NCBI GenBank assembly: GCA_903856085.1
Contig: CAIOAT010000016.1
Location: forward strand, 8,581-72,580
Direction of reading: 5' to 3'
From: Candidatus Omnitrophota bacterium
GTDB lineage: Bacteria > Omnitrophota > Omnitrophia > Omnitrophales > Aquincolibacteriaceae
Length of the DNA stretch: 64,000 nt
The notes under the pieces are model-generated. The model made no database searches. It was not told the origin of the DNA and saw only the letters and a list, made by a program, of their open reading frames with translations. Shown in pieces: positions 1-64,000 of the stretch. The position numbers and the translations under genes are program-made. The first letter of the stretch is position 1, and each line of letters opens with the position of its first letter.

Positions 1-22
1 TCAGCAAGAGAGCTTCGGACAT
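1..22 (-). CDS. 5' end (7 codons, MSEALLL) of the next ABC permease gene, expected to be pstA from gene order; runs off the window
   Basis: ATG at 20-22 (minus) lies 1 nt downstream of the pstC stop codon at 24-26. The canonical order is pstS-pstC-pstA. The fragment is far too short to verify by similarity. Confidence 0.3.
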
Positions 23-23
23 A

Positions 24-965
24 TTACATCCTCAATTTCTGGCGCATTTTATTCAGGACAATCTCGGAAACAAGGTTCAGGACAAACGTAAAAGTAAAAA
101 GCACGGCTCCGACTAGAAAAAGCGCGTAGTAGTGTTCGCTGCCCTGGGCTACGGAACCGAGCTCCGCAGCAATATTGGCGGTCATAGTCCGGACACTTGA
201 AAAAATATTACCTGTTACAAGTGCGGCATTGCCGGTCGCCATAAGCACGATCATCGTTTCCCCGAGCGCTCGCCCGAATCCAAGAATGATCGCCGCCGAG
301 ATCCCCGAAACTGCGGCCGGTACGACCGTTCCCCACACTGTCTGCCACTTCGTGGCACCTAAGGCATACGAGGCGTCCCGCAAGTCTTTGGGTACTGCCC
401 GCATCGCGTCCTCCGCAATGGTAATCATGATCGGCAGAACAGCCAGGGCTACCCCGCAAGCACCGACAAAAGCATTCAAGCGGAACTTGGTATGGAAAGT
501 ATTCTGAATAAAGGTCGCGATAAAAGCCAGCATCACAAATCCGATCACAACCGAGGGGATACCAGCCAAAAGCTCCAGTGTTGGCTTCAGAATTTCACGA
601 ACTTTGGAGGGGGCAAGTTCTGAAAGATAGATTGCACAGCCGAGTCCGAGAACGCCGGCAATGACCGTAGCGGGAAAAGCCACAAGAAGGCTGCCGCAAA
701 TAAGCGGAATGAGGGAATACTTTGGGACTTCGGATATCGATTGCCACATCATCTTGAAAACATAGTGTCCTTCCCAATCGTCGTACACCCATTTCCCAAT
801 CAGGTCAAATGGATTGGCCGTAAAAAAGAACCGCACAGCTTCTTTGAAAAGAAAAACAAAAATCAAGGCCATAATAAGCATCGACGAGATCCCTGCCAAA
901 AGCAAAAGCTTCTGGATCAGCCACTCTGAGAAATTCCCGCTTTTTTTCGTCAGTCGATGTCTCAT
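24..965 (-). CDS. pstC: Phosphate ABC transporter permease PstC
   Basis: 313-aa multi-TM ORF with an ABC-permease EAA-type loop (IAEDAMRAVPKDLRDASYALGATKWQT). It lies directly downstream of pstS on the same strand. Confidence 0.9.
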   Translation of the reverse strand: MRHRLTKKSGNFSEWLIQKLLLLAGISSMLIMALIFVFLFKEAVRFFFTANPFDLIGKWVYDDWEGHYVFKMMWQSISEVPKYSLIPLICGSLLVAFPATVIAGVLGLGCAIYLSELAPSKVREILKPTLELLAGIPSVVIGFVMLAFIATFIQNTFHTKFRLNAFVGACGVALAVLPIMITIAEDAMRAVPKDLRDASYALGATKWQTVWGTVVPAAVSGISAAIILGFGRALGETMIVLMATGNAALVTGNIFSSVRTMTANIAAELGSVAQGSEHYYALFLVGAVLFTFTFVLNLVSEIVLNKMRQKLRM

Positions 966-1048
966 TTTCCCCAGCTCATCTTAAAGGAAACAAGCGCCCC
1001 CAATGCGAGGGCGCCTGTTTCCCTTAATAATTTGGTTTCTTTACGATT

Positions 1049-1924
1049 CTACTTCTTCAGTTTCAATGGAACATACCCGATTTCTTCGACGATCTTCTGA
1101 CCTTCCGGACTCATGATCCAGTCCAGATAAGCTTTGATCTCGCCCTTGGGCTTAAAACCGGTGTACATATACAAATAGCGCCAAATAGGATACGTCCCGC
1201 TCCAGGCTGCTTCATAGTCAAGCGTTCCATCAGCCTTAACCGGGTTGATGGCCGGGGACTTATCATCCCTCTTCACGGAAAGGATCTTCACTCCCGGCTG
1301 CTTAATGTAATAAGCTGCGCCCCCGTAACCAATACCATTGGGATCCTTGGAAACCGCATTGGCAATCGCCGAGGTTCCGGGCATGGTCTGACAATCCGCC
1401 GCATAATCTTTGTTCTTGAGAACTTCTTCTTTGAGGAATGTATAGGTCCCGCTTGACGACTCACGGCAATACCGGAGGATGGGTTGATTGGGCCCGCCAA
1501 TTTCATTCCAGTTATTGATATTACCCATATAGATCCCCTGAATCTGTTTCAAGGAAAGTTCCTTGATAGGATTTGAAGCATTTACCACGATGGCCAAACT
1601 ATCCATCGCGACCTTGAATTCTTCAGGATAGTAACCGGCGGCTTTCGCTTTATCCATCTCGCTGGCCTTGATCTTGCGGCTGGCGTTCGCGATATCGGTA
1701 GTCCCATTGATCAGGGCTGCAATTCCGACACCTGAACCACCTCCGGTCACCTGGATCGCGGCTTCAGGGTGCTTCTGCATGTAGACTTCGGCCCACTTCT
1801 GCCCCATGACCACGATCGTGTCGGAACCCTTGACAGTGATGTTCTTCGCGGCGAAGGCTGACGGAATTATGGCCGCCAAAGCCATCACCAAAACACCCCT
1901 TATAACCCAACGCGTTGTTTTCAT
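1049..1924 (-). CDS. pstS: Phosphate ABC transporter substrate-binding protein PstS
   Basis: PstS-type blocks are present (ITVKGSDTIV, VTGGGSGVGIAALINGTTDIANASR). Signal peptide MKTTRWVIRGVLVMALAAIIPSAFA. SD AAAGGAG lies upstream of ATG 1924. The ORF-track start at 1966 lies upstream of the predicted -10 and adds a non-signal extension. Confidence 0.9.
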   Translation of the reverse strand: MKTTRWVIRGVLVMALAAIIPSAFAAKNITVKGSDTIVVMGQKWAEVYMQKHPEAAIQVTGGGSGVGIAALINGTTDIANASRKIKASEMDKAKAAGYYPEEFKVAMDSLAIVVNASNPIKELSLKQIQGIYMGNINNWNEIGGPNQPILRYCRESSSGTYTFLKEEVLKNKDYAADCQTMPGTSAIANAVSKDPNGIGYGGAAYYIKQPGVKILSVKRDDKSPAINPVKADGTLDYEAAWSGTYPIWRYLYMYTGFKPKGEIKAYLDWIMSPEGQKIVEEIGYVPLKLKK

Positions 1925-1949
1925 TTTAGCTTCTCCTTTTGACGCCTTC

Positions 1950-1994
1950 AGTTTAAATGAAAGCATCCTGGTTAGATGTAAAATTCCTGTAAAC
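1950..1994 (-). promoter_or_regulatory. Pho-box-like direct repeat plus candidate -10 in front of pstS
   Basis: Top strand has TGTAAAA (1977-1983) and TGTAAAC (1988-1994), 11 bp apart. On the gene strand this reads GTTTACA-N4-TTTTACA. A candidate -10, TAAACT (1950-1955), lies 21 nt downstream. The element sits between the porin stop (1997) and pstS. Confidence 0.5.
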
Positions 1995-1996
1995 TC

Positions 1997-3583
1997 TTAG
2001 AACTTATACGTCATATCGAGCTGAAACCGGCGAACCGATTGATCCGTTTGCATACCCGTCGTATAAATGGAGTTTCTCTGAGTGATCGGTCGAACGAGGT
2101 AACACGCGCCATTCACGGTCAGATAATCGGTGAGGTTGTATCCCAACTTGATGACACTGCCATCTTTGTCAGCACCACCATAGTTATACCCGCCAAAGTC
2201 GCTATCATTAAAAGCGCCAGGTACAGAGTTTGCACCGATATACTTGTATTGGTAGCTCGTCTGCCAATCCCCCTTTTTCACGAGCTTCCCGAGCGTGAGA
2301 CCTAGCGACCAGGCATACTCGCCACCCTGCATCGTGTAATTTTGGGCCGCTCCAGTCTGAGCACCAATTCCAGATGTGTTGCTCATATTCCGCGCAAATT
2401 CAGCGAATGGTTTTACGGGAACACCGTAAGGATAGAGATTAACCTCCTGATACAAGCTCAGAACATTAAACTTTCCTGCCGCCAACCTAGATCCGTCAAT
2501 CGGATTTCCATTAGCGAAACTCGTAGCAGGAGTGCTTCCATTATAGGCATTCCAATTGGAGTTCTCGGCGTAATGCTGATAATTGTAAACAGAAAGTGCC
2601 GTAAGCGCATCCACAGGCCTTTCCATTCCGGGAACATAGAAAACGGGATTCAACCCAACTTGATAAGCGAACAGGTTGGCGTCTTTTCCCTGGGAAGGTT
2701 GATTTGCCACGCCATTAGCGGTGGCATAGGTAGCTGTATTCCCATTCTCCTGGAGGATGAATTGGCCCAAGGTAGCGTAGGCTTTAAGATCCAGGTTATC
2801 GGTCTTTAAGAGCCGCGCATCGATCTTTTCATAGGCACCTTCCGGTTTCAGGTCCCGGTCCCAGATCATATCGGTAGAACCTTTTTCGAAAGGATTGTTG
2901 AATTTACCGCCAGTAACCTCCAAACCCGAGACTGCCAAATCCCCGACGGGATTGATCTTGGCCCATTCCGGAGTGTAGGTTGCGTAAGCCTTTTCGATCC
3001 AGATGTTTTTGAAGGTGAAATCATTACCAAGGGTTTGATTCGTAGAGATGGGGTCGGTGTTACCGTTGGCCGAAGTCGAACCGCCGCTGGCCATCGAAAA
3101 ACCGACTTTCATTTCCGGATTGAATGTTTTTTCAAATCCATAGCGCAGGCGGATACGAAACCGGTTTCTGTCCGGCTGGTAAGTATTAACGCCCGCAGGA
3201 GCTGTCGTTCCATTCCAGCGATTACCGGTTAGGCCAAACGCCTCATATCTCAAACGAAGATCTCCGCTGAACTTGAGGTCCTTGAGCCACTTGTTGGCAC
3301 CGCCGGTCGAATCGCTCAAGCGCTGATTGAATTCGGCTTCACTCATCGGAGGAGTTGCTTCCACGCCGCTAGGAGCCACAGCGATCTTCCCGCCGTTACC
3401 TGCCTTGAGCGCCTGGATCTCTGATTTCTGCGCCATGACGGTCGACTGCAGATCGTTCATCTGTTTCTGCATGTTCTTGACCATATCCATGAGCTGCGCT
3501 TCATCCGCGAACGCCGCAGACGAAAAAGTCATAAGGCAAACGACTAAAATGCTCGCCAGTTTTGTGAAAGGGTGGTATTTCAT
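1997..3583 (-). CDS. Outer-membrane beta-barrel porin with N-terminal coiled coil (candidate phosphate-regulon porin)
   Basis: SD GGAGGA precedes ATG 3583. Signal peptide MKYHPFTKLASILVVCLMTFSSAAFA. Heptad-like segment QLMDMVKNMQKQMNDLQSTVMAQKSEIQALKA. About 440 aa of G/Y/N-rich alternating strands follow, ending in ...LDMTYKF (terminal Phe typical of OMPs). The ORF-track start at 3784 is rejected because it has no SD and lies upstream of the predicted promoter. Confidence 0.7.
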   Translation of the reverse strand: MKYHPFTKLASILVVCLMTFSSAAFADEAQLMDMVKNMQKQMNDLQSTVMAQKSEIQALKAGNGGKIAVAPSGVEATPPMSEAEFNQRLSDSTGGANKWLKDLKFSGDLRLRYEAFGLTGNRWNGTTAPAGVNTYQPDRNRFRIRLRYGFEKTFNPEMKVGFSMASGGSTSANGNTDPISTNQTLGNDFTFKNIWIEKAYATYTPEWAKINPVGDLAVSGLEVTGGKFNNPFEKGSTDMIWDRDLKPEGAYEKIDARLLKTDNLDLKAYATLGQFILQENGNTATYATANGVANQPSQGKDANLFAYQVGLNPVFYVPGMERPVDALTALSVYNYQHYAENSNWNAYNGSTPATSFANGNPIDGSRLAAGKFNVLSLYQEVNLYPYGVPVKPFAEFARNMSNTSGIGAQTGAAQNYTMQGGEYAWSLGLTLGKLVKKGDWQTSYQYKYIGANSVPGAFNDSDFGGYNYGGADKDGSVIKLGYNLTDYLTVNGACYLVRPITQRNSIYTTGMQTDQSVRRFQLDMTYKF

Positions 3584-3655
3584 AAGATTGGATCTCCTCC
3601 GGTTGAATGGGAATGGGGCAGAATTCTTTTCTGTCCGTTTGATTTTCATGCCGGA

Positions 3656-3710
3656 AGTATAGAAAACCCGTGTCAGGTCTCCATGATGGAAATGTAAAGA
3701 AATTGTAAGG
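3656..3710 (-). promoter_or_regulatory. Four-half-site Pho-box-like array plus -10 upstream of the porin gene
   Basis: Gene-strand half-sites are CCTTACA (3710-3704), CTTTACA (3699-3693), TCCATCA (3690-3684) and CCTGACA (3677-3671), spaced 11, 9 and 13 bp. A 9-nt gap follows, then TATACT (3661-3656). The array lies about 70 nt upstream of ATG 3583. Confidence 0.55.
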
Positions 3711-3790
3711 AAAAAAGTGACGGCTTTCGGATGGAGCAAGGAACAACTTGCTAACAACCTGCTAGGAGCTAACATTGTGGACAAGATTCA

Positions 3791-3819
3791 GAAAAGCTCC
3801 CCCTCCCTGCAGGAAGAGG
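3791..3819 (-). terminator. Candidate rho-independent terminator after ppk2
   Basis: The minus strand reads CCTCTTCC-TGCA-GGGAGGGG, an 8-bp stem with two G-U pairs, followed by GAGCTTTTC. It lies 100 nt downstream of the ppk2 stop and upstream of the porin promoter array. Confidence 0.4.
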
Positions 3820-3918
3820 ACTGGAATGGAGGCGTGGGATCACCTGAAGACTTCCCATTGGTAGCGCAGTTTCACCTCGACGCAATTACTTAGAGGGGAC
3901 CCCGTTTTTCAGGGCTTC

Positions 3919-4776
3919 TTAGTAAACCGCCTGCACAAATCTCTGTTTGTTGAGAGGCGGGCGTTTGTAACCTTTATCTTTCTGGCGCTTTGGAATGACG
4001 AGTTTCTTTTGGGTCACATCTCTATAGGGGATCTGAGCCAATAGATGTGTCATGCAATTCAGGCGGGAACGTTTTTTGTCGTTCGAGTCCACCACATGCC
4101 AGGGAGAATCCTTGGTGTCCGTATGTTCAAACATGACATCCTTGGCTTTTGAATATTCCACCCAGCGAGCGCGGGCTTCTAAATCCATCGGGCTGAGTTT
4201 CCAGCGCCGGGCGGGATCCTTGAGCCTTTCCTGAAAGCGCGCTTCCTGCACGGCATCGCTGACCGAAAACCAGTATTTAATGAGAATAGTTCCGGAACGG
4301 ATCAGTTCTTTCTCGAATTGCGGGCAAAAATCCAAAAAATCCCGGTACTCCGCATCCGTGCAAAAGCCCATCACGCGTTCGACGCCCGCACGGTTGTACC
4401 AACTGCGATCAAAAAGCACCACCTCCCCGGCGGCCGGCAAATACGCGGCATACCGCTGGAAATACCACTGTGTTTTTTCCCGCTCCGTAGGAGTTCCCAA
4501 CGCCGCGATCCGGACAATGCGCGGGTTCGTGAGTCCCGTTATCCGTTTGATCACGCCCCCCTTACCGGCCGCATCACGCCCCTCAAAAAGCACCACGACC
4601 TTGAGCCCCTTAAACTTGACCCACTCTTCCAATTTGACCATCTCGGTTTGCAGCCGCTCGATTTCCCGGTCGTAAATCTTGTTTTTAAGTTTCTTGGGCA
4701 GGCCGTCGAGCTTTCCGGATTTTTTCTTCAGGATCTTCCTTATTTCTTCTTTCACATGTTGATCCTTCTTGCCCAT
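3919..4776 (-). CDS. ppk2: Polyphosphate kinase 2 (single-domain PPK2)
   Basis: 285 aa with a PPK2 P-loop region (VVLFEGRDAAGKGGVIKRI) and the FDRSWYNRAGVERVMGF block. Confidence 0.9.
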   Translation of the reverse strand: MGKKDQHVKEEIRKILKKKSGKLDGLPKKLKNKIYDREIERLQTEMVKLEEWVKFKGLKVVVLFEGRDAAGKGGVIKRITGLTNPRIVRIAALGTPTEREKTQWYFQRYAAYLPAAGEVVLFDRSWYNRAGVERVMGFCTDAEYRDFLDFCPQFEKELIRSGTILIKYWFSVSDAVQEARFQERLKDPARRWKLSPMDLEARARWVEYSKAKDVMFEHTDTKDSPWHVVDSNDKKRSRLNCMTHLLAQIPYRDVTQKKLVIPKRQKDKGYKRPPLNKQRFVQAVY

Positions 4777-4840
4777 AAGAATCCTCCGATCGTCTAAAGC
4801 CTTTTTACTTCTTTGAATGTTCCTGCCGCAAAACAGAGGT

Positions 4841-5398
4841 TCAGATCTTCACTTCGTTGGGGTAAGCGAGTTTCTTAAGCTCTTCTATCATTTGCTCGAC
4901 ATTTTTTGTTTCAGCGCTATCAGGGCCTATTTTTTTCAGACGAATATTCAGCGCCTTGTTGAGAATATCGATGGCGGCCGTGTATTTTTTTTGCATGGCA
5001 TAAGCAACACCAAGGTTAAAATAAATCGCCGCCATTTCCACGCCTTCTTTGTCCAACTTTTTAAGATCGATCAGGACAGCCAGCTTGTAGAGCTGCTCGG
5101 CTTCCGACGCACGCTTCAGGTACAAATAAAGATTTGCCAGATTATTCATGGTATCTGCGGCTTCCAGGCTGTCTTTCCCGTACTCCTCTTTCGCCACCTG
5201 AACGGCTTTTTCTGCGGCTTGAAGCGCTGCCGGCAAGTCCCTCGCTTCATTTGCGGCAACGAGCTGATCGTTCAAAGCTTGTATCTTTGCCGCACCTGCA
5301 CTGTGATCCTTCGCGAGCACAGGCTCCGCCTGCGCAGTAAGACAGATGAGAGCACTCAGAGTAAGCATTGAAATATAGCGGCATTTTTTCATCATCAT
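4841..5398 (-). CDS. Secreted tetratricopeptide-repeat protein
   Basis: Signal peptide MKKCRYISMLTLSALICLTAQA. TPR-like 34-aa repeats are present (ADTMNNLANLYLYLKRASEAEQLY; AAIYFNLGVAYAMQKKYTAAIDIL). SD GGAG lies upstream of a triple ATG (5392/5395/5398). Confidence 0.7.
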   Translation of the reverse strand: MMMKKCRYISMLTLSALICLTAQAEPVLAKDHSAGAAKIQALNDQLVAANEARDLPAALQAAEKAVQVAKEEYGKDSLEAADTMNNLANLYLYLKRASEAEQLYKLAVLIDLKKLDKEGVEMAAIYFNLGVAYAMQKKYTAAIDILNKALNIRLKKIGPDSAETKNVEQMIEELKKLAYPNEVKI

Positions 5399-5497
5399 TT
5401 TAAATCTCCGGATTCCTGAAACTATTTCTCTCCTTAAGACGCAGGATTGTAGTCCTTTGGAAAGCGGAAATCAAATCTTCCGAAGCTTTCTGATAGT

Positions 5498-5537
5498 TTT
5501 TACACATATTTATCATCACCGTCATGGGGTATTTACA
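5498..5537 (+). promoter_or_regulatory. Pho-box-like array on the plus strand (four half-sites)
   Basis: Half-sites are TTTTACA (5498-5504), TTTATCA (5509-5515), ACCGTCA (5518-5524) and ATTTACA (5531-5537). The 11/9/13 spacing is identical to the porin array. It lies 60-100 nt upstream of small ORF 5599 and in the upstream region of the divergent TPR-ppk2 unit. Confidence 0.45.
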
Positions 5538-5598
5538 TAGAAATGCGAGACTTGGGTCAGAATAAAGAATAAAACAAGCTTGCGAAAGGGGATCAACC

Positions 5599-5832
5599 AT
5601 GATCAGCCAATTAGACTGCCTCGAAGACTTGATGGATTGGAATTCTTGCACCGAAATCAAATCGGCGCCTACCGCACGCGTGGGAAAGAGTTTTTTCCCT
5701 GTTTTTATGATCGAGTCCGCAACGACATCACCGGCCGGCAAAGAAATGGACTCGTGGCTTATCCGGTCCGGGCTTTCTCCCCAAGCAAGCCTTGCCTTCA
5801 GCCGGATCGGGATCTACACGGATTTTTCTTAG
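5599..5832 (+). CDS. Orphan small ORF (77 aa), hypothetical
   Basis: ATG is preceded by GAAAGGGGA (SD-like, 7-nt spacer) and sits downstream of the plus-strand Pho-box-like array. I recognise no family. It is the only plausible plus-strand gene in the first 26 kb. Confidence 0.3.
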   Translation: MISQLDCLEDLMDWNSCTEIKSAPTARVGKSFFPVFMIESATTSPAGKEMDSWLIRSGLSPQASLAFSRIGIYTDFS

Positions 5833-5901
5833 CCCTAATCCAAAAAGATCGCGAATCTTGCCTCTTATTTTGAACTTCACGGAACGTTCGGGGATCTGTG
5901 A

Positions 5902-6717
5902 TCAAGAGACGGGAACAAACTGGGCCTGAGCGGCTTCCCAGAGCTGACGGGCCAGATCTTTCCGCTGACCCGCTCTTATCGGCCTGTCGCCAAAAACAAA
6001 ACGCGCCTTGAAGGTCCTCATCCGAAGCAGGTCCTTCAAGTGCGGCATGAATTCCATATCGCCCCACCAGCAAACAGACCGGCTGGCCGGGGTTTCTTCC
6101 CGGGGCGTTCGATAGAAGATCGTAACAAAATGGACAGGATAGAGCCTGTCGGCGGCCGATCTAAAAAGCGCCGCATTAAAAGGAAGGATCCCGCTTCCTG
6201 CGCTGCTGGTTCCTTCCGGAAAAAACAAGACACCTTTCCGTCCCTCGAACGCCTCTTCGATCTCCCGGTTGACGCGGATCGCATCCCGGGCATTGTCCCG
6301 GTCCACAAAGATACAATCGAAAGCTTTGATCACGCTTCCAAGAAAAGGCCATTCCTCGACTTCCCTTTTTGCAATAAAAACAGCGTCAAGCTGGGTCGCT
6401 AGGGCGATGATATCGACATAGCTTAGATGATTGCTAATAATAACATAGGGGGACTCCGGCGGCGTCCCGCGAACAGTGATGCGCATTCCAAGCACGGCAG
6501 CTGAGGCACGGGCCCAGAATCTGAAAACGATCTTCCTCCAGCGCCAGCCGGCCGCAGGAAGAAGGAACCTTCTGAAAAAAATAAGAAGGTAGGTCAATAC
6601 AAGCACCGAAAAAATCAAAAAGATGCGGACCCGGGCTCGGATCGAACCCCGGAGGCTCTCTACGAAACCGGCTATTTCAGTTATGAAAGAAGTCAAAGGT
6701 CTTTTCATCGAGATCAT
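5902..6717 (-). CDS. Lysophospholipid/lyso-aminolipid O-acyltransferase (PlsC/LPLAT family, OlsA-like)
   Basis: HX4D motif NHLSYVDI, FPEGTSS block and an N-terminal TM helix. The start is uncertain (ATG 6717 or 6708). Either start overlaps the 3' end of the upstream N-acyltransferase gene. Confidence 0.8.
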   Translation of the reverse strand: MISMKRPLTSFITEIAGFVESLRGSIRARVRIFLIFSVLVLTYLLIFFRRFLLPAAGWRWRKIVFRFWARASAAVLGMRITVRGTPPESPYVIISNHLSYVDIIALATQLDAVFIAKREVEEWPFLGSVIKAFDCIFVDRDNARDAIRVNREIEEAFEGRKGVLFFPEGTSSAGSGILPFNAALFRSAADRLYPVHFVTIFYRTPREETPASRSVCWWGDMEFMPHLKDLLRMRTFKARFVFGDRPIRAGQRKDLARQLWEAAQAQFVPVS

Positions 6718-7474
6718 CAATGTCGAGAAGTGTAAGAAAATCAATAGTGCCGAACGCGCGGTCCACGGCAGGTTCACTGCAGATCCGCGCCCCAAAATTC
6801 AGATAGGCCTTCAGCAAGCGAGGGATCGTCTTTTTTTTCAAGGGATACGGTGCCTCGAGAGGCTCCCCACATTCAAAATCAGGACAAACGCCAAGAAAAA
6901 TCTCCGGATGCAAATAGCCATGGGTGGATAAATAATCAAACGCATGCCAACCCTCACGGGGGTCCTGTTCCGTCAAAGAGGTGCAGCCGAAGAGGTACCG
7001 CTTCCCTTTCATCTCGAGATATTTCACAAGCCCCTTCCACAAGAGGAAAAGAACTTTGACGTTCCGATGCTCCTTTGCAATGCACGCGCGACCGATCTCG
7101 ATCCCGTTCTTCAAGTATGCGTTCGGGAACCTAGTAAAATCGAATTCCGCGGCAGAATAAAAACCAATATTCGCCTGCGCCATTTCGAAGGTTTGAAGAC
7201 GATAGGTCCCGACGGGCACCCCCGTCCTGTTCTCGCAGATAACAAGATGATCGCAATAGCGGTCAAAACCATCCTCGTCCTTACCGGACAAGTGCGACCG
7301 GAGAAGTCCCTCCTGCAGCTCCAGGTTAAAAACCCGATATCTTAAGCGGAGTACAGCATCCAGATCCGGTGAATCCCCTTTGAGAAAACGAATGTGGAAC
7401 CCTTTGTCCGGAGGAGCAGAGACAAGGTCCGAACGGACCTCCTGGCTTGCGCCTTTTTCCTGAACGGCGCTCAT
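6677..7474 (-). CDS. GNAT-type N-acyltransferase of the OlsB/hemolysin-like family (aminolipid synthesis)
   Basis: Blocks LRLRYRVFNLELQEG, FDRYCDHLVI and IGRACIAKEHR are typical of the Acetyltransf_5/OlsB family. ATG 7474 overlaps the PHP gene stop (ATGA). Confidence 0.75.
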   Translation of the reverse strand: MSAVQEKGASQEVRSDLVSAPPDKGFHIRFLKGDSPDLDAVLRLRYRVFNLELQEGLLRSHLSGKDEDGFDRYCDHLVICENRTGVPVGTYRLQTFEMAQANIGFYSAAEFDFTRFPNAYLKNGIEIGRACIAKEHRNVKVLFLLWKGLVKYLEMKGKRYLFGCTSLTEQDPREGWHAFDYLSTHGYLHPEIFLGVCPDFECGEPLEAPYPLKKKTIPRLLKAYLNFGARICSEPAVDRAFGTIDFLTLLDIDDLDEKTFDFFHN

Positions 7475-9231
7475 AAGCACCTCACCACAGATGGATTTTC
7501 AAAAAGTTCATTCCGCCGCTTAAAAAGAATCTTTTCTTGAGACTCATCCCCGCGATACTCCCCATCTGCGAGGTTGCAGAGATACTTCAGATATTTTTCA
7601 ACAGCCTCAAAAGTACCGTCTTCGGTATCGGGGAGATCGGCGCGGGAAACTTCCGGAGAAAACGTCACAAGACATTTGACATCCAGCATACGGGCCGCAA
7701 TAAACCCAAGCAATCCGATCGGCCCCGGCGTATCGATCACGATACGATCGGGATTCCATTTCTCGATCACCGAGAGCGCCCCGAGAACCGATGGAATCCT
7801 GAGCGAGAAACAACCGAAAAATCGTCTTCGAAGGAGCCCGATCATCGGCAGGTCGAGCGCCCCGGAACAACCCAGCGGCCTTCGCGGACGGGAACAGACA
7901 GCCACTCTGACAGACTGACCTCTGGCGAGGTTCCGCTTGGAGCGGAATTCTTCGAGATCCCTCAGCGACCTTACGGCATCCGAGAACCAGAGACTCCTTT
8001 CCGGGATTTTCGCCGACCTGGCCGGACATTCTTCATGGAACTCAAGGTCTTCCAACAGCCTCTTGTTATGGTTCAACAAACGGAGTGCAGCAAAGAACGG
8101 CGCACCGAGGAATGTGGTCGCAATAATGCCTTTTTTCAGCCAGCGGGCCTTTCCGGCACGCCCCTGCTTCGGCCCAAGAGCCTGGATCATGTTCCGGACG
8201 ATCTCATCGAGCAATATTGTCAGTTGTTTGTAAACAAGATCGATCCTCTGGACGGAGGAGAGGGAGCTATTCGAGGCATACCCTCGGAAAATACCAGAAA
8301 AGAATTTCCCGAGAACCTTATGAAAATTCCGTGGACTTCGTACAAGAAAAAATGAGAGGACGCGAAGTAATCCACCGTGGGATTTATTCCCCCGAAGCAT
8401 CCCGCCAATTTCGCGGGAGATGAACGCGGGGCTCTTTTTCCCAGCGAGATCACCATAAACGTGCCCCCCGATCAAGATAAAGCTCAAAGCCATGGACTTA
8501 TAATCGTGGTTACGGCCAAACCCGAATGTCTTTTTATCACGAAGAGATTGCAGAAAATCTTGCTTTGTCCTGCCAGAGGCCACCGTGAAGGTATCCCCGA
8601 TAAAAAGACCAGCATGATCATCCGACCCGCCTGTCAGTCCCTTAATCCAGCTGTCTTCCGAGAAAGGTTCGATCCGATGCTTGGCATGCAACCGTTCGAT
8701 ATCTTCGTGGGTCAAATGCTCGATGGCCTCGGTCCATTCCTGGTTATGACGGGTGGCATGAGCACCGTTCACACTTTCAAAAACATCGAAAAGCAAAATA
8801 AGCTTTTCAAGGCCGTCGCGATCAATCTTGCGATTCACGCTGAGCGTTGCGTGAGCAACCGAATAGGCGAGCCTTTCTGCACGGATATAATCCCTGAAAG
8901 CATAAATGTTCGAACGGAGCCCCAGGAGCTTCGCGAACTGTTTTTCTGTAAGATCGAAAACAAGGATGTGAACCTTGCAATGGTTCTCCGGGAAAACAAC
9001 CGAAAACTCACAACTAACAAAGGCTTCGGCGGGATACTTGTGGGCCAGACGGAGCGCTCCCTCAATAGAATTGTGGTCGGTCACCGTAACAAAATCCATT
9101 TTCTTGAATTTTGCAACGCGATAAATATGCTCGAGCTCCGTATAGGATTCACGGACCCCGAGCGCTTTCAACGTCCACTCATCTCCATCCAGAGAATACT
9201 TCGAATGCAAATGCAGATCGGCTCTAGCCAT
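7471..9231 (-). CDS. PHP-domain metal-dependent phosphoesterase fused to the N-terminal half of a GT-B (GT4-like) fold
   Basis: PHP motifs: DLHLHSKYSLDG, VTDHNSIEG, GGSDDHAG. The C-terminal ~170 aa resemble a GT4 N-domain (VRVAVCS..., PDRIVIDTPGPIGLLGFIAARML) with no C-half. ATG 9231 has SD GGAAAGGAA. The track start at 9255 is a TTG. Confidence 0.7.
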   Translation of the reverse strand: MARADLHLHSKYSLDGDEWTLKALGVRESYTELEHIYRVAKFKKMDFVTVTDHNSIEGALRLAHKYPAEAFVSCEFSVVFPENHCKVHILVFDLTEKQFAKLLGLRSNIYAFRDYIRAERLAYSVAHATLSVNRKIDRDGLEKLILLFDVFESVNGAHATRHNQEWTEAIEHLTHEDIERLHAKHRIEPFSEDSWIKGLTGGSDDHAGLFIGDTFTVASGRTKQDFLQSLRDKKTFGFGRNHDYKSMALSFILIGGHVYGDLAGKKSPAFISREIGGMLRGNKSHGGLLRVLSFFLVRSPRNFHKVLGKFFSGIFRGYASNSSLSSVQRIDLVYKQLTILLDEIVRNMIQALGPKQGRAGKARWLKKGIIATTFLGAPFFAALRLLNHNKRLLEDLEFHEECPARSAKIPERSLWFSDAVRSLRDLEEFRSKRNLARGQSVRVAVCSRPRRPLGCSGALDLPMIGLLRRRFFGCFSLRIPSVLGALSVIEKWNPDRIVIDTPGPIGLLGFIAARMLDVKCLVTFSPEVSRADLPDTEDGTFEAVEKYLKYLCNLADGEYRGDESQEKILFKRRNELFENPSVVRCL

Positions 9232-9385
9232 AAATGATTCCTTTCCTGGACTCAAGATCTACCCAGAATCATTATCGACGATCAACATGATGGGAGTGTT
9301 TGGCGGAGGAAAATTCCGTGTAAAATCATTTTGAAACGACGTAATCAGCTCTGGGGAAACAGGTTAAAGAAACCCTGCCGAACGC

Positions 9386-11455
9386 TCACTGCAGATTTTT
9401 ATTGGCCTTGGGACGCTGAGGCTTGAGATCAAGGGGAAGCTGTTTGTCATGCAAAGCTTCGTTCTCAAGCGCTTTTTGGCAAAGGTACTCTTGAACACGG
9501 AATTTCTTTTCGCCCGCAGGATCCTTTTTTTGATAGGTCCCATCGGGAGAAAGCCCCCAAGCCTTCTGGTTATCCTTGAAATAATGATGGAGGAGCTGAA
9601 TGAGTTCTTTTTTGTTTTTTCTATCCTCCACAGGAAACATGAGCTCAAGACGCTTATCAAAATTCCTCGGCATCCAATCTGCGCTGGAAAGATAAACTTC
9701 GTCGTCCCCTGCGTTCGAAAAATAAAAAATCCGACTGTGTTCCAGGAACATATCGACAATACTCACCACCTCGATATTTTCACTCAGGCCTTTGACTCCT
9801 GGCCGGAGGCAACAGATCCCGCGAACATTCAGTTTTATCTGAACCCCTTTTTGCGAAGCGCGATAGAGAGCATCAATGATCTCCTTATCCACCAAAGAGT
9901 TCATCTTCGCAATTATGAGGCCGGAGCGTTCGGGGGAACTCTGCGCAGACTCCCGAAAGATCAACCGTAAAAGCTTCCGGCGTAACCCATAGGGTGCCAT
10001 TTCGAGCTTGGAAAAATGACCGGGGCTTGAGAACCCCGTCATGAGATTGAAGAAGGAACTGACATCCGCGGCAAACTCATCATGACTCGTAAAAAGATTA
10101 AGGTCCGAATAGATCTGAGCGGTTTTTTCATTGTAATTCCCGGTTCCAAGATGCAGATACCGCTTGATCCCTGCGGCTTCACGACGAACAACCAAGCAAA
10201 CTTTGGAATGTGTTTTCAGACCAACCACCCCATAAAGGATCGTAGCCCCCGCTCTCTCCAAACGTTTGGCCTCTTCGATATTCCGCTCTTCATCAAAGCG
10301 CGCCTTCAGCTCAACTAAGACGGTAACCTGTTTTCCCTTTTCCACTGCTTTTTCAAGAGCATTAATGACCGGCGAATGATTCCCAGTCCTGTAAAGCGTC
10401 TGTTTGATAGCTAAAACATCCGGATCTTCTGCGGCAGTCGAAACAAACCGAAGAAAAGCACTGAAAGAATCGTAGGGATAATGCACCAACAGATCTTTTT
10501 CCCTGAGCAATCCCCAAAGGTCACCGGCTTCCGTCATTTCCAGAACGGGTCGCGGTATCCATGCGAGCCGCTTGAACCTTTCGAACCCGGGCTGGAATGC
10601 TAGCTGAGAAATGCTTTTAAGATCAAGCCATCCCTCACTTTTAAAGATCTCATGTCCCTCAATGCCCATTTTCTGTTTCAAATGGTCGATCATGTCATCG
10701 GACGCATCGATCTCAAGACGCACGACCCGGCTTTCCTTTCTAGACCGCAGAGCCTCACTCATAAGTTTTGCTAGGTCTTCGTCCTTTTCTTCATCGATCG
10801 TAAATTCCGCGCAACGCGTCACCCTAAGGGACCCCTGACGCCCGATCATAAACCCGAGAAAAAGCTCCTGCGCAAAAAGACCGATCACGTCTTCGATCAG
10901 AATGAACGCATGGCTAGATTCCGAGGGAAGCATGATCATGCGCGGACAATTTTTAGGGATCTCAACCAAGGCGTAACGTGCGGCTGCGAGATTGGTGGAT
11001 TCTGTGAGTTCAAAAATACGGTAAAGACTCAGGTTTGCGAGGCTCGGGAAAGGCTGTTCTTCATGAACCGCGAGCGGTGTGAGGAGCGGCAAGAACTCCG
11101 TCAAAAAAAGGTTTTTAATGAACAGGAACTGTTTCTCGTTCAGGGCTTGCGGAAGGACTCGCACAATACCGTCCCCTTCCATTTCATGGACAAGAAGTTC
11201 CTTGAAATAAAGCTGCTGCTTATGGATCAAGGAAGACGCCTGCTGATAGATCTCCAGCAGAAGTGGGTCTGTTTCAGGGACGCTGGCAACGCGAACCATA
11301 AAAAATTCGTCGAAATTGGAGCTGACGATCCCGACAAACTTCAAGCGCTCCAGAACAGGATTCGAGATATCCATTGCCTCTGCCAGAACGCGGGCATTGA
11401 ACCGAATCCATGATAATTCCCGATCAAAATATTTTTCTTGAGGGATATTTTCCAT
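9386..11455 (-). CDS. ppk: Polyphosphate kinase 1
   Basis: 689 aa with a PPK1 N-terminus (YFDRELSWIRFNARVLAEA) and the conserved blocks GLKTHSKVCLVVRRE and FLEHSRIFYF. Confidence 0.95.
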   Translation of the reverse strand: MENIPQEKYFDRELSWIRFNARVLAEAMDISNPVLERLKFVGIVSSNFDEFFMVRVASVPETDPLLLEIYQQASSLIHKQQLYFKELLVHEMEGDGIVRVLPQALNEKQFLFIKNLFLTEFLPLLTPLAVHEEQPFPSLANLSLYRIFELTESTNLAAARYALVEIPKNCPRMIMLPSESSHAFILIEDVIGLFAQELFLGFMIGRQGSLRVTRCAEFTIDEEKDEDLAKLMSEALRSRKESRVVRLEIDASDDMIDHLKQKMGIEGHEIFKSEGWLDLKSISQLAFQPGFERFKRLAWIPRPVLEMTEAGDLWGLLREKDLLVHYPYDSFSAFLRFVSTAAEDPDVLAIKQTLYRTGNHSPVINALEKAVEKGKQVTVLVELKARFDEERNIEEAKRLERAGATILYGVVGLKTHSKVCLVVRREAAGIKRYLHLGTGNYNEKTAQIYSDLNLFTSHDEFAADVSSFFNLMTGFSSPGHFSKLEMAPYGLRRKLLRLIFRESAQSSPERSGLIIAKMNSLVDKEIIDALYRASQKGVQIKLNVRGICCLRPGVKGLSENIEVVSIVDMFLEHSRIFYFSNAGDDEVYLSSADWMPRNFDKRLELMFPVEDRKNKKELIQLLHHYFKDNQKAWGLSPDGTYQKKDPAGEKKFRVQEYLCQKALENEALHDKQLPLDLKPQRPKANKNLQ

Positions 11456-11467
11456 AGTTTTGAAACT

Positions 11468-13030
11468 CTAAAGCGACGGGCCCGCGCCTTGCTTCAGATC
11501 GAGGGGTGCTCCAAAAACATCGGCGAACATGTCCCCTTTCCGTCGCAGGCTTTCCCGTTCAAGCGAAATATCCCCGATCTCTTTCGGCACCCAGATCGCA
11601 TAAGTGTCTTCCGAACGTTCCAGAGTAAACGACCGGATCTTCTGCTGGTGGCCGGTGTCCAAAGCGTCTGCAATGCGCAGGATGGAAGCAAGTTTTGAGA
11701 CGATTGCCCGGTCCGATTTCGCAAGAGACATGTAAGGTACGTGCGTTTCGCGCGGCGGCACACGGCGATGATACCGGACAACATTAGCGACAATATTCTT
11801 GTCGGTCCTCCTCAGCCCGAAGATCTCGGCGGCATCCACTAAATAATACGAATGCTTGTGGTGTCCCGAAGGAGAAACGTAGGTTCCAATATCATGTAAG
11901 ATACCGGAAACCTCGAGCAAAAGACGCTCGCGGGACCCCATGCCATGATCTCCCGCAAGCAGGTCATAAAGTTTCAATGAGAGTGAGGCCACGCAAACCG
12001 CATGCCCCTTGTCGTACATATATTTTGCCCCAAGGTGGTGGGCGGAATTAAGGACCTGCTTCGAGACGTCCGTTCTTCGGTAACCCGAAAAAAGCTGGGC
12101 CATTTCGAGCAAAAGACCGTCCCGAATACTTAATTTTGGGATAATGACCTCCTCCGCCTTGGTTTCATTTAAAAAATTCAAATAAAAAAGAAGCGCGGGG
12201 TAAAGGGACTCCGCATGCCCATAATCGAGAGAGTATTGCGCGGCAATCTCTTCGGGCGTCATTTTCCCCACCCGCCCCATAAAACTCACAAATTCTTTCT
12301 TTTCAAGAATGGTGAAACGGTCGAGAGTCTCCGGAAGAAGCTGCTGCGATACGAATCGCATATCTCCACCCAGAGCAACGAACGTATCGATCTGCTCCAT
12401 ACGAACTTCACGCGCCACGTTCTGTGCGATATCCCGGATACTCTTCTTCAGAACACGCTGTATGAGTCCCGCATCTTCTTTCCCGGCTACGGCCTGCTCG
12501 GGAAGCCTTACTGATCCTATCGGCAGGGTCCGCGTAACGCTCACCCGACCTTGATCCATGATGATCATTTCCGTACTGCCAGAGCCTACTTCGACGATCA
12601 GGCAATTCTTTTTTTCGAGATCGATCCTCCCCTCCAGCGCATGCTCGACCGCGATCAATTCGAGACGGTTTTCTTCCGGGCCCTCCAAGATCTCCACTTC
12701 GATGCCAGCGCGCACATAGATTTGATCGATGAAATTATCCCGATTCTGGGCCTCCCGGACAGCGCTCGTGGCGATCGCTTGGACTTTTTTGATTCCATAC
12801 GTATCGATCACAGACTTGAAGTCTCGGAGAATGTTCACACCCTGGCGCATGGAAGCACTGCTCAACCTGCCCGTTTTAAAAACATCTTTGCCGAAACGAA
12901 CCGGCTTTTGAAGCTGCTCCAAATAACGAATCTCGTTTTTGGCTCCAACCTCCGCAATCACCATGCGGATTGCAATGGTTCCGATGTCAATAACGGCGGC
13001 GATATGTTTTTGAATTTCTTGTTCAGGCAT
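11468..13030 (-). CDS. ppx: Exopolyphosphatase (Ppx/GppA family) with C-terminal HD domain
   Basis: ASKHA-fold motifs AAVIDIGTIAIRMVIAEV and VEVGSGSTEMI. The C-terminal HD region is ILHDIGTYVSPSGHHKHSYY. It lies 12 nt upstream of ppk1. Confidence 0.9.
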   Translation of the reverse strand: MPEQEIQKHIAAVIDIGTIAIRMVIAEVGAKNEIRYLEQLQKPVRFGKDVFKTGRLSSASMRQGVNILRDFKSVIDTYGIKKVQAIATSAVREAQNRDNFIDQIYVRAGIEVEILEGPEENRLELIAVEHALEGRIDLEKKNCLIVEVGSGSTEMIIMDQGRVSVTRTLPIGSVRLPEQAVAGKEDAGLIQRVLKKSIRDIAQNVAREVRMEQIDTFVALGGDMRFVSQQLLPETLDRFTILEKKEFVSFMGRVGKMTPEEIAAQYSLDYGHAESLYPALLFYLNFLNETKAEEVIIPKLSIRDGLLLEMAQLFSGYRRTDVSKQVLNSAHHLGAKYMYDKGHAVCVASLSLKLYDLLAGDHGMGSRERLLLEVSGILHDIGTYVSPSGHHKHSYYLVDAAEIFGLRRTDKNIVANVVRYHRRVPPRETHVPYMSLAKSDRAIVSKLASILRIADALDTGHQQKIRSFTLERSEDTYAIWVPKEIGDISLERESLRRKGDMFADVFGAPLDLKQGAGPSL

Positions 13031-13038
13031 GCTGTTCC

Positions 13039-14031
13039 CTACTTTTTGGCCGCTTTAAAAACTTCATGGGCCATTTTGGCGGCTCCTAAAATAACCGCAT
13101 TATCCTTCAGTTTGGACGGGACGATTTTCACCACTTTGGCGAGGGGCTTAAGCGCGTAAGCTTCCATCTCACGTCTGACCTCAGGAAGAATGATCTTTCC
13201 CATCGCCTCCATCATTCCTCCTCCCAAGAGGATCAATTCCGGATTCAAAATGTTCACCACATTCGCTAGCGCAACCCCGAGCCACCGGGAACGGCTCCGG
13301 ATCAGCTCCTCTAACGCGATATCCCCCGCTTTGATAGCGCGGGACAAAGCACCGCTGCGGATTTTTTTTACGTTATAACCGATCTCTTCGAGAAGATGCG
13401 GGCACTTCTGCCGCAGCAAGAGGAACCCCGCCTCCGATGCAATAGCATTCCTGCCGACCAAAGCTCCGACTTTTTGGCGCGACGTTTCAAAATCAGAAAA
13501 AGAAGGAAGTGACAGAAATGTCTGGCCGATCTCACCAGCTCCTCCAGAAGCGCCACGGTAAAGATGTCCGTTGATGATGAGCGCCCCGCCGATACCCGTT
13601 CCTAGGAAAACCCCCACGACTTCCCGATAACCCCGCGCTGCGCCGAATTGCTGTTCTCCGAAAAGCCCCGCATTGGCATCGTTTTCAATAAAGACCGGTG
13701 TTTTCAGCTTCGCTTTCAGTTTTTCAGCAAGTGAATAATTCTTAAAAAAAGATACGTTGGAGGAGACTTTGACGATCCCTTTATAGATATCAATGATTCC
13801 AGGACAACCCACACCGATGGTTACAAGATCACTCAGGTCCGACCCGGTTTCTTCCAGAACTTCCTCGATCCCGTCAATGAGCTTGTTGAAAAAGAACCTC
13901 TCGCCGCGATTACCGTCCATCTCAAGTTTGACGGTCTTTTTTAAACTAAATTTCCTGTCAAAAAGACCTATCAGAATCTTGGTCCCGCCCAGATCGATGC
14001 CAAGGATGAACTTCTTTTTCTTGCCCGCCAT
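13039..14031 (-). CDS. ROK-family sugar kinase lacking the zinc CxCGxxGC motif (candidate glucokinase, possibly polyphosphate-dependent)
   Basis: Motifs GIDLGGTKILIG, ENDANAGLFGE and GTGIGGALIING. The only cysteines are in GVGCPG and RQKCPH, so the usual ROK zinc motif is absent. SD GGGGAGAG precedes ATG 14031. The track start at 14061 falls inside the predicted -10. Confidence 0.75.
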   Translation of the reverse strand: MAGKKKKFILGIDLGGTKILIGLFDRKFSLKKTVKLEMDGNRGERFFFNKLIDGIEEVLEETGSDLSDLVTIGVGCPGIIDIYKGIVKVSSNVSFFKNYSLAEKLKAKLKTPVFIENDANAGLFGEQQFGAARGYREVVGVFLGTGIGGALIINGHLYRGASGGAGEIGQTFLSLPSFSDFETSRQKVGALVGRNAIASEAGFLLLRQKCPHLLEEIGYNVKKIRSGALSRAIKAGDIALEELIRSRSRWLGVALANVVNILNPELILLGGGMMEAMGKIILPEVRREMEAYALKPLAKVVKIVPSKLKDNAVILGAAKMAHEVFKAAKK

Positions 14032-14059
14032 AGACTCTCCCCTTTCAAAATTGATTTCC

Positions 14060-14103
14060 ATTATAATGGCTCAGGGAAGTTTTTATGTAAAGCATTTGTA
14101 AAG
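14060..14103 (-). promoter_or_regulatory. Pho-box-like repeat plus consensus -10 for the ROK-ppx-ppk1 operon
   Basis: Top strand has TGTAAAG (14086-14092) and TGTAAAG (14097-14103), exactly 11 bp apart. On the gene strand this reads CTTTACA-AATG-CTTTACA. TATAAT (14065-14060) lies 20 nt downstream, and ATG 14031 follows about 29 nt later. Confidence 0.6.
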
Positions 14104-14279
14104 TCTTGGTGGCTCTATCCATTCAGACCACCTAAAAAGCCCTTCCAGAAATTCCGTAGAGAAATCCACAGGCCCCTATCTTCACACAAAACACAGGGTA
14201 TTCCTCGCGATCTTTTAACGCAAACAAGCCATCACATAAACCTCTGTGCGAATGAACACGTTTTTCACAGGAACTGTTT

Positions 14280-17200
14280 TTATGCCGCTACTTTAACAGC
14301 CTTTGCATTTCTCCAGGAAGCAGCAAGGAACTCTGTGACAAGCATCAAGGCATCTTTCATGCCCCAAAGATCCCGTTTTCTTCCTAGCTCAAAAAGTTGC
14401 CGACTTGTGACAAGATACCAGAGAAGAGAAAAAAGAACCTCCGGGTCAGAGCTCTTCAACTCCTTATCGTAATAAACAAGATTCCCAACGCAACTCTTCA
14501 CCTTTTGGACTTCGCGGCGATCGATTCCGACATAAGCATAATCCAAGCGTTGATATTGAGGTCCGGTGACTAAGGGACGCAGGAATTTCAAAATGGAAGC
14601 ACTAATGCTATCAGATATCTCTACTAGCTGAAAATGTCCGGTAGGAAGCTCCATTTTCTTTATCTTTTGTTCGATTGCCTCTTTCCCGGGAAATCGACTC
14701 CTCTCGAACAGGATAATGACACGGAACGGCAGCCGCGAAAGCAGCAAAAGATGCTCATCGCGAATTCCGATCCTCGCGTCCAGGAAAAGGGTGTTCAAGG
14801 CATTGGCCCGCTGCGGAAGAGCGCGGAACATTCCCATTCCTTTTTGGAAGGCTAAAAAATCGTCCCCTGATAGCGCTAAAAGCTCCTTCAGATCCGGTCC
14901 TGTGCTTTCTGAAAGAAAACTCGCGTCACCCAAAAGAGATTTTAAGCGCGGTAAAAGTTTTACATCCTCCGGTCCTAGGATCCATTCCGTGATCTTGATG
15001 GCAACCAGAAGACGGACTTTCTCCGAAACAACCGGCGTCACGTCTTCTTGCAAGGAAATCTCACGCGTAACCTCTTTGGGATTGAGTTCTAACGCTGGGG
15101 GTTTTTCGGAAGTTCTGTCTTCTCTCAATTCGGAACGCAGCACCCCACCAGGGCCCACAGCAGCCAACGCGGTTGCAATCGCCGAAAAGTGCGTCGTTAG
15201 AATCTTGTAAGTACGCGGCGTAAAGACACCTCGTTTTTCACGCAACATCGTAGAAACATCCTCGGGGGAGAGGGCCACGATCTCAACGGCATCATCTCCC
15301 GGTCTAAATTCTTTCCAATTGAACTCTCCATTGAGCGAAAAATGAAACAACTTTACATCCTCTTTTCTTGTGGTGGGAACTTGCCTTCGCCCCTCATGAT
15401 GAACTTCATAGGAAAGAGGAGGGAGCTCCCGAACTGGTAATGAGGTTAAGGCCGCGGGAAGAGGGCGGCCATCACGGAGTTCTTCAAGGAACCCCCTCTG
15501 GATTGCGGCTTCCGGACTTTCTCCGGGCTCCAGATGCTCAAAAACGGGAAGATCCAATAGACCCGGATTACTGGAAGTTAAATTACTGCGCCGCTGAAAA
15601 ACAACTTTTCCATCCTTGGTCACAAATGCGGCAACCTTTAAGGCCGCCAGACCTCTTGCATGCCCCTGTTTTCTTGGCAAGTGTACGATTTGATCGCCTC
15701 GCGTATCACGAAACATAAAAATCTGCCGATCCGCGAGCAATGAACCTTCCCCCTCCAATCGCTCGACGGCTGTACGGTTCGCCAGCTCCGGAAAAGATAC
15801 CTCGAGGCGCTTCATCCGCTCCAAAATCCCAGCCCGATTGCTCCCAGATATAAAAAAATGATCGGAAGGCGCCGGAACAAAAGCCTCCACTTCAGGAGGC
15901 TTCTGCGCAGTCGCACGAAAGGTCTCCCACAGTTTTTTCCCCATCGTGCTATAAATCTTCGCATATGGATTGGCGGCATCTTGTCCATCCGAAAACGTTT
16001 TTTGATTATGAGCGAGCCTCTGAAGATTAGGCGACACCGAAGTATTCCCTCGAAGCTGAAGATCGAACTCAGCAACCACTCTCGCAAAATCCTCTACGAG
16101 ATCCACCACAAAAGCTCCATATTTTGAGATCAAGCTTTCTGTTTTTTTACGAAATACGTCTATCAATCCTTCCATCTGTTGACGTTCCTCCTCCGTCCTT
16201 GAAACAAGAGCCATGGGCCCTTTGGGAACTGCAAATTGAGGCGTGATCGCATTATCCAATGTCAGACCGGTCCCGAACAAATGCCCATACTGACCTAAGG
16301 CACCTTTCAATTCTTCTGGGCGACGAACCACATGCTCCACATCATGCCTCGGAGAACCGTTACGCCCCAACAACACGGGATGCCGATCTGTTTCAACTTC
16401 TTCCAGAGAAGCAAGCCGTGCGTCAATAACGATCTGACTTCCCTGGTTGTTATAGCTGATCACATTCGAGCTCAGGTCGCCTCCAGGGAAAATGATCTCT
16501 CCATGCTTCACGCCTTGCTCCCTGAAGTCGCCTGCCATCCGCAAAGCTTCGGCAAGATTCATCTTAAAGACCGCCATAGCAACCGCCAAAGGAATACCTG
16601 GCTGCGGGAACCAATAGATCTGTAATTTTTTACCCAACGACTCCGCCAGATCGCGAGCGGCAAAAAATTGTCCGGCATTCCCCGGGAAAAGGCCGTCGGA
16701 TTCCGCTACTTTGAAACGGAAATGTTTCAGAACATGATCCTGCGCTACCATTGTTTCAAAAAAATTCCGATTCTCTCCGTTTTTAGGCGGGAGCAAAATG
16801 ATCACCTCGACGTCCTCCCTCAAATTTTCATCCAAAAGCGCCCGGCTCATCTTTGCCATCATAAGATTTTCTCCGGCGACATCGTCCATCTGGGAAAGGG
16901 CAACTTCCCTCCTGGGTTCTGAGGCCGGTCGTGACATTTCATATTGTTTGTTTCTCATACGTTTCGCGGACGCCCGTAAGGATTGGATCTCACGTTTGAA
17001 AGTCCCGTAACCATTTCCACTAAGATTCCTCAACATCGGCCCCACATGCCTCCAAACTGAGAAAAGGGTCCACAAAACACCAAAGATTGTCGGAACTGTA
17101 ATCAACAACTGGTGCAAACCAAATATAAGGTTCAGGATGGGTACAATAAAAAGAATCGCCACTCCGGCCACCGCCAATGCCCGGCCAAGCCATCGTCCAT

Positions 17201-20200
17201 AAAAATGGTCTAGCTTGTTTCCTTCCAGCTCATCAAGTTCGGCTGTGGGATGGAACGCTTTATGGAGTCCTGCTTTTGCCACGCGCATGGCCTCACGTTC
17301 ATTTTCAAATCCGGATATTCCCAGTTTTTGCATATTGGCCGTCACGCGTCTAAAGCTGTTCAGCGTCACCCACCGATTGATCGCCACCATCAGCGTCACC
17401 CCGAGGCAAAGACGCCATATGGAAAAGGTCCAGAGAACCTTCCGATTGTGCAGGATCTTCTGCCAATCCGAGAACTTCATTCCGTCTTGAAGCAATAACT
17501 TGGGAGGATAAAGATCGATTACCTGGGAAAGGGCAATGAGCCGATTCGACAGATTGAATCCTTCATTAAAATTCTCTGCAAAATCGGCTGATTTTTCAAG
17601 AAACCTCAAAACCTCCTGCTCTTCGATATCATTCCCAGTCCCCCGAGTCGCCTGAAATTGACGGGAAGCCGTCTGAGCGGTCAGGATCGATAAGCGGGCC
17701 AAAATCCCACGGATCTTGACCAGAGAATGCGTGTCGGGTTTCCACATTTCAGAAAGGTCCTCAAAATGTTCCCGGGAAAATCTAAGCAGCGGATGCTGCG
17801 CCAACTCGCTGGCCTTTGTGGTGATCATATCCCTTTCGCCCGAACCCAAGTGCTCATTTTCTAAAAGAAGTCGAGTCCAAGCCTGAAGCGGCTCAACGAT
17901 TTCCTGGAACACCCGCATATCCACGTCATCACCGCGGACCGCTCTTTGTTTATTAGCGTTTCTTTTTAAACGCATCCCGATTTTTCCCGCCTCGTCAAAG
18001 AGAATCTCTAGAGATTCCACGGAATCTCTCCGGAAAAACTTCTCATGCCCTCTTTTTTTCATCAATGCGAAAAAAAGTTTTGGAAGATTCCAGACAAGTA
18101 GAACCAAAGCAAGAACCGGGAAAAAACGCCAACTGATGTAACGAGCCCCAAAAGGGTTCATGAAATACCTCAAGAGAGCCGCTCGCTGCGTGGGATTTTG
18201 TTCTTCCCTTACTAGCTCCAAAAGTCCCAGAACCCCGATCTTTTGTCCGGGATGCATTTGAAATTGTTCCTGAACGGATGCGGGAATCGAATCTATTAAG
18301 CGAAGAGGTGGCGACTTTCTTTCGACAAGATCGCCTTTCTTCTTCGCCCAGGCTGAGGCTTTGGCGGACCCATCGAAAGCAATATCCGCAACACTACCCT
18401 CGCCAAGAATTCCCTCCGTATCGTCGCTGCGGATCACAACTCCCTCCCGTTCACCCAAAAGCCATTGGCTGCTGTTCGCGAGAGGGATCACTGCATACAC
18501 TGTCCCCATCAAAACGCCGCGGGATGTCACGACAGAGACTTTATCTCCTGTTTTAACGCTTCCCGTTTCGACAGGGAGCAGAAAAGGATCCTCATTGGAA
18601 AGACGGCCTGTCCATTCTGCAGAACGGGGGTCAACGCTCGTTCCCAAAAAAACCTCTTTGTTTACAATGCCGGCTTTCGTCACCTGCCCCGCCGCCAACG
18701 TTTGTCCATCTAAAGCAGTAACGCCCAGAACACGACCCCCCACGGGAGCTTTGAGCAGGATGGGCAATCCGCTCCGCTGGATCCCTGCAACGGCCCGCTG
18801 AGCTCTTTTTTCATAGTCCTGGAGAGAGCTTTCGGGAAGAGTCCTAAAGTCCTGGTTCGCCTTACGCATTGTCCGTGCAAGAGTCTCAAGCTGTCTGGCA
18901 ATCTTGAGCTGCCCACCTTGCCCCACAGGGATCCATTCCCCCAAGGAGTCCCCGGCCTTAACCGTTTGTCCATCCCGAACTGTAGCTCGAAAAATTCCGG
19001 CGTCGATCCCGGGAACGGGAGGAACACCGACCGGGATGAACTGTGAAGATGGAATAGTGGTGTGAAATCCGGCATTGTGATGCAATCCTAACGATTCGAC
19101 GCTCGGAGTATTATCTTTTATCAGCTTAATATCATATGCACAACTCGCCCCATGGGCCGGAAGAGATGTGGAAGATGGGAAGCTGAAATGAACTGTTAAA
19201 ATAAATTCGCCGTCCACTCCTTTCGCAAGGTCAAAATGACTTGCTTCCCAATCCAACACATTCACGGAATGCCCATTGACGGAAAGTTCGATATCATCGG
19301 CTCCGGAATATCCCGGAGGAAGAGCAATCTTTATGACCCCCTCATCCAGAGGAACGATCCCCACGGCATAACTACCAGCCGTTGCCGGCCCCTGATCCAG
19401 TGTTTGAACGATTGCCGGGCGGGGCGAAACCAGGATGTCGGCTTCTGCTTCCGCCTTCAGTTGAGCGAGCTCCAGTTGATGTTCGATCCTCTCAAATTGA
19501 TATTGAAATATTGTGTCCCGGTCGAGAGTCCCCGCATCTTTTTCTCCTCTGGCCACCAACCCGCCAAGTTCTCGGATCCTATCTTCCAGAAATTGAGTCC
19601 TGTTATCGCGTTCTGTATCCTCTCCTCTCGCAAGCAGGTCGCCTTTTTTGACAACATCTCCAGGTTTAACGGCATAAGTCATCTTATCTGCCGTCAATGG
19701 GGCTTTGAGCATGACCGCACCGGGAGGATTCACGATTGCTTGTCCTTTGCCTGTATACAAGACAGTTGCTGTGTTTGCGACAGAGTGTTGCTCTTCAAAC
19801 ACTGGTTTGACCTCTGTCCTATCAGAAACAAGGGAGGCTGATGCGACGGAAGACGGCTCTTTCACGGAAGCCTCCTCGTTCGTGACATTCAAAGCATTGG
19901 CAGTCCCGGCTGGGCTTTGAAATGGTATCCCGGAAAAATCTTTCTTCGTGAGTTTCTCCTTTGCGCCTGACGAAGTCATTACCTGTTCTCCTTGAGAAAC
20001 CGCATCGGCCAAGGTTTCGCGCCCATCCACGTTGCCTACACCAAGAATTTCGATGACGGAACTATCCGGAGAGACCGATTGGGGGTTGGATGTCGCATGA
20101 TCGGCTTCAGAAATTTTTGGGCTCTCCGCGGTGGTTGGAAGTGCGGAAGATGGCCCATCCGCAGAAACCCTGTCGGAGAGGACCGATGATGCCGCTGCAA

Positions 20201-23200
20201 CCGGAGAAATATACGCTCTCGATACTTTTGAAGAATGCCCGTTCTCTGGAACGGAAGACGCTCCCTCCAAAGAAACAATTCGGAAATAGCCTTGGTGTTG
20301 GGGCACCACCACGAATGTTGCTTCATAAGGATTCTTGGTTTCCTTGCGTAATGTCCAGATCCCCTTTCTTTCCGTTTTAAGAAATTTCGCACCCTGCAGG
20401 TCTTTTCCTAAAAAAGTCACTGTAGAGGAGGGAACGCCCCGCTGCATTAAAAGCTGCGCTCCTTTCATGTTTTCGGTGATCATTTGTTTGCCCACCAATT
20501 TCTGAATCGCCAATTCATTGGTTTGAGCCAAGGCTGACGAAGCCATGAGAAAAGCCCCCAGCAAAAATCCTCCCATTATTTTTAACAAGAAATGGATTCC
20601 CAGCTTTCGGCGAACTTCTGAACGCTGTGGTGCAATTCCTAGCCCGAAGAAATTTGCCCCGGTGATAACATTCAAAGGTTCTACCCACGTTTCGGATGCG
20701 CGCAGATCTGTAAAACCCTTCGTAGTCCATACTTTTTCGGATACAACTTGAGCATTCAACCAATCTCTTAGTTCGTCCGGGATAGTTTTTGATCCCACCA
20801 GTCTCCACGAGAAAACCTTCCGGGAAAAACCTAAGACGATTTGGATATCAGCAATGGGTGGGGCGTTTTGATTCGTCTTCACGTGAAATAGGGTGCCATT
20901 TATGCCAAGCTTGTGCCCTCGTCTTAAAAATCCCTGCAATTCTGGAGACATCTCCAAAACAATTTTGCCAAGATCAACCCTGTAAACCAACCCCGCAACC
21001 TTTGTCTCTGGCCCAAAAGCTTCAATGTGCTTCGCCGAAAGAGAGGCTGCGCTCCGCATTTCGAATCTTGTCACACCCTTCTTGAAAGACCGATAAGCCT
21101 GCATCAAAAGGCCTGCGGCGATTGCTGACGCTTCCTCTTTTTCTTCAGCCCTTAGCTTTGATTCCCGCGTGTTCAATTCGATATATTCACGAATTCGAAC
21201 GTTAAGTCCAGATAGCGCAGAGGAGGTAAAATTCATCTCGAAAGATTCGATCGCTTTAGCGGCTAGCGCGTAAGGAACCAAGGTATCCGGCAGATCCTTG
21301 GCCTGTCCAAGATCGTTTCTAACCGATTCCAAATCGGCAAAAGTAACCCCGCCATTCCGTTCTTTTCCATAAATGAGTCCCCACGCAAGCGCCCAAGCCG
21401 CCATCGCCTGCTCAGCAGGGATTCGAATGGCCCCCTTAGCCGACGTCATAAGCTCGAGTGACACGGCGAGCATAGACGTCGGGATCATTGCATCCGCATC
21501 ATCCAACAACCCGCCATCGATCAAGCTCACGATCGCATGATGGGCAAGAGCACGCACGGTTCCGCAATCACTGAGATTAAGTTGCAAAAGCACTTCTGCA
21601 CGCTTCAAAGCTTCCCCAAGGATTTCCTTATTCATAACGGGATCAAGATAATTTGAACGCGCCTCCGAACGAACGACGATTTGCGCTTTCACCGATCCCG
21701 GTTCAGAACGGCCAGACGCTGCCTTTTCGCGAGAAAACCGATGGCGAGAGAGTTTCGAATCAACATTGGAACGCCGAAAGGCCTCTGAAATCAAAACACC
21801 CAGATGAATTTTTTTAATCATTTTCAAAGCCACCCAGGAAAAGGCAATATCCCCCGTAAGGATGACGAGCTCTGAAAGGTAGGGGCTTACAAGCTTGTTG
21901 ATAATCATCGCCATCCCCTCAACAGGAAGGAACCATAACAACAATTGACGGCGACTCTCCTTAAAAGATCCGTGGCTTTTGAAGAGTCGTAGAGATTCGA
22001 AGTTATTTTCAGGATAGATGTTTGTATAATATTTCCAGAGCATAAGTGGATAAAAAATATAAAAATTGATCAAAGCATCCCCCATGGTTTTAAGGACGAT
22101 CTCAGACCACACATCAAGCCATGGGGAAAGATTTAATTTCCCGATTAAGGCATAATAAACGGTAAAAAATAAAGCGAACAAGCTAGCTGGAGCTGCGGCT
22201 TTCCTGGAGTCTTTCCAGAATGTTTTCATGAACACTCCTCGAAAGCCATGGCGAAGATAATCCTGCATCCAGACACAATATGCCGCAATCATGCCAGCCC
22301 AGGCGATACTCACGCCAAGTGAAAGAACTAAAGAATGCCATGACGCGTTCTGAAGATGCGGTTTAAGGATAAACGCCAGCCCCAGAGTGGCGGCTGAAAA
22401 TCCAGCTGTCCCCATCGCGGCAGGTGTGATTTGTTTGAGATGAGCGAGTTTGGATCTCTGGTTCCTTATTTCGGACCGGCCGAGCAAGACTTGGGGCAAT
22501 CCCTTTACGTCCCGAGTAAGCACTTGCAGCTCTTTGGCTGCCAATGTGGCCGCCTTGCGAGAGAATAGGATTTGGATCTGATTACTGGGGATCTTTAAAG
22601 CGTCCACAATAAGCCGGTCCTCGGTAACGCCAGCCCCACGAGCCTTTTTCAGATAGCCATCAATCCTTGCATTCTCGGCCTCCGCAATCCGTATCGTCTC
22701 ATTTTCAGCCACAATCGTTTGAAGAAGACCTGCAATCTTCTCTTCGATTTTGTCATGAACTGTCAAGAGCTCGGCTTCCGCTACACGAGTCTCCAGAAGA
22801 GCTATTTCCCGATTGGCTCGCTCAGCGCCCCCGAAAGTCACCTTCCCGCCGAGACCTACGGCCTGCTGATCCTCCGTGCGTTGTTTTGCCTCCGGAACAA
22901 CTCTTGTATTGAACACATCCGGAACTTTTGTCCCATAGGAATCGAAATAGTTGAATCCCTTAAGACCGATCGAGTAACCGTTCTCTCTTGCAGCCAATCT
23001 CGCGGCCGTTGCGGCAGTCAAACGGGCCTCATAAGCCAACGCAAGTTCACGGTTTGCCGGAAGTTTGACGCCTTCTTTGGAGGTTGCTTTAAGACCAAGC
23101 GCTATTCGTTGATCGGTTGTGATCGTCCACCCTTCCGGAAATCGCACATAATTCAAGGCATTGGAAAAAGTCGCACATCCTAAGATGTTTTGGCCATAGA

Positions 23201-25985
23201 GTGTCCTCAAAGGCAATGCCGCCTTCTCCAACTTGGAACGATGCTCATTAAGACGTAAAAGCCACTCCGCCTTAAGATCTCCGATCGCCTGGCGTTTTGC
23301 GGCTGTTGACTGCGAGTTCTTGCCGGCGACTTCGCTAGCATGATCGATCGCCTCAAGGGCTGCTTCAATAATTGGGCCTTGTGATTCAAGCGTTTTCATT
23401 TCGTAGGCGGCCCCCAAGAAATCGAGGTATCGTTCACCCGCCACCTGCTGAAGTTCCAGTCCGGCTGTTTCAACCATCTGCTGCGCCAGTTCTCGCGCCA
23501 GGATATCCTGACCTTTCCAGTATTTGCTAATCTCCGCTGCAAGGGATAACACCGCACTGGCCGCCGAATCCAAACCGATCCCCGTTAATTGTATCTGCCC
23601 AAGATTCGGCAAAGTTCCTTCGACGCCAAGCCCAAGCACCGGTTTCCCATCTGCGAGACCTAGGGTAGGCATGAGAGAAATGCTCCCGGACAAACTTCTT
23701 TTTTTGGATTCCCGGATACTCACCTCAAAACGGTGTCTCAGAATGACCGGATCGCGAGTAACCAATGCTTCAGCCAGGGAGCTTTCATTCACCAGAATCG
23801 GACCGGACAGAGAAATTTCTTTTTGCGGCAAAATGTACTGACGATCCGATTCGATCTGTTGTCTCGCATGGTCACGGCCCAAATTCGCACAACCGCTGAG
23901 AATGCCTGCCATTACAACCCAAAGAACCGCCTTCATGAACGAGGAGGGCTTCCATCGGATCTCGGCGCGCGAGAACAAATTGTTTTTTCCCTGGATCGCG
24001 TCGGGGAGCAATGCCAAAAGTCCCTTCTCCGCCCCGGGAGATAGCAAGGGAGTCGGATCTAAAATGAATCCGACATGGGTATTCATTCTCTGAAATAAGA
24101 AGCTCAAAACGTGTTGCTCTAATGCTTGACGAACTTCATGCATCCCTTTGTAAAATTTCTCCGGAATGGCTGCGAATATCCGTTGTCCCTCCCCATCCAT
24201 GAATGCCGACTTTCCCGTCTGGGATCTTTGGGCCAACACGCTGTGTTCTCCCTCGGAAACATCGACCACCGCCACTTGATGTTTTTTAAGTGATCTTTCG
24301 ATCTGTCCCATAGCCGCTTCAAAATGGTCAAATGCTGGCTCTCCGACCATCTGCCTCGCCTCGGAGTGTTCCATCACGGGGAGCTGCGCGGGAGCGATCG
24401 TAGACGTCCCGGGATACCGCCCCATCAAGAGATCACTATAGGGAAGCATCTTTTCTTCCGGGTTGAAATACGGCGTCACAAGATTGAACGGTATCCCAAG
24501 CGCTTCTGTTCGCCTGAGTAGTCCTTCCTTATGGTAGCCTCCGGCAACAATCACAATGTTTCTGGTTTTATTCCCCTGTCCATTCAAAAAAAGAGGATCT
24601 TGAATCCTTTTTTTGATGATATCAAAAAAAACATCTTCGCGAGCTTCTGCCTGAGCATAAAAATCCAAAACAAGGTCGACAAGGGGCGCTATCGTCTCTT
24701 CGTGAGGGAGTGATGGCTCCCGGAGAAAGCGCTTGTAAGCCTGCACCCAGTTCTTGCGAAAATGGTCGCGAAACCGGGCCACGCACTCCCTTTTAAGTTC
24801 AAGGGAAAGCGCCTGTTTCAGGAGGAAAAAATCCTGGTAAAAGGCAAGCCATCGTCCAGCTACCGGATCACTGCGACGGAGGGTCTCATACAACCTGTTC
24901 TCGAGCGTCTGGATTTCGTCAAAAAGTCTTTCGGCTATAAGTTCGCTTTCAAATACCTGCAAAGCAAGAAACTTCCGAATCATCGGATAACGTCCCCAAG
25001 AAAGCTCCCGTGCCAAAAATTTCTCCATGATGCGTTCCGCCATAACGCGAGAAGTCACGCTTCCAGTCTGAAGTGCGCGTGACCGGAAAGTTGCATTCGA
25101 AGCGGCGCTCTCGAGCCATTCGATTTCCGATCGAGAATCCGGACCAAGCACCCGTTTAAGCTGTCCGATTTCTTTCGTGACTGCGCTACAATCCGGTGCT
25201 GTTTCCGTATTCAAAACACGGAAAAACCGAACTAGCTGAGGCCAATCTTTTTGCGTCGAAAGATCCCGCCAATCGATTCCCAAATGCTTCGAAGAGCAAT
25301 CAAAAAGAAACTTCATGTACTCGCTTAAATCATTTTGGCTTTCCTGATGAGATCTCCACATTTTCAAGAAATGGAATACCTGCGGATCAATAACTTTTTT
25401 GATATCTTGAATTAATGATGCCTCCACCTGATCAAGAAACTCTCGAATCTCACCATGGTTGCGCATAACGGCCCGGTAAGTTTCGAGGTTCTTTCGGTAA
25501 AGCCCTGCCTCCTCAATCCCGTACACGCGTATGCCGGAGTGATTTGCAAAGAATTGAGTGGCGCCATTAACGAATCCCGCTTGGAAAAGGCTTCCCAAAA
25601 AGATCCTGTTCTTTTCATCATCCTGGAAAGGCTTCAGAGCCTCGGGAGACAGAGGGCCTGATGCACCTTCAATAAAAAGCATATCGAGTTTCTTTTGCTC
25701 TAGAAGGGACTCTAGTATCTTCGTAATATTCTTTTGAGCCTCTTCCGAAGCATGCGCATCTTGGATATGGTAGAAACTGAAAGGCACGGACCTTTCCGGG
25801 GGCGGGGACTTTTCAAGGCTTCCTACTTTGGGGGATAAAAAAACGGGGGCTTCGGCAACAGCGCCGGTATAAAAATATGCCGTCACAGCACGCACTTCTT
25901 GGGAAGGAAAAATGGTTTCAAAAACAAAAATGGCCACAACAGCAAATGCTACGATCCGGATCAATTTGCTTTTCTTGGCTTTCAT
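14280..25985 (-). CDS. Giant multi-module envelope protein or polyprotein (3,901 aa from ATG 25985; the frame is open from TTG 26015 = 3,911 aa)
   Basis: A single uninterrupted frame of 11.7 kb. The N-terminus is MKAKKSKLIRIVAFAVVAIFVFETIFPSQEVRA (signal anchor). The modules are listed as separate features below. Confidence 0.8.
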   Translation of the reverse strand: MKAKKSKLIRIVAFAVVAIFVFETIFPSQEVRAVTAYFYTGAVAEAPVFLSPKVGSLEKSPPPERSVPFSFYHIQDAHASEEAQKNITKILESLLEQKKLDMLFIEGASGPLSPEALKPFQDDEKNRIFLGSLFQAGFVNGATQFFANHSGIRVYGIEEAGLYRKNLETYRAVMRNHGEIREFLDQVEASLIQDIKKVIDPQVFHFLKMWRSHQESQNDLSEYMKFLFDCSSKHLGIDWRDLSTQKDWPQLVRFFRVLNTETAPDCSAVTKEIGQLKRVLGPDSRSEIEWLESAASNATFRSRALQTGSVTSRVMAERIMEKFLARELSWGRYPMIRKFLALQVFESELIAERLFDEIQTLENRLYETLRRSDPVAGRWLAFYQDFFLLKQALSLELKRECVARFRDHFRKNWVQAYKRFLREPSLPHEETIAPLVDLVLDFYAQAEAREDVFFDIIKKRIQDPLFLNGQGNKTRNIVIVAGGYHKEGLLRRTEALGIPFNLVTPYFNPEEKMLPYSDLLMGRYPGTSTIAPAQLPVMEHSEARQMVGEPAFDHFEAAMGQIERSLKKHQVAVVDVSEGEHSVLAQRSQTGKSAFMDGEGQRIFAAIPEKFYKGMHEVRQALEQHVLSFLFQRMNTHVGFILDPTPLLSPGAEKGLLALLPDAIQGKNNLFSRAEIRWKPSSFMKAVLWVVMAGILSGCANLGRDHARQQIESDRQYILPQKEISLSGPILVNESSLAEALVTRDPVILRHRFEVSIRESKKRSLSGSISLMPTLGLADGKPVLGLGVEGTLPNLGQIQLTGIGLDSAASAVLSLAAEISKYWKGQDILARELAQQMVETAGLELQQVAGERYLDFLGAAYEMKTLESQGPIIEAALEAIDHASEVAGKNSQSTAAKRQAIGDLKAEWLLRLNEHRSKLEKAALPLRTLYGQNILGCATFSNALNYVRFPEGWTITTDQRIALGLKATSKEGVKLPANRELALAYEARLTAATAARLAARENGYSIGLKGFNYFDSYGTKVPDVFNTRVVPEAKQRTEDQQAVGLGGKVTFGGAERANREIALLETRVAEAELLTVHDKIEEKIAGLLQTIVAENETIRIAEAENARIDGYLKKARGAGVTEDRLIVDALKIPSNQIQILFSRKAATLAAKELQVLTRDVKGLPQVLLGRSEIRNQRSKLAHLKQITPAAMGTAGFSAATLGLAFILKPHLQNASWHSLVLSLGVSIAWAGMIAAYCVWMQDYLRHGFRGVFMKTFWKDSRKAAAPASLFALFFTVYYALIGKLNLSPWLDVWSEIVLKTMGDALINFYIFYPLMLWKYYTNIYPENNFESLRLFKSHGSFKESRRQLLLWFLPVEGMAMIINKLVSPYLSELVILTGDIAFSWVALKMIKKIHLGVLISEAFRRSNVDSKLSRHRFSREKAASGRSEPGSVKAQIVVRSEARSNYLDPVMNKEILGEALKRAEVLLQLNLSDCGTVRALAHHAIVSLIDGGLLDDADAMIPTSMLAVSLELMTSAKGAIRIPAEQAMAAWALAWGLIYGKERNGGVTFADLESVRNDLGQAKDLPDTLVPYALAAKAIESFEMNFTSSALSGLNVRIREYIELNTRESKLRAEEKEEASAIAAGLLMQAYRSFKKGVTRFEMRSAASLSAKHIEAFGPETKVAGLVYRVDLGKIVLEMSPELQGFLRRGHKLGINGTLFHVKTNQNAPPIADIQIVLGFSRKVFSWRLVGSKTIPDELRDWLNAQVVSEKVWTTKGFTDLRASETWVEPLNVITGANFFGLGIAPQRSEVRRKLGIHFLLKIMGGFLLGAFLMASSALAQTNELAIQKLVGKQMITENMKGAQLLMQRGVPSSTVTFLGKDLQGAKFLKTERKGIWTLRKETKNPYEATFVVVPQHQGYFRIVSLEGASSVPENGHSSKVSRAYISPVAAASSVLSDRVSADGPSSALPTTAESPKISEADHATSNPQSVSPDSSVIEILGVGNVDGRETLADAVSQGEQVMTSSGAKEKLTKKDFSGIPFQSPAGTANALNVTNEEASVKEPSSVASASLVSDRTEVKPVFEEQHSVANTATVLYTGKGQAIVNPPGAVMLKAPLTADKMTYAVKPGDVVKKGDLLARGEDTERDNRTQFLEDRIRELGGLVARGEKDAGTLDRDTIFQYQFERIEHQLELAQLKAEAEADILVSPRPAIVQTLDQGPATAGSYAVGIVPLDEGVIKIALPPGYSGADDIELSVNGHSVNVLDWEASHFDLAKGVDGEFILTVHFSFPSSTSLPAHGASCAYDIKLIKDNTPSVESLGLHHNAGFHTTIPSSQFIPVGVPPVPGIDAGIFRATVRDGQTVKAGDSLGEWIPVGQGGQLKIARQLETLARTMRKANQDFRTLPESSLQDYEKRAQRAVAGIQRSGLPILLKAPVGGRVLGVTALDGQTLAAGQVTKAGIVNKEVFLGTSVDPRSAEWTGRLSNEDPFLLPVETGSVKTGDKVSVVTSRGVLMGTVYAVIPLANSSQWLLGEREGVVIRSDDTEGILGEGSVADIAFDGSAKASAWAKKKGDLVERKSPPLRLIDSIPASVQEQFQMHPGQKIGVLGLLELVREEQNPTQRAALLRYFMNPFGARYISWRFFPVLALVLLVWNLPKLFFALMKKRGHEKFFRRDSVESLEILFDEAGKIGMRLKRNANKQRAVRGDDVDMRVFQEIVEPLQAWTRLLLENEHLGSGERDMITTKASELAQHPLLRFSREHFEDLSEMWKPDTHSLVKIRGILARLSILTAQTASRQFQATRGTGNDIEEQEVLRFLEKSADFAENFNEGFNLSNRLIALSQVIDLYPPKLLLQDGMKFSDWQKILHNRKVLWTFSIWRLCLGVTLMVAINRWVTLNSFRRVTANMQKLGISGFENEREAMRVAKAGLHKAFHPTAELDELEGNKLDHFYGRWLGRALAVAGVAILFIVPILNLIFGLHQLLITVPTIFGVLWTLFSVWRHVGPMLRNLSGNGYGTFKREIQSLRASAKRMRNKQYEMSRPASEPRREVALSQMDDVAGENLMMAKMSRALLDENLREDVEVIILLPPKNGENRNFFETMVAQDHVLKHFRFKVAESDGLFPGNAGQFFAARDLAESLGKKLQIYWFPQPGIPLAVAMAVFKMNLAEALRMAGDFREQGVKHGEIIFPGGDLSSNVISYNNQGSQIVIDARLASLEEVETDRHPVLLGRNGSPRHDVEHVVRRPEELKGALGQYGHLFGTGLTLDNAITPQFAVPKGPMALVSRTEEERQQMEGLIDVFRKKTESLISKYGAFVVDLVEDFARVVAEFDLQLRGNTSVSPNLQRLAHNQKTFSDGQDAANPYAKIYSTMGKKLWETFRATAQKPPEVEAFVPAPSDHFFISGSNRAGILERMKRLEVSFPELANRTAVERLEGEGSLLADRQIFMFRDTRGDQIVHLPRKQGHARGLAALKVAAFVTKDGKVVFQRRSNLTSSNPGLLDLPVFEHLEPGESPEAAIQRGFLEELRDGRPLPAALTSLPVRELPPLSYEVHHEGRRQVPTTRKEDVKLFHFSLNGEFNWKEFRPGDDAVEIVALSPEDVSTMLREKRGVFTPRTYKILTTHFSAIATALAAVGPGGVLRSELREDRTSEKPPALELNPKEVTREISLQEDVTPVVSEKVRLLVAIKITEWILGPEDVKLLPRLKSLLGDASFLSESTGPDLKELLALSGDDFLAFQKGMGMFRALPQRANALNTLFLDARIGIRDEHLLLLSRLPFRVIILFERSRFPGKEAIEQKIKKMELPTGHFQLVEISDSISASILKFLRPLVTGPQYQRLDYAYVGIDRREVQKVKSCVGNLVYYDKELKSSDPEVLFSLLWYLVTSRQLFELGRKRDLWGMKDALMLVTEFLAASWRNAKAVKVAA
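15156..15665 (-). other. Giant ORF Nudix-hydrolase module (aa ~3451-3620) with a variant Nudix box
   Basis: LKVAAFVTKDGKVVFQRR...LDLPVFEHLEPGESPEAAIQRGFLEELR fits GX5EX7REUXEEXGU, except that RE is replaced by RG. The box is at nt 15477-15554. Confidence 0.6.
18336..19763 (-). other. Giant ORF module E (aa ~2085-2560): HlyD/membrane-fusion-protein-like periplasmic adaptor segments
   Basis: Lipoyl-like hairpin motifs YAVKPGDVVKKGDLLARGE and ATVRDGQTVKAGDSLGEW. Coiled-coil stretch FERIEHQLELAQLKAEAEA. Beta-barrel-like segments LKAPVGGRVLGVTALDGQTLAAGQ and VKTGDKVSVVTSRGVLMGTVYAVIP. Confidence 0.5.
19791..20213 (-). other. Ser/Pro/Ala-rich low-complexity linker (aa ~1935-2075)
   Basis: Sequence SPVAAASSVLSDRVSADGPSSALPTTAESPKISEADHATSNPQSVSPDSS...EPSSVASASLVS. 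Confidence 0.6.
20526..20609 (-). other. Internal Sec-type signal peptide (aa 1803-1830: RKLGIHFLLKIMGGFLLGAFLMASSALA|QT)
   Basis: A basic n-region, a hydrophobic core and an A-L-A cleavage motif, starting immediately after RSEVR. Confidence 0.55.
21672..22463 (-). other. Giant ORF module C (aa 1185-1448): roughly six-helix integral membrane module, unknown family
   Basis: Hydrophobic stretches occur near aa 1201-1217, 1226-1249, 1275-1293, 1305-1327, 1356-1376 and 1381-1400. The module is bounded by RSEIR and RSEAR. Confidence 0.5.
22479..23888 (-). other. Giant ORF module B (aa 710-1179): TolC/OEP-like outer-membrane factor
   Basis: About 470 aa, the typical OMF size, with a two-fold internal organisation. 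N-terminal block SLAEALVTRDPVILRHRFEVSIRE...MPTLGL; second half LALAYEARLTAATAARLAARENGYSIGLKG. Long Ala/Glu/Leu-rich helices are present, and a lipobox precedes it as in NodT-type OMFs. Confidence 0.5.
23889..23936 (-). other. Internal lipoprotein-type signal peptide with lipobox (aa 694-709: MKAVLWVVMAGILSG|C)
   Basis: A hydrophobic core is followed by I-L-S-G-C, which matches the L-[AS]-[GA]-C lipobox. The Cys709 codon (tgt) is at 23889-23891. The signal starts 7 residues after RAEIR. Confidence 0.6.
24456..25784 (-). other. Giant ORF module A (aa ~78-520): candidate Tiki/TraB/ChaN-superfamily fold
   Basis: FYHIQDAHASEEAQKNITKILESLLEQKKLDMLFIEGASG resembles the GExH...H...E pattern. The late block RNIVIVAGGYHKEGLLRRTEALGIPF resembles the G..H block of ChaN/TraB proteins. 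This is pattern memory only. Confidence 0.35.
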
Positions 25986-26096
25986 TTTTTGCCCTTTTCC
26001 AATGGTGGAAGACAACTCTTTAAGGTTTTATAAAAGTTTTTCCTTCTGATCTCACGGAAAGCTTAACTTCGTTGTGAAAACTCTGCATCACATCCC

Positions 26097-26114
26097 GGTA
26101 AAGATAATGTAAAA
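26097..26114 (-). promoter_or_regulatory. Pho-box-like repeat 85-130 nt upstream of the giant ORF start
   Basis: Top strand has GGTAAAG (26097-26103) and TGTAAAA (26108-26114), 11 bp apart. On the gene strand this reads TTTTACA-TTAT-CTTTACC. No convincing -10 was found at the expected distance. Confidence 0.4.
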
Positions 26115-26283
26115 ACAATATTTCCGGGGGGTTAGGACCTTTTATCGTTTGATAGCTTTTGCTATCCCCCGGGAAATCCTTAACGACGAAATGCTCGAAC
26201 AGGAATCTGGGGCGCAAAGTCTGAATCTCTCTATTTGCTCTTCACTGTGCTTTTGAAATGCTCGCAGCAAGGCACATCTCTCC

Positions 26284-26337
26284 ATTTCAAAAATTTCTTG
26301 GAAACCTTCCTTTCAGAAGTGTAAAGAGTTGGTAAAG
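26284..26337 (-). promoter_or_regulatory. Pho-box-like repeat plus candidate -10 in the giant-ORF/phoB divergent region
   Basis: Top strand has TGTAAAG (26320-26326) and GGTAAAG (26331-26337), 11 bp apart. A weaker in-phase site, GTTTCCA, is at 26305-26299. A 9-nt gap follows, then TGAAAT (26289-26284) on the minus strand. The repeat is also about 100 nt upstream of phoB. Confidence 0.45.
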
Positions 26338-26390
26338 CTTCTATCTGTTACGCTGAAACAGGTTATGTCCGATTTGAAACTCCTCCGATT

Positions 26391-26419
26391 TTTCAACCTG
26401 TAACGAACTGTGGTACAAT
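26391..26419 (+). promoter_or_regulatory. Candidate sigma70-type promoter of phoB
   Basis: TTTCAA (26391-26396), a 17-nt spacer, then TACAAT (26414-26419). SD GGAG is at 26431-26434 and ATG at 26440. Confidence 0.4.
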
Positions 26420-26439
26420 GAACTAACTTTGGAGTTCAT

Positions 26440-27129
26440 ATGGCAAGCGAAACGATTCTCCTCATTGAAGACGAAAAGAACATCCTTGAGCTTGTGAAAT
26501 ACAACCTCGAGCAGGAGGGTTTTCGCGTCCTCACCGCGACCAAAGGCAACGCAGGTCTTGAGACAGCGCTTAAAGAAAAACCAGCCCTTGTGCTCCTCGA
26601 CCTCATGCTCCCGGAAATCAATGGCCTCGAGATTTGCAAAACCCTAAAACAGACCGAAAAAACACGCAGGATCCCTATCATCATGCTTACGGCCAAAGGC
26701 ACCGAGTCCGATAAAGTCGTCGGCCTCGAACTCGGCGCCGATGATTACATCACCAAACCTTTCAGCCCCCGGGAACTCGTAGCTCGCATCAAAGCCGTCC
26801 TTAGACGCTCTCAGGAAAAAGCCCCGGAAGAGATCTTGAGATCCGGAACGATCGAGCTTGACGTGACAAAGCATGAGCTGCGATTAAAAGGAAAGCCCGC
26901 CGAAATTACCGCCAAAGAATTCGAACTCTTGCGCGTACTCATGAGTTCCAAGGAACGGGTCCTGACGCGCGAGGTTCTCTTATCAAAAGTTTGGGGTTAT
27001 GAGAATTCTGTGAATATCGAAACGCGGACTGTCGACATGCACGTCGGACAGCTACGAAAAAAACTTGGCAAAGAAGCGGATCGGATCGTCACGGTTAAAA
27101 GCGTCGGCTACCGTTTCGACGGAGAATAA
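26440..27129 (+). CDS. phoB: OmpR/PhoB-family response regulator (phosphate regulon regulator)
   Basis: Receiver domain (ILLIEDEKNILELV, LVLLDLMLPE, MLTAKG) plus a winged-helix C-terminus (TRTVDMHVGQLRKKL, VKSVGYRF). It is adjacent to a PhoR-like kinase and to the pst/ppk genes. Confidence 0.8.
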   Translation: MASETILLIEDEKNILELVKYNLEQEGFRVLTATKGNAGLETALKEKPALVLLDLMLPEINGLEICKTLKQTEKTRRIPIIMLTAKGTESDKVVGLELGADDYITKPFSPRELVARIKAVLRRSQEKAPEEILRSGTIELDVTKHELRLKGKPAEITAKEFELLRVLMSSKERVLTREVLLSKVWGYENSVNIETRTVDMHVGQLRKKLGKEADRIVTVKSVGYRFDGE

Positions 27130-27130
27130 G

Positions 27131-28903
27131 ATGGGCTTTCCAAAGATCGGTTTCGCCAAACGTCTCCTCGTGCTGTATGGCATTATTTTCATCCTCGTCC
27201 TGCTCGTAACCGATTGGACGCTTTCTCATTTCCTCCAAAAGCGTGACCTCCAACAGCTTCAGAGCTCTCTTTCGCGTCAGTCGACCCTGATCCGCGAGAT
27301 TGCGACTCCTCTATTAAAGGAGGCTCCCAAGCTCCAATCCAAAGTCAAAAAGCTAGCCGAGGGGACCGATCTTCGCATCACGATCATCGATCCCGAAGGC
27401 GCGATCCTTGCCGATTCCAGTGAAACCAGCGAGGCTCTCGCGAAAATGGACAATCACGCGACCCGGCCCGAGGTTGCGTCCGCACTGAGAAAAGAAACGG
27501 GCATGAGCATCCGTTACAGCATGACTGTTCAGACCAAAATGCTTTATATCGCTATCCCCATCCTGGAACACTCCCAGATCCTAGGGGTCGTTCGCACCGC
27601 GATGCCGATCACACGCGTCGATGAGATCCTGGCCTCGGTCCGCCGACCCGTGATGCTCGCAGCGGTCCTCGGCATTTTGATCGTCCTCGTTGCCGGCATT
27701 CTCTTCGGCGGTCGCCTCACCCAACGCATAGGACGCATCACCTCCGTAGCCGAACGTTATGCCCGCGAGGACTGGTCTGAAAAAATCCTGATGGACGGCC
27801 GCGACGAGCTCAAAATGCTCGCAGATACCATGAATCAAATGGCCACATCCCTGCGCTCAAGGATCGAAGACCTGGAAAGTGAGAAAGGTAAGATTTCCGT
27901 CATTTTGAGCAATATGAACGAAGGGGTGATCGCGATTAGCCGGCGCAAACAGTTTGTTATGGCAAATCCCGCAGCGGAAAAAATCTTTGGATTCACTGCC
28001 GCCCATACGCAGGAGAAAAGTCTGATCGAAATCACACGCCACCCTCAACTCGAAAGGATCGTGGACCACGCCTTCCAGGAGCAAAAAAACGCCTCCTCCG
28101 AAATCCAGATCTCCGGCAAGATAAAAAAGACACTTCTTGCAAATGTGATCGTTCTCGATGCCCACGCCCGCGATATCGGCGGCATCCTTGTTTTTCATGA
28201 CATGACGGAGCTCCGTCGACTCGAGAATATCCGGAAGGAATTCGTAGCCAATGTTTCCCACGAACTCCGCACGCCCCTCACCTCGATTAAGGGATTCATT
28301 GAAACGTTGCTGGGCGGCGCCTTAAAAGATCCCCCGACCAGCGAACGGTTCCTGAAAATTGTTTCGGAGGAGACGGATCGACTCGGAAGGCTGGTGGAAG
28401 ATATTCTGACGCTTGGCGAGATCGAACAGGGCGCGGCTCTGGTCAGGAAAGAAAAGATCGATCTTGCCTCTGAACTCCCGGCCATCCTGGAACGATTTAA
28501 GACCCAGCTCCAAGAAAAAAAGATCGCGGTCGAAAACCGCATCTCCGGGAAACCTCTCCCGCTATCTGGAGACAGGGACAAAGTCCATCAGGTCTTCGTC
28601 AATCTCATCGACAATGCGATCAAATTCAATAAGCCTGAAGGGATGATCGTCCTGTCTGCCGATCAAAGTCCGAAAGGCGTGGTGATTACCATCGAGGATA
28701 CGGGGATCGGTATTCCTGAAGAGTCCCTAGGACGGATTTTTGAGCGGTTCTTTCGTGTGGATAAAGCACGTTCAAAGGAGCTTGGAGGAACCGGATTGGG
28801 CCTAGCCATCGTTAAACACATCATGGAAGCGCATGGCGGCCACGCCACATGCCAAAGCACCCCCGGCCAGGGTTCCCGCTTTTCGGTTTTTTTTCCCGCC
28901 TGA
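27131..28903 (+). CDS. phoR: Sensor histidine kinase, PhoR-like
   Basis: Two TM helices flank a ~150-aa loop. PAS segment NMNEGVIAISRRKQFVMANPAAEKIFG, H-box FVANVSHELRTPLTSIKG, N/G boxes NLIDNAIKFN, DTGIGIP and GGTGLGLAIVKHI. ATG 27131 is separated from the phoB stop by a single nt. The track start at 27065 is rejected. Confidence 0.8.
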   Translation: MGFPKIGFAKRLLVLYGIIFILVLLVTDWTLSHFLQKRDLQQLQSSLSRQSTLIREIATPLLKEAPKLQSKVKKLAEGTDLRITIIDPEGAILADSSETSEALAKMDNHATRPEVASALRKETGMSIRYSMTVQTKMLYIAIPILEHSQILGVVRTAMPITRVDEILASVRRPVMLAAVLGILIVLVAGILFGGRLTQRIGRITSVAERYAREDWSEKILMDGRDELKMLADTMNQMATSLRSRIEDLESEKGKISVILSNMNEGVIAISRRKQFVMANPAAEKIFGFTAAHTQEKSLIEITRHPQLERIVDHAFQEQKNASSEIQISGKIKKTLLANVIVLDAHARDIGGILVFHDMTELRRLENIRKEFVANVSHELRTPLTSIKGFIETLLGGALKDPPTSERFLKIVSEETDRLGRLVEDILTLGEIEQGAALVRKEKIDLASELPAILERFKTQLQEKKIAVENRISGKPLPLSGDRDKVHQVFVNLIDNAIKFNKPEGMIVLSADQSPKGVVITIEDTGIGIPEESLGRIFERFFRVDKARSKELGGTGLGLAIVKHIMEAHGGHATCQSTPGQGSRFSVFFPA

Positions 28904-28918
28904 TCCACCCTTACGTTT

Positions 28919-30373
28919 CTAGTTAAAATTGAGAACGATGGCCTTGCAACGCGTCATAGCCTCGATCGAATAGCGGATCCCCTGGGTCCCCATTCCTGAA
29001 CTTTTAACCCCGATGAACGGAAAATGATCCGGGCCGCGTTCTGTTTTTCCATTGACCTGAATCGTCCCTACCTCTAGACGCGCCGCAACTCTGAATGCCT
29101 CATCCATGCTCTTCGTGAAGACGGAAGCTTGCAGGCCATATTCGGAATCGTTTGTAATCTTGATCGCTTCGTCGATCGTTTTCACGCGCAAGATCGGGAG
29201 TACCGGCCCAAAAGGCTCTTCCCAAGCAATTCGCATATCCACCGTCACCCGGTCAAAGAGGGTCGGGAAAATAATATTCTTTTCGCGTTTATTTCCGGTC
29301 AAAAGTTTGGCGCCTTTTTGGACTGCATCATCGATAAGCTCCTGAACAAAATCCGCGGCTTCTTTTGAGATCAGCGGGGTAATATCCGCATCATCCTCCG
29401 GTAAACCCACGCTCAATTTTTGCACAAGCGGCAAAATCTTTTCGATCAGTTTGTCGGCCACGGACTCCAACACGAGGATCCGTTTCACCGCTGTACACCG
29501 CTGTCCGGAAAAAGAGAAGGCCCCGCCGACGATATGTTGGGCGGCTAACGAAAGATCGGCATCTTCCAAAACGATCGCCGCATCCTTGCCGCCGAGCTCC
29601 AAAAGTAGCGGCTTCATACCGACAAGAGAAGCGATATGTTTTCCGACCTTGCTGCTTCCCGTAAAGGCGACCATGTTGACGAGCGGATGGCTGACCAAAT
29701 AATCCCCGATCGCACGGCCTTGCCCCGTAATGACATTAAGAACGCCCGCCGGCAGCCCTGCTTCGCAGAAGACACGCGCCAAATAAAGGGCGCTGATGGC
29801 TCCCTGCGTCGGAGGTTTGAAGACCACCGAGTTTCCCGCCACAAGAGCCGGCGTGATCTTGGAAGCGGCTAGATTGATGGGATAATTGAATGGAGCGATC
29901 GCAAGCACGACCCCCAGCGGAACACGATTTACGATCGAAAGTTTCGTTTCATGAAAGCCGGGGAACGCTCCCGACGAAAGACTTTCGCCCGTGACGCGCT
30001 TCCCTTCTTCCGCCGTAAAATGGATCAGGTCCGCAGTCCGGGTCACCTCGGAAAGAGAGGATTTTTTATTCTTGGCGATCTCGCGCATCAGGACATCTGC
30101 GATCGCATCCTTCTCGCGAACAAGGATCTCGGCCGCCTTGTGGAGAACGGCGGCACGCTCGCTCACCGGGACCGCGGCCCAGGACTTTTGCGCCGCAGCC
30201 GAACATTTTAAAAATTCATCGGCCTCTTCTTGGCTCATCGCGGGCACTTCCCCGACAAGCGACCCGTCGGTGGGTGAGAAAATCTTATCCCGCTTCCCGG
30301 AGCGCGAAGTCACCCATTGACCATTAAGAAGATTCTTATATTTTTGCCCTTCACTAAAAATACAACGGAACAT
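28919..30373 (-). CDS. gapN: Non-phosphorylating NADP-dependent glyceraldehyde-3-phosphate dehydrogenase
   Basis: 484 aa. It is collinear throughout with GapN-type ALDHs (KYKNLLNGQW..., PFNYPINLAASKI, ELGGKDAAIVLEDADL, FSFSGQRCTAVKR, EEPFGPVLPILRV). Confidence 0.9.
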   Translation of the reverse strand: MFRCIFSEGQKYKNLLNGQWVTSRSGKRDKIFSPTDGSLVGEVPAMSQEEADEFLKCSAAAQKSWAAVPVSERAAVLHKAAEILVREKDAIADVLMREIAKNKKSSLSEVTRTADLIHFTAEEGKRVTGESLSSGAFPGFHETKLSIVNRVPLGVVLAIAPFNYPINLAASKITPALVAGNSVVFKPPTQGAISALYLARVFCEAGLPAGVLNVITGQGRAIGDYLVSHPLVNMVAFTGSSKVGKHIASLVGMKPLLLELGGKDAAIVLEDADLSLAAQHIVGGAFSFSGQRCTAVKRILVLESVADKLIEKILPLVQKLSVGLPEDDADITPLISKEAADFVQELIDDAVQKGAKLLTGNKREKNIIFPTLFDRVTVDMRIAWEEPFGPVLPILRVKTIDEAIKITNDSEYGLQASVFTKSMDEAFRVAARLEVGTIQVNGKTERGPDHFPFIGVKSSGMGTQGIRYSIEAMTRCKAIVLNFN

Positions 30374-30397
30374 TTTGACCTGCCCTTTCGTGGAACT

Positions 30398-30850
30398 TTA
30401 TTTACTTCGCTTTTTTGTCGCGGCTTTTTGGGTGAGAGGAACACGCTCGTGGGCTTTTTTCCCAAGCGGACGGTAATAACAAACACTGGGCTCACCGAGC
30501 TGCCAGGAAAAATAAACCTCCTGGCCCTCATGTGTACCAAAGAATTCGACATGGCCTTTTTCGATATTACGGAGAAGACAGCCCCTCGCAAAGATCGCTT
30601 CAATATCTTTGGCCAGGTCCTCGATCGCATCTTCAAGCGCGTGAATGCCGTCTTCCAGATCATCTTTTTCTTCTAAAAGCCCGTGTGTCCGCTCGGCCGT
30701 GCAAACAAGCTCATGCATAAAAAGAAGATCGTGAGTGCGGCTGTAGGCTTCTTTCTTGGTCTGGAGAAGTTTAAGGCATTTTTCAAGTTCGGGAAGTAAA
30801 GCATCGGCTTCTTCTTTCGAAAAAATGCGTTTCTTCTTCAAAGGCTTCAC
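30398..30850 (-). CDS. DUF2203-family protein
   Basis: 150 aa. FSKEEADALLPELEKCLKLL... and ...GCLLRNIEKGHVEFFGTHEGQEVYFSWQLGEPSVCYY match my memory of the DUF2203 pattern. Confidence 0.55.
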   Translation of the reverse strand: MKPLKKKRIFSKEEADALLPELEKCLKLLQTKKEAYSRTHDLLFMHELVCTAERTHGLLEEKDDLEDGIHALEDAIEDLAKDIEAIFARGCLLRNIEKGHVEFFGTHEGQEVYFSWQLGEPSVCYYRPLGKKAHERVPLTQKAATKKRSK

Positions 30851-30902
30851 AGTCTCCTCCGGGTCACAAGTTTCATTAAGCTACACCTCGCTTGCTTCCA
30901 CT

Positions 30903-32267
30903 TCAAGCTCCAAAATGCTCCGGTGCGACATCCGACCAAAGGGCGGGCATCAGACCGCCGCCCGTCGCCACATTGATCACGCTCTCATCGCTCAAACGGA
31001 CAAACCCTCCGGCGTATTTTCCTCCAAACACCAGCATATTGAAATTGTATTTCTTGTAAATAAAGTCCAGCTTCTGGTTCACAACATCGGGAACGGTCAT
31101 CGCCGGGACCGAAACTTGTTCCTGAATCACCCAATCTTCTTCTTTAAGCGCTTTATCCACCACCGCATTCCAGTCGCCATCCGGCGTCTCGCGGCCAATA
31201 TGAACCCGCCGGGCACCGTGGCTTGAGCCCGAGGGTTTTAGAACGATGGTATCCTTCTCATCTTTCAAAAAATCGATCAGAAAGACCTTCCGGTGACCGT
31301 AGAAATCTTCGGCGTCCGAAAGGCATCGCGTCCACGGAAGGTGCTGACGCTTCATCGCGTTTTCGTTCTCCGTAAAGAAACGATCAAACTCCGGGGTGGT
31401 CAAAAGCGAGAAGATCGATTTGCTTGCGGCAAGCCTTGAACGCAACGGATTGACGACGCAGACGGCTTTGTCCTTATAGGCTCGCAGCAGGTCCTGAACC
31501 TCATCGAGCCGTTCCAGCAACTCATCAAAGATCACGCGCCGGTAAATCAGGTGTACGCGAAAACCTTTGTGATAAAGTTTGCCGCCTTTGTACTGAAGTT
31601 CACGCGGATCGGCGATCGTGGTTTTATAGCCCTTGGACTCGAAATGACTTTTCATGTGTTCGAATTCCGCGGCAGTCCTCGCATGCCGCCAATCTACGAT
31701 CGCGATCTGAGGCGTTTCATAGCCCCCGAACTCTTCATAGACCGAAAGGAGCGTTGAGAGAATGCTTTGAACGCGTTCGCTGGCGGCCAAATGGTGCTCC
31801 TCAGCAAACGGCCAGACAAGTTCTTCGGAAAGGAATGCGGCCTCCATCTGATCCGCGTAGGCGGCGCCGGCCGGAGCATCGCAATTAAACTCCAAAAGCT
31901 TCAGGCTCTCGCCTTCCAGAAGCGCGTCGAAGCGGCTGAAGACGACATGCTGGGAATAACCCGGATCGATCTGCACGAGCTCTTCGGCTTCGGGAGAAAG
32001 GCGGAAATGGGACCTCAGCTGCGTTTCTTCAAAATAAAGACGTGCGGTCTTGTTGAGAATCTGGGAAAAAGTCGCGGCAGCACGCTTGAGAAGATGCTGC
32101 TGCTTGGGGGTGACAAAATAAGCTTTGTAGAAAGCCGGGACTGTGAAGCGGCCGTACGCGAACGATGAGTTTTTGAGCTTTTCCTTGAACCGGCCAATGG
32201 CGGGAACAGCGCGGGCCTCATGGATCTTCAGGTATTGGTCGTACGCGTAATCAAGATTCGCGGCCAT
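30903..32267 (-). CDS. ATP-grasp-fold protein (glutathionylspermidine-synthase-like/circularly permuted type), function unknown
   Basis: 454 aa with the blocks FSRFDALLEGESLKLLEFNCDAPAGAAY and IVLKPSGSSHGARRVHIG...NFNMLVFGGKYAGGFVRLS. Confidence 0.4.
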   Translation of the reverse strand: MAANLDYAYDQYLKIHEARAVPAIGRFKEKLKNSSFAYGRFTVPAFYKAYFVTPKQQHLLKRAAATFSQILNKTARLYFEETQLRSHFRLSPEAEELVQIDPGYSQHVVFSRFDALLEGESLKLLEFNCDAPAGAAYADQMEAAFLSEELVWPFAEEHHLAASERVQSILSTLLSVYEEFGGYETPQIAIVDWRHARTAAEFEHMKSHFESKGYKTTIADPRELQYKGGKLYHKGFRVHLIYRRVIFDELLERLDEVQDLLRAYKDKAVCVVNPLRSRLAASKSIFSLLTTPEFDRFFTENENAMKRQHLPWTRCLSDAEDFYGHRKVFLIDFLKDEKDTIVLKPSGSSHGARRVHIGRETPDGDWNAVVDKALKEEDWVIQEQVSVPAMTVPDVVNQKLDFIYKKYNFNMLVFGGKYAGGFVRLSDESVINVATGGGLMPALWSDVAPEHFGA

Positions 32268-32350
32268 GAACCGTCCAAACTTTTGACTTTATTTCTTCAA
32301 AGGTAGCCAGTGCTGCCAGGTTGCCGATGACAACAAAAAACGCTCTCGAA

Positions 32351-33505
32351 TTACTTACGCTCTTCGTGCGGAATGTAATACTGTTCCTGCGGACCGATGT
32401 ATTCAGCGAGCGGCCGTATAAGACGGTTGTCCAACTGCTGCTCGATGATGTGACCACTCCAGCCAGCGACGCGACTTGCCGCAAAAACAGTTGTGAAAAA
32501 ATCCGGAGGGAATCCGAGCACATAAAGCACGGGGGCTGAGAAAAAATCCACATTGCAGGGGATCTTTTTTCTTTCCATCATCACTTTCTCGACATGCGTC
32601 CCGATCTCCAACCAGTCCATTTTTCCCGCTTTGATGCATAGGTCATGCGCGATCTGGCGAAACGCTTCGGCGCGCGGGTCGCGGGTCTTATAAATCCGGT
32701 GCCCGAAACCCATAACCTTCTTTTTCTCGTCCAAGAGTTTATTCACATAAGCAACCGCGTTCGCAGGCGTTCCGATCTCCAGGATCATTTCCATCGCATA
32801 CTGGTTCGCCGCGCCGTGGAGTTCGCCGGCTAAGGTCCCGACCGCGGAAGTGACCGCCGAATAAAGGTTCGACAAAGTCCCCGTCGTGACACGCGCCGCA
32901 AAAGTCGAGGCATTGAGCCCGTGGTCCGCCAGGAGGATCAGGTACGCGTCTAGCGCCTTCTCCATTTCCGGCGTCGGTTTCTTGCCGCTCATCATATAAA
33001 GAAAATTCGCCGCGTGGGAAAGGCTCATGTCAGGCTGAAGGGGCTCTTTGCCTTCGCGAAGCCTGTGAAAAGCCGCAATAATGGTCGGAAAAACACCCGT
33101 CAGATGATAGGCCTTCCGCTGGGATTCCTCGGGATTGACGATGTGGGCCCTGGGATCCAGACTCCCCATGAGCGAACACATGGTTCGGAGAGCGCTCATA
33201 GGATGGGTGGTGGTCGGAATAAGCCTGAGAACCGCAAGCGCCAGCTCGGAGAGAGGTCTCTGCGCCTTCAAAGTTTCTTTGAAAGTCTTGAGTTCTTCCG
33301 TGTTGGGAAGTTTCGCGTACCAAAGATGATAGGTCACTTCTTCAAAATGGGATTTTTCAACAAGCTCGCTGATCGGAATGCCGCGATAAAAAAGCCGTCC
33401 GTTCTCACCATCCACATCACTTAGAGACGTCTGAGCGGCGACGACGCCTTCCAAGCCCTTGATCAGTTTTGATGCGCTTGAAGGTTCCTTTTTCCTGTTG
33501 GGCAT
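32351..33505 (-). CDS. gltA: Citrate synthase
   Basis: 384 aa with LILLADHGLNASTFAARV, GELHGAANQ and GFGHRIYKTRDPRA. Confidence 0.9.
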   Translation of the reverse strand: MPNRKKEPSSASKLIKGLEGVVAAQTSLSDVDGENGRLFYRGIPISELVEKSHFEEVTYHLWYAKLPNTEELKTFKETLKAQRPLSELALAVLRLIPTTTHPMSALRTMCSLMGSLDPRAHIVNPEESQRKAYHLTGVFPTIIAAFHRLREGKEPLQPDMSLSHAANFLYMMSGKKPTPEMEKALDAYLILLADHGLNASTFAARVTTGTLSNLYSAVTSAVGTLAGELHGAANQYAMEMILEIGTPANAVAYVNKLLDEKKKVMGFGHRIYKTRDPRAEAFRQIAHDLCIKAGKMDWLEIGTHVEKVMMERKKIPCNVDFFSAPVLYVLGFPPDFFTTVFAASRVAGWSGHIIEQQLDNRLIRPLAEYIGPQEQYYIPHEERK

Positions 33506-33647
33506 TTTCTGTCATCTCCTTTAAAGAAATTCACAAAGCAGGGTTATTATACTCAAAGCCGTAAAAACAGGAACTGCTCTTTTGAGAAAATCCTACCAAA
33601 CATACGGTCTGAGGCAGAACTCAGATTTTTTCGCTCCTTCGACCCGC

Positions 33648-34346
33648 TTAGACGGGTTTTGTGATCTTCCAAAGCCGGATCAGAAATATCCGGCGAGGAT
33701 CAATCAGCCGGTCGACGAGAAGCTGCGCATCCCTTTCAAAGAATGCTCTGGCATCCGGGTCCGCGAAATCCTTCATTCTTAGTTTCAGGGAAGAAAATAA
33801 AAAATTGGTCTTATAAGACACGATCCCGAGCCTCCTCACCCGTTCCTCAAAATAGCGAACGTTGATGTCCTTTTCATCCGGCGAATCGGTCTTTTCAAAA
33901 GCAATGATGAAAAAGGCTTCGCGAAAAAACCCGGTGTTTTCCTTATAAATCGTTTCTCCAGGCTTGTCAAAATAAACGGAGGCGGGCATGCTCAAGTAGC
34001 GGGAACCGTCCTGTTCGTGCAAGATCTTATAAAGCGTCACGCGCATCCCCGGCAAAGGCGCCGACAGTTCGAGCCGAAGATCCTCCCCTTCGCGCGCTCC
34101 GAGGGCATAAACCTGGATGCGTTCATCACCATGCGCCCGGTTATTCCTTTCAACCAACAACCGCAACGGCCGGGTGCCAAAGCCCGATAAATCCTGAATC
34201 GTCAGAGCTATCGGTTTGCCGTTCAAATAAAACTTGGGCAATGGGGGGACGCCCTCTTCCGCCCTGAGCGGGCTCGAGAACAAGCCGGATTGAGAAAGAA
34301 GGAATGCTACCGCGAATACGATTAAAACGCGTCTCATTGGTTTCAT
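33648..34346 (-). CDS. Secreted hypothetical protein
   Basis: Signal peptide MKPMRRVLIVFAVAFLLSQSGLFSSPLRA starts from ATG 34346 (alternatives 34358 and 34337). The long track ORF start at 34535 would overlap the upstream gene. Confidence 0.5.
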   Translation of the reverse strand: MKPMRRVLIVFAVAFLLSQSGLFSSPLRAEEGVPPLPKFYLNGKPIALTIQDLSGFGTRPLRLLVERNNRAHGDERIQVYALGAREGEDLRLELSAPLPGMRVTLYKILHEQDGSRYLSMPASVYFDKPGETIYKENTGFFREAFFIIAFEKTDSPDEKDINVRYFEERVRRLGIVSYKTNFLFSSLKLRMKDFADPDARAFFERDAQLLVDRLIDPRRIFLIRLWKITKPV

Positions 34347-34351
34347 TTTTG

Positions 34352-34642
34352 TCAGCATTTCTGCCAAAATTTTGGTATAAAAAACGGCGTCTTTTTTTTG
34401 TAATCGCAATAGGCATCCCCGAAGCGTTGCTTGAGCTCTTTTTCCTCGATAAGCTTGATCTCGAGAATGAGAAGGATCATCAGGATAACAGCTCCCTTTT
34501 CCCCGAGTCCTAAAATCCAGACTAGCACTGGCCATCCAGCGATAAAAAGTATCACGCCAAGCACCGTTGCCACCGTCCTGTAGCCCGCGGAGTATTCCTG
34601 GCCCACCCTCGCTACCAAATATCCGATTAATTGATCGAACAT
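34352..34642 (-). CDS. Short ICMT/PEMT-like membrane methyltransferase fragment (96 aa)
   Basis: The C-terminal block EEKELKQRFGDAYCDYKKKTPFFIP is typical of the isoprenylcysteine carboxyl methyltransferase family. Only about 2 TM helices are present, with no clear RHPxY block. It may be a truncated or minimal form. Confidence 0.4.
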   Translation of the reverse strand: MFDQLIGYLVARVGQEYSAGYRTVATVLGVILFIAGWPVLVWILGLGEKGAVILMILLILEIKLIEEKELKQRFGDAYCDYKKKTPFFIPKFWQKC

Positions 34643-34713
34643 AAATTCCTCCTCATTTCAAAAACCACCGGACCAGCGCCAATAATGACCGCTCTTTTTT
34701 TGCTCAGAGCGGC

Positions 34714-36279
34714 CTATCCCCCTCCGTCATCGACCTTGATATGCTGCTCCCGAACAAGCTGTCCCCGATTGTTAAAAGCCATGAGAACACCCCTCTTGGC
34801 CCCTGTCCGCTTTAGAAATTTCAGAGCGTCCAGCTTACTCTTCCAGAGAGCGATATTCCTATGGGCGTAAAAAACAATCTGAGGGAGGATCAACGCGCCC
34901 GGACGCTCCGGCTTGAGGAAGATCACCTCTCCTTTATCCGCCACCCGGGCGATCTCTTTGCCGACGGCCTCGAAGTTCCCCGCGACAATATCTTTATTGG
35001 CTTCTAAATAGCCGCCTACGGACAATACCGTCATGAAACAAAAGCAGAGAATCAATCCCCCCGTTCTTAAAACTTGAGAAAGGCCCGAACCCCATTTTTG
35101 AAAAAAATAACCATCGATCTTCGAATAGATCAGGCCTGTAAGAAGCGCTATCAAAAAGCCGGTTTTCAGAACCGAGAAATCATGGAGAGTCGTGAAATCC
35201 CATAAAACCAGGTGGTGCATAAGAACGGGCCAAAGACACAAGAAAAGCAGGATTCTTTCAAGCCTTCCGTTTCGGCTCTCCTCCACAAAACATTTTTTGA
35301 TGAAATAAATATATATTAGATTTATAAAGAACCCCCCATAACCCAGAATATAATAATTCGTGATGGCCTGCCATGCCGTCAGATCCCAGATGTTTTGTCC
35401 TGGATGAATTTTTTGAAAAACCCCAGATCTCTCAAGATATTTTTCAGACAATGTCCGCATCAAGCTCTGAACCCCGGCTATCTGGGAATAGTGCCAAAGG
35501 AGCAGCGCAAGCGCGACCAACGAAGAAACGCTCACGACTCCAAAAACAATCCTCATCGATCTTTTTCGGAAATTGAATAGGCAATAAATGAGCAGCGTTA
35601 AAGAAAAGAATGCCCCGAGCCACTCAGTAAAAATCATCAAAAAGACCGAAAGCCCAAGAAGTGCATAGTAAATGCCTTTGTGAGACGCGGTCATCAATCT
35701 CAAAAAGACATAGACCCCGGCGATAAAGAACACCTGGACAAACATTTCGCTGAAATAAACATTGGAGTGGTTCCATAATGCGACGGGTGAGAATAAATAG
35801 ACGGCAAGTCCCATCAAGGCCGGAATGTTCGAACGGCCCCGGCAATTTTTCCGGGTCAATGCGGAAACGATCAGGTAGACAAGCAGACAGCAGGAAAAAT
35901 GTACCGCCAATCCAAAGATCTGGAGGGCTGTGACATCGGGGTAAACGTGGAGGGCCTTAAAGATTAAATAGGGGACCATGTGGGCAAGCGGCCCGTAGCT
36001 CACATAATAATAATTCCCCTCCTGATCTTTGATCCGTCCTTGATTTTTAATGTTTTTATCATTTGGATTGTCATAGGTCATGATCGGTAAAAATTTATGG
36101 TTTAAAGCGCCGCCCTCATACCAGATCTGCTGAATGCGGAGAGTGTGTGCCGTCAAGTACTCATGCCCCTCTCCCAGGGGCCTGCTCATATAAGACAATC
36201 GGATGCCAGTACTTAAAGCGAACAATGCGACAATAATCAGCGCGCTCTTCAACTGATGGGATGCCAAGCTGCTACGCAA
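34714..36279 (-). CDS. Polytopic membrane protein, GT-C/ArnT(GT39)-like glycosyltransferase candidate
   Basis: 521 aa with about 11 hydrophobic helices and then a ~100-aa soluble C-terminal domain. The N-terminus is SALIIVALFALSTGIRLSYMSRPLGEGHEYLTAHTLR. It lies next to other glycan genes. Confidence 0.4.
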   Translation of the reverse strand: MRSSLASHQLKSALIIVALFALSTGIRLSYMSRPLGEGHEYLTAHTLRIQQIWYEGGALNHKFLPIMTYDNPNDKNIKNQGRIKDQEGNYYYVSYGPLAHMVPYLIFKALHVYPDVTALQIFGLAVHFSCCLLVYLIVSALTRKNCRGRSNIPALMGLAVYLFSPVALWNHSNVYFSEMFVQVFFIAGVYVFLRLMTASHKGIYYALLGLSVFLMIFTEWLGAFFSLTLLIYCLFNFRKRSMRIVFGVVSVSSLVALALLLWHYSQIAGVQSLMRTLSEKYLERSGVFQKIHPGQNIWDLTAWQAITNYYILGYGGFFINLIYIYFIKKCFVEESRNGRLERILLFLCLWPVLMHHLVLWDFTTLHDFSVLKTGFLIALLTGLIYSKIDGYFFQKWGSGLSQVLRTGGLILCFCFMTVLSVGGYLEANKDIVAGNFEAVGKEIARVADKGEVIFLKPERPGALILPQIVFYAHRNIALWKSKLDALKFLKRTGAKRGVLMAFNNRGQLVREQHIKVDDGGG

Positions 36280-36392
36280 CGCTCTTCCTCCCTTTTGTTA
36301 GACACCCAGGACTGCCTTGCAACCGATTTTGCGGGTTCGCAGTACTGCTGAAGTCTTTATTTTTATTCAGAGGATCGAGGAACATTTTTCTA

Positions 36393-36575
36393 TTATCTTT
36401 GTTTTCTCTTCCAATGTTTGCAGCCTTTTTCCACCAAGGTGGGAGGAATGCCCTTATTCGGACCTTTCCCGTGAGCCTCGAACCAAACGCAAACACCCAG
36501 AAAAGAATCCCCGAGGTCCCTGCGAAAGTCACAATCCCAGCAAGCGGTCATCACTGCCTTTTTTGAATCAGTCAT
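36393..36575 (-). CDS. Small Cys-rich protein (60 aa), hypothetical
   Basis: A strong SD (AAGGAG) lies 7 nt upstream of ATG 36575. The pattern C-W-D-C ... G-V-C ... C-K-H-W suggests a 4-Cys metal site. Confidence 0.45.
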   Translation of the reverse strand: MTDSKKAVMTACWDCDFRRDLGDSFLGVCVWFEAHGKGPNKGIPPTLVEKGCKHWKRKQR

Positions 36576-36663
36576 TTTGCAACTCCTTATTTTCTACTGT
36601 CCGGCCGTTGACCGCTCCTGCGTTCGATGAGAAGCGCAAAAGCCGCGCCCCTCTAACAACAAT

Positions 36664-37884
36664 TTACCCCTTCATTTCCAAAGCCTTATACTTATGCCAA
36701 ATAGCTTTTTCTTTGCGCTCGGAAAGAACGGTTTTCTCAAAACCCAAGTCAGGAAACCATTCCTTGCCGAAAGCTGAATAATACTCAAAGAGCCTCTGCT
36801 TCACCCACTCATCACTTCGATGTGTTATTCCCAGCTTAACTTCCAGATCACGATATAAAAAATAAGCTGCGAGCATATTGGCGTATTCATTCCAATGGCC
36901 TTCATGTTGGAATCTCAAACGGGACGGGGGAAAAAGGTGGGAACCGCTAAAGAGTTTGTAAAGATTAAGAGAGTCGATCCCCTCAGGGATTAAAGACTCG
37001 TCCTTCCCTTCGGTATGAAAAGGAAGAAGAACAACAGAAAATCGAGCGTTCTGAGCAGCCGCCCGCTTCGACCATGCCTGAAGTATCGTTTGATAGACTT
37101 TGATGGTCTGATCAACTTCAGGGGAAGGTTTTCCTGATAAATGATCGTTTTGAAAACGCTTGACCGCTGACGAATGGCGCTCTTTGTGAAAATGTTTTTT
37201 GGGCTGCAGATTAAGCCAAGAAACGAATTTTGTTTTGGCGTCTAAAAATAAGTAGGTTATGTAAAACCTAGAAACGACTCTGTTCCAAAAGGAAGAACCT
37301 TTCTTTTTTCGGGGAAAAATTAAGTGTCCCTCTCTATCCACGGAAATCAGCTTGTTTTCATAAATATTCATAAGATCATTGTCGCAATAAACATAAAACA
37401 CAAACTGCAGACCCCTGGCCACGGGCCGCTCAAGAAAGGACAAATAGGCATCATCCGTTCCATAACCATTCATCCCAAAATTAATTACTTCAAACTTGTC
37501 TTTGTTACTGTTAAGCAAATAATCGAGAACATTCACAAAGCCGTATTCGATGCTCAAGCCCGTATTTTCCACGAAAGAATCCCCGAAGAAACCGATGCGG
37601 AGCCGGCGAGCACTGGACGCCCGATCAACATCCCAACTCTGTCGCAAACCGAGATTATTATAAACCGCTAAATGCTGCTTCCCTGTATCCGGATGCTTTC
37701 GAAGAGAGCGGGTATTGGGAACCCGCTTAAGAAAATCCTCACGCGTTAATCTAGACTCAGCAGCTTCCTGGTATTTTGGAAGAAAGATTCTAAGACCTAT
37801 CTCTGCGATCATCAGCGAAATGAATACCGCGCCCAATACCAAAAGACCCTTTTGGATAAATTCTTTTGTATTTTGTTTCAGCAT
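36664..37884 (-). CDS. SGNH/GDSL-family hydrolase or acyltransferase with N-terminal membrane anchor
   Basis: N-terminal TM helix LLVLGAVFISLMIAEIGL, GDS block IGFFGDSFVENTG and a late block HEGHWNEYANML. It is adjacent to an MBOAT remnant, an AlgI/AlgJ-like pairing. Confidence 0.6.
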   Translation of the reverse strand: MLKQNTKEFIQKGLLVLGAVFISLMIAEIGLRIFLPKYQEAAESRLTREDFLKRVPNTRSLRKHPDTGKQHLAVYNNLGLRQSWDVDRASSARRLRIGFFGDSFVENTGLSIEYGFVNVLDYLLNSNKDKFEVINFGMNGYGTDDAYLSFLERPVARGLQFVFYVYCDNDLMNIYENKLISVDREGHLIFPRKKKGSSFWNRVVSRFYITYLFLDAKTKFVSWLNLQPKKHFHKERHSSAVKRFQNDHLSGKPSPEVDQTIKVYQTILQAWSKRAAAQNARFSVVLLPFHTEGKDESLIPEGIDSLNLYKLFSGSHLFPPSRLRFQHEGHWNEYANMLAAYFLYRDLEVKLGITHRSDEWVKQRLFEYYSAFGKEWFPDLGFEKTVLSERKEKAIWHKYKALEMKG

Positions 37885-37992
37885 GATTTCAACACATCCT
37901 TAGGCGCTTGGAAAATCCTAGGTTCGCTAGAACAAACGAAAGAAAATGGACGCGATAACAACAACGGTCGGCCCCGACAACGGAAAGTGACA

Positions 37993-38630
37993 TTATTTAA
38001 TCAGCCCCGCATCATAAATCGCTTCTGCCAAAAGCGCTGAATGGATTTCCCTTCCCCGCCTATTGTTGTGCATCTTATCACTGTAGAGCAACCCGTCATT
38101 TAATTCTTCAAACTGATTCATGTCCAGAACCCTCACCCCTTTCAGCCGAACATAGTTTGTAAATTCATTATAGGTAGGCATTCCTTTTCAGGCTCGATTT
38201 CGCCCCGATAGACATCCACCACACAACTTATCGCTTGAAAGGTATGAAAAGACATCCCGATAGGAAGAATAATGGATAGATGAAGGCTGTCGACACTGAC
38301 ATGCAACGGGCTGAGAAGCGCGTTTAAGCTGCCTAGGAAAAAACCAAAGTATTTGAAAAATCCAAGAATAACCAAGTTGACGCTTATGCTTAGAATAAGA
38401 AGTGCTTTTCTATATTTTGGATCCTTCGACCGAGTGATGGCCTTGGCCGAGAAAAAATCTATAGAGGTCGAAGAAAGGATGAGAAAAAGAAATCTCCAAT
38501 TCCAGCTACCATAAAAAAACAGGCTAGCCACCAGAAGGATGCGATTCTGTGTGTTTTTTGGAGAAATCCAATAGAGGGATGTTACGACGAACAAAAAAGC
38601 GATGTATTGCCAAGAGTTAAAAAGGATCAT
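37993..38630 (-). pseudogene. Deletion remnant: MBOAT (AlgI/DltB-like) N-terminal 150 aa joined out of frame to the C-terminal ~60 aa of an SGNH-type protein
   Basis: ORF 38142-38630 has the MBOAT start (MILFNSWQYIAFLFVV...FYGSWNWRF...VVDVYRGEIEPEK) but stops at 162 aa, against about 470 expected. Overlapping ORF 37993-38181 carries a DxxH-type SGNH end (YSDKMHNNRRGREIHSALLAEAI). Confidence 0.55.
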
Positions 38631-38640
38631 TTTTTGGATT

Positions 38641-41580
38641 TTATCTTACGCAAATGGATCGAAAAAGTTCCTTATATTTACCCCCGATAGCACTGATACC
38701 ATACTCGCCAAGGATTTTATCGCGATCGCAAAGACCGACCTGCTGGCGCACCTTGACATCTCTGAGCGCGAGGAGGGCCTCGACCCATTCATCAACGGTC
38801 CTGGCCAAATAGGCATTCCTCCGGTGATCGATCAGTTTTTCATACGAAGGGATAGGAGAACATACCATCGGAATCCCAAGCGACTTGAACAGGGTGAACC
38901 GATTGGTCGATTTCCCGAGATGCTGTGAAGAGTCCATATTAAACGGAACGACCGCTATATCGCTGGCAAGAATTTCTTTCCACACAGCCTTCAGGTCCCA
39001 TTTGACGGCCTTATCGTTTTTTGTGATCGCGGTCAGACGATAATTTTTCAACGCGGGAGTCCGCAGGGCTTTCTCAACAAGCGTAAGGTTCGTTAAACTA
39101 TCGGGGTTCCCAACACAAATAATGCGAATATCCGTCTTTTCGACGTTCACGTCATAATGCTTACACAGACTGGGAGGTGTTTCGATGGCATCATCAATCA
39201 CGCTAACACGTAAAGGATCTATGCCGCAGATAATCAGCTCTTCCGCCAAACGTTCAGAAACGACCACCAGGTGATCATAGGTTTCCGACATCCTTAATTC
39301 ATCCTTACTCCTCGGGAGATCGGCCAATAACAAGACCGTCTTGATGCCCTTTGCCCTGCACTTTTTAGAAAGACTGGGAGCGCCCCCCCAATAGACTTTC
39401 TGAAAAATTAGAATATCCAACCCGGAATGAAGGATAATCCAACGGAAGAACCTTGAGAGCAACAACCGGGGGGAATAGACCAAAGGCTTATAAAGAATGA
39501 CCGAATGCCACCCTTCGCCTTTCAAATAGGAATGGATGTTGATGCCCTGAATGCGACTGCTGGCATTGTTCTCATCGCCAAAAAGTACCCACCCAACGGA
39601 CGGTCGTTTAGCGGAAAAAAATCGCTTTAAAAAAAAAGCTCCTAGATTCCCTATTTTAAAAGTTCCTGATGGAAATCGAAATTTCTTTTTGGCCTCTTTT
39701 TTCATCAGGGTATTTCCAAGGGTTTTGGAACGAAAATAAGAGGGGCGATTCACGTCCCGATGGTTAACCCACTTGAAGTAAGGGTTGATCCTATAGTTTC
39801 CGGGAATCACTGCACATTTCACACGGTTCCTATAAAGAACGGGGGTTAAACTGACCTGGTCCCGCCAGCTATTTTCTTGAAACTCTCGCCACCAATCCTC
39901 CATGGCCTTGATAACAACGCTTTCGTGATGCTTCCGCAAAAGAATAGCGCCGGCAAACAAACCATTTCCGGCAGGATACCGCTCCGCTTGATACTTTTCG
40001 ATCTGTTTCTGAATGATCGCGACATCATCGAGCTCACTTTGAATGCATTTATCCGCTTCTTGGTAAATGCAATTCCTTTCCGGATGCTGAAAGCAAGCCA
40101 TGTCATCATTCGCCAGGTTTTCAGTTAAAAACCTGGATATGCTTCCAATGGGATGATAGGTGGCATCTACCCAAATGCTTTGCTCGTGGTGCGGGAAGAG
40201 CTTATGCGGGTTCATTTTGTAATAACGGGAGGTCAGAATCGGATTATCGTCGATCAGGCCGACTTTTCTGATCTGCCACGCCGGAGAAAAAGGAATGTCC
40301 TTATTTGTAAAACACACATAATCCACATCCGCCTCAAGCGCCAGCGCGGAGGGAGCTTTGAGTGTATCGGTCCCCCCGAAGATTGCCGTATAAACCACGA
40401 TCTTCCTTTGCCGCTTCGAGTTTCTCTGCCACGCATACCACAAGGAGGCCAGGAGATCACTGAGAGGATTCAGGCTAGCCTTCCTCGGGAGACGGCGCCA
40501 TAAACGCCCCTCCTTCCATCCGCTATTCCTCCAGTGCCTTATTGCGGCCTTCTCATCCTTGACCCCTTTTTCCAAAAGATCCGGATACTTGGCGAGATAG
40601 TATTCCCAATCAAAATCAGCTGGCGTTTTCTGTATCACCCAGCCCACTTTGTAGCTCCGACATTCTTTTTTCCCATAAATGACCCAATGACGCTTGGCCG
40701 CCGCTTCGGTCACGATGCCGGCACGCGAAAGATCCGGATGCTTGGCAAGATAATATTTCCAATCAAAATCCAAAGGGACATCCGAAAAAGACACCTGCCC
40801 CACCGACCTGCTCGGCACATTCCTCCGACAGGACTTCACGGCATCCTTCACTCGTGGAACATACTTCAGCATTTCCGTATCTTCTACCGCATTCGAGGGA
40901 AGATTCCTCATGGACCAAACCTCTTTCAGTTTTTTCAACCGGATGTCCGCCATTTTCCCCATCGAATCGCCCCGGTCTACACGCCCCATAAAAGTTTGAT
41001 AAGAGCGGGCAAAATAATGATTCACATGAGCTTTTTCAGAACTCACCCACTGCGTCTCTCCGGAAACACGGAATTGATGAGGAGACGGGATATCGATAAC
41101 TTTGGCAGGCCTGACAATCGCCTTCGTTTGGTTGAACCATTTTTCCGTGACCGCATCGTGATCAGCTCGCCTCGTAAGCTTTTCTAATATGAACTCGGGA
41201 TCTTGGATATGCCCATTATTCCCAAAAACGCGCCAATTCAGCATAATTTGCGAGTACGGCTCATAGTTTTTCAAGAAAGCCTTAACATCGTCATGCTCTT
41301 TTAAAACGATAAATTCATCGCCATCCACGAAGGCCATCCATTCGCACTGTCTGAATTCCTGGCAAAGGTGACGATACGCCTTAATTTGCAACGGCTGTCC
41401 CTTGCTATCAGGCCAATTGATGACGGTCACGTAATCCAAATGGCCGAAGATCTTGCGCAAAGGTAAAGCCGGATCGTTGTCGCACAAAAAGAAATGATCG
41501 AACCCGATCATCCTGTGATAAGCCAACCACTCCCTGACAAAGCGATCCTCTTCCTTCAACATCGCCGCTAAAGCAATCAT
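38641..41580 (-). CDS. Multi-domain glycosyltransferase (GT92/GT2-like + two PDL-repeats + DUF616-like + C-terminal GT-B-like), 979 aa
   Basis: N-terminus: FVREWLAYHRMIGFDHFFLCDND...FVDGDEF. Middle: KIVVYTAIFGGTDTLK...CFTNKD...LTSRYYKMNPHKLFP...WVDA (DUF616-like). C-terminus: HLVVVSERLAEELIICGIDPLRVSVIDD. There is a 4-nt start/stop overlap with the sulfotransferase gene. Confidence 0.65.
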   Translation of the reverse strand: MIALAAMLKEEDRFVREWLAYHRMIGFDHFFLCDNDPALPLRKIFGHLDYVTVINWPDSKGQPLQIKAYRHLCQEFRQCEWMAFVDGDEFIVLKEHDDVKAFLKNYEPYSQIMLNWRVFGNNGHIQDPEFILEKLTRRADHDAVTEKWFNQTKAIVRPAKVIDIPSPHQFRVSGETQWVSSEKAHVNHYFARSYQTFMGRVDRGDSMGKMADIRLKKLKEVWSMRNLPSNAVEDTEMLKYVPRVKDAVKSCRRNVPSRSVGQVSFSDVPLDFDWKYYLAKHPDLSRAGIVTEAAAKRHWVIYGKKECRSYKVGWVIQKTPADFDWEYYLAKYPDLLEKGVKDEKAAIRHWRNSGWKEGRLWRRLPRKASLNPLSDLLASLWYAWQRNSKRQRKIVVYTAIFGGTDTLKAPSALALEADVDYVCFTNKDIPFSPAWQIRKVGLIDDNPILTSRYYKMNPHKLFPHHEQSIWVDATYHPIGSISRFLTENLANDDMACFQHPERNCIYQEADKCIQSELDDVAIIQKQIEKYQAERYPAGNGLFAGAILLRKHHESVVIKAMEDWWREFQENSWRDQVSLTPVLYRNRVKCAVIPGNYRINPYFKWVNHRDVNRPSYFRSKTLGNTLMKKEAKKKFRFPSGTFKIGNLGAFFLKRFFSAKRPSVGWVLFGDENNASSRIQGINIHSYLKGEGWHSVILYKPLVYSPRLLLSRFFRWIILHSGLDILIFQKVYWGGAPSLSKKCRAKGIKTVLLLADLPRSKDELRMSETYDHLVVVSERLAEELIICGIDPLRVSVIDDAIETPPSLCKHYDVNVEKTDIRIICVGNPDSLTNLTLVEKALRTPALKNYRLTAITKNDKAVKWDLKAVWKEILASDIAVVPFNMDSSQHLGKSTNRFTLFKSLGIPMVCSPIPSYEKLIDHRRNAYLARTVDEWVEALLALRDVKVRQQVGLCDRDKILGEYGISAIGGKYKELFRSICVR
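40498..40770 (-). repeat. Tandem ~40-aa protein repeat inside the glycosyltransferase
   Basis: DFDWKYYLAKHPDLSRAGIVTEAAAKRHWVIYGKKECRSY (aa 271-310) and DFDWEYYLAKYPDLLEKGVKDEKAAIRHWRNSGWKEGRLW (aa 322-361). Confidence 0.8.
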
Positions 41581-42218
41581 GAGCCATATTCCTTCGTGGT
41601 TTTCCGAAGGATCGTATCCGGTTTTATATATTTTGTATAAAGCGGTATGCCCGACTTTGGGAGTCCTAAAAAAGATAGAATGCGAACCTGGATATCCTGA
41701 TCCAGGATGGAGATGCTTCTCCCCGGATGCACAAAATCCTCATAATGCAACTCCAGATGAGGGACCCCTTTCAACACTTCTTTGTATTTCACCTGCTCTT
41801 GTTCGATAGAGCGCGCCAGATCCTCTAGGCCCGACAGATCGGGAATTCCTCCTTGAGGCAAAGTTTCGCCTTCATAATAATGAGCCCGATACTGTTTTCT
41901 AAGAACCTTTTTGTCCGCTTGTACCTGCAATCGACTTTGGGCAACGGCCTTCGGGTCTCTCAATAAATGGATGATCTTCTGTTGCAAGAGAGTCCCCCCC
42001 AAGCTTTCCATGGTAAGAACTTGGTTGTACATCAGTATCCCCATATTTAATTTTCCGGGGATGTTCTCCGTGATTGTTCCCGTTCTTTCATACCGGAGGA
42101 ACGCCTCTCCTCGGACATGGATCTGGGGGTGCTGCTCGAAAAAGGATGCCAACAAATGCGTCCCGCTTCTTTGCGTGCTAAAGATCAAAACCTGCGGAAT
42201 AATATCCTTCATTTCCAT
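41577..42218 (-). CDS. Sulfotransferase-family protein
   Basis: 213 aa. A PAPS-binding 5'-PSB-like loop (IFSTQRSGTHLLASFF) and a later block IHLLRDPKAVAQS. The stop overlaps the downstream GT start (ATGA). Confidence 0.65.
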   Translation of the reverse strand: MEMKDIIPQVLIFSTQRSGTHLLASFFEQHPQIHVRGEAFLRYERTGTITENIPGKLNMGILMYNQVLTMESLGGTLLQQKIIHLLRDPKAVAQSRLQVQADKKVLRKQYRAHYYEGETLPQGGIPDLSGLEDLARSIEQEQVKYKEVLKGVPHLELHYEDFVHPGRSISILDQDIQVRILSFLGLPKSGIPLYTKYIKPDTILRKTTKEYGS

Positions 42219-42317
42219 AACCCCTCACTCTCACTCCCTAAAAAACATTAACTCTCTTAGAACATTAAAAAATTTCCGCGATACGTTTTGAGATACGGGT
42301 TCTCTTAATATCCTTGC

Positions 42318-43067
42318 CTAGATTATGAACTGCTGCTCCGTATTTAAGAATGAATCGAAACAGCGCGGGATCGCCGAAGTAAATTTTACAAGCTCTTCCG
42401 TCCAAGGATGACGAAATTGTAATCGGGATGCATGCAAAAGAAGACGTTCGGCCTTCACGATGGGCCGCATCTCCTCCAGCCATCCCTCGTGGATGTAACG
42501 TTCGAAGATCCGCGGATCAATGTAGATCTTGTCGCCCACGATGGGATGTCCCAAAAAGGAGAGGTGTGCGCGAATCTGATGCGTGCGGCCTGTCCGCGGC
42601 ATCACCTTTAAAAGCGAATACTCTCCTGCGTTGCTTAAAACCTGATAATCCGTTTGGGCCTTCTCTCCGTGGGGATCTGATGTGCGGATATTGTGACCAC
42701 TTTGAATGTCGAGCCCAAGCGATTCCGAGATCGTCCCCTCTTGAGCCTTAGGCGCTCCAAAGACAATAGCGTGATATTCTTTCGTCACCTGTCTGTTTTC
42801 AAAAAGGATCCCGAGCTTCCCGGCCGCCAGGGCCGATTTCGCAACCAGCACGATCCCGCTTGTCTCCGAATCAAGCCGGTTCACGATCCGGAGTCCCTCG
42901 GAACCCGAACCTACGTCCCGGATCAAAAGACTCAGCAGGTTTTTTTCCTTGAAGCGCCCCACGGGATGGACCGGAAGCGGGGCCGGCTTATCCACCACGA
43001 GAAAAAACTCATCCTCGTAAAGGATCTTGTAGTCTGTCTCCACATAAAGATCTTCTTCGGCGCGCAT
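42318..43067 (-). CDS. RluA-family pseudouridine synthase
   Basis: Blocks VDKPAPLPVHP, the catalytic NRLDSETSGIVLVAK and GRTHQIRAHL. ATG 43067 is preferred over GTG 43082. Confidence 0.85.
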   Translation of the reverse strand: MRAEEDLYVETDYKILYEDEFFLVVDKPAPLPVHPVGRFKEKNLLSLLIRDVGSGSEGLRIVNRLDSETSGIVLVAKSALAAGKLGILFENRQVTKEYHAIVFGAPKAQEGTISESLGLDIQSGHNIRTSDPHGEKAQTDYQVLSNAGEYSLLKVMPRTGRTHQIRAHLSFLGHPIVGDKIYIDPRIFERYIHEGWLEEMRPIVKAERLLLHASRLQFRHPWTEELVKFTSAIPRCFDSFLNTEQQFII

Positions 43068-43138
43068 GGAACAACCTTCCACTTTTTATAAAAAAAGTTT
43101 GCTTGATTGCCGCCCACTGGCTTTTTGCAGGATTCTCA

Positions 43139-45829
43139 TTATTTCAATAACTGTCGCAGGACGTAGTGCAGGATACCGCTATGGCGGTAGTATTCGATTT
43201 CGACGGGAGTGTCAATGCGGCAAACCGCTTCAAAGACCTTGGTTTTCCCCGCGCCCAAGGCCTTGACTGTGAGGATCTTGCCAGGCTTCAACCCCTTGGC
43301 GACCCCTTCGATCGCGTAGACCTCTTCACCGGTCAGTTTGAACGAAGCGGCGTTCTGACCTTGGAAGAATTGCAGCGGCAAAATACCCATCCCGATCAAA
43401 TTGCTGCGATGGATCCTTTCATAGCTTTCCGCGATCACGGCACGGACCCCTAGAAGCGCGGGACCTTTGGCTGCCCAGTCGCGCGAAGACCCGGAACCGT
43501 ATTCTTTCCCAGCAAGGATCACAAGCGGCCGGTTCTCTTCGCCATACTTCATAGCGGCGTCAAAGATCGGCATCGCCACGCTCTTTCCCTTTTCTGAAAA
43601 ATACTTCGTCATCCCACCTTCCACGCCCGGAACCAGCAAGTTTTTCAGGCGAATGTTCGCGAACGTGCCGCGCATCATCACTTCGTGATTACCGCGCCGC
43701 GCTCCGTAAGAATTAAAATCCTTGGGTTCGATCCCCTGTTCAATCAGATATTTCCCGGCAGGACTCGCCGGCGCGATGGAGCCCGCAGGAGAAATATGGT
43801 CGGTCGTGATCGAATCCCCGAGCACGGCCAACACGCGGGCGTTCTTGATATCCTTAAGGTCGGAGGGGAAAGCCGGCATTCTCTTGAAATAGGGCGGAGA
43901 TTTTACATAAAGAGACTTTTTATCCCAAACGAAGGTGTCGCCCCCTGGAGCGTTCAACGCGCGCCATGACTCGTTCCCCTCAAAAACATTTTTATAGCGA
44001 TTTCTGAACATCGACGGGTCCACACTCTTCAAAGCTTCCCGGATCTCCGCGGAGCTTGGCCAGATATCCCGCAGATAAACGGGTTTACCGTTTTTTCCGA
44101 GTCCAAGAGGATCCTTTTCAAGGTCGATCATGACGGTTCCCGCGATCGCGTAGGCAACGACCAGCGGCGGAGACGCGAGATAATTCGCGCGAACCTGCGA
44201 ATGTACCCGCCCTTCGAAATTCCGGTTCCCGGAAAGAACAGACGCCACGACCAGGTCTTTTTCCTTGATCGCTTTGGACACGGGTTCCGGCAATGGCCCC
44301 GAGTTCCCAATACATGTCATGCATCCATACCCCACAAGATTGAATTTCAACACTTCAAGGCAGGACAGAAGTCCGCTTGCCGCAAGATAATCCGTCACGA
44401 CCTGAGAGCCGGGCGCAAGACTCGTTTTTACCCAGGGCTTCACGGTCAGACCTTTTTGAAGCGCTTTTTTTGCGAGGATCCCGGCCGCCAGCATCACGGA
44501 AGGGCTGGAGGTGTTAGTGCAACTTGTGATAGACGCGATCACGACTGCCCCTTGCTGTAAGTCGCATTTTTCGCCCGCGATCTCGATTACGGCTTTTTTC
44601 GCAAGATCGGCCTTGTTTTTCACCGTCTCCGCGAGGGCCTTCTTGAAGGAAAGCTTTACTTCCTTGAGCGCGACTCGGTCTTGAGGCCGCTTCGGGCCGG
44701 CAAGGCTCGGAACTACGCTGGCAAGATCGAGCTCCAGAGTTTCGGAATAAACGATTTTTTCCTCCCCGCCTTCGCGGAAAAGGCCCTGCTCTTTCAGATA
44801 AGTTTCTGCGAGCTTGATCTGCTCCTCACTCCTTCCGGTCAGCCTGAGAAAATATAGCGTTTCCTGGTCGACCGGGAAAAATCCGGCCGTAGCGCCGTAC
44901 TCGGGAGCCATATTCGCGACCACCGCTCGGTCCGCGAGCGATAATTCGCTGACACCGTGTCCAAAAAATTCCACGAATTTTCCGACCACACCCTTTTTAC
45001 GAAGCATTTGTGTTGCAGTCAGCACCAAGTCTGTGGCCGTCACACCTTCGGATAATTTTCCGGAGAACTTAAAACCCACCACCTCAGGGATCAACATGGA
45101 GATCGGCTGACCAAGCATCGCGGCCTCCGCCTCAATCCCTCCAACCCCCCAGCCCAGCACCCCGAGACCGTTGATCATGGTGGTGTGTGAGTCCGTTCCG
45201 ACCAGCGTATCCGGATAAAGGAAGGTCTTCCCACCTTCTTTTCTGCTGAAGATCACGGGGGAAAGGTATTCAAGGTTCACTTGGTGGATGATCCCCGTAG
45301 CGGGAGGGACGACGCGGAAATTATGGAAAGCCTGCTGGCCCCATTTGAGGAATTGATAGCGTTCCTGATTGCGCTCGAATTCTTTCGCGATATTTTTCGC
45401 GAAGGCCTCGGAGGTCCCCGAAAAATCCGTTTGCACCGAGTGGTCGATGACGAGATCCACGGGCTGAAGCGGATTGATCTTCTTGGGATCGCCGCCCATC
45501 TTGACCATGGCTTCACGCATGGCCGCAAGATCCACAACCGCCGGAACGCCTGTAAAATCTTGCAACAAAACACGCGCCGGCGTGAAAGCGATCTCGTGCT
45601 CGCCTTTCCGCGTCGGGTCCCAGGTCGCAAGCCTCTCGATGTCTTTCCGCGTGACGTTCTTGCCGTCTTCATTGCGAAGCAGGTTCTCAAGAAGCACCCG
45701 TATGGAATAGGGAAGCTTCAGGACCTTGGCAATGCCGCATTCCTGAAGCGCGCGCAGCCGGTAGATCGTGTAGTCCTTGCCCGCAATCTTGAGCGTGACC
45801 TTACTTCCAAAGCTGTTCAAAAGACTCAT
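43139..45829 (-). CDS. acnA: Aconitate hydratase A
   Basis: 896 aa with blocks typical of AcnA/IRP-type aconitases: [65 protein letters not shown] and [16 protein letters not shown]. Confidence 0.95.
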
Positions 45830-46236
45830 CAGCGAATCCCTTTTTCATTCAGAAACGCGCTATATTCCTTGTCGACAGTTAAGATGTGATGACTGAGCCA
45901 GCTCATCAAGAAATGCACTATATCGATAGAAAGCGTTGTCTTGTCTTTTTCAAGATCTCGTTGAAAAATCGCGACCTTGGACCTGAAGACTTCGTGTTCT
46001 TTTTTGTGCTGTTCGTAGCCGGGGAAATAATACTCACTCAGAAGCAGTTCTTCCGCGTCAAAGTGCCCCGTGGCATAGCGAGCAAGCTCCCACACATCCA
46101 CACCGAGGGCCTCTCGATCGTCTTTTTTTCCCATTCTGTCAAAAATATTCCCAAAAATCTCGAAAAGCCTTTTATGCTGTTCGTCGATCATCTTGATATT
46201 CACGCTGTATTTTTCTTCCCAGATGATATGCGGCAC
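45829..46236 (-). CDS. Hemerythrin-like (bacteriohemerythrin) protein 1
   Basis: From GTG 46236, with a G-rich SD 5 nt upstream, the protein reads [28 protein letters not shown]...HFDAEELLL...HKKEHEVF...[13 protein letters not shown]. The stop overlaps the acnA ATG (TGATG). The track start at 46326 would overlap paralog 2. Confidence 0.8.
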
Positions 46237-46253
46237 GACACCCCCCCGTCTTA

Positions 46254-46661
46254 TTAGAAAACCCCGCGTGCGTTCAGGAAAGGGGCGTATTTTTTGTCCG
46301 CTTTCATCACATGCTCTGCGATCCAATGTGTCATGAACTGGACGACGTCACCGGTAAGCGTCTCCCTGCCTTCCTGAAAATTCTTCTGAAACCCCAGGAT
46401 CTTGTTACGAAAGACCTCGTGCTCCTTATGATGTTCTCCGAACTCTGGATAGTGATGCTTGATCATCAGCTGCTCTTCGGCATCGAAGTGATAGCCTGCA
46501 TACGCGACTAATTCCCGCAAGATCTCGGAAAGCGCGCTTTGCGGACGCCCCGCTTCGATGGCTTCAAAGAGCATGTCGAGCATAGCCGTGAACTTTTGAT
46601 GTTGCTGGTCAATCTCAGCAATATGAACGCTGTAGGTCTCGTCCCAAATAATGTCTAACAC
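46254..46661 (-). CDS. Hemerythrin-like (bacteriohemerythrin) protein 2
   Basis: GTG start with SD GGAGG 5 nt upstream. The sequence is MLDIIWDETYSVHIAEIDQQHQKF...HFDAEEQLM...HHKEHEVF...WIAEHVMKADKKY, a tandem paralog of 45829-46236. Confidence 0.85.
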   Translation of the reverse strand: MLDIIWDETYSVHIAEIDQQHQKFTAMLDMLFEAIEAGRPQSALSEILRELVAYAGYHFDAEEQLMIKHHYPEFGEHHKEHEVFRNKILGFQKNFQEGRETLTGDVVQFMTHWIAEHVMKADKKYAPFLNARGVF

Positions 46662-46726
46662 AAAACCTCCGCGGAAAACGTTTCTCGGGGAACGAAAAAC
46701 AGAAAAGGTTTTTCGCTCATTTACCG

Positions 46727-47824
46727 TTAACGGCCGCCCGTAACCCGCAGCTTTCTAATGATCGCCTCGCCCATTTCCCGGGTCCCAACAGCCGTGGGAT
46801 CGTTGCGGTCTTCTTTTAGATCGTAAGTCACATCTTTGCCTTCACGGATCACATCAGCCACAGCTTTTTCTAAACGCTTCGCGGCCTCGTTCTCTCCGAG
46901 ATGCTGAAGCATCAGAACACCCGAGAGGATCATCGCGACGGGATTCACTTTATTGAGTCCTTTATACTTCGGGGCAGAACCATGGGTCGCTTCGAAAAGA
47001 GCGCCATTCATTCCGATGTTGGCACCGGGTGCCACGCCCAGCCCGCCGACAAGTCCCGCGCAAAGATCCGAGAGAATATCGCCATACAGGTTCGGAAGGA
47101 CCAGCACGTCATAAAGCTCGGGCTTTTGCACAAGCTGCATGCACATATTATCCACGATGCGGTCCTCGAATTGGATGTCGGGATACTTTTTCGCCACTTC
47201 GCGCGCAACCTCGAGGAAAAGCCCGTCTGAGAATTTCATGATATTGGCCTTATGGACGGCCGTAACTTTTTTCCGTTTGTACTTCCGCGCATAATCGAAC
47301 GCGAATTTTACAATGCGTTCGCTTCCGGTCACAGAGATCGGCTTGATGCTCACGCCGGAATCCGGGCGGATTTTTTTTTGGGAAAGTCTTTCGATGTGAG
47401 CGATCAATTCCGTCACCTCGGGCGTCCCTTTCTGGAACTCAATGCCGGCATAAAGGTCTTCGGTGTTCTCACGCACAATCACAAGATCGATATGCTTGTA
47501 GCGGGAACGGACGCCGTCGTAGGATTTGCAGGGCCGGAGACATGCGTAAAGATCGAGCTCCTTACGAAGCGCCACATTCACAGAACGAAATCCTGTGCCA
47601 ACGGGTGTCGTCAGAGGGGCTTTGATGGCGACCTTGTTCTTGCGAATGGACTCCAAGACACGCTCCGGGAGCGGCGTTCCTTCGCTTGCCATAACATCCA
47701 TTCCGGCGGTCTGGATGTCCCAGTCAAATGGAACGCCTGTAGCTTCAAGACACGCCTTGGTTGCTTCCGCCAGTTCAGGTCCGACTCCGTCGCCGGGAAT
47801 AAGTGTCACGCGATAGGATTTCAT
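46727..47824 (-). CDS. icd: Isocitrate dehydrogenase (NAD-IDH/isopropylmalate-dehydrogenase family)
   Basis: 365 aa with [42 protein letters not shown] and [10 protein letters not shown]. It is upstream of the hemerythrin-hemerythrin-acnA string. Confidence 0.8.
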
Positions 47825-47936
47825 GAAATTCCTCGTTTTTTAGGGTTTTCGCGTTCCCGTGAGAACGCTGCGGTCCAAAACGCCTCCGGCTATCCTTGTC
47901 TATGCTTTGATTTCTAAATAGTGACAAGGACAGCCC

Positions 47937-47959
47937 CAATTTCAACTTCGTTGAAATTG
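47937..47959. promoter_or_regulatory. Perfect 10-bp inverted repeat (CAATTTCAAC-ttc-GTTGAAATTG) in the icd/suhB divergent region
   Basis: Read directly from the sequence. A second 7-bp inverted repeat, CCTTGTC (47894-47900) / GACAAGG (47923-47929), lies just upstream. Confidence 0.5.
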
Positions 47960-48026
47960 ATAGGTATTGGGACTAGAATGCTTCGTTCCAAAAAGACCAG
48001 CCTCATCAAAAGAGTCCATATTTTAT

Positions 48027-48827
48027 ATGAAGAACACTAAAATTAAAAGAACGCTCTTGGATGCCCTTGCGACGGCCGGAAAGATCATCCGTTCGAATTT
48101 CGGCAAGGAACAGACGATCACAAAAAAAGGCCGGTTCAACCTTGTAACCGAGATCGATAAAGCCTCGGAAAAAGCCGTGGTCGGGCTTATTTTGAAACGT
48201 TTTCCGGATCATTCGATCCTGGCCGAGGAATCCCCTGCCATACTGGGCTCCGAATACCGCTGGATCATCGATCCAATCGACGGCACCACGAACTTCGCGC
48301 ACGGCTTCCCGATCGTTTCAGTCTCGATCGGGCTGGAGAGGGATGGCCGACTTGAAATGGGCGGCGTTTTCGATCCCTTTCGTAAGGAGCTTTTTTTCGC
48401 TGAGCGCAGCCAAGGTGCAACCCTGAACGGCAAGCGCATCCATGTCTCCAAAGCAAAAACCCTCGAGGACTCGCTCCTTGCGACCGGTTTCCCCTACGAT
48501 CGCAACATAAAGCCGGATGATTATCTCGGAATGCTCCGCGTCTTTCTGCCCCGGATCCAGGGCATACGCCGCGGCGGATCTGCAGCGATCGATCTTTGCT
48601 ACGTAGCCTGCGGCCGTTTTGACGGTTATTATGAAATGAAACTCGCGCCGTGGGACAAGGCGGCAGGCATGATGATCGTCGAGGAAGCAGGCGGAAGGCT
48701 TACGGATTTTTCAGGAGCTTCTTTAACTCTTGAGGGATTGCAGAATCTCGCCACCAATGGTTTGATTCATGCCGAAATGCTGGCGGCCCTTGAACCGTTC
48801 AAACATCTGGGGCGATCTTTTTCTTAG
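48027..48827 (+). CDS. suhB: Inositol monophosphatase family protein (SuhB-like)
   Basis: Blocks LAEESP, WIIDPIDGTTNFAHG and GSAAIDLCYVACGRFDGYYE. ATG 48027 is preferred over the TTG at 47967. Confidence 0.8.
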   Translation: MKNTKIKRTLLDALATAGKIIRSNFGKEQTITKKGRFNLVTEIDKASEKAVVGLILKRFPDHSILAEESPAILGSEYRWIIDPIDGTTNFAHGFPIVSVSIGLERDGRLEMGGVFDPFRKELFFAERSQGATLNGKRIHVSKAKTLEDSLLATGFPYDRNIKPDDYLGMLRVFLPRIQGIRRGGSAAIDLCYVACGRFDGYYEMKLAPWDKAAGMMIVEEAGGRLTDFSGASLTLEGLQNLATNGLIHAEMLAALEPFKHLGRSFS

Positions 48828-49004
48828 GAAAAGTTTGAATGCCACAGAAAAAAATCTCGAAGACCCCCAGGCCTCGTCACGGCTGGACCATCCATCCCAA
48901 AACACGCCTTAAACCTTCGGAGAAAAGTTGCCCCCGGAAAACCGCGAAAAAGGCTGAAAAGCATTGGGTGGACGAACTTTTTGATTGAGCAGACAGGCGC
49001 TAAA

Positions 49005-49045
49005 AACAAAAAGCGCCGGGTTTTGAGGCCCGGCGCTTTTGAAAA
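49005..49045 (-). terminator. Rho-independent terminator (bidirectional shape) downstream of small gene 49059-49400
   Basis: Stem AGCGCCGGG (49011-49019) / CCCGGCGCT (49028-49036). It is flanked by AAAAACAAAA on the left, which is the U-run on the minus strand, and TTTTG on the right. Confidence 0.75.
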
Positions 49046-49058
49046 TCCGAAATTCTTT

Positions 49059-49400
49059 TTACTTCTTTGCTCCGCCGCTGAGATCCACACCATTTTGCGG
49101 GAGCGGAAGATCCGCAGGAATCGGGAAGGTAACGAGCTGGAGCGCGCCGCCGACCGTATCCACAGTTGCTTCAACTAAGCCCTGACCAATGCCGGACCAA
49201 ACATTCTTTCCTGCGCTGGCATATTGGTTAGGAACAGCGAAGAGCTGAATCCAGCCGAGCAGCGTGTTCTGGAGACCGAACACCAGCTTGCCGGTAACCC
49301 TGTCACCGTATGTTTTCTCTTCCGTCCACGGACTCGCCGCGAAAGCCAACGGTGCGAGAATCATGGAAAGTATCACTACGAGACTCATGATCTTCTTCAT
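49059..49400 (-). CDS. Small secreted protein, paralog family 1 of 3 (resembles the exosortase-associated TIGR04073 family)
   Basis: SD GGGAGGA precedes ATG 49400. Signal peptide MKKIMSLVVILSMILAPLAFA. Core KLVFGLQNTLLGWIQL...GIGQGLVEATVDTVGGALQLVTFPIP. Confidence 0.6.
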   Translation of the reverse strand: MKKIMSLVVILSMILAPLAFAASPWTEEKTYGDRVTGKLVFGLQNTLLGWIQLFAVPNQYASAGKNVWSGIGQGLVEATVDTVGGALQLVTFPIPADLPLPQNGVDLSGGAKK

Positions 49401-49590
49401 TGTATTTCCTCCCTTGGTTTTTAAAGCCTTGGTATGGCACCACCTTCGAATTTTATTCTGCCACAACTTGGCAACCTCTACAACCTTAATATTCCCAAAA
49501 GTTATCGTCCTCCCACGCATTTCCTTTATCTTTTTTATCACCTTTTATCCTCCCCTTGTCGACCCGCCCCTGACCCGATATGATACTCCC

Positions 49591-50706
49591 ATGCATAAAA
49601 TTCACTTTCCGCCAGAAAAACTCCGCCGAACGCTTCTTCGGTGGTATTCCCTGCATAAAAGGAACCTTCCTTGGCGCCATACTTGCGATCCTTACAAGAT
49701 CTGGGTTTCTGAGATCATGCTGCAGCAGACTCAGGTCGCGACGGTCATTCCATACTATGAACGCTGGTTCAAAAGCTTCCCTTCTCTCTCCGCGCTGGCG
49801 GAGGCTCCTTTGTCAAAGACTTTAGAGCTTTGGGCTGGCTTGGGTTATTACAGACGGGTCCGAATGCTCCATCAAGCCGCATGCTACATTCAAGAAAAGC
49901 TTCAGGGAAAGATTCCCGAGACTGCGGAAGAGTTGAGAAAACTACCCGGAATCGGCCGCTATACCGCCGGCGCGATCGCCAGCATCGCGTGGGGCGAAAA
50001 AACGCCGGTCCTGGACGGGAATGTGATCCGCATTTTCACAAGGATCTTCGCTGTCGCGCAAAGCGTAGATCGACCCGCGACCCTGGAAAGACTTTGGTCG
50101 ATCGCGGCTTCGTTCGTCGCGGGCAAAAACCCCGGCGACCTTAATCAAGCACTTATGGAATTGGGCGCAACAGTATGCTTCCCCTCAAATCCGCACTGCG
50201 CTCGCTGTCCGGTGAAAAAAAGTTGCGCGGCCCATCGAAAAGGAAGAGAACTCTTTTATCCCGTTCGTTCTCAAAAAGACCGCTATGAAAAACTAACGAC
50301 AGCAGCGCTAGTATTGAAAAACAAGAAAAATGAGGTCTGGCTAGAAAAACAACCTGAGCAGGGCCGTTGGGGCGGGCTTTGGATGTTCCCGTTTTGGACA
50401 CATAAAAAAGAGATGCTGGAAGAGCTCTCGCCTTCCTGCTCAAAACCCGTCCTTTTTTTAATCGTCCCACACGCTTTTACAAAATACAGGATCACCCTTG
50501 AGGTTTTTGGATCGTTGGCTAAAACGAGAGTGTCTTGGAAGCGGCCATGCGGAAGATGGTTTCCGATTGGGAAATTGGCCCGGATCGCTTTCCCATCTCC
50601 ACACAGGAAAATTGCTCAAGCGCTTATAGCTCGAAATGGGCTGTTAAATCCTCTTTTCCCCGGAAGAGGCCTTGCAGAAAGAAAACCCAGGGCCCGACGC
50701 ACCTAA
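49591..50706 (+). CDS. mutY: A/G-specific adenine DNA glycosylase MutY
   Basis: From ATG 49591: LLRWYSLHKRNLPWRHTCDPYKIWVSEIMLQQTQV, an HhH-GPD block LPGIGRYTAGAIASIA, an Fe-S loop CFPSNPHCARCPVKKSC and a C-terminal Nudix-like domain. Confidence 0.9.
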   Translation: MHKIHFPPEKLRRTLLRWYSLHKRNLPWRHTCDPYKIWVSEIMLQQTQVATVIPYYERWFKSFPSLSALAEAPLSKTLELWAGLGYYRRVRMLHQAACYIQEKLQGKIPETAEELRKLPGIGRYTAGAIASIAWGEKTPVLDGNVIRIFTRIFAVAQSVDRPATLERLWSIAASFVAGKNPGDLNQALMELGATVCFPSNPHCARCPVKKSCAAHRKGRELFYPVRSQKDRYEKLTTAALVLKNKKNEVWLEKQPEQGRWGGLWMFPFWTHKKEMLEELSPSCSKPVLFLIVPHAFTKYRITLEVFGSLAKTRVSWKRPCGRWFPIGKLARIAFPSPHRKIAQALIARNGLLNPLFPGRGLAERKPRARRT

Positions 50707-50749
50707 AAATCGTTATCGTAATGATAGCCGTCGTAAGCCCGGGAATTCC

Positions 50750-50971
50750 TTATTGGGTCATGCGGTCGGTCAACCAAGCATCCAGGACGTCTTTTTTGAA
50801 ACGCCACTGCCCGCCGATCTTCGTCGCCGGAACTTCACCCTTCTTCAGCAAGCGATAGATCGTCACGAGATGGAATCCAAGATATTTCGCCGCTTCCTTT
50901 GGCGTCATAATCTGGGTTCGCTCTTTCCTGGGATATTGGAATTCTGGCCCCTGCTCTTTTGTTTGTTCCAT
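50750..50971 (-). CDS. Excisionase-family (MerR-superfamily) helix-turn-helix DNA-binding protein, 73 aa
   Basis: MTPKEAAKYLGFHLVTIYRLLKKGEVPATKIGGQWRFKKDVLDAWL. A strong SD (AAGGAGAA) precedes ATG 50971. Confidence 0.75.
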   Translation of the reverse strand: MEQTKEQGPEFQYPRKERTQIMTPKEAAKYLGFHLVTIYRLLKKGEVPATKIGGQWRFKKDVLDAWLTDRMTQ

Positions 50972-50992
50972 TTTGGTTCTCCTTGTACAGCA

Positions 50993-51090
50993 TTGCTACT
51001 TTTGATTTTACTATAGCTATATGCTACAACATAACCTATCCTACATACTATAAATTGTCAACAGTTGCTAGTTTTTACGCTTTTTGCTAC
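50993..51090. repeat. Dispersed TTGCTAC motif copies in an AT-rich 350-bp intergenic region
   Basis: TTGCTAC at 50993-50999, TGCTAC at 51022-51027, TTGCTAG at 51065-51071 and TTGCTAC at 51084-51090. An 8-bp inverted repeat, GTACCGTT (51215-51222) / AACGGTAC (51245-51252), lies further downstream. Confidence 0.5.
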
Positions 51091-51326
51091 TTCTTGTAAC
51101 CTATTGTCGTGACTCCTCTTACAAAAAATCAGCCTCAAAAATAAAAATATTATTGCTTGTTATTTTTATTCATTGTAGTATCTGTGCCTGTCCGCTTCTC
51201 AGGAAATGTTTCTAGTACCGTTTTCCATTTGATTCTAAGGGGTTAACGGTACAGTACTGCAAACCAATAACAGCAGTGCTAGCCTGTCAGCCATTTTCAA
51301 AAAATCATTAAAAAGGGAGGTTGTTC

Positions 51327-51842
51327 ATGAAGAAAGCAAAGGTATTGCTAGCTCTTGTGGTCTGCGCTTTTTTGCTGGTCCCGATGAGCTTCGCGAAAGA
51401 TGTTTGGGAAATGGCTAAATCGGATGTCTATAAGGAAAAGACCGGCGGAATGTTGGGTCGCGGTCTCGTAAACGCGGCGACAAGCCCCGTTGATATCTTT
51501 GTCCAAACCGTCAACAAAACGAAGACGGAAACTCCCTTGATCGGAACTCTGACTGGTATGGCGGGCGGTCTCGGTTGCACAGCGCTTCGCGCCGGCTCGG
51601 GCATTGTAGACGTTGCTCTCTTCTGGGTCCCAGGATTTAACGGCTTCCCCGTGTCACGTTCTTATGACAACTGCTTGGAAGAATCTTCCGAGGTCGCACA
51701 ACCCATCCAAGCGCCCGTTCAGCCGGTTGCTGTGGCAAGCGCGCCTCAAGAGCCCCTCGTAACGGTCACGGAAGCACAACCTGCTGCTGTCCACAAACAT
51801 GTGATCAAAAAACATAACGCTTACGATTACGTGAAGAAATAA
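51327..51842 (+). CDS. Small secreted protein, paralog family 2 of 3, with Pro/Ala/Val-rich C-terminal tail
   Basis: SD AAGGGAGG lies 6 nt upstream of ATG 51327. Signal peptide MKKAKVLLALVVCAFLLVPMSFA. Core MLGRGLVNAATSPVDI...LTGMAGGLGCTALRAGSGIVDVALFWVP. Confidence 0.6.
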   Translation: MKKAKVLLALVVCAFLLVPMSFAKDVWEMAKSDVYKEKTGGMLGRGLVNAATSPVDIFVQTVNKTKTETPLIGTLTGMAGGLGCTALRAGSGIVDVALFWVPGFNGFPVSRSYDNCLEESSEVAQPIQAPVQPVAVASAPQEPLVTVTEAQPAAVHKHVIKKHNAYDYVKK

Positions 51843-51864
51843 AATAGACTTTCGGAACGGAAAA

Positions 51865-51906
51865 TAAAAAAAGCGCAGGACGGGTTATCGTCTTGCGCTT
51901 TTTTTA
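51865..51906. terminator. Bidirectional rho-independent terminator between 51327-51842 (+) and pyrE (-)
   Basis: 12-bp stem AAGCGCAGGACG (51871-51882) / CGTCTTGCGCTT (51889-51900) with one G-U pair and the loop GGTTAT. It is flanked by an A-run and a T-run. Confidence 0.85.
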
Positions 51907-51918
51907 TTGTTTGAAGGA

Positions 51919-52464
51919 TTACAGTCCCAAATCGCTCAGCGTGAAAATCGGTGCGTAGTGGTAACTGGCGAGCATTTCCGAAGCCCCTTCGTTGCGATCC
52001 ACGAGACAAATTGTTTTAACGATTTTTGCCCCGAGTGCTTCCACCTCCTTGATCGCCTTCAGAACTGAACCTCCGGTTGTGATCACATCTTCAAGCATGA
52101 CCACTTTGTCGCCCGGCGCCAGGGCAGGCCCTTCGATCATTTTCTGCATCCCGTGATCTTTAGCCTCTTTGCGAACGATAAACGCCTTGAGAGGCTTCCC
52201 GCTCTGAGAACTCAAAACTGACACGGCGGCTGCGAGAGGATCCGCACCAAGCGTTGGTCCGCCCACAGCATCGGCTCCTACCGCTTGAGCCATGTGAAGA
52301 ATCACCTTCGCCGCAAGAAAGAGTCCTTGCGCATCCAGTGTCACCTGCTTGCCATCGATGTAGTACTGCGAGATCTTCCCGGAGGCCAGCTTCCGCTCCC
52401 CGCGAACCACAGCCTTCTCTTGGATCTGCTTCAACAGTTCTTGTTTCAGCGCTTGTTCATCCAT
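51919..52464 (-). CDS. pyrE: Orotate phosphoribosyltransferase
   Basis: 181 aa with the PRPP-binding block VVMLEDVITTGGS and the N-terminal block SGKISQYYIDG. Confidence 0.9.
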   Translation of the reverse strand: MDEQALKQELLKQIQEKAVVRGERKLASGKISQYYIDGKQVTLDAQGLFLAAKVILHMAQAVGADAVGGPTLGADPLAAAVSVLSSQSGKPLKAFIVRKEAKDHGMQKMIEGPALAPGDKVVMLEDVITTGGSVLKAIKEVEALGAKIVKTICLVDRNEGASEMLASYHYAPIFTLSDLGL

Positions 52465-52595
52465 GATCTTATGACTCCTTTTGAGTTATTCTATGCTGTA
52501 TGGCTCCGGAAAACACCTCGCTAGCGGCCCAGCGCCCTTTTCGAGATTATACTCCACAGGGACCGCTGAAGAAACTTGCATAAAAAATCAAACCT

Positions 52596-53363
52596 TTAAC
52601 CGGGCGAGCCCATCTTTTCTCGAATCTTTCGTGAAAGACCTTTGATCATTTGTGCTTCAGGCTCCAAAAGCCCGCTTCGTTTGATGAGCCCCCGCAGAGT
52701 CCGAAGGATTCTCGGCAAAAGATCCGCCCCGCCTTTTTTGTATCCCAACGCCTTCAGAGCTTTCTCAAAATGTTCGATCGTGACCTCAATCTCTTTTTTA
52801 TCCAAAACTCTCGCATGCACGGCCGCTTCTTTTGCGCTTGGGTCTTCACACCGATCAAGCGGAGCGCGACAGGAACTTGAACCATCCCAGGAAAGAGCAA
52901 ACAGCGTGACCATCACGGCTTGCGCCAGATTAAGCGACGGATAGGAAGGCCCCGTGGGAATCGTCACCAAGTGATCGCATAAGGCACTGTCCTCATTTTC
53001 AAGGCCTTTGGATTCGCGGCCAAAAACAATCCCGATCTTCTGCTGGCGTGAACTCCCTCGAATCTTTGCAACCGTCTTATCGAAAGAAAGAAAAGTCCCC
53101 CGATGCCCGCCCAAGCGCCGCGTCGTCCCGATCACAACCCCCAAGTCCTGGATCGCGTCCTGAAGAGAAGCGTAAGCCTTCCCTTTTTTCAGGATGTCCG
53201 ATGCCGACATGGCCATCTTTTTGGCTTTCGCCCGCCAGGCTCTCGGCGGGCTCACAAGACGCAGATCCGCGAACCCCATGTTCTTGACAGCTCGGGCTAC
53301 CGCTCCGATATTGTCCGGGTTTTCAGGAGAAACAAGAATGATCGCTATCTTTTCTTTTTTCAT
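52596..53363 (-). CDS. trmJ: SpoU/TrmH-class tRNA 2'-O-methyltransferase (TrmJ-like)
   Basis: Blocks IAIILVSPENPDNIGAVARAVKNMGF, FGRESKGLENE and PSLNLAQAV. Confidence 0.8.
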   Translation of the reverse strand: MKKEKIAIILVSPENPDNIGAVARAVKNMGFADLRLVSPPRAWRAKAKKMAMSASDILKKGKAYASLQDAIQDLGVVIGTTRRLGGHRGTFLSFDKTVAKIRGSSRQQKIGIVFGRESKGLENEDSALCDHLVTIPTGPSYPSLNLAQAVMVTLFALSWDGSSSCRAPLDRCEDPSAKEAAVHARVLDKKEIEVTIEHFEKALKALGYKKGGADLLPRILRTLRGLIKRSGLLEPEAQMIKGLSRKIREKMGSPG

Positions 53364-53397
53364 CGAAAGAGTTTTTCAGCTGCAGAATGCCGCGTGT

Positions 53398-53760
53398 CTA
53401 TTCTTTTTGCCAGACATAATCCGGCAGATCGAATTGCCGCGTCAGAGGCGCAGCGTCACTCCCCACCGCATACCAGGGGAGAACAAAAACATCATTCACG
53501 CTGGATCCCCACCGTACCGCGGTATCCGTAAAGACACGCGGGATATAGGTTAACGGCCAGGCTCTGGGATGGTCTTTTCTTTCTTCTTTAAATGCATACA
53601 CGACTTCCCCGGGCGAAGTGAGAAAGCTCACCCACCCGCGCTTCTCGATGGAAACGATCTGTTTCAAAGCGCTTTCTTTTTTTCCGGTTTCCATCGCGAA
53701 AAGAGAGCTTGTCCCAAGCAATAAAACCCCGGCAAGCATCCACGCTATCTTTTTTTCCAT
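53398..53760 (-). CDS. Small secreted protein, paralog family 3 of 3 (more divergent)
   Basis: Signal peptide MEKKIAWMLAGVLLLGTSSLFA. Core IEKRGWVSFLTSPGEVVY...TDTAVRWGSSVNDVFVLPW. It overlaps the rsmB 3' end by 16 nt. Confidence 0.5.
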   Translation of the reverse strand: MEKKIAWMLAGVLLLGTSSLFAMETGKKESALKQIVSIEKRGWVSFLTSPGEVVYAFKEERKDHPRAWPLTYIPRVFTDTAVRWGSSVNDVFVLPWYAVGSDAAPLTRQFDLPDYVWQKE

Positions 53761-55076
53761 GTTTTTTTCCCTTCCGTTGGGCCTTCATTGATTTTTTTAA
53801 AAACTGCAAGAAAAAAACCATCCGTCCCACTCTCCGGCGGCCATAGCTTGAAGAATGTCGCCCCCGCTTCCCCGCAAGGGACAATCTCCAACTCGGGATG
53901 CGCCACGAGGAACGTCTTGACCACATTTTCGTTCTCCGCAGCCTCTACCGAACAAGTCGCGTAATAGAGCCTGCCGTTTTCCGCAAGATAAGGTAATGTT
54001 TTTTCCAGGATCGCGAGCTGCTCTTTCGGAAGCGCTTCGAACCAGGATGGCGCGAGCTTCCATTTCGCGTCGGGGTTCCGGCCAAGCGTCCCGGTCCCGG
54101 AACACGGCGCGTCCACCAAAATCCTGTCAAATCCTCTCTGCGCAAGCTTAAGGTCTGCCATGCGGTCCAACTCCGCCGGAAAAATATTAAAAACCCCGGC
54201 CCGCTTGGCTCTCTTTTTAAGTTCCTCCAGCTTATAGGATCGCAGGTCTGTTGCTACGATTCGCCCTTTATTCTCCATCATCGCCGCCAAAAGCAAACTT
54301 TTCCCGCCGCCGCCCGCGCAAACGTCCCAAATGCTTTCTCCGGGCTGGGGATCCATTTTTTGACAGACCATTTGACTGCCTTCATCCTGAACCTCGAACC
54401 ATCCGTCGCGAAAGGCTGGCGTATCGAATACATTGCGCCGCTCCTGAAGGATCAAGCCGAAATAAGACATCACGGTCTGGTTGGCCTCGACGCCGAAGCG
54501 CCGGAACATATCCACGAGCTTTTTGCGGCTGATCTTAAGCGTATTGGCGCGCAGCACAAGAAGCGGCCTCTGCTGGAAGAATGCCACCAAGCGTTCTGTT
54601 TCATGCACGCCAAACATCTCAGCCCATCGCTGGATAAGCCACAAGGGGAAGGAATAAAGGAGCGCCATCATTTCTTCTTTGGATTTCGGGCCTTCTCCTT
54701 CAGGGAGAAGATGTTCCTGCAGGGCGGCATAGACCCTTTCGCTTTGCTTGAAAAATTCGCGAAAATCTTCTTTGCTGACAAGTCCTTCCTTTGCGGCAGC
54801 ATAAAGGCAAAGGCATTCTGCCTTTTCGAGAGCGCTCATGATCGGTCGCGGTTTGGCCTTTTCGACCCAAGCCTCCAGGAAACTTTTGTGACGAAAGATC
54901 GCAAAGATCGTTTCGGAGAGGAACTTGCGATCGCGGGAACCGACTTTTTTCCGGTTTTGATAAAAGTAGCGCGCGAGCCAACGGTCCGACGGCATCGGGT
55001 CTTTCTCAACGCCTTGCCAAACCTCCGTGACCATGCGAAGCTGCGAAAAAATGAGCCTTCTTTGACTGTCTTTCAT
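53745..55076 (-). CDS. rsmB: 16S rRNA (cytosine-C5)-methyltransferase RsmB/Sun
   Basis: NusB-like N-terminus, SAM motif DVCAGGGGKS and catalytic motif DAPCSGTGTLGRNPD. Confidence 0.85.
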   Translation of the reverse strand: MKDSQRRLIFSQLRMVTEVWQGVEKDPMPSDRWLARYFYQNRKKVGSRDRKFLSETIFAIFRHKSFLEAWVEKAKPRPIMSALEKAECLCLYAAAKEGLVSKEDFREFFKQSERVYAALQEHLLPEGEGPKSKEEMMALLYSFPLWLIQRWAEMFGVHETERLVAFFQQRPLLVLRANTLKISRKKLVDMFRRFGVEANQTVMSYFGLILQERRNVFDTPAFRDGWFEVQDEGSQMVCQKMDPQPGESIWDVCAGGGGKSLLLAAMMENKGRIVATDLRSYKLEELKKRAKRAGVFNIFPAELDRMADLKLAQRGFDRILVDAPCSGTGTLGRNPDAKWKLAPSWFEALPKEQLAILEKTLPYLAENGRLYYATCSVEAAENENVVKTFLVAHPELEIVPCGEAGATFFKLWPPESGTDGFFLAVFKKINEGPTEGKKTWKKR

Positions 55077-55243
55077 GAAATCCTTTGGGTTAGAAAAAAA
55101 AGGCCTGATCGCATGGACCAGGCCTGTCCGAACATCAAAAAATCAAAGAGCAACTTTGTTAATTCCGCCCAAGCCTTCCTTTTTATTTCTTTTATGCGAC
55201 TTGGACTGCCCTGATTCCCCTTTGATTTTCGAATGAATGAGAA

Positions 55244-55684
55244 TCAGGACTGTTCGCCTGCGTTCAGGATCCTCTGGCGAATATCGGATTCCCGGTCAAA
55301 ACGGTTCTGCCGGGACACGTCCAGGGTCCTTTGCGCCGAAGAAAGTTGCTGCTGGATATACGGATCGTTGTTGTTGCCGCTACGTGCCGTCTTGAAAGCG
55401 TCCGTGGCACTCCACGCATGGTTGGCAATAAGGGGCCCCAGACCGACCCAAAAAAGACCTCCGGTGGTCAATGTAGCAAGAAGGATTGTGGTAGTCACGG
55501 CGGCTACTTCAATACCTGCCATGATCTTGGTTTTGGTGGCCCCGATCTCGCCGTTCATGGCCTGACCCGTGGTCGGCAAAAGCAGCGAAGCTCCAAATTG
55601 CTTGCCGCCCATTGCAAAAGCCGAAGGAGACAAGGACGCGAAAATCATCAAAAAAACAATAAGATAAGAGAGTGTTTTTTTCAT
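55244..55684 (-). CDS. Small membrane/secreted hypothetical protein (146 aa)
   Basis: SD AAGGAG precedes ATG 55684. Signal peptide MKKTLSYLIVFLMIFASLSPSAFA. Two further hydrophobic segments and a polar Q/N/R-rich tail follow. Confidence 0.5.
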   Translation of the reverse strand: MKKTLSYLIVFLMIFASLSPSAFAMGGKQFGASLLLPTTGQAMNGEIGATKTKIMAGIEVAAVTTTILLATLTTGGLFWVGLGPLIANHAWSATDAFKTARSGNNNDPYIQQQLSSAQRTLDVSRQNRFDRESDIRQRILNAGEQS

Positions 55685-55757
55685 AGGCGTTCTCCTTAAA
55701 TTGGTAATTCTCTCACCCGTAATCAACGGCTTCCCGAGGAAAATCTTTACCTTTTCC

Positions 55758-57281
55758 CTACTTCTTGGAAACGTTCCCGGAGCTCCAGTTCGAAAGAACT
55801 TCGGTAAAAAGCCGCACGCCAAAACCGTTCGCGCCTTTCGGACAATCGAAACGATTCGCCGTACAGTTCGCAGTTCCCGCGATATCTAAATGTACCCAGG
55901 GTGTTTTTTCCGGCACGAATTCTTTAAGGAACATCGCTGCCGTGATCGTCCCGGCATAGCCATCGCCTACATTCTGAAGGTCCGAGTGATGTGACTTGAT
56001 GCACTCTCCGTATTCTTCCCAGAGCGGAAGCTGCCAGCATCGTTCGCCGACCGTTTCTCCAGCTTTTTGAACAGCTTCGATCAATTTTTGATCCGTCCCA
56101 AGGATCCCGCAGGTCTTGTCCCCAAAGGTGTGGTGACACATCCCCGTCAGCGTGGCTGCATCGATAATAGCCATCGGTTTAAACTCCGCACAATAAGACA
56201 AAGCATCCGCAAGGATAAGGCGTCCTTCGGCGTCAGTATTCATCACTTCCACCGTCTTTCCATTGTACATCCGGATGATATCCCCGGGACGTTGGGGGTC
56301 TGCAGCGACATTATTTTCTACGGAAGGCGCAAGACCGACAATATGAAGCGGCAGTTTCAGATCCGCCACAAGCCCCATTGTTGCGATCACTGCGATCGCG
56401 CCGGATTTGTCATATTTCATTTCTTCCATCCCTTTCGAAGGCTTGATGGAAATACCTCCCGTGTCGAAAGTCACGCCCTTACCGACAAGGCAAACGGTTC
56501 CTTGGTCTTTGTATTCTTTTCCGTATTCCAGGATGATCAGGGCCGGAGGCGTTACGCTCCCCTGGTTCACGGCCAGGATCCCGTTCATGCCCATTTTCTT
56601 GAGTTCGTTAAGCCCAAAAACCTTACACTCGAGTTTCTTTTCAGCCGCAAGTTTCTTGGCCTCGCTGGCAAGCCGCGGCGCGTTCATCACATTTCCAGGC
56701 TCATTGTTAAGATCCCGGGCAAAAAGAACAGCACGGGCGATCTTCTCGGAACGAACCAGGGCCGGCCGGAGAGAAGAAACCCACTCCTTTTTTTCCGTAA
56801 CAAGTTCTACGGATTCCGGAGCTTTCGGCGGATCGTCTTTTTTCTTCGTTTTATACTGCGTAAAACGGTAGGCTGCCAAAAAAGATATCTCTGTGAAGAT
56901 CTTCACCGCTTCTCCGGCGGGAACAGTTTCCGTCAGGAAAGAATCGAAAGCGATGCGAACCTTCATGGCTTTGCGCCCGTTCGCAAGTCCGATCAAAGCT
57001 CCGATGGATTTTCTTAAAGAAGCGGGTTTAAGATCTTTTTTTTCGCCCAGCCCTAAAAGTATCATTTCCGGCGCTTGGCGGTATCCGGCCTGGTAGGAGC
57101 TAAAAGTTTCGCCCGCTTTTCCCGCAAAGCGTTTTTTTGAAATGGCCGCTTCTGCTGTTTTCGCGAACGCAGGATCGATCCTCTTAAGCGCTTTCAGATC
57201 CTTTTCGCCTTTAAAAAAACCCGCCACAAAAAGATCCGCCTTGGCCCCAGATCTTTTTACTCCCGCTAATGAGACTTTCAT
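55758..57281 (-). CDS. pepA: Leucyl aminopeptidase (M17)
   Basis: 507 aa with VGKGVTFDTGGISIKP and the M17 signature NTDAEGRLILADAL. Confidence 0.9.
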   Translation of the reverse strand: MKVSLAGVKRSGAKADLFVAGFFKGEKDLKALKRIDPAFAKTAEAAISKKRFAGKAGETFSSYQAGYRQAPEMILLGLGEKKDLKPASLRKSIGALIGLANGRKAMKVRIAFDSFLTETVPAGEAVKIFTEISFLAAYRFTQYKTKKKDDPPKAPESVELVTEKKEWVSSLRPALVRSEKIARAVLFARDLNNEPGNVMNAPRLASEAKKLAAEKKLECKVFGLNELKKMGMNGILAVNQGSVTPPALIILEYGKEYKDQGTVCLVGKGVTFDTGGISIKPSKGMEEMKYDKSGAIAVIATMGLVADLKLPLHIVGLAPSVENNVAADPQRPGDIIRMYNGKTVEVMNTDAEGRLILADALSYCAEFKPMAIIDAATLTGMCHHTFGDKTCGILGTDQKLIEAVQKAGETVGERCWQLPLWEEYGECIKSHHSDLQNVGDGYAGTITAAMFLKEFVPEKTPWVHLDIAGTANCTANRFDCPKGANGFGVRLFTEVLSNWSSGNVSKK

Positions 57282-57508
57282 GGATTCCTCCTTTGAGATA
57301 TTAAGATTGCTTGAAGAAAACGCGTTTGAGTGACATCTGGGTCCCGCGCCAAATACCCATCATGCTAAAAATTCAAGAAACTACCGCCGCTCTTGCTCAA
57401 TCCATAGCTTTTCTCTGGCGGAAAGAGTAAAGCATCCAGAGCACGGCAAAAGCAAACTGCCTTCTCTGCACGCGCCTCCGCATGTCTGGCGTCGTACGTA
57501 TCAGTGTT

Positions 57509-57922
57509 TCAGTGTCCCGCGTGATCGAGCGCCAGATTCACGAGCCGGTCAACATGCTTGATCTTCGGATGCTCACGCGGCACGTGAAAATAAGTGACGC
57601 GCTTGAATTTCTTCTCGAGATCTTTGACCTGGATAAAGAACGGCTTGAGATGCTCGGCCTTGAGCCTATAAATGCCGGAGAGTTGGCGCGCAACAAGCTC
57701 GCTGTCTAAAAAATAATCCGCTTCGGAGATGCCAAGCTCTGCGGCGAGCGTCAGCCCTCGGACCACGGCCGTATATTCCGCTACGTTGTTGGTGGTCTCG
57801 CCGATCGTTTCGCCATGATCGGCCAGTTTATTGTCCTTCTCGTCACAAACCAACACACCGATCGCCGCAGGCCCCGGGTTTCCGCGAGCTCCGCCGTCCG
57901 AATAGATTTTGGCTTTTTTCAT
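57509..57922 (-). CDS. rnhA: Ribonuclease HI
   Basis: From ATG 57922: MKKAKIYSDGGARGNPGPAAIG...TNNVAEYTAVVRGL...DSELVARQ. The track start at 58117 would overlap cysE. Confidence 0.8.
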   Translation of the reverse strand: MKKAKIYSDGGARGNPGPAAIGVLVCDEKDNKLADHGETIGETTNNVAEYTAVVRGLTLAAELGISEADYFLDSELVARQLSGIYRLKAEHLKPFFIQVKDLEKKFKRVTYFHVPREHPKIKHVDRLVNLALDHAGH

Positions 57923-57941
57923 AAAACCAGCTAGGCGAACG

Positions 57942-58616
57942 CTAGTCCTTTTTAAGGTTCTGACCCTTGTGATGAGCTTCGAGGGATTCGACTTCTTTTT
58001 GAAGTTCGCGAACGCGATTTTTGAGCTCTCGGACCGGATCCGGAAGATCCCCATGATCGAGATCGACCTCTTCGATTTTTTTTCCGTCAATGCGAACGAT
58101 CTCGGCCGGTACGCCAACCACGGTGCAATGATCCGGCACAGAGTGGATCACGACCGATCCGCCGCCGATCTTCACGTGATCCCCGATCTTGATATTTCCG
58201 AGCACCTTCGCCCCCACGCCGACCACCACATTATGTCCGAGTGTCGGATGCCGCTTCCCTCGTTCTTTCCCCGTTCCGCCGAGCGTCACACCCTGATAGA
58301 TCGTTACATTCTCCCCGATCTCAGTCGTTTCCCCGATTACCACGCCCATGCCGTGGTCAATGAAAAATCCGGGCGCGATCTGCGCGCCGGGATGGATCTC
58401 GACGCCCGTCAGAAATCGCGCGATCTGGGAAATAAGTCGCGGGACAAAAGGAATACGCCATGTGTAAAGAATGTGCGCGAAACGATAGAAAAGTACGGCG
58501 TGAAGTCCCGAGTAGAGAAAAATGACCTCGAGCGCGCCAAACGGCGTGCGCGCAGCCGGATCACGCTCAAAACAGGCCTTGAAGTCCCGATAAATGGAAT
58601 AGAAGGGGTTTCTCAT
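57942..58616 (-). CDS. cysE: Serine O-acetyltransferase with C-terminal coiled-coil tail
   Basis: ERDPAARTPFGALEVIFLYSGLHAV, the hexapeptide region GVEIHPGAQIAPGFFIDHGMGVVIGETTEIGENVTIYQGVTLGG, and the tail RELKNRVRELQKEVESLE. Confidence 0.9.
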   Translation of the reverse strand: MRNPFYSIYRDFKACFERDPAARTPFGALEVIFLYSGLHAVLFYRFAHILYTWRIPFVPRLISQIARFLTGVEIHPGAQIAPGFFIDHGMGVVIGETTEIGENVTIYQGVTLGGTGKERGKRHPTLGHNVVVGVGAKVLGNIKIGDHVKIGGGSVVIHSVPDHCTVVGVPAEIVRIDGKKIEEVDLDHGDLPDPVRELKNRVRELQKEVESLEAHHKGQNLKKD

Positions 58617-58637
58617 GGGAGCATTATATACGGGAAA

Positions 58638-58718
58638 TGGAGAACGTGGAACGGGGAACGCAAAATTTTTTGCACAAACATCGGGCGTTCGTTTGCCGTT
58701 CCCTGAGAAATGTTCCCC
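58638..58718. repeat. GGAACG repeat array: three tandem direct copies and three inverted copies (interrupted hairpin) in the ychF-cysE spacer
   Basis: GGAGAACG (58638-58645), TGGAACG (58646-58652) and GGGAACG (58653-58659) face CGTTCG (58685-58690), CGTTCCC (58696-58702) and GTTCCCCG (58711-58718). Confidence 0.6.
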
Positions 58719-58729
58719 GATTTTTCGCT

Positions 58730-59824
58730 TTAGACGCTGAACCTGAAAAGCATGACGTCGCCGTCCTGGGTCACGTATTCCTTGCCTTCAGAGCGAAGCA
58801 GGCCTTTTTCCCTGACGGCGAGTTGGGAACCATATTTCATAAGATCTTCGTAGCGCATGACTTCGGCACGAATGAACCCGCGTTCAAAATCCGAATGGAT
58901 CACGCCCGCGGCCTGCGGCGCCTTGGATCCTTTGCGAACGGTCCAGGCGCGGACTTCTTTTTCGCCCGCCGTGAAGTAGGTGATGAGCTGAAGGGCCTTA
59001 TAGCCGGTCCGGATCAGCGAATTGAGGCCCGGTTCTTCCAGGCCTAGGTCTTTAAGAAAAACCTGCTGATCCTCTTCCGAAAGATCGATAAGTTCGGATT
59101 CCACCTTGCCAGAGATCACCACGACTTCAGCGCCTTCTTTGGCTGCACGCTGACGCAAAAGATCAACAAAAGGCCCACCGCCCGGTAAATCCTTTTCCGC
59201 TACGTTCGCACAATAAAGCACGGTCTTAAGCGTAAGGAACGCCATATCCTTCACAAGCAGCCGCTCTTCTTCCGTGAGCCCGATATTGCGAAGAGGCGTG
59301 CCCTCTTCAAGCGCTTTTTTCACTTTTTCATAGACCGGCATTCTTTCCTTGGATTCTTTATCGCCGGTTTTTGAAAGTTTTTCGGTCTTACTGTAGCGCG
59401 TATTAATGGTGTCAAGATCCTTAAGGCAAAGCTCGGTGTCAATCACGTCAATATCTCGCGCAGGATCAATCGTTCCCGACACATGAACAATATTCGAATC
59501 CTCAAAGCAACGAACCACATGAAGAATGGCTTCGACTTCTTTGATGTGTCCGAGAAATTGGTTGCCGAGCCCTTCGCCTTTGGATGCTCCGGCGACAAGA
59601 CCGGCGATATCATAGAATTCGACCGTGGTCGGTGTTGTTTTCTGAGGATTATAAAGCTTACTCAGTTCCCAGAGCCGCGGATCGGGCACAGGGACCATGC
59701 CCACATTCGGCTCGATCGTGCAGAAGGGATAGTTTGACGCCGCGGCGTGCGCCTTGGCGATCGCGTTGAAAATGGTGGATTTGCCTACATTCGGCAGGCC
59801 AACGATACCGCATTTGAAACCCAT
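58730..59824 (-). CDS. ychF: Ribosome-binding ATPase YchF
   Basis: MGFKCGIVGLPNVGKSTIFNAI and FYDIAGLV, plus the C-terminal TGS-like block IHSDFERGFIRAEV. Confidence 0.95.
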   Translation of the reverse strand: MGFKCGIVGLPNVGKSTIFNAIAKAHAAASNYPFCTIEPNVGMVPVPDPRLWELSKLYNPQKTTPTTVEFYDIAGLVAGASKGEGLGNQFLGHIKEVEAILHVVRCFEDSNIVHVSGTIDPARDIDVIDTELCLKDLDTINTRYSKTEKLSKTGDKESKERMPVYEKVKKALEEGTPLRNIGLTEEERLLVKDMAFLTLKTVLYCANVAEKDLPGGGPFVDLLRQRAAKEGAEVVVISGKVESELIDLSEEDQQVFLKDLGLEEPGLNSLIRTGYKALQLITYFTAGEKEVRAWTVRKGSKAPQAAGVIHSDFERGFIRAEVMRYEDLMKYGSQLAVREKGLLRSEGKEYVTQDGDVMLFRFSV

Positions 59825-59888
59825 AGTTCTAATGCCTTTCCATTTTTACAGGCGGTCCCAGTACTTTTCAATTATCGCAAAGCGTTAA

Positions 59889-59903
59889 TTGGGACCGTCC
59901 CAA
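59889..59903. promoter_or_regulatory. 15-bp palindrome TTGGGAC-C-GTCCCAA with symmetric outlying half-sites
   Basis: Palindrome at 59889-59903. GTCCCA at 59855-59860 and TTGGGAC at 59931-59937 are equidistant from the palindrome centre (59896). It lies in the ychF / 60207 divergent region. Confidence 0.55.
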
Positions 59904-60145
59904 CTACCCTGTCGTGAACAAAATTTTAAGTTGGGACAGTGTGCGGCACTATATCAAAAAAGCTCTCCCCGCACAATGTGAACCTCCGCCTCAGGCAACG
60001 AACACTAAGAAACAGTTGTTCCCAAAGGCTTAAGTAGCCATCCCCGGACTTTTAAAATGGTTATTTTTAGACCTTATTGGGCTACTAAGCGATCAGCTAA
60101 AGTTCTTTTCTTCCCTGCAGATTATTAAAAAACAGCAACTGGGTA

Positions 60146-60174
60146 TTGACTTATTTGAATAATATGAATATATT
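60146..60174 (+). promoter_or_regulatory. Sigma70-type promoter of gene 60207
   Basis: TTGACT (60146-60151), a 17-nt spacer, then TATATT (60169-60174). SD AAGGAGG precedes ATG 60207. Confidence 0.6.
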
Positions 60175-60206
60175 ATATGATAATAGTTAATATTAAGGAG
60201 GTTCCC

Positions 60207-61898
60207 ATGTTAAAAACGAATAAGAAAGTAGCGGGAATATTTGCGGCGCTTTTACTTTGCTGCGTTCTAGGCTTCCAATTACCGGCTCCGGCTGAATGGC
60301 AACGGCCTATTCAGCCCTCGCTGGTAGGCGGAGCCCTCACCTGCCTTGCTTCCCATCCGCTCGACGGAACTAAGTTCCTGGTTGCTTCCGGACAACAGGT
60401 TTTCGAGGCCGGAAAAGAAAGCGCCTGGCAGCCACTCTGGTCCCAAGCCGACGCGAGCGCGCCGATCAAGCGGTTATTTTCCTTCGGTGTGTTGCCGGAC
60501 ATTATTTTCGCGATCACCAACCGAAGCGTTTTTATGGGAAACTTGAAAGACCGTTCCTGGCACGTGGTCTACAAAGACTCGGAAAAAACGCCTCTCTCTT
60601 TCGCGATCGACCCCAAAGATCCCAACCGCTGGTTCCTGGGAACCCAAAAAGGTCTTTTGGAAACAGAAGATGCCGGAAAAACATGGTCGCCCTCCAGGAT
60701 CTTTGGCGGCTCTGGTGCCGTGCCCCTTATTTTTTTTGTTGAGAACCGGCTATTTGTCGGAAGCGAAAATGCTCTTTTCCTTTCGCTTGCTGGAGGCGCC
60801 GCACAGCAGGTCTTTACCCTTCCCGGAACCGAAGGCGAACCCGCGGAAGCGACAAGTGACGATGCGCCCAGCGACGCGTCTTCTTATCTTTTCAAGCTCC
60901 ACGATTTGATCGCCTCGAAGCGCAACCCGCAAGAGCTGTTCCTCGGAACCACAAACGGCGTCTTCCAAAGCCATGACGGCGGGCACCGCTGGGAACCTTT
61001 ATCCAAAAGTGGTCTTCAAAGCACAACGGTGTTTCAGCTGGCTTATTCGTCAAAAGGAAACCGTCTTTATGCGGCAACACCCCGCGGTGTTTATGCGTAT
61101 GATCCTCACTCGCAGCGGTGGACCGGTCTTTTTGAAGGGTTGGCCCGTGATCGTGCGCAGAGCATCGCGGTACTTAATGAGGAAAAATTGCTCGCGATCA
61201 CGGAAGAAGGTTTCGTTCAATACCCGCTGGGACCTTTCACGCCGGAGGCTGGACCCGCGCTGACGATCTATCAGCCGCAGGAGGAAACACTTACTCTTTT
61301 AAAAGAATTGATTGCTCGGGAGCCTTCCGCCCGCGAAATTCATAAACGCGTCATTCAATACGCCGACGTCGCAAACGGCAAGATCAAGCGATGGCAAGCG
61401 TTGTCTCGGATCGCCGGAGCCCTTCCAACCTTTTCGTTTGGCAAAAACCTGGATCGAGGCACTTCTATCAGCACCTACAGCGGCAAGTACATTACGGGCC
61501 CTGAAGATGTAAGCAAAGGATGGGATGCAGATGTTAGTTGGGATTTTGGCGACATGCTCTACAGCTCCGACCAAACCTCGATCGATTCGAGAGAAAAAAT
61601 GATGGTGGAACTTCGAAACGATCTGCTGTCGGAGGCCACACGTATCTACTATGAGCGGCGGCGGCTCCAGATCGCACTCGTCTTCACGCCGCCCGTCTCG
61701 GAACAAGAACATCTTGAAAACCTCTTGCGCATGGACGAGCTCACCGCGCTTCTGGACGGAATGACAGACGGATTCTTTTCGAAGCGATTAGAACGGATTT
61801 ATGAGGATCGGCCGGAGTTTAATAAGTTGTGGGGTTTTAACCCGGAAAGTGTGCGGAGCGCGGCGTACGGCAACAGCCCACAAGAAAAGGGGGAATAA
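60207..61898 (+). CDS. Secreted protein with Asp-box (BNR) beta-propeller repeats and an unknown C-terminal domain
   Basis: Signal peptide MLKTNKKVAGIFAALLLCCVLGFQLPAPA. Asp-box motifs TEDAGKTWSPS and SHDGGHRWEPL. The C-terminal ~200 aa are helical with no recognised family. Confidence 0.6.
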   Translation: MLKTNKKVAGIFAALLLCCVLGFQLPAPAEWQRPIQPSLVGGALTCLASHPLDGTKFLVASGQQVFEAGKESAWQPLWSQADASAPIKRLFSFGVLPDIIFAITNRSVFMGNLKDRSWHVVYKDSEKTPLSFAIDPKDPNRWFLGTQKGLLETEDAGKTWSPSRIFGGSGAVPLIFFVENRLFVGSENALFLSLAGGAAQQVFTLPGTEGEPAEATSDDAPSDASSYLFKLHDLIASKRNPQELFLGTTNGVFQSHDGGHRWEPLSKSGLQSTTVFQLAYSSKGNRLYAATPRGVYAYDPHSQRWTGLFEGLARDRAQSIAVLNEEKLLAITEEGFVQYPLGPFTPEAGPALTIYQPQEETLTLLKELIAREPSAREIHKRVIQYADVANGKIKRWQALSRIAGALPTFSFGKNLDRGTSISTYSGKYITGPEDVSKGWDADVSWDFGDMLYSSDQTSIDSREKMMVELRNDLLSEATRIYYERRRLQIALVFTPPVSEQEHLENLLRMDELTALLDGMTDGFFSKRLERIYEDRPEFNKLWGFNPESVRSAAYGNSPQEKGE

Positions 61899-61952
61899 CA
61901 TGAACGCTCAAAAATGTTTCCGCCCCACAAGCCAGGGGCCACGCCCCACGAA

Positions 61953-63065
61953 TCAGTCTTGCCGCCTCATTCGGTCAAGCCTGAGCTGCCCGCACGCCGC
62001 ATCGATTTCCCGGCCCTCAGTCCGGCGGAGCGTGACCCGGAGACCGCGCCGTTCGAGCTGGTCACAAAAGCGTTCCGTTGCTTCAGGCGTGGGTGCTTTG
62101 TGCGGAAACTCTGCGATCGGGTTGTAAGGAATGACATTGATCTTGGCCCGGAGCGGTTTTGCGATCATGGAAACACCCTCGGCTTCCTCTTCCGAATCGT
62201 TCACGCCGGCGATCAACGTATATTCAAACGTGATCTCTCGCTTCAGGTCCTGATTGATCTTCCTCAGGGCGCTCACAAGCTCTTTAAGCGGGTAACGGCG
62301 GTTGATCGGAACAAGGCTGCTGCGAACCTCATCGATCGAGGAGTGGAGCGACACGGAAAGCCGGACGCGTCCGTCCACGGCTTTTACAAATTCCAGGATC
62401 TTCGGGGTGATCCCGGAAGTCGAGATCGTCACTCTTCGCGCCCCAAAGGCGAAACCCCAAGGTTCGATCAAAATACGGACCGCCTTCAGAGTGGCGTCAT
62501 AATTATCGAGCGGTTCTCCCATCCCCATAAAAACAACGTTCGTGATCTTTTTTCCCGTCATGCGGCTGATCCGCGCAACTTGCTCGACGATCTCGCCGGC
62601 CGTAAGATTGCGTGTGAATTTCCCCTGCCCGCTCGCGCAAAACGCACATTGGATCTTGCATCCCAACTGCGTCGAAACACATACTGTTTCTCGCCGTCCC
62701 CGGATGTTTACGTCCTCGCCCTCCTCGTCCTCAATGGAATCCTTTTGCGAAATGAGAACGCTTTCAAGAAAATGTCCGTCTGCGGTTTTGAAAAGGAACT
62801 TTGTCGGCCCCCCGGTCACAGCTTTTTTTTCCTCACCGGGTTCAAGTGCGGTAAGGCGGATCTCCCCGGAAAGTTTTTGGAGCATGTCTTGGGCCAGGTT
62901 CCTGATCTCTTCCCAAGCGAGAACATTCTTTTGATAGATCCAATCCAGGAGTTGGGCCGCACGATATTTGGGAAGGCCTTGGGCCGTGACAAAATTCTCT
63001 ATTTCTTCAGGAGTGGAGCCATAGAGGGTTTTCATGGGCTGTTTTTTGTCCGTCTCTGCGCTCAT
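61953..63065 (-). CDS. rlmN: Radical-SAM 23S rRNA/tRNA (adenine-C2)-methyltransferase RlmN
   Basis: CVSTQLGCKIQCAFCASG (CX3CX2C), NVVFMGMGEPLDN and the C-terminal DAACGQL. The start is ambiguous (63065 or ATG 63035). Confidence 0.9.
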   Translation of the reverse strand: MSAETDKKQPMKTLYGSTPEEIENFVTAQGLPKYRAAQLLDWIYQKNVLAWEEIRNLAQDMLQKLSGEIRLTALEPGEEKKAVTGGPTKFLFKTADGHFLESVLISQKDSIEDEEGEDVNIRGRRETVCVSTQLGCKIQCAFCASGQGKFTRNLTAGEIVEQVARISRMTGKKITNVVFMGMGEPLDNYDATLKAVRILIEPWGFAFGARRVTISTSGITPKILEFVKAVDGRVRLSVSLHSSIDEVRSSLVPINRRYPLKELVSALRKINQDLKREITFEYTLIAGVNDSEEEAEGVSMIAKPLRAKINVIPYNPIAEFPHKAPTPEATERFCDQLERRGLRVTLRRTEGREIDAACGQLRLDRMRRQD

Positions 63066-63087
63066 AGCGCCGTACGCCTTGTAACCA

Positions 63088-64000
63088 TTAGATCCATTTC
63101 TTGAACTTCATCCAGACAAGCGTGGCCAAAGAGGAAAGCACGCAAAGGCCGATGGCGAACGGATAGCCCATCGCCCATTCCAATTCGGGAAAATGCTTGA
63201 AGTTCATTCCGTAAATGCTTGCGATGATGACAGGCGGCATGGTAACCGTGGCCAGGACTGTAAGATGTTTTAGAACTTCGTTCAGCTTGAAAGAGGAGTA
63301 GGAAAAATAGACCTGGAGAATGTTGTTCAGATTCTCATGATATGCTTCGGCCATACCATAGATCCTGAAAAGGTGATCATAGATATCACGAAAATACATC
63401 AGATGCTCTGCCTTGATAAAGACGCTGGAATCACGGGTCAGAGAATAAAGCGTGTCGCGTTGGGGGCCGACAATCCGCCGCAGATGAAAAACGTCTTGTT
63501 TGAGCTGCAACAGGGTTTTTAGAAAATCCTTCGAGGTGTGACGGAACATTTCTTTTTCAAGGGCGTCGATTTTCTCGTCATATTTATCCAACACAGGAAG
63601 ATACCGATCCACCAAATGATCCAGCAGAGAATGCGCGAGCATATCGGAACCGCTTGCCATTAGCGTCGAGGTCTTCCTTTGCACAAGCTCGCGAACCTGG
63701 GTTACGCTCCCCAGCGGTTCTTTATGAACCGTCACGACAAAATTCTCCCCCATGAAAAGATTAAGCTCTATGGTTCGAAGTTCTCTTTTCGAACCCTTTT
63801 CGCGCAGGGTCATCGCATGGACGACCATGAAAAGATACTCTCCGTAGTCGTCAAGCTTGGGTTGCGATTGGTCGGTCATACAGTCTTCGACTGCCAGAGG
63901 ATGAAAGTTAAAGATCTCTACCAACAAATCGCTCTCAGATTCGGTGGGCTCTTCGAGATCAACCCATAGAAGACCGTCTTTTTCGTCCAAAACGGAAAGA
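63088..64000 (-). CDS. corA: Magnesium/cobalt transporter CorA (5' end probably beyond the window)
   Basis: The YGMNF signature lies before two C-terminal TM helices. The frame stays open to nt 64000, and the track start at 63990 is a TTG. Confidence 0.85.
   Translation of the reverse strand, partial: LSVLDEKDGLLWVDLEEPTESESDLLVEIFNFHPLAVEDCMTDQSQPKLDDYGEYLFMVVHAMTLREKGSKRELRTIELNLFMGENFVVTVHKEPLGSVTQVRELVQRKTSTLMASGSDMLAHSLLDHLVDRYLPVLDKYDEKIDALEKEMFRHTSKDFLKTLLQLKQDVFHLRRIVGPQRDTLYSLTRDSSVFIKAEHLMYFRDIYDHLFRIYGMAEAYHENLNNILQVYFSYSSFKLNEVLKHLTVLATVTMPPVIIASIYGMNFKHFPELEWAMGYPFAIGLCVLSSLATLVWMKFKKWI

Follow-up and report, generated by a model that had tools for sequence, protein, structure and literature searches.

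The window analysed here, a stretch of 64,000 nt, comes from an Omnitrophota genome; the host belongs to an uncultured freshwater lineage known from boreal-lake metagenomes. The features discussed below, with positions counted from the first nucleotide of the window, are as follows.

34714..36279, minus strand: polytopic membrane protein, 521 aa (hydropathy), within a separate insertion
36557..42335, no strand: lower-GC insertion relative to four related Omnitrophota genomes (blastn synteny and GC)
36664..37884, minus strand: N-terminally TM-anchored protein, 406 aa, weakly SGNH/GDSL-like (sub-threshold Pfam match)
38142..38630, minus strand: stump of an MBOAT (AlgI/PatA-type) O-acyltransferase, 162 aa (tblastn)
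38641..41580, minus strand: multi-domain glycosyltransferase, 979 aa, whose ATG overlaps the sulfotransferase stop
38644..39633, minus strand: C-terminal GT-B (Glycos_transf_1 / Glyco_trans_1_2-like) domain, residues 650–979 (homology)
39751..40413, minus strand: TOD1/MUCI70 (GT116-like, formerly DUF616) GT-A-type domain, residues 390–610 (PF04765)
40480..40785, minus strand: two tandem 51-residue repeats, residues 266–367 (pairwise alignment)
40891..41580, minus strand: GT92 / Glyco_tranf_2_4 GT-A domain, residues 1–230 (PF01697, PF13704)
41577..42218, minus strand: PAPS-type sulfotransferase, 213 aa (Pfam and PAPS-binding motifs)

An earlier note on this DNA had called the 213-aa ORF a sulfotransferase from an RSGTH motif resembling a PAPS loop, and profile searches bear this out. 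The ORF exceeds the Pfam cutoffs for both Sulfotransfer_3 (33.6 bits against 27, E = 6.4e-8) and Sulfotransfer_1 (29.2 bits against 22, E = 7.7e-7). Its 5'-phosphosulfate-binding loop (QRSGTH, residues 16–21) and its 3'-phosphate-binding motif (KIIHLxR..A.S, residues 81–95) are invariant in an 11-member family; in an alignment with 4gox, a sulfotransferase domain of solved structure, the two fall on its 5'-PSB and 3'-PB regions. Hydropathy analysis found no TM segment, and the enzyme is predicted to be cytoplasmic. Its substrate is a separate matter, as the specificity of a sulfotransferase is not readable from its sequence. The closest solved structure (4gox, the best PDB match at E = 0.008) is a domain from a polyketide/olefin synthase, and database and literature searches returned no characterised member of this small (about 200–230 aa) subfamily. 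These points would fit a different kind of substrate, say a lipid, the head group of a glycolipid or some small metabolite, with the adjacent glycosyltransferase a product of co-transfer. We consider this improbable given the translational coupling of the two genes and the genomic contexts of the family, both described next.

The stop codon of the sulfotransferase overlaps the start of the 979-aa glycosyltransferase by 4 nt (ATGA), just as the earlier note had described, and an AAGGA Shine-Dalgarno-like element lies about 10 nt upstream of the glycosyltransferase start; judged from this arrangement, the predicted expression mode is translational coupling. For the wider context, we surveyed sulfotransferase homologues 34–68% identical to the window protein at five independent loci, hosted by Bacteroidota, an Opitutaceae MAG and metagenome contigs. 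A Mucilaginibacter locus has a GT92 gene followed directly by the sulfotransferase, while one metagenome contig carries sulfotransferase, Wzy_C, Acyl_transf_3 and GT92 and a second carries GT61, sulfotransferase and TOD1. The Opitutaceae locus consists of APS_kinase, ST3, sulfotransferase, TOD1, GT92 and an ABC-type ATPase gene, and the Bacteroidales locus of APS_kinase, sulfotransferase, GT11 and GT92, so that an APS kinase lies beside the sulfotransferase homologue in 2/5 loci. The GT92 and TOD1 neighbours in these loci are truly homologous to the corresponding parts of the 979-aa protein (E from 1e-33 to 1e-46). The tie between sulfation and these glycosyltransferases, which the earlier note had drawn from adjacency, thus recurs in glycan loci of several lineages. 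This recurrent linkage with stand-alone GT92 and/or TOD1 homologues supports assignment of the protein as a putative glycan sulfotransferase that would work with glycosyltransferases of these types.

The four-part anatomy proposed in the earlier note for the 979-aa protein (a GT92-like domain, two repeats, a DUF616-like domain, now named TOD1/MUCI70, and a GT-B-like C-terminus) is supported throughout, in the case of GT-B by way of homologues. The protein is encoded by an uninterrupted ORF of 2,940 nt, as is the sulfotransferase by one of 642 nt, and hydropathy analysis found no TM segment in it. The first domain matches GT92 (PF01697) over residues 15–201 with 65.8 bits against a threshold of 23 (E = 6e-18), also matches Glyco_tranf_2_4 (PF13704, E = 1.2e-16), and carries a DxD motif as VDGDEF (residues 85–90). 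A stand-alone GT92 protein of 266 aa in a Mucilaginibacter MAG, whose gene adjoins a sulfotransferase homologue, shares 41% identity with it (E = 3e-49) and conserves D-x-D-E-F. The GT92 enzymes known to be characterised come from eukaryotes and act as beta-1,4-galactosyltransferases; GALS1 of plants and GALT-1 of C. elegans are examples. The window domain resembles them in exceeding the profile threshold and keeping the DxD(E)F motif, but it is bacterial and is fused to other glycosyltransferase domains. No description of a bacterial GT92 paired with a sulfotransferase was found in the literature searched.

Next come two repeat units (residues 266–316 and 317–367; consensus FDW.YYLAK.PDL...A..HW...G..E.R). 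At the DNA level their 43-nt cores (40575–40617 and 40728–40770) share 91% identity at a spacing of 153 nt. The repeat matched no Pfam family, and other large proteins of glycan synthesis contain it too, in as many as 9 matched stretches. The TOD1_MUCI70 domain (PF04765, 55.6 bits against 21.4, E = 7e-15) is the only part of the protein where the AF2 model exceeds a pLDDT of 90 (residues 390–610); elsewhere the model is poor. GT6 GT-A transferases are among the Foldseek matches obtained with the whole, mostly low-confidence model as the query. Because the Foldseek output carries no query coordinates, we can only infer, from target size and model confidence, that these matches would belong to the TOD1 domain. 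The founder of the family is the plant RG-I galacturonosyltransferase MUCI70/RGGAT1, as cited in a preprint (bioRxiv 10.64898/2026.09.18.752628). The window domain is likewise above the profile threshold and is confidently modelled, with GT6 GT-A enzymes among the whole-model Foldseek matches; unlike the founder it is internal to a fusion, and the bacterial members are uncharacterised.

The C-terminal region (residues 650–979) does not reach a Pfam threshold by itself, giving collinear matches at E = 0.003–0.015, and its assignment to GT-B comes from homologues. First, a protein (L006) of 595 aa is 32% identical over residues 393–979 (E = 9e-90) and passes the Glycos_transf_1 threshold, as does a further homologue, P0109. 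Second, P0122, which is 42% identical to the C-terminal domain, scores higher than the gathering cut-offs of both Glyco_transf_4 and Glyco_trans_1_2, although none of its matched stretches passes individually, and its strong Glycos_transf_1 match falls outside the part aligned to the GT-B domain. In addition, the AF2 model has beta-alpha alternation in this region, at low confidence, and GT4 enzymes are the top Foldseek matches of the whole-model query; these would correspond to the low-confidence C-terminal region. At the EX7E position the domain reads K-S-x-N-R...F-K, as judged by eye from the sequence and the L006 alignment, a pattern reminiscent of Glyco_trans_1_2. Given the sub-threshold Pfam matches and the want of an obvious EX7E motif, the GT-B domain may be non-catalytic.

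How common is this architecture? Among the 150 best matches from 1.84 billion representatives, 108 cover the TOD1 domain alone, and the fusions among the matches listed are pairwise: GT92 with TOD1 (6), repeat with TOD1 (6), GT92 with repeat (3) and TOD1 with GT-B (2). The order GT92, repeats, TOD1, GT-B in one protein occurs in 0 of these 150. Large multi-domain bacterial glycosyltransferases are otherwise comparable, as P0124 (2,411 aa, with three GT92 and three GT2 domains) likewise strings several glycosyltransferase domains together and such proteins use the 51-residue repeat as a spacer; they differ in that none of these best matches has the exact domain order of the window protein.

Comparison with four related Omnitrophota genomes (about 84% identical in acnA) places the sulfotransferase and the glycosyltransferase, together with the MBOAT stump and the 406-aa protein, in a four-gene insertion of 5.8 kb. 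In 4/4 relatives rluA, a 57-aa gene and PEMT are directly adjacent and the 5.8 kb is missing. By blastn, the homology of rluA stops at about 42336–42342 and that of the 57-aa gene spans 36388–36556. The earlier note had judged by eye that 36.6–42.2 kb is AT-richer than its surroundings, and computation agrees: GC is 0.456 across 36557–42335 versus 0.506 in the rest of the window, and the synteny break matches the AT-richer stretch to within tens of bases. Equal-sized windows outside the insertion have a mean GC of 0.504 (sd 0.011, minimum 0.482), which puts the insertion about 4 sd low and below every one of them. GC3 is 0.45–0.55 for the island genes versus 0.60–0.65 for the flanking housekeeping genes, and the nearest homologues of the island parts are from other phyla. 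We consider horizontal transfer into a single Omnitrophota lineage the most likely origin of the cassette, reading the event as a gain and not a loss. The reverse history, with the 5.8 kb already present in the ancestor of the group and removed by deletion from the four compared relatives, would be compatible with several observations at the insertion, namely no tRNA, no Pfam match to an integrase-like gene, and flanking direct repeats that are only short and at chance level. The comparison also comprises only four relatives, all about equally distant by acnA and without placement in a tree. Deletion nevertheless seems unlikely to us, considering the deviant GC and GC3, the foreign affinities of the parts, and the tight rluA / 57-aa gene / PEMT junction common to all four.

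A second, separate insertion relative to the same genomes (34645–36387) holds the gene for the 521-aa membrane protein, which is missing from the relatives. This protein has about 8 hydrophobic segments by hydropathy and no match in Pfam, NCBIfam or PDB, and its single-sequence AF2 model (pLDDT 44) is unusable. The earlier note had spoken of a GT-C-like membrane protein nearby; on these results GT-C is at most a candidate assignment.

The earlier note had also pointed to nearby acylation genes, and here the outcome is divided: an MBOAT homologue is present, but as a 162-aa N-terminal stump, and the 406-aa ORF can be assigned to SGNH only weakly. The 162-aa ORF matches annotated MBOAT genes on plasmids by tblastn and aligns to residues 1–149 of a 478-aa Paludibaculum MBOAT (47.7% identity, E = 1.3e-31); residues 150–478 are absent from every frame of the window, and the ORF is probably a pseudogene remnant. 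The 406-aa protein has a TM segment at residues 8–36, a below-threshold Lipase_GDSL_2 match (E = 0.0047) and 28% identity (E = 3e-5) to an annotated SGNH/GDSL protein, and it is a possible MBOAT partner. MBOAT and SGNH proteins form O-acetylation pairs such as AlgI/AlgJ-X and PatA/PatB. The window follows this pattern in having an MBOAT-homologous ORF and then a membrane-anchored, weakly SGNH-like protein; it departs from it in that the MBOAT is without its C-terminal two thirds. As the missing part includes the region that bears the catalytic histidine in this family, the acylation module is probably inactive.

The PEMT gene near the island carries an internal deletion and, taken with the truncated MBOAT, this points to local decay. 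Searches of the 64-kb window, island included, yielded neither an APS kinase nor an ATP sulfurylase nor a CysQ, and no priming transferase, flippase or polymerase (Wzx/Wzy) or ABC exporter was found among the island or flanking genes. As a separate observation, a nearby inositol-phosphatase-family gene was considered as a CysQ candidate and rejected, as it scores as an IMPase and also occurs in relatives without the island.

Could the entire cassette be a decaying leftover of a larger polysaccharide locus, with ORFs still open and a product no longer made, for example once PAPS, partner genes or the acceptor pathway had been lost? The damage to the MBOAT and PEMT genes and the absence of export, priming and PAPS genes nearby are consistent with this, as is the variation between strains, where the glycosyltransferase has 9 synonymous versus 10 nonsynonymous differences, compared with 17 versus 1 for acnA (dN/dS 0.02). 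However, dN/dS for the glycosyltransferase is about 0.3, below neutrality, though from small counts (19 substitutions only). Both long ORFs are unbroken, their catalytic motifs are kept and the 4-nt overlap is preserved. The sulfotransferase and glycosyltransferase ORFs recur intact, with little or no sequence change, on many contigs from several samples, and an identical copy of the 979-aa protein is present on 15 contigs from lake metagenomes. We therefore give a productless relic only a small chance.

Sulfated polysaccharide clusters with in-cluster sulfotransferases offer the nearest known systems, including Synechocystis synechan xss (PMC8205485), the sulfated capsules of Vibrio sp. KMM 8419 and Cobetia marina (PMC11641403, PMC11766843), and the sulfated exopolymers of Pontiella (PMC7356697). 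Like these, the window encodes a PAPS-type sulfotransferase beside glycosyltransferases, an arrangement implying that a surface glycan is sulfated while it is being assembled in the cytoplasm, and two of the homologous loci have the APS kinase in-cluster. Unlike them, the window holds a two-enzyme cassette without Wzx/Wzy, ABC exporter, priming transferase or PAPS genes, and its host is an uncultured Omnitrophota bacterium.

Overall, we favour, with reasonable though not strong confidence, a horizontally gained 5.8-kb accessory cassette for glycan decoration, in which a PAPS sulfotransferase and a coupled fusion of three glycosyltransferases add a sulfated side chain or cap. The cassette would have entered between rluA and the conserved 57-aa gene, and its working part would be the two intact, translationally coupled cytoplasmic enzymes. 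The 979-aa enzyme would comprise three fused catalytic domains (a GT92 GT-A, a TOD1/MUCI70 GT116-like GT-A and a GT-B), with the two repeat units as a spacer between GT92 and TOD1. These domains would successively add up to three sugars onto an acceptor whose synthesis is encoded elsewhere in the genome and which is probably a surface glycan linked to a lipid, and the small, PAPS-dependent sulfotransferase would subsequently esterify one of the newly added residues. The pairing of a sulfotransferase with three fused sugar-adding domains is what makes a sulfated sugar decoration probable, and the product would be a short side chain or cap and not a whole polymer. The carbohydrate substrate, the reaction order, the surface location and the availability of PAPS are inferred, and the envelope glycan named as a possible product in the earlier note has the same standing. 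Of that reading as a whole, the sulfotransferase, the glycosyltransferase anatomy, the gene overlap, the AT-rich synteny break and the link between sulfation and glycosyltransferases stand; the acylation genes turn out to be decayed.

Taken by itself, the window cassette is a well-founded surface-glycan island of a rather ordinary sort. A broader interpretation, which we put forward tentatively and would rate at somewhat under even chances, is that the 213-aa protein represents an undescribed family of small glycan sulfotransferases that spans phyla. Its members would form a fixed module with GT92 and TOD1/GT116-like enzymes, sometimes with its own APS kinase, that builds a conserved sulfated oligosaccharide motif; here the module would have been horizontally captured and compacted to a coupled pair, with three glycosyltransferases fused. 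If true, a sulfated surface epitope would be present on an ultra-small bacterium that may live in association with a host.

The sulfotransferase and the fused glycosyltransferase are encoded by overlapping reading frames, with the end of the 213-codon ORF containing the start of the 979-codon ORF (ATGA) and an AAGGA element lying ~10 nt upstream of that start. These genes, the parts of the larger protein and the altered genes nearby are listed below.

Features of the island and its surroundings (window positions, or residues of the 979-aa protein).
41577-42218, minus strand: sulfotransferase, 213-codon ORF
38641-41580, minus strand: fused glycosyltransferase, 979-codon ORF
Residues 2-206, minus strand: GT92/Glyco_tranf_2_4 GT-A domain (Pfam match)
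Residues 266-316 and 317-367, minus strand: 51-residue repeat in two copies (sequence alignment)
Residues 390-610, minus strand: TOD1/MUCI70 domain, formerly DUF616 (Pfam match)
Residues 650-979, minus strand: GT-B domain (sub-threshold collinear profile hits plus homologues)
38142-38630, minus strand: MBOAT acyltransferase stump, 162-aa ORF, corresponding to residues 1-149 of an MBOAT protein, with the remaining two thirds missing
34645-36387, gene on minus strand: second segment that is extra relative to the relatives, holding a 521-aa membrane protein
34352-34642, minus strand: PEMT-family gene with an internal deletion, 96-aa ORF (177-182 aa in four relatives)

The sulfotransferase scores above the Pfam gathering cut-offs of both Sulfotransfer_3 and Sulfotransfer_1. 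Among solved structures, its closest match is the sulfotransferase domain 4gox, in an alignment that spans both PAPS-binding regions, and the motifs QRSGTH (16-21) and KIIHLxR..A.S (81-95) are invariant in the family alignment (11 homologues). For these reasons, the RSGTH PAPS loop proposed in the earlier note is backed by profile search. Membrane segments were predicted in neither the sulfotransferase nor the 979-aa protein.

The four-part composition that had been suggested for the glycosyltransferase also held: GT92, two repeats, TOD1 and, by way of homologues, a C-terminal GT-B. The VDGDEF motif of the GT92 domain is kept relative to one stand-alone GT92 protein. Although the two protein repeats are ~50% identical overall, their 43-nt DNA cores (40575-40617 and 40728-40770) are 91% identical, which suggests a recent duplication or gene conversion. 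None of the Pfam models matches the repeat, which is shared with other large proteins of glycan synthesis that carry it in as many as nine matched stretches. The plant founder of TOD1/MUCI70 is a rhamnogalacturonan I (RG-I) galacturonosyltransferase that defines GT116 (cited in bioRxiv 10.64898/2026.09.18.752628). In an AlphaFold2 model of the full protein, built from a 24-sequence alignment, TOD1 was the only region predicted with confidence (pLDDT > 90), so the GT92 and GT-B folds rest on sequence evidence. GT6 GT-A enzymes were among the matches when Foldseek was run on the whole model, and these most plausibly reflect the TOD1 domain. For residues 650-979, the GT-B profile hits were all sub-threshold and collinear, and GT-B profiles were passed by the closest homologues of the C-terminus: the library proteins P0122 (42% identical) and P0109, and a 595-aa TOD1+GT-B protein from Planctomycetales with 32% identity across residues 393-979 (E 9e-90). 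A PDB sequence search with the 979-aa protein found nothing significant.

When 1.84 billion representatives were searched exhaustively with HMMER, 18,669 relatives of one or another part of this protein emerged. None of the best 150 spans all four parts, and pairwise fusions exist among them (GT92+TOD1, 6; repeat+TOD1, 6; GT92+repeat, 3; TOD1+GT-B, 2), so that, on this comparison, the protein combines common modules in a new way. Very large multi-glycosyltransferase fusions are common, and this protein likewise chains several such domains.

The sulfotransferase family comprised 11 clusters in a word-indexed search, and homologue contexts were inspected at five independent loci. The homologue from a Mucilaginibacter MAG (47% identical) directly follows a 266-aa GT92, which itself shares 41% identity with the N-terminal domain of the 979-aa protein. 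On an unassigned contig the homologue lies near Wzy_C, Acyl_transf_3 and a GT92, and on a further contig GT61 and a TOD1 protein stand on either side of it. In an Opitutaceae MAG, APS kinase is followed by another sulfotransferase, the homologue, TOD1, GT92 and an ABC-type ATPase gene, and in a Bacteroidales MAG it is followed by the homologue, GT11 and GT92. The GT92 and TOD1 neighbours are true homologues of the corresponding parts of the 979-aa protein (tblastn, E 1e-33 to 1e-46). As this linkage recurs and APS kinase is present in two loci, we consider the enzyme a likely PAPS-dependent glycan sulfotransferase that works with GT92/TOD1 glycosyltransferases, for which the recurrent linkage is the strongest evidence. 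What is new is the host phylum, the fusion order and a small sulfotransferase subfamily that accompanies GT92 and TOD1 genes in different phyla; we found no description of such a subfamily in the literature, and searches on Omnitrophota with sulfotransferase or PAPS, or on GT92 with sulfotransferase, found nothing relevant.

The pair lies in an island absent from four Omnitrophota relatives (~84% identical in acnA), which share the gene order icd, hemerythrin, acnA, rluA, a 57-aa gene and PEMT. Citrate synthase comes next in three of the four (in one of them after further small genes) and is absent here in L027. This relative comes from the same lake sample as the island-bearing genome (JGI 3300009502), and two additional small ORFs separate its acnA from its rluA. 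Upstream of acnA, the window has two hemerythrin genes in tandem (45829-46661, minus), compared with one in L014, L016 and L027 and none in L018. Because rluA homology ends at ~42336 and that of the 57-aa gene covers 36388-36556, the intervening 5,779 bases are extra in the window; they carry the sulfotransferase, the 979-aa protein, the 162-aa ORF and a 406-aa ORF. By exact-sequence look-up, the flanking housekeeping genes fall in clusters named Candidatus Omnitrophota, and the locus was found again on contigs from boreal-lake metagenomes. The AT-richness noticed earlier at 36.6-42.2 kb was borne out: island GC is 0.456 versus 0.506 for the rest of the window, below every equal-sized outside window (mean 0.504, sd 0.011), and GC3 is 0.45-0.55 in island genes versus 0.60-0.65 in neighbouring housekeeping genes. 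Gain by this lineage is the simpler reading, and loss of an ancestral island from the relatives a less likely one. The island showed neither a tRNA nor an integrase, nor convincing flanking repeats. Across 36-43.2 kb, a promoter scan did no better than shuffles and a terminator scan was only slightly above them, so operon boundaries cannot be drawn. The five island-region ORFs had no defence-system match in PADLOC, and a 'DUF616' in an antiphage paper proved to be DUF6161.

The acylation genes placed near the glycosyltransferase in the earlier note survive in part, as the MBOAT gene is cut to the stump and the 406-aa ORF is weakly SGNH-like. The same stump was found on 21 contigs, so its truncation is no assembly error. 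Residues 1-52 of the 96-aa PEMT ORF match one end of the full-length gene and residues 27-92 the other. A comparison of two strain variants, which leaves out rluA, gave 9 synonymous and 10 nonsynonymous changes in the fused glycosyltransferase (dN/dS ~0.3) and 17 and 1 in acnA; these counts are compatible with relaxed constraint and too small to decide. The 521-aa protein, a GT-C-like candidate in the earlier note, has ~8 hydrophobic segments by hydropathy and no family match, and its AlphaFold2 single-sequence model was unusable (pLDDT 44). PDB sequence searches with the 162-aa, 406-aa and 521-aa proteins found nothing significant. Among annotated proteins, the 521-aa protein has a single relative, a hypothetical protein of 519 aa on Cereibacter azotoformans plasmid pORIO1 (4974-6533; 24% identical, E 7e-6). 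The cluster around it ends in a gene of the GtrA family, which hints faintly at a membrane role connected with glycans.

Elsewhere, the window holds a minus-strand phosphate/polyphosphate block (24-14061: Pst-type permease, binding protein, porin, PPK2, PPK1, Ppx/GppA with HD domain and a ROK-family kinase), a giant 3,911-aa minus-strand ORF (14280-26015) that Pfam matches at a NUDIX domain alone (around residues 3461-3597), and a 202-aa RNase H/RVT_3-like ORF (57509-58117, minus) that overlaps a same-strand hexapeptide-transferase ORF, both being candidate gene calls.

In the proposed scheme, both enzymes are soluble and cytoplasmic, where PAPS and nucleotide sugars occur; the fused glycosyltransferase would extend an acceptor from elsewhere by as many as three residues, one of which the sulfotransferase would sulfate. 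Since a priming enzyme, flippase, polymerase and exporter are all missing from the island, we read it as a decoration cassette and not a complete polysaccharide pathway. The substrate, sugars, linkage and cellular destination of the product are matters that we infer. The 64-kb window contains neither APS kinase nor ATP sulfurylase, nor a clear CysQ. An inositol-phosphatase-family gene (47967-48827) was rejected as an island-linked CysQ for PAP removal, as its best score is to IMPase and it is also present in island-free relatives.

To our knowledge, chemically described sulfated bacterial glycans come from few groups, and the sulfotransferases behind these glycans have been poorly catalogued. 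In-cluster sulfotransferases are documented in polysaccharide loci for Synechocystis synechan (PMC8205485), Vibrio and Cobetia capsules (PMC11641403, PMC11766843) and Pontiella (PMC7356697). As it stands, the island appears to be a routine accessory glycan island. Together with the homologous loci, the cassette points to a recurring bacterial partnership of sulfotransferase, GT92 and TOD1, here as a compact pair for a sulfated oligosaccharide (one sulfotransferase, one fused triple glycosyltransferase). In the uncultured Omnitrophota, which probably interact closely with other cells, a strain-specific sulfated surface decoration could bear on attachment or phage evasion.

Follow-up and report, generated by a model that had tools for sequence, protein, structure and literature searches.

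Tandem bacteriohemerythrin genes directly upstream of aconitase A in Aquincolibacteriaceae: an inherited but often lost arrangement that most plausibly guards an iron-sulfur cluster

The window analyzed here, a 64-kb stretch of DNA from a member of the Aquincolibacteriaceae (Omnitrophota), contains a tightly packed cluster of genes on one strand in the order icd-HrA-HrB-acnA-rluD (Table 1). Two small bacteriohemerythrin genes, Hr1 (type A) and Hr2 (type B), are separated from the icd-like gene and from each other by gaps of 65 and 17 nucleotides (nt), respectively, and the spacing between Hr2 and acnA is -1 nt. An earlier note on this DNA had placed two tandem GTG-initiated hemerythrins between icd and acnA, and open reading frames (ORFs) were found exactly there; of the sizes that it gave, 135 and 136 amino acids (aa), the first is correct and the second had counted the stop codon, both proteins being 135 aa long, as independent gene callers also have them on public contigs. 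A longer reading of Hr2 (165 aa from a TTG start) was rejected, since the gene callers and all orthologues agree on 135 aa from the GTG position. Both GTG codons occupy the orthologous start position, where most orthologues have ATG, and we therefore regard them as real starts without special meaning and reject the idea that they are a distinctive feature of the locus; the HrB of one related locus (L135) is also GTG initiated at this position. The TGATG overlap between the stop codon of the second hemerythrin and the start codon of acnA, likewise claimed in the note, was borne out.

Table 1. Features of the Hr1-Hr2-acnA locus, in window coordinates
Feature	Position	Strand	Description
icd-like isocitrate/isopropylmalate dehydrogenase family gene	46727..47824	-	365 aa; first gene of cluster; PF00180, 358 bits
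Hr1, type-A bacteriohemerythrin	46254..46661	-	135 aa; GTG start (46661-46659, read from sequence); TAA stop
Hr1 Shine-Dalgarno GGAGG	46666..46670	-	4 nt 5' of Hr1 GTG; read from sequence
Hr2, type-B bacteriohemerythrin	45829..46236	-	135 aa; GTG start (46236-46234, read from sequence); TGA stop
Hr2 Shine-Dalgarno-like run of seven G	46241..46247	-	4 nt 5' of Hr2 GTG; read from sequence
Hr2 stop/acnA start overlap TGATG	45827..45831	-	read as 45831-45827; Hr2 TGA (45831-45829) shares its A with acnA ATG (45829-45827)
acnA, aconitate hydratase A	43139..45829	-	896 aa; TIGR01341, 1384.4 bits (cutoff, 945); PF00330 and PF00694
RluA/RluD-type pseudouridine synthase gene	42318..43082	-	about 70 nt 3' of acnA; PF00849, 114 bits
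Perfect 9-bp inverted repeat CAATTTCAA-N5-TTGAAATTG	47937..47959	.	divergent icd/suhB-like intergenic region

The genes around the hemerythrins are those of central carbon metabolism. The icd-like gene has isocitrate dehydrogenases as its top NCBIfam matches, every one of them below its equivalog cutoff, and is syntenic with acnA in 23 related genomes, while the AcnA translation contains the three cluster-binding cysteines in the motifs SITSCTNTS and GCMTCIGN. The RluA/RluD-type gene, whose position is kept in many relatives, may close the transcription unit. A consensus scan of the region from icd to acnA revealed no promoter-like site in either intergenic gap, and the only terminator candidate between icd, Hr1, Hr2, and acnA was one weak 5-bp stem within the Hr1 coding region; no Rfam RNA element was recovered in positions 42000 to 48300 at an E value of ≤1. 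The inverted repeat upstream of icd may be an operator or a hairpin that serves the operon. It occurs once in the window and recurs exactly, at the corresponding position, in 7 other distinct related loci, some of which have hemerythrin genes and some of which do not. No further hemerythrin was found in the window, and a search there for oxidase or oxidative-stress genes recovered no oxidase among the 34 ORFs scanned.

Hr1 and Hr2 are canonical single-domain bacteriohemerythrins and represent ancient paralogues of types A and B. Both proteins score above the cutoffs of the relevant models, with 131.5 (Hr1) and 122.5 (Hr2) bits against NF033749 (NCBIfam bacteriohemerythrin; cutoff, 84), 117.9 and 106.4 bits against TIGR02481 (cutoff, 51.75), and 62.5 and 50 bits against PF01814 (cutoff, 25.3; E values of 7e-17 and 5e-13), and they share 40% identity over 134 residues (E = 4e-39), with orthologues of Hr1 known at 67 to 84% identity. 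The earlier note had allowed for the case that the His/Glu/Asp di-iron ligands were missing; the full set of seven is present in each protein (H21, H58, E62, H77, H81, H117, and D122, in the pattern H...HxxxE...HxxxH...HxxxxD), and all seven are invariant in alignments of 19 and 27 sequences. The best sequence and fold matches are DcrH-Hr of Desulfovibrio vulgaris (2AVK/2AWC) and the Methylococcus capsulatus hemerythrin McHr (4XPX), with E values of 1e-15 to 1e-16; these proteins have the same length as Hr1 and Hr2 and their ligands align at all seven positions, although identity is only 25 to 29%. An AlphaFold2 model of Hr2 (pLDDT, 88.2) places helices at residues 15 to 34, 41 to 68, 74 to 96, and 104 to 131 and matches 2AVK and 4XPY in a Foldseek search of the PDB with TM scores of 0.85 to 0.88 and a root mean square deviation of 1.4 to 1.9 Å; both proteins are predicted to form an up-down four-helix bundle, a single domain of about 130 to 140 aa. 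Leu114 of the M. capsulatus hemerythrin, the site of tunnel mutants in the PDB, is matched by Ile in Hr1 and by Leu in Hr2. Purifying selection acts on the genes, with dN/dS values of 0.09, 0.15, and 0.30 in the only three pairs considered, dS being saturated in most pairs.

These features bear directly on the suggestion in the earlier note that the proteins are of the RIC/YtfE type and repair damaged clusters. Hr1 and Hr2 are indeed hemerythrins with a full ligand set, but membership in the RIC/YtfE family was rejected. PF01814 is the sole Pfam match of Hr1 and Hr2, the ScdA_N domain with its DfCCgG motif is absent, and at 135 aa the proteins are too short to hold a second domain; moreover, no RIC model is among their NCBIfam matches at an E value of ≤0.01, and no YtfE chain is among the Foldseek PDB matches of Hr2 at an E value of ≤0.001. 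Their ligand set of five His, one Glu, and one Asp also differs from the four His and two Glu of RIC, which in YtfE are H84, H129, E133, H160, H204, and E208, with the two glutamates bridging (PMC9268430). RIC/YtfE/ScdA proteins have two domains (ScdA_N, with the DfCCgG motif at the N terminus of most members, and a hemerythrin-like domain), are about 220 aa long, hold one labile iron, and are induced by NO (PMC9268430), and Hr1 and Hr2 match none of these family features. The chemistry itself has some appeal, in that RIC proteins are di-iron and hemerythrin-like and restore the activity of aconitase and fumarase, and a di-iron protein beside an enzyme prone to losing one labile iron is an obvious candidate for donating iron and rebuilding [4Fe-4S] from oxidized or nitrosylated [3Fe-4S] aconitase. 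Nevertheless, we consider such repair quite unlikely here, given the distance of Hr1 and Hr2 from RIC in domain, profile, and ligand set and the behavior of Campylobacter jejuni HerA, their nearest tested relative in function, which neither speeds the recovery of the Fe-S enzymes Por and Oor nor restores their activity in vitro (PMC4257069); HerA and HerB prevent damage and did not repair it, contrary to the repair role that the note had envisaged beside O2/NO buffering.

The distribution of the arrangement among relatives indicates how firmly hemerythrin and aconitase are joined. One or two hemerythrin genes lie directly 5' of acnA in 8 of 23 species-level genomes of Aquincolibacteriaceae, a decayed remnant (pseudogene) is present in one, and the other 14 have none, so that AcnA works there without hemerythrins and the description of the operon as “hard-wired” was too strong. 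The hemerythrin-aconitase operon that the earlier note described is real as an adjacency but belongs to a wider tricarboxylic acid (TCA) operon, icd-mdh-Hr-Hr-acnA-gltA, rather than forming a two-gene module; the fullest arrangement among relatives is icd-mdh-HrA-HrB-acnA(-gltA). The rest of the locus is fluid, with mdh, gltA, and an inserted island gained or lost, and the hemerythrins of this clade are always immediately 5' of acnA, following mdh where it is present. Of 17 distinct related contigs, 15 have the one-base stop/start overlap with acnA, despite an identity of only 48 to 60% among the hemerythrins themselves (about 40 to 50% divergence).

All acnA-linked hemerythrins form one clade, indicating one ancient insertion with later duplications and losses. 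The acnA site has seen at least three tandem duplications (that of types A and B and those at loci L004 and L015), a recurrence that fits selection for the dosage of a stoichiometric binder. Outside the family, pattern-limited scans found no hemerythrin-acnA pairing among 23 listed AcnA loci of other phyla or among 74 listed further metagenomic hemerythrin loci, 46 of them with 1 kb or more of downstream sequence, nor was it present at two outgroup hemerythrins with 39 to 41% identity. The gene neighborhood whose conservation the earlier note had wished to see checked thus recurs in many related genomes of one family and was not found at the other loci scanned, and the linkage amounts to one evolutionary event. 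The hemerythrin module is accessory, being kept, duplicated, or deleted, and the niche would decide among these outcomes.

We favor, with a probability of roughly 45%, the interpretation that Hr1 and Hr2 guard aconitase against oxygen/peroxide in a microaerophile and are co-expressed and translationally coupled with it. Published genome-based predictions, made for the genus and the family to which the closest relatives belong, describe the Aquincolibacteriaceae as microaerophilic or respiratory Omnitrophota of oxygen-stratified waters, with a cytochrome bd oxidase and an incomplete TCA cycle, and the host of Hr1 and Hr2 is probably microaerophilic as well; the earlier note had spoken of an oxygen-sensitive organism, whereas the prediction for this lineage is a microaerophilic, respiratory life and not strict sensitivity. 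The layout suggests that icd, Hr1, Hr2, and acnA are co-transcribed, and the overlap on the same strand, conserved in orthologous loci, suggests that Hr2 and acnA are a translationally coupled pair in which translation of acnA would depend on that of the hemerythrin. Together, co-transcription and coupling would have hemerythrin made alongside aconitase, possibly in comparable amounts. Reduced di-iron sites near AcnA could then bind O2, or could be sacrificially oxidized by H2O2, and less of the labile iron would be lost by oxidation from the solvent-exposed [4Fe-4S] cluster of AcnA during oxygen transients. Such an action would be one of damage prevention, as for HerA and HerB, and not of RIC-type repair.

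By analogy, C. jejuni HerA (Cj0241) and HerB (Cj1224) are the closest tested precedent for Hr1 and Hr2. Among single-domain bacteriohemerythrins with a link to Fe-S enzymes, they alone have been tested (PMC4257069), and mutants of herA and herB no longer keep Por and Oor active in air (Kendall et al. 2014, PMC4257069). Like Hr1 and Hr2, they are bacteriohemerythrins with conserved di-iron ligands in a microaerophile (a lifestyle that is predicted for the host of Hr1 and Hr2), and they shield oxygen-labile [4Fe-4S] enzymes in central carbon metabolism, the role that we infer for the Omnitrophota proteins. HerA stands alone, as do Hr1 and Hr2, whereas HerB has a C-terminal extension with a cysteine motif; the clients are Por and Oor and not aconitase. 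In addition, herA adjoins iscS/nifU but has its own transcript outside the operon of its clients, unlike Hr2, the stop codon of which overlaps the start of acnA. Several observations count against a guarding role: the linkage has a single origin, with no independent pairing at the loci scanned; most related species do without the hemerythrins; and the AcnA type is the more oxidation-tolerant aconitase isozyme in Escherichia coli. It has also been pointed out that mere sequestration of O2 cannot keep ahead of its diffusion (Kendall et al. 2014, PMC4257069), which weighs against this model too.

The main rival, which we find doubtful, holds that Hr1 and Hr2 are general cytoplasmic proteins for O2 buffering, O2 storage, or oxidative stress whose ancestral gene entered a strongly expressed housekeeping operon once and has been passed on there by historical accident; a high-affinity oxidase might, for example, draw on them for the supply or buffering of O2, much as McHr is reported to deliver O2 to the particulate methane monooxygenase (pMMO). 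A linkage with a single origin, confined to one family and often lost, is what this reading would lead one to expect, and bacteriohemerythrins do occur elsewhere in unrelated contexts, including a multicopper oxidase cluster (L005), a lytic transglycosylase (L136), and, in methanotrophs, the vicinity of genes for respiration, chemotaxis, or denitrification. Neither McHr nor DcrH-Hr, the sensor domain of a chemotaxis receptor, has a link to aconitase or TCA genes, in which they differ from Hr1 and Hr2. Tandem hemerythrin arrays are common outside the clade too (L087, L089, and L092), and repeated duplication would suit a bulk O2 buffer as well as it suits a stoichiometric binder. What such an accident accommodates poorly is the constancy of the position: the hemerythrins are always at the acnA junction and never between icd and mdh or elsewhere in the flanks examined, no type A or B hemerythrin was found away from acnA within the clade, and the overlap has been kept through 40 to 50% protein divergence.

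A closer partnership between the proteins can also be envisaged. AcnA is the bacterial homologue of IRP1, and this lends something to the idea that the redox or metallation state of the hemerythrin toggles AcnA between the enzyme and its apo RNA-binding form, as an O2/iron sensor resembling FBXL5/IRP. Hemerythrin domains are described as sensing O2 or iron in DcrH and FBXL5, and mammalian FBXL5 is described as a hemerythrin-fold, iron/oxygen-responsive protein that acts on aconitase-family (IRP) proteins (IRP1 and IRP2); translational coupling, moreover, would favor formation of a complex. However, FBXL5 is a subunit of a eukaryotic E3 ligase and acts through degradation, with no shared operon logic and no close homology, so that the likeness is conceptual only. 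Sensor hemerythrins are normally fused to output domains, whereas Hr1 and Hr2 stand alone; two copies and frequent loss would be odd for a regulator; and the absence of any Rfam element at the locus likewise speaks against a sensor, which is the least probable of the explanations considered. Taken more broadly, a specific physical Hr-AcnA complex, serving either as a built-in O2/H2O2 shield or as an O2/iron switch between enzyme and apo RNA-binding AcnA, seems unlikely. If it were true, a bacterial hemerythrin reserved for a single client enzyme would be known for the first time, and prokaryotes would have their counterpart of the animal hemerythrin (FBXL5)-IRP logic.

In the literature that we searched, we found no report of a bacteriohemerythrin tied to aconitase or to a TCA operon and no mention of Omnitrophota hemerythrins in this connection. 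This gene context is unreported, and the function is one that we infer; since Hr1 and Hr2 are ordinary members of their family, the value of the locus lies in its gene context and not in new protein chemistry. The Hr2 stop/acnA start overlap, kept through roughly 50% protein divergence, names the client enzyme by genetics, turning the general notion that hemerythrins help under oxygen into a defined two-protein question that is testable in E. coli by aconitase activity, for which closely related AcnA proteins from species without hemerythrins provide natural controls. Should the guarding role fail, the locus would still document an accessory gene carried along in a housekeeping operon. More widely, the locus bears on how stand-alone bacteriohemerythrins protect Fe-S enzymes and on the survival of Fe-S dehydratases in microaerophiles and oxycline organisms during oxygen pulses. 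Inherited but often lost, the hemerythrin arrangement of the Aquincolibacteriaceae most plausibly guards the fragile iron-sulfur cluster of aconitase.

Five consecutive genes on the minus strand of the window place two bacteriohemerythrins, Hr1 and Hr2, between icd and acnA (see table), with a suhB-like inositol monophosphatase gene divergent and upstream of icd. An earlier note, made from the sequence alone, had described two GTG-initiated hemerythrin genes behind Shine-Dalgarno sequences, flanked by icd and acnA, with the second stop codon overlapping the acnA start. We see the same arrangement, and the one base common to the Hr2 TGA and the acnA ATG is read in TGATG at 45831 to 45827. The reported lengths of 135 and 136 residues stand for the first protein only, because the stop codon had been counted in the second; gene callers also report 135 residues for both on public contigs with identical sequence.

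Positions of the five consecutive genes of the icd-acnA row in the window
Gene	Position	Strand	Remarks
icd	47824-46727	-	First of the five-gene row
Hr1	46661-46254	-	GTG start, 135 residues; GGAGG 4 nt upstream of GTG
Hr2	46236-45829	-	GTG start, 135 residues; seven-G run 4 nt upstream of GTG
acnA	45829-43139	-	ATG start overlaps Hr2 TGA
RluA/RluD-type pseudouridine synthase gene	43082-42318	-	Last of the five-gene row

The gaps between icd and Hr1 (65 nt) and between Hr1 and Hr2 (17 nt) contain no promoter-like site in a consensus scan, which recovered a single terminator-like stem, a weak one of 5 bp within the Hr1 coding sequence. We infer that the hemerythrins are cotranscribed with and translationally coupled to acnA. 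A Shine-Dalgarno-like AAGGG precedes the acnA ATG by ∼10 nt, inside the 3' end of Hr2 (45835 to 45845, minus strand), where AAAAAGGGA encodes the conserved hemerythrin C terminus (...N-x-K-G-(I/V)-x) and thereby yields the motif; since this C terminus is also conserved in hemerythrins unlinked to acnA, it does not represent an adaptation to coupling. Between icd and the suhB-like gene, the divergent region of 202 bp carries a perfect 9-bp inverted repeat (CAATTTCAA-N5-TTGAAATTG, 47937 to 47959) that occurs once in the window and overlaps a plus-strand promoter-like site (TTGAAA-17-TAGAAT). Exact copies occupy the same place in seven other distinct Omnitrophota loci, with and without hemerythrin genes, and the repeat may be an operator of either the TCA operon or suhB.

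Both proteins are ordinary members of the bacteriohemerythrin family. They score well above the curated cutoffs of NF033749 (131.5 bits for Hr1 and 122.5 for Hr2; cutoff, 84) and TIGR02481 (117.9 and 106.4 bits; cutoff, 51.75), have PF01814 as their sole Pfam domain, and share 40% identity with each other; among solved structures, they best match the Methylococcus capsulatus hemerythrin and the hemerythrin domain of Desulfovibrio vulgaris DcrH (E value of ∼1e-15 to 1e-16 for the latter). The earlier note named absence of the di-iron ligands as one finding that would refute its reading; all seven (H21, H58, E62, H77, H81, H117, and D122) are present in both proteins in alignments to these two references, and the corresponding columns do not vary when 19 or 27 relatives are aligned. 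At the position of M. capsulatus Leu114, mutated in PDB entries 4XPW, 4XPY, and 4XQ1, Hr1 has Ile and Hr2 has Leu. AlphaFold2 models Hr2 as a four-helix bundle (pLDDT of 88, pTM of 0.81) that superposes on the DcrH and M. capsulatus hemerythrins with TM scores of 0.85 to 0.88 and rmsd of 1.4 to 1.9 Å. The analogy to RIC/YtfE drawn in the earlier note, in which the hemerythrins would repair the AcnA cluster, fared poorly: Hr1 and Hr2 show none of the testable features of the RIC family, no YtfE structure is among the significant structural matches of the Hr2 model, and the Campylobacter jejuni hemerythrin HerA did not repair Fe-S enzymes (PMC4257069). Failing RIC membership does not by itself exclude iron donation, and we regard RIC-like repair as improbable.

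The acnA product is a full-length aconitate hydratase A (TIGR01341, 1384 bits versus a cutoff of 945) that retains its cluster cysteines. The icd product is a member of the isocitrate/isopropylmalate dehydrogenase family and has isocitrate dehydrogenases as top matches, but it falls under the curated cutoff of every NCBIfam equivalog for isocitrate, homoisocitrate, and isopropylmalate dehydrogenases (the best, PRK08997, at 406 bits versus a cutoff of 510), so that its substrate assignment rests on the context of acnA, mdh, and gltA. An LDH-like malate dehydrogenase gene (mdh; 307 to 320 aa) lies between icd and acnA in many relatives (loci L014, L017, L020, L023, L042, L049, L050, L053, and L135) but not in the window, indicating that this interval is a variable cassette of mdh and/or hemerythrins. 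In one species a 153-aa predicted membrane ORF (MDIKTNDFALDEGEYFNLLF...; L018:4045-4506) sits between mdh and acnA, in the slot that hemerythrins occupy in others.

A scan for AcnA in one genome per GTDB species recovered at least 49 loci, which were searched by tblastn with the window proteins and inspected across the icd-acnA interval. Among the loci listed, this interval was fully visible in 23 Omnitrophota species, of which eight have intact hemerythrin genes directly 5' of acnA (icd-Hr-acnA in four, icd-Hr-Hr-acnA in two, and icd-mdh-Hr-acnA in two), one has a remnant there (L021), and 14 have no hemerythrin in the interval (icd-acnA in seven, icd-mdh-acnA in six, and icd-mdh-orf153-acnA in one). 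The adjacency is thus conserved elsewhere, but the earlier note's term "hard-wired" is not supported, the hemerythrins being absent from 14 of 23 related species and decayed in one. Its suggestion of NO buffering likewise finds no support. No hemerythrin was found in the fetched flanks of the 23 listed AcnA loci from other phyla (52 to 65% AcnA identity). In the reverse direction, a profile of the acnA-linked hemerythrins recovered at least 80 loci from metagenome contigs; among the matches listed, all six that share ≥48% identity with Hr1 or Hr2 immediately precede an Omnitrophota-type acnA, while none of the 74 with ≤44% identity has acnA nearby (46 of these with at least 1 kb of downstream sequence). 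Context look-ups placed seven of seven further homologs with 57 to 78% identity at the acnA junction, some in the fullest form, icd-mdh-HrA-HrB-acnA (gltA next in one), and two proteins of 39 to 41% identity in unrelated contexts. Of 17 distinct contigs, 15 share the one-base stop/start overlap and two have an 8-nt gap instead.

Neighbor joining of 91 hemerythrins, without bootstrap support values, placed the acnA-linked proteins in one clade with subclades A (Hr1-like) and B (Hr2-like). Type A precedes type B wherever both are present (the window and L135), and additional B/B duplications occur in L004 and L015. In the AcnA tree, species with and without hemerythrins intermingle among those having an AcnA 89 to 93% identical to that of the window, and the deep branches of L053 (mdh followed by type A) and L021 (the remnant) indicate that the insertion is old. 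The simplest history would be that one hemerythrin was inserted before acnA in the family ancestor and duplicated early into A and B, with more duplications and many independent losses of hemerythrins and mdh afterwards. The remnant (207 nt, L021:5794-5998, directly upstream of acnA) is direct evidence of hemerythrin loss by deletion: the N terminus (MSQIKWDEKYSGGVEGIDQQH) is retained as far as H21, as is the C-terminal HHIxxxDKKY motif, but an internal deletion fuses the N terminus to residues ∼82 to 101 and removes H58 to H81 (and with it H58, E62, H77, and H81), followed by a frameshift and ...DHHIMEVDKKYGPFLNKQGIF. The surviving genes are, as judged from their sequences, under purifying selection (dN/dS of 0.09, 0.15, and 0.30 in three pairs with unsaturated dS), and they evolve much faster than their neighbors, with 48 to 60% identity where AcnA and Icd have ∼90%. 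Bacteriohemerythrin genes in tandem arrays of two or three, with no aconitase nearby, are common in unrelated metagenomic contigs (L087:4545-6162, L089, L092, L094, L100, and L111), so tandem duplication is a general habit of this family.

Identical acnA sequences occur on lake metagenome contigs of up to ∼380 kb, and the close relatives of this gene are in MAGs labeled Candidatus Omnitrophota. Two of these, fen_1321 (L015) and RIFOXYB12_FULL_50_7 (L045), have AcnA 88 to 89% identical to that of the window and are assigned to Omnitrophia, Omnitrophales, Aquincolibacteriaceae (GTDB UBA2337), Aquincolibacterium, with more distant loci in the sister genera UBA1443 and CAIJHQ01 (Seymour et al. 2023 supplement). 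Aerobic respiration is predicted for many Aquincolibacteriaceae, and Aquincolibacterium aerophilum encodes complex I, a bd-type cytochrome oxidase, and a TCA cycle that lacks succinate dehydrogenase, "suggesting a microaerophilic lifestyle" (Seymour et al. 2023); these are genome-based predictions for relatives rather than for the window's own genome, and no oxidase gene was found among 34 ORFs scanned in the 64-kb window.

Intact, selected, and canonical bacteriohemerythrin genes are packed in a TCA operon and always abut acnA. The best-supported function, to which we give a probability of roughly 0.45, is prevention of oxidative damage to the [4Fe-4S] cluster of AcnA, as a guard against O2 or peroxide: the hemerythrins would bind O2 or react sacrificially with peroxide near AcnA, and its solvent-exposed cluster would thereby be spared. 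Fe-S enzymes and stand-alone bacteriohemerythrins have been examined together, genetically and biochemically, in one study only; this work, on C. jejuni HerA and HerB, found that they protected Por and Oor in air with no effect on recovery or in vitro repair, and it cites two-hybrid evidence that they directly contact clients (Kendall et al. 2014, PMC4257069). Prevention is favored because HerA and HerB protect rather than repair, because a microaerophilic life, like that of C. jejuni, is predicted for the host lineage, because the stop/start overlap persists with this one gene in a locus where others come and go, which points to acnA as the partner, and because duplicating the gene in tandem, time and again, would suit a stoichiometric mode of action. 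The main competing explanation, that the position is a frozen accident and the proteins buffer or store oxygen in general, is less probable; in its favor, the linkage has a single origin, is restricted to one family, and is frequently lost, and other bacteriohemerythrins occupy widely varied contexts. We infer function here from one evolutionary event. By analogy, the hemerythrins might instead be a sensor toggling AcnA between its enzyme and RNA-binding forms, which we consider very unlikely.

Elsewhere in the window, a giant ORF of 3911 aa (14280 to 26015, minus strand) has a NUDIX domain (residues 3461 to 3597) as its sole Pfam match; a figure legend in Seymour et al. 2023 includes "big ORF" among symbiosis-related traits of Omnitrophota. 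A minus-strand block (33648 to 42218) separates the pseudouridine synthase gene from citrate synthase (32351 to 33505) and includes a sulfotransferase-like gene, a 979-aa protein with Glyco_transf_92 and TOD1_MUCI70 domains, and three ORFs of 295 to 521 aa with no Pfam match. In relatives, gltA lies within ∼1 kb after acnA or rluD (L003 and an ENA contig), and the block looks like an inserted glycosylation island. A phosphate/polyphosphate cluster (24 to 13030, minus strand) comprises a Pst-type permease and binding protein, a putative porin, PPK2, PPK1, and a Ppx/GppA-HD phosphatase.

A bacteriohemerythrin inside a TCA operon, overlapping the aconitase gene, is not described in the searchable literature, where nothing relevant was found on hemerythrin or bacteriohemerythrin with aconitase or on Omnitrophota with hemerythrin; a 2025 survey of methanotroph bacteriohemerythrin neighborhoods reported respiration, sensing, chemotaxis, and denitrification genes and the TCA cycle in none. 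The protein chemistry of Hr1 and Hr2 is nothing new. Hemerythrin-mediated protection of Fe-S enzymes is known, and what would be new here is a client that is specified genetically, a hypothesis on an uncultured phylum that is testable in E. coli.
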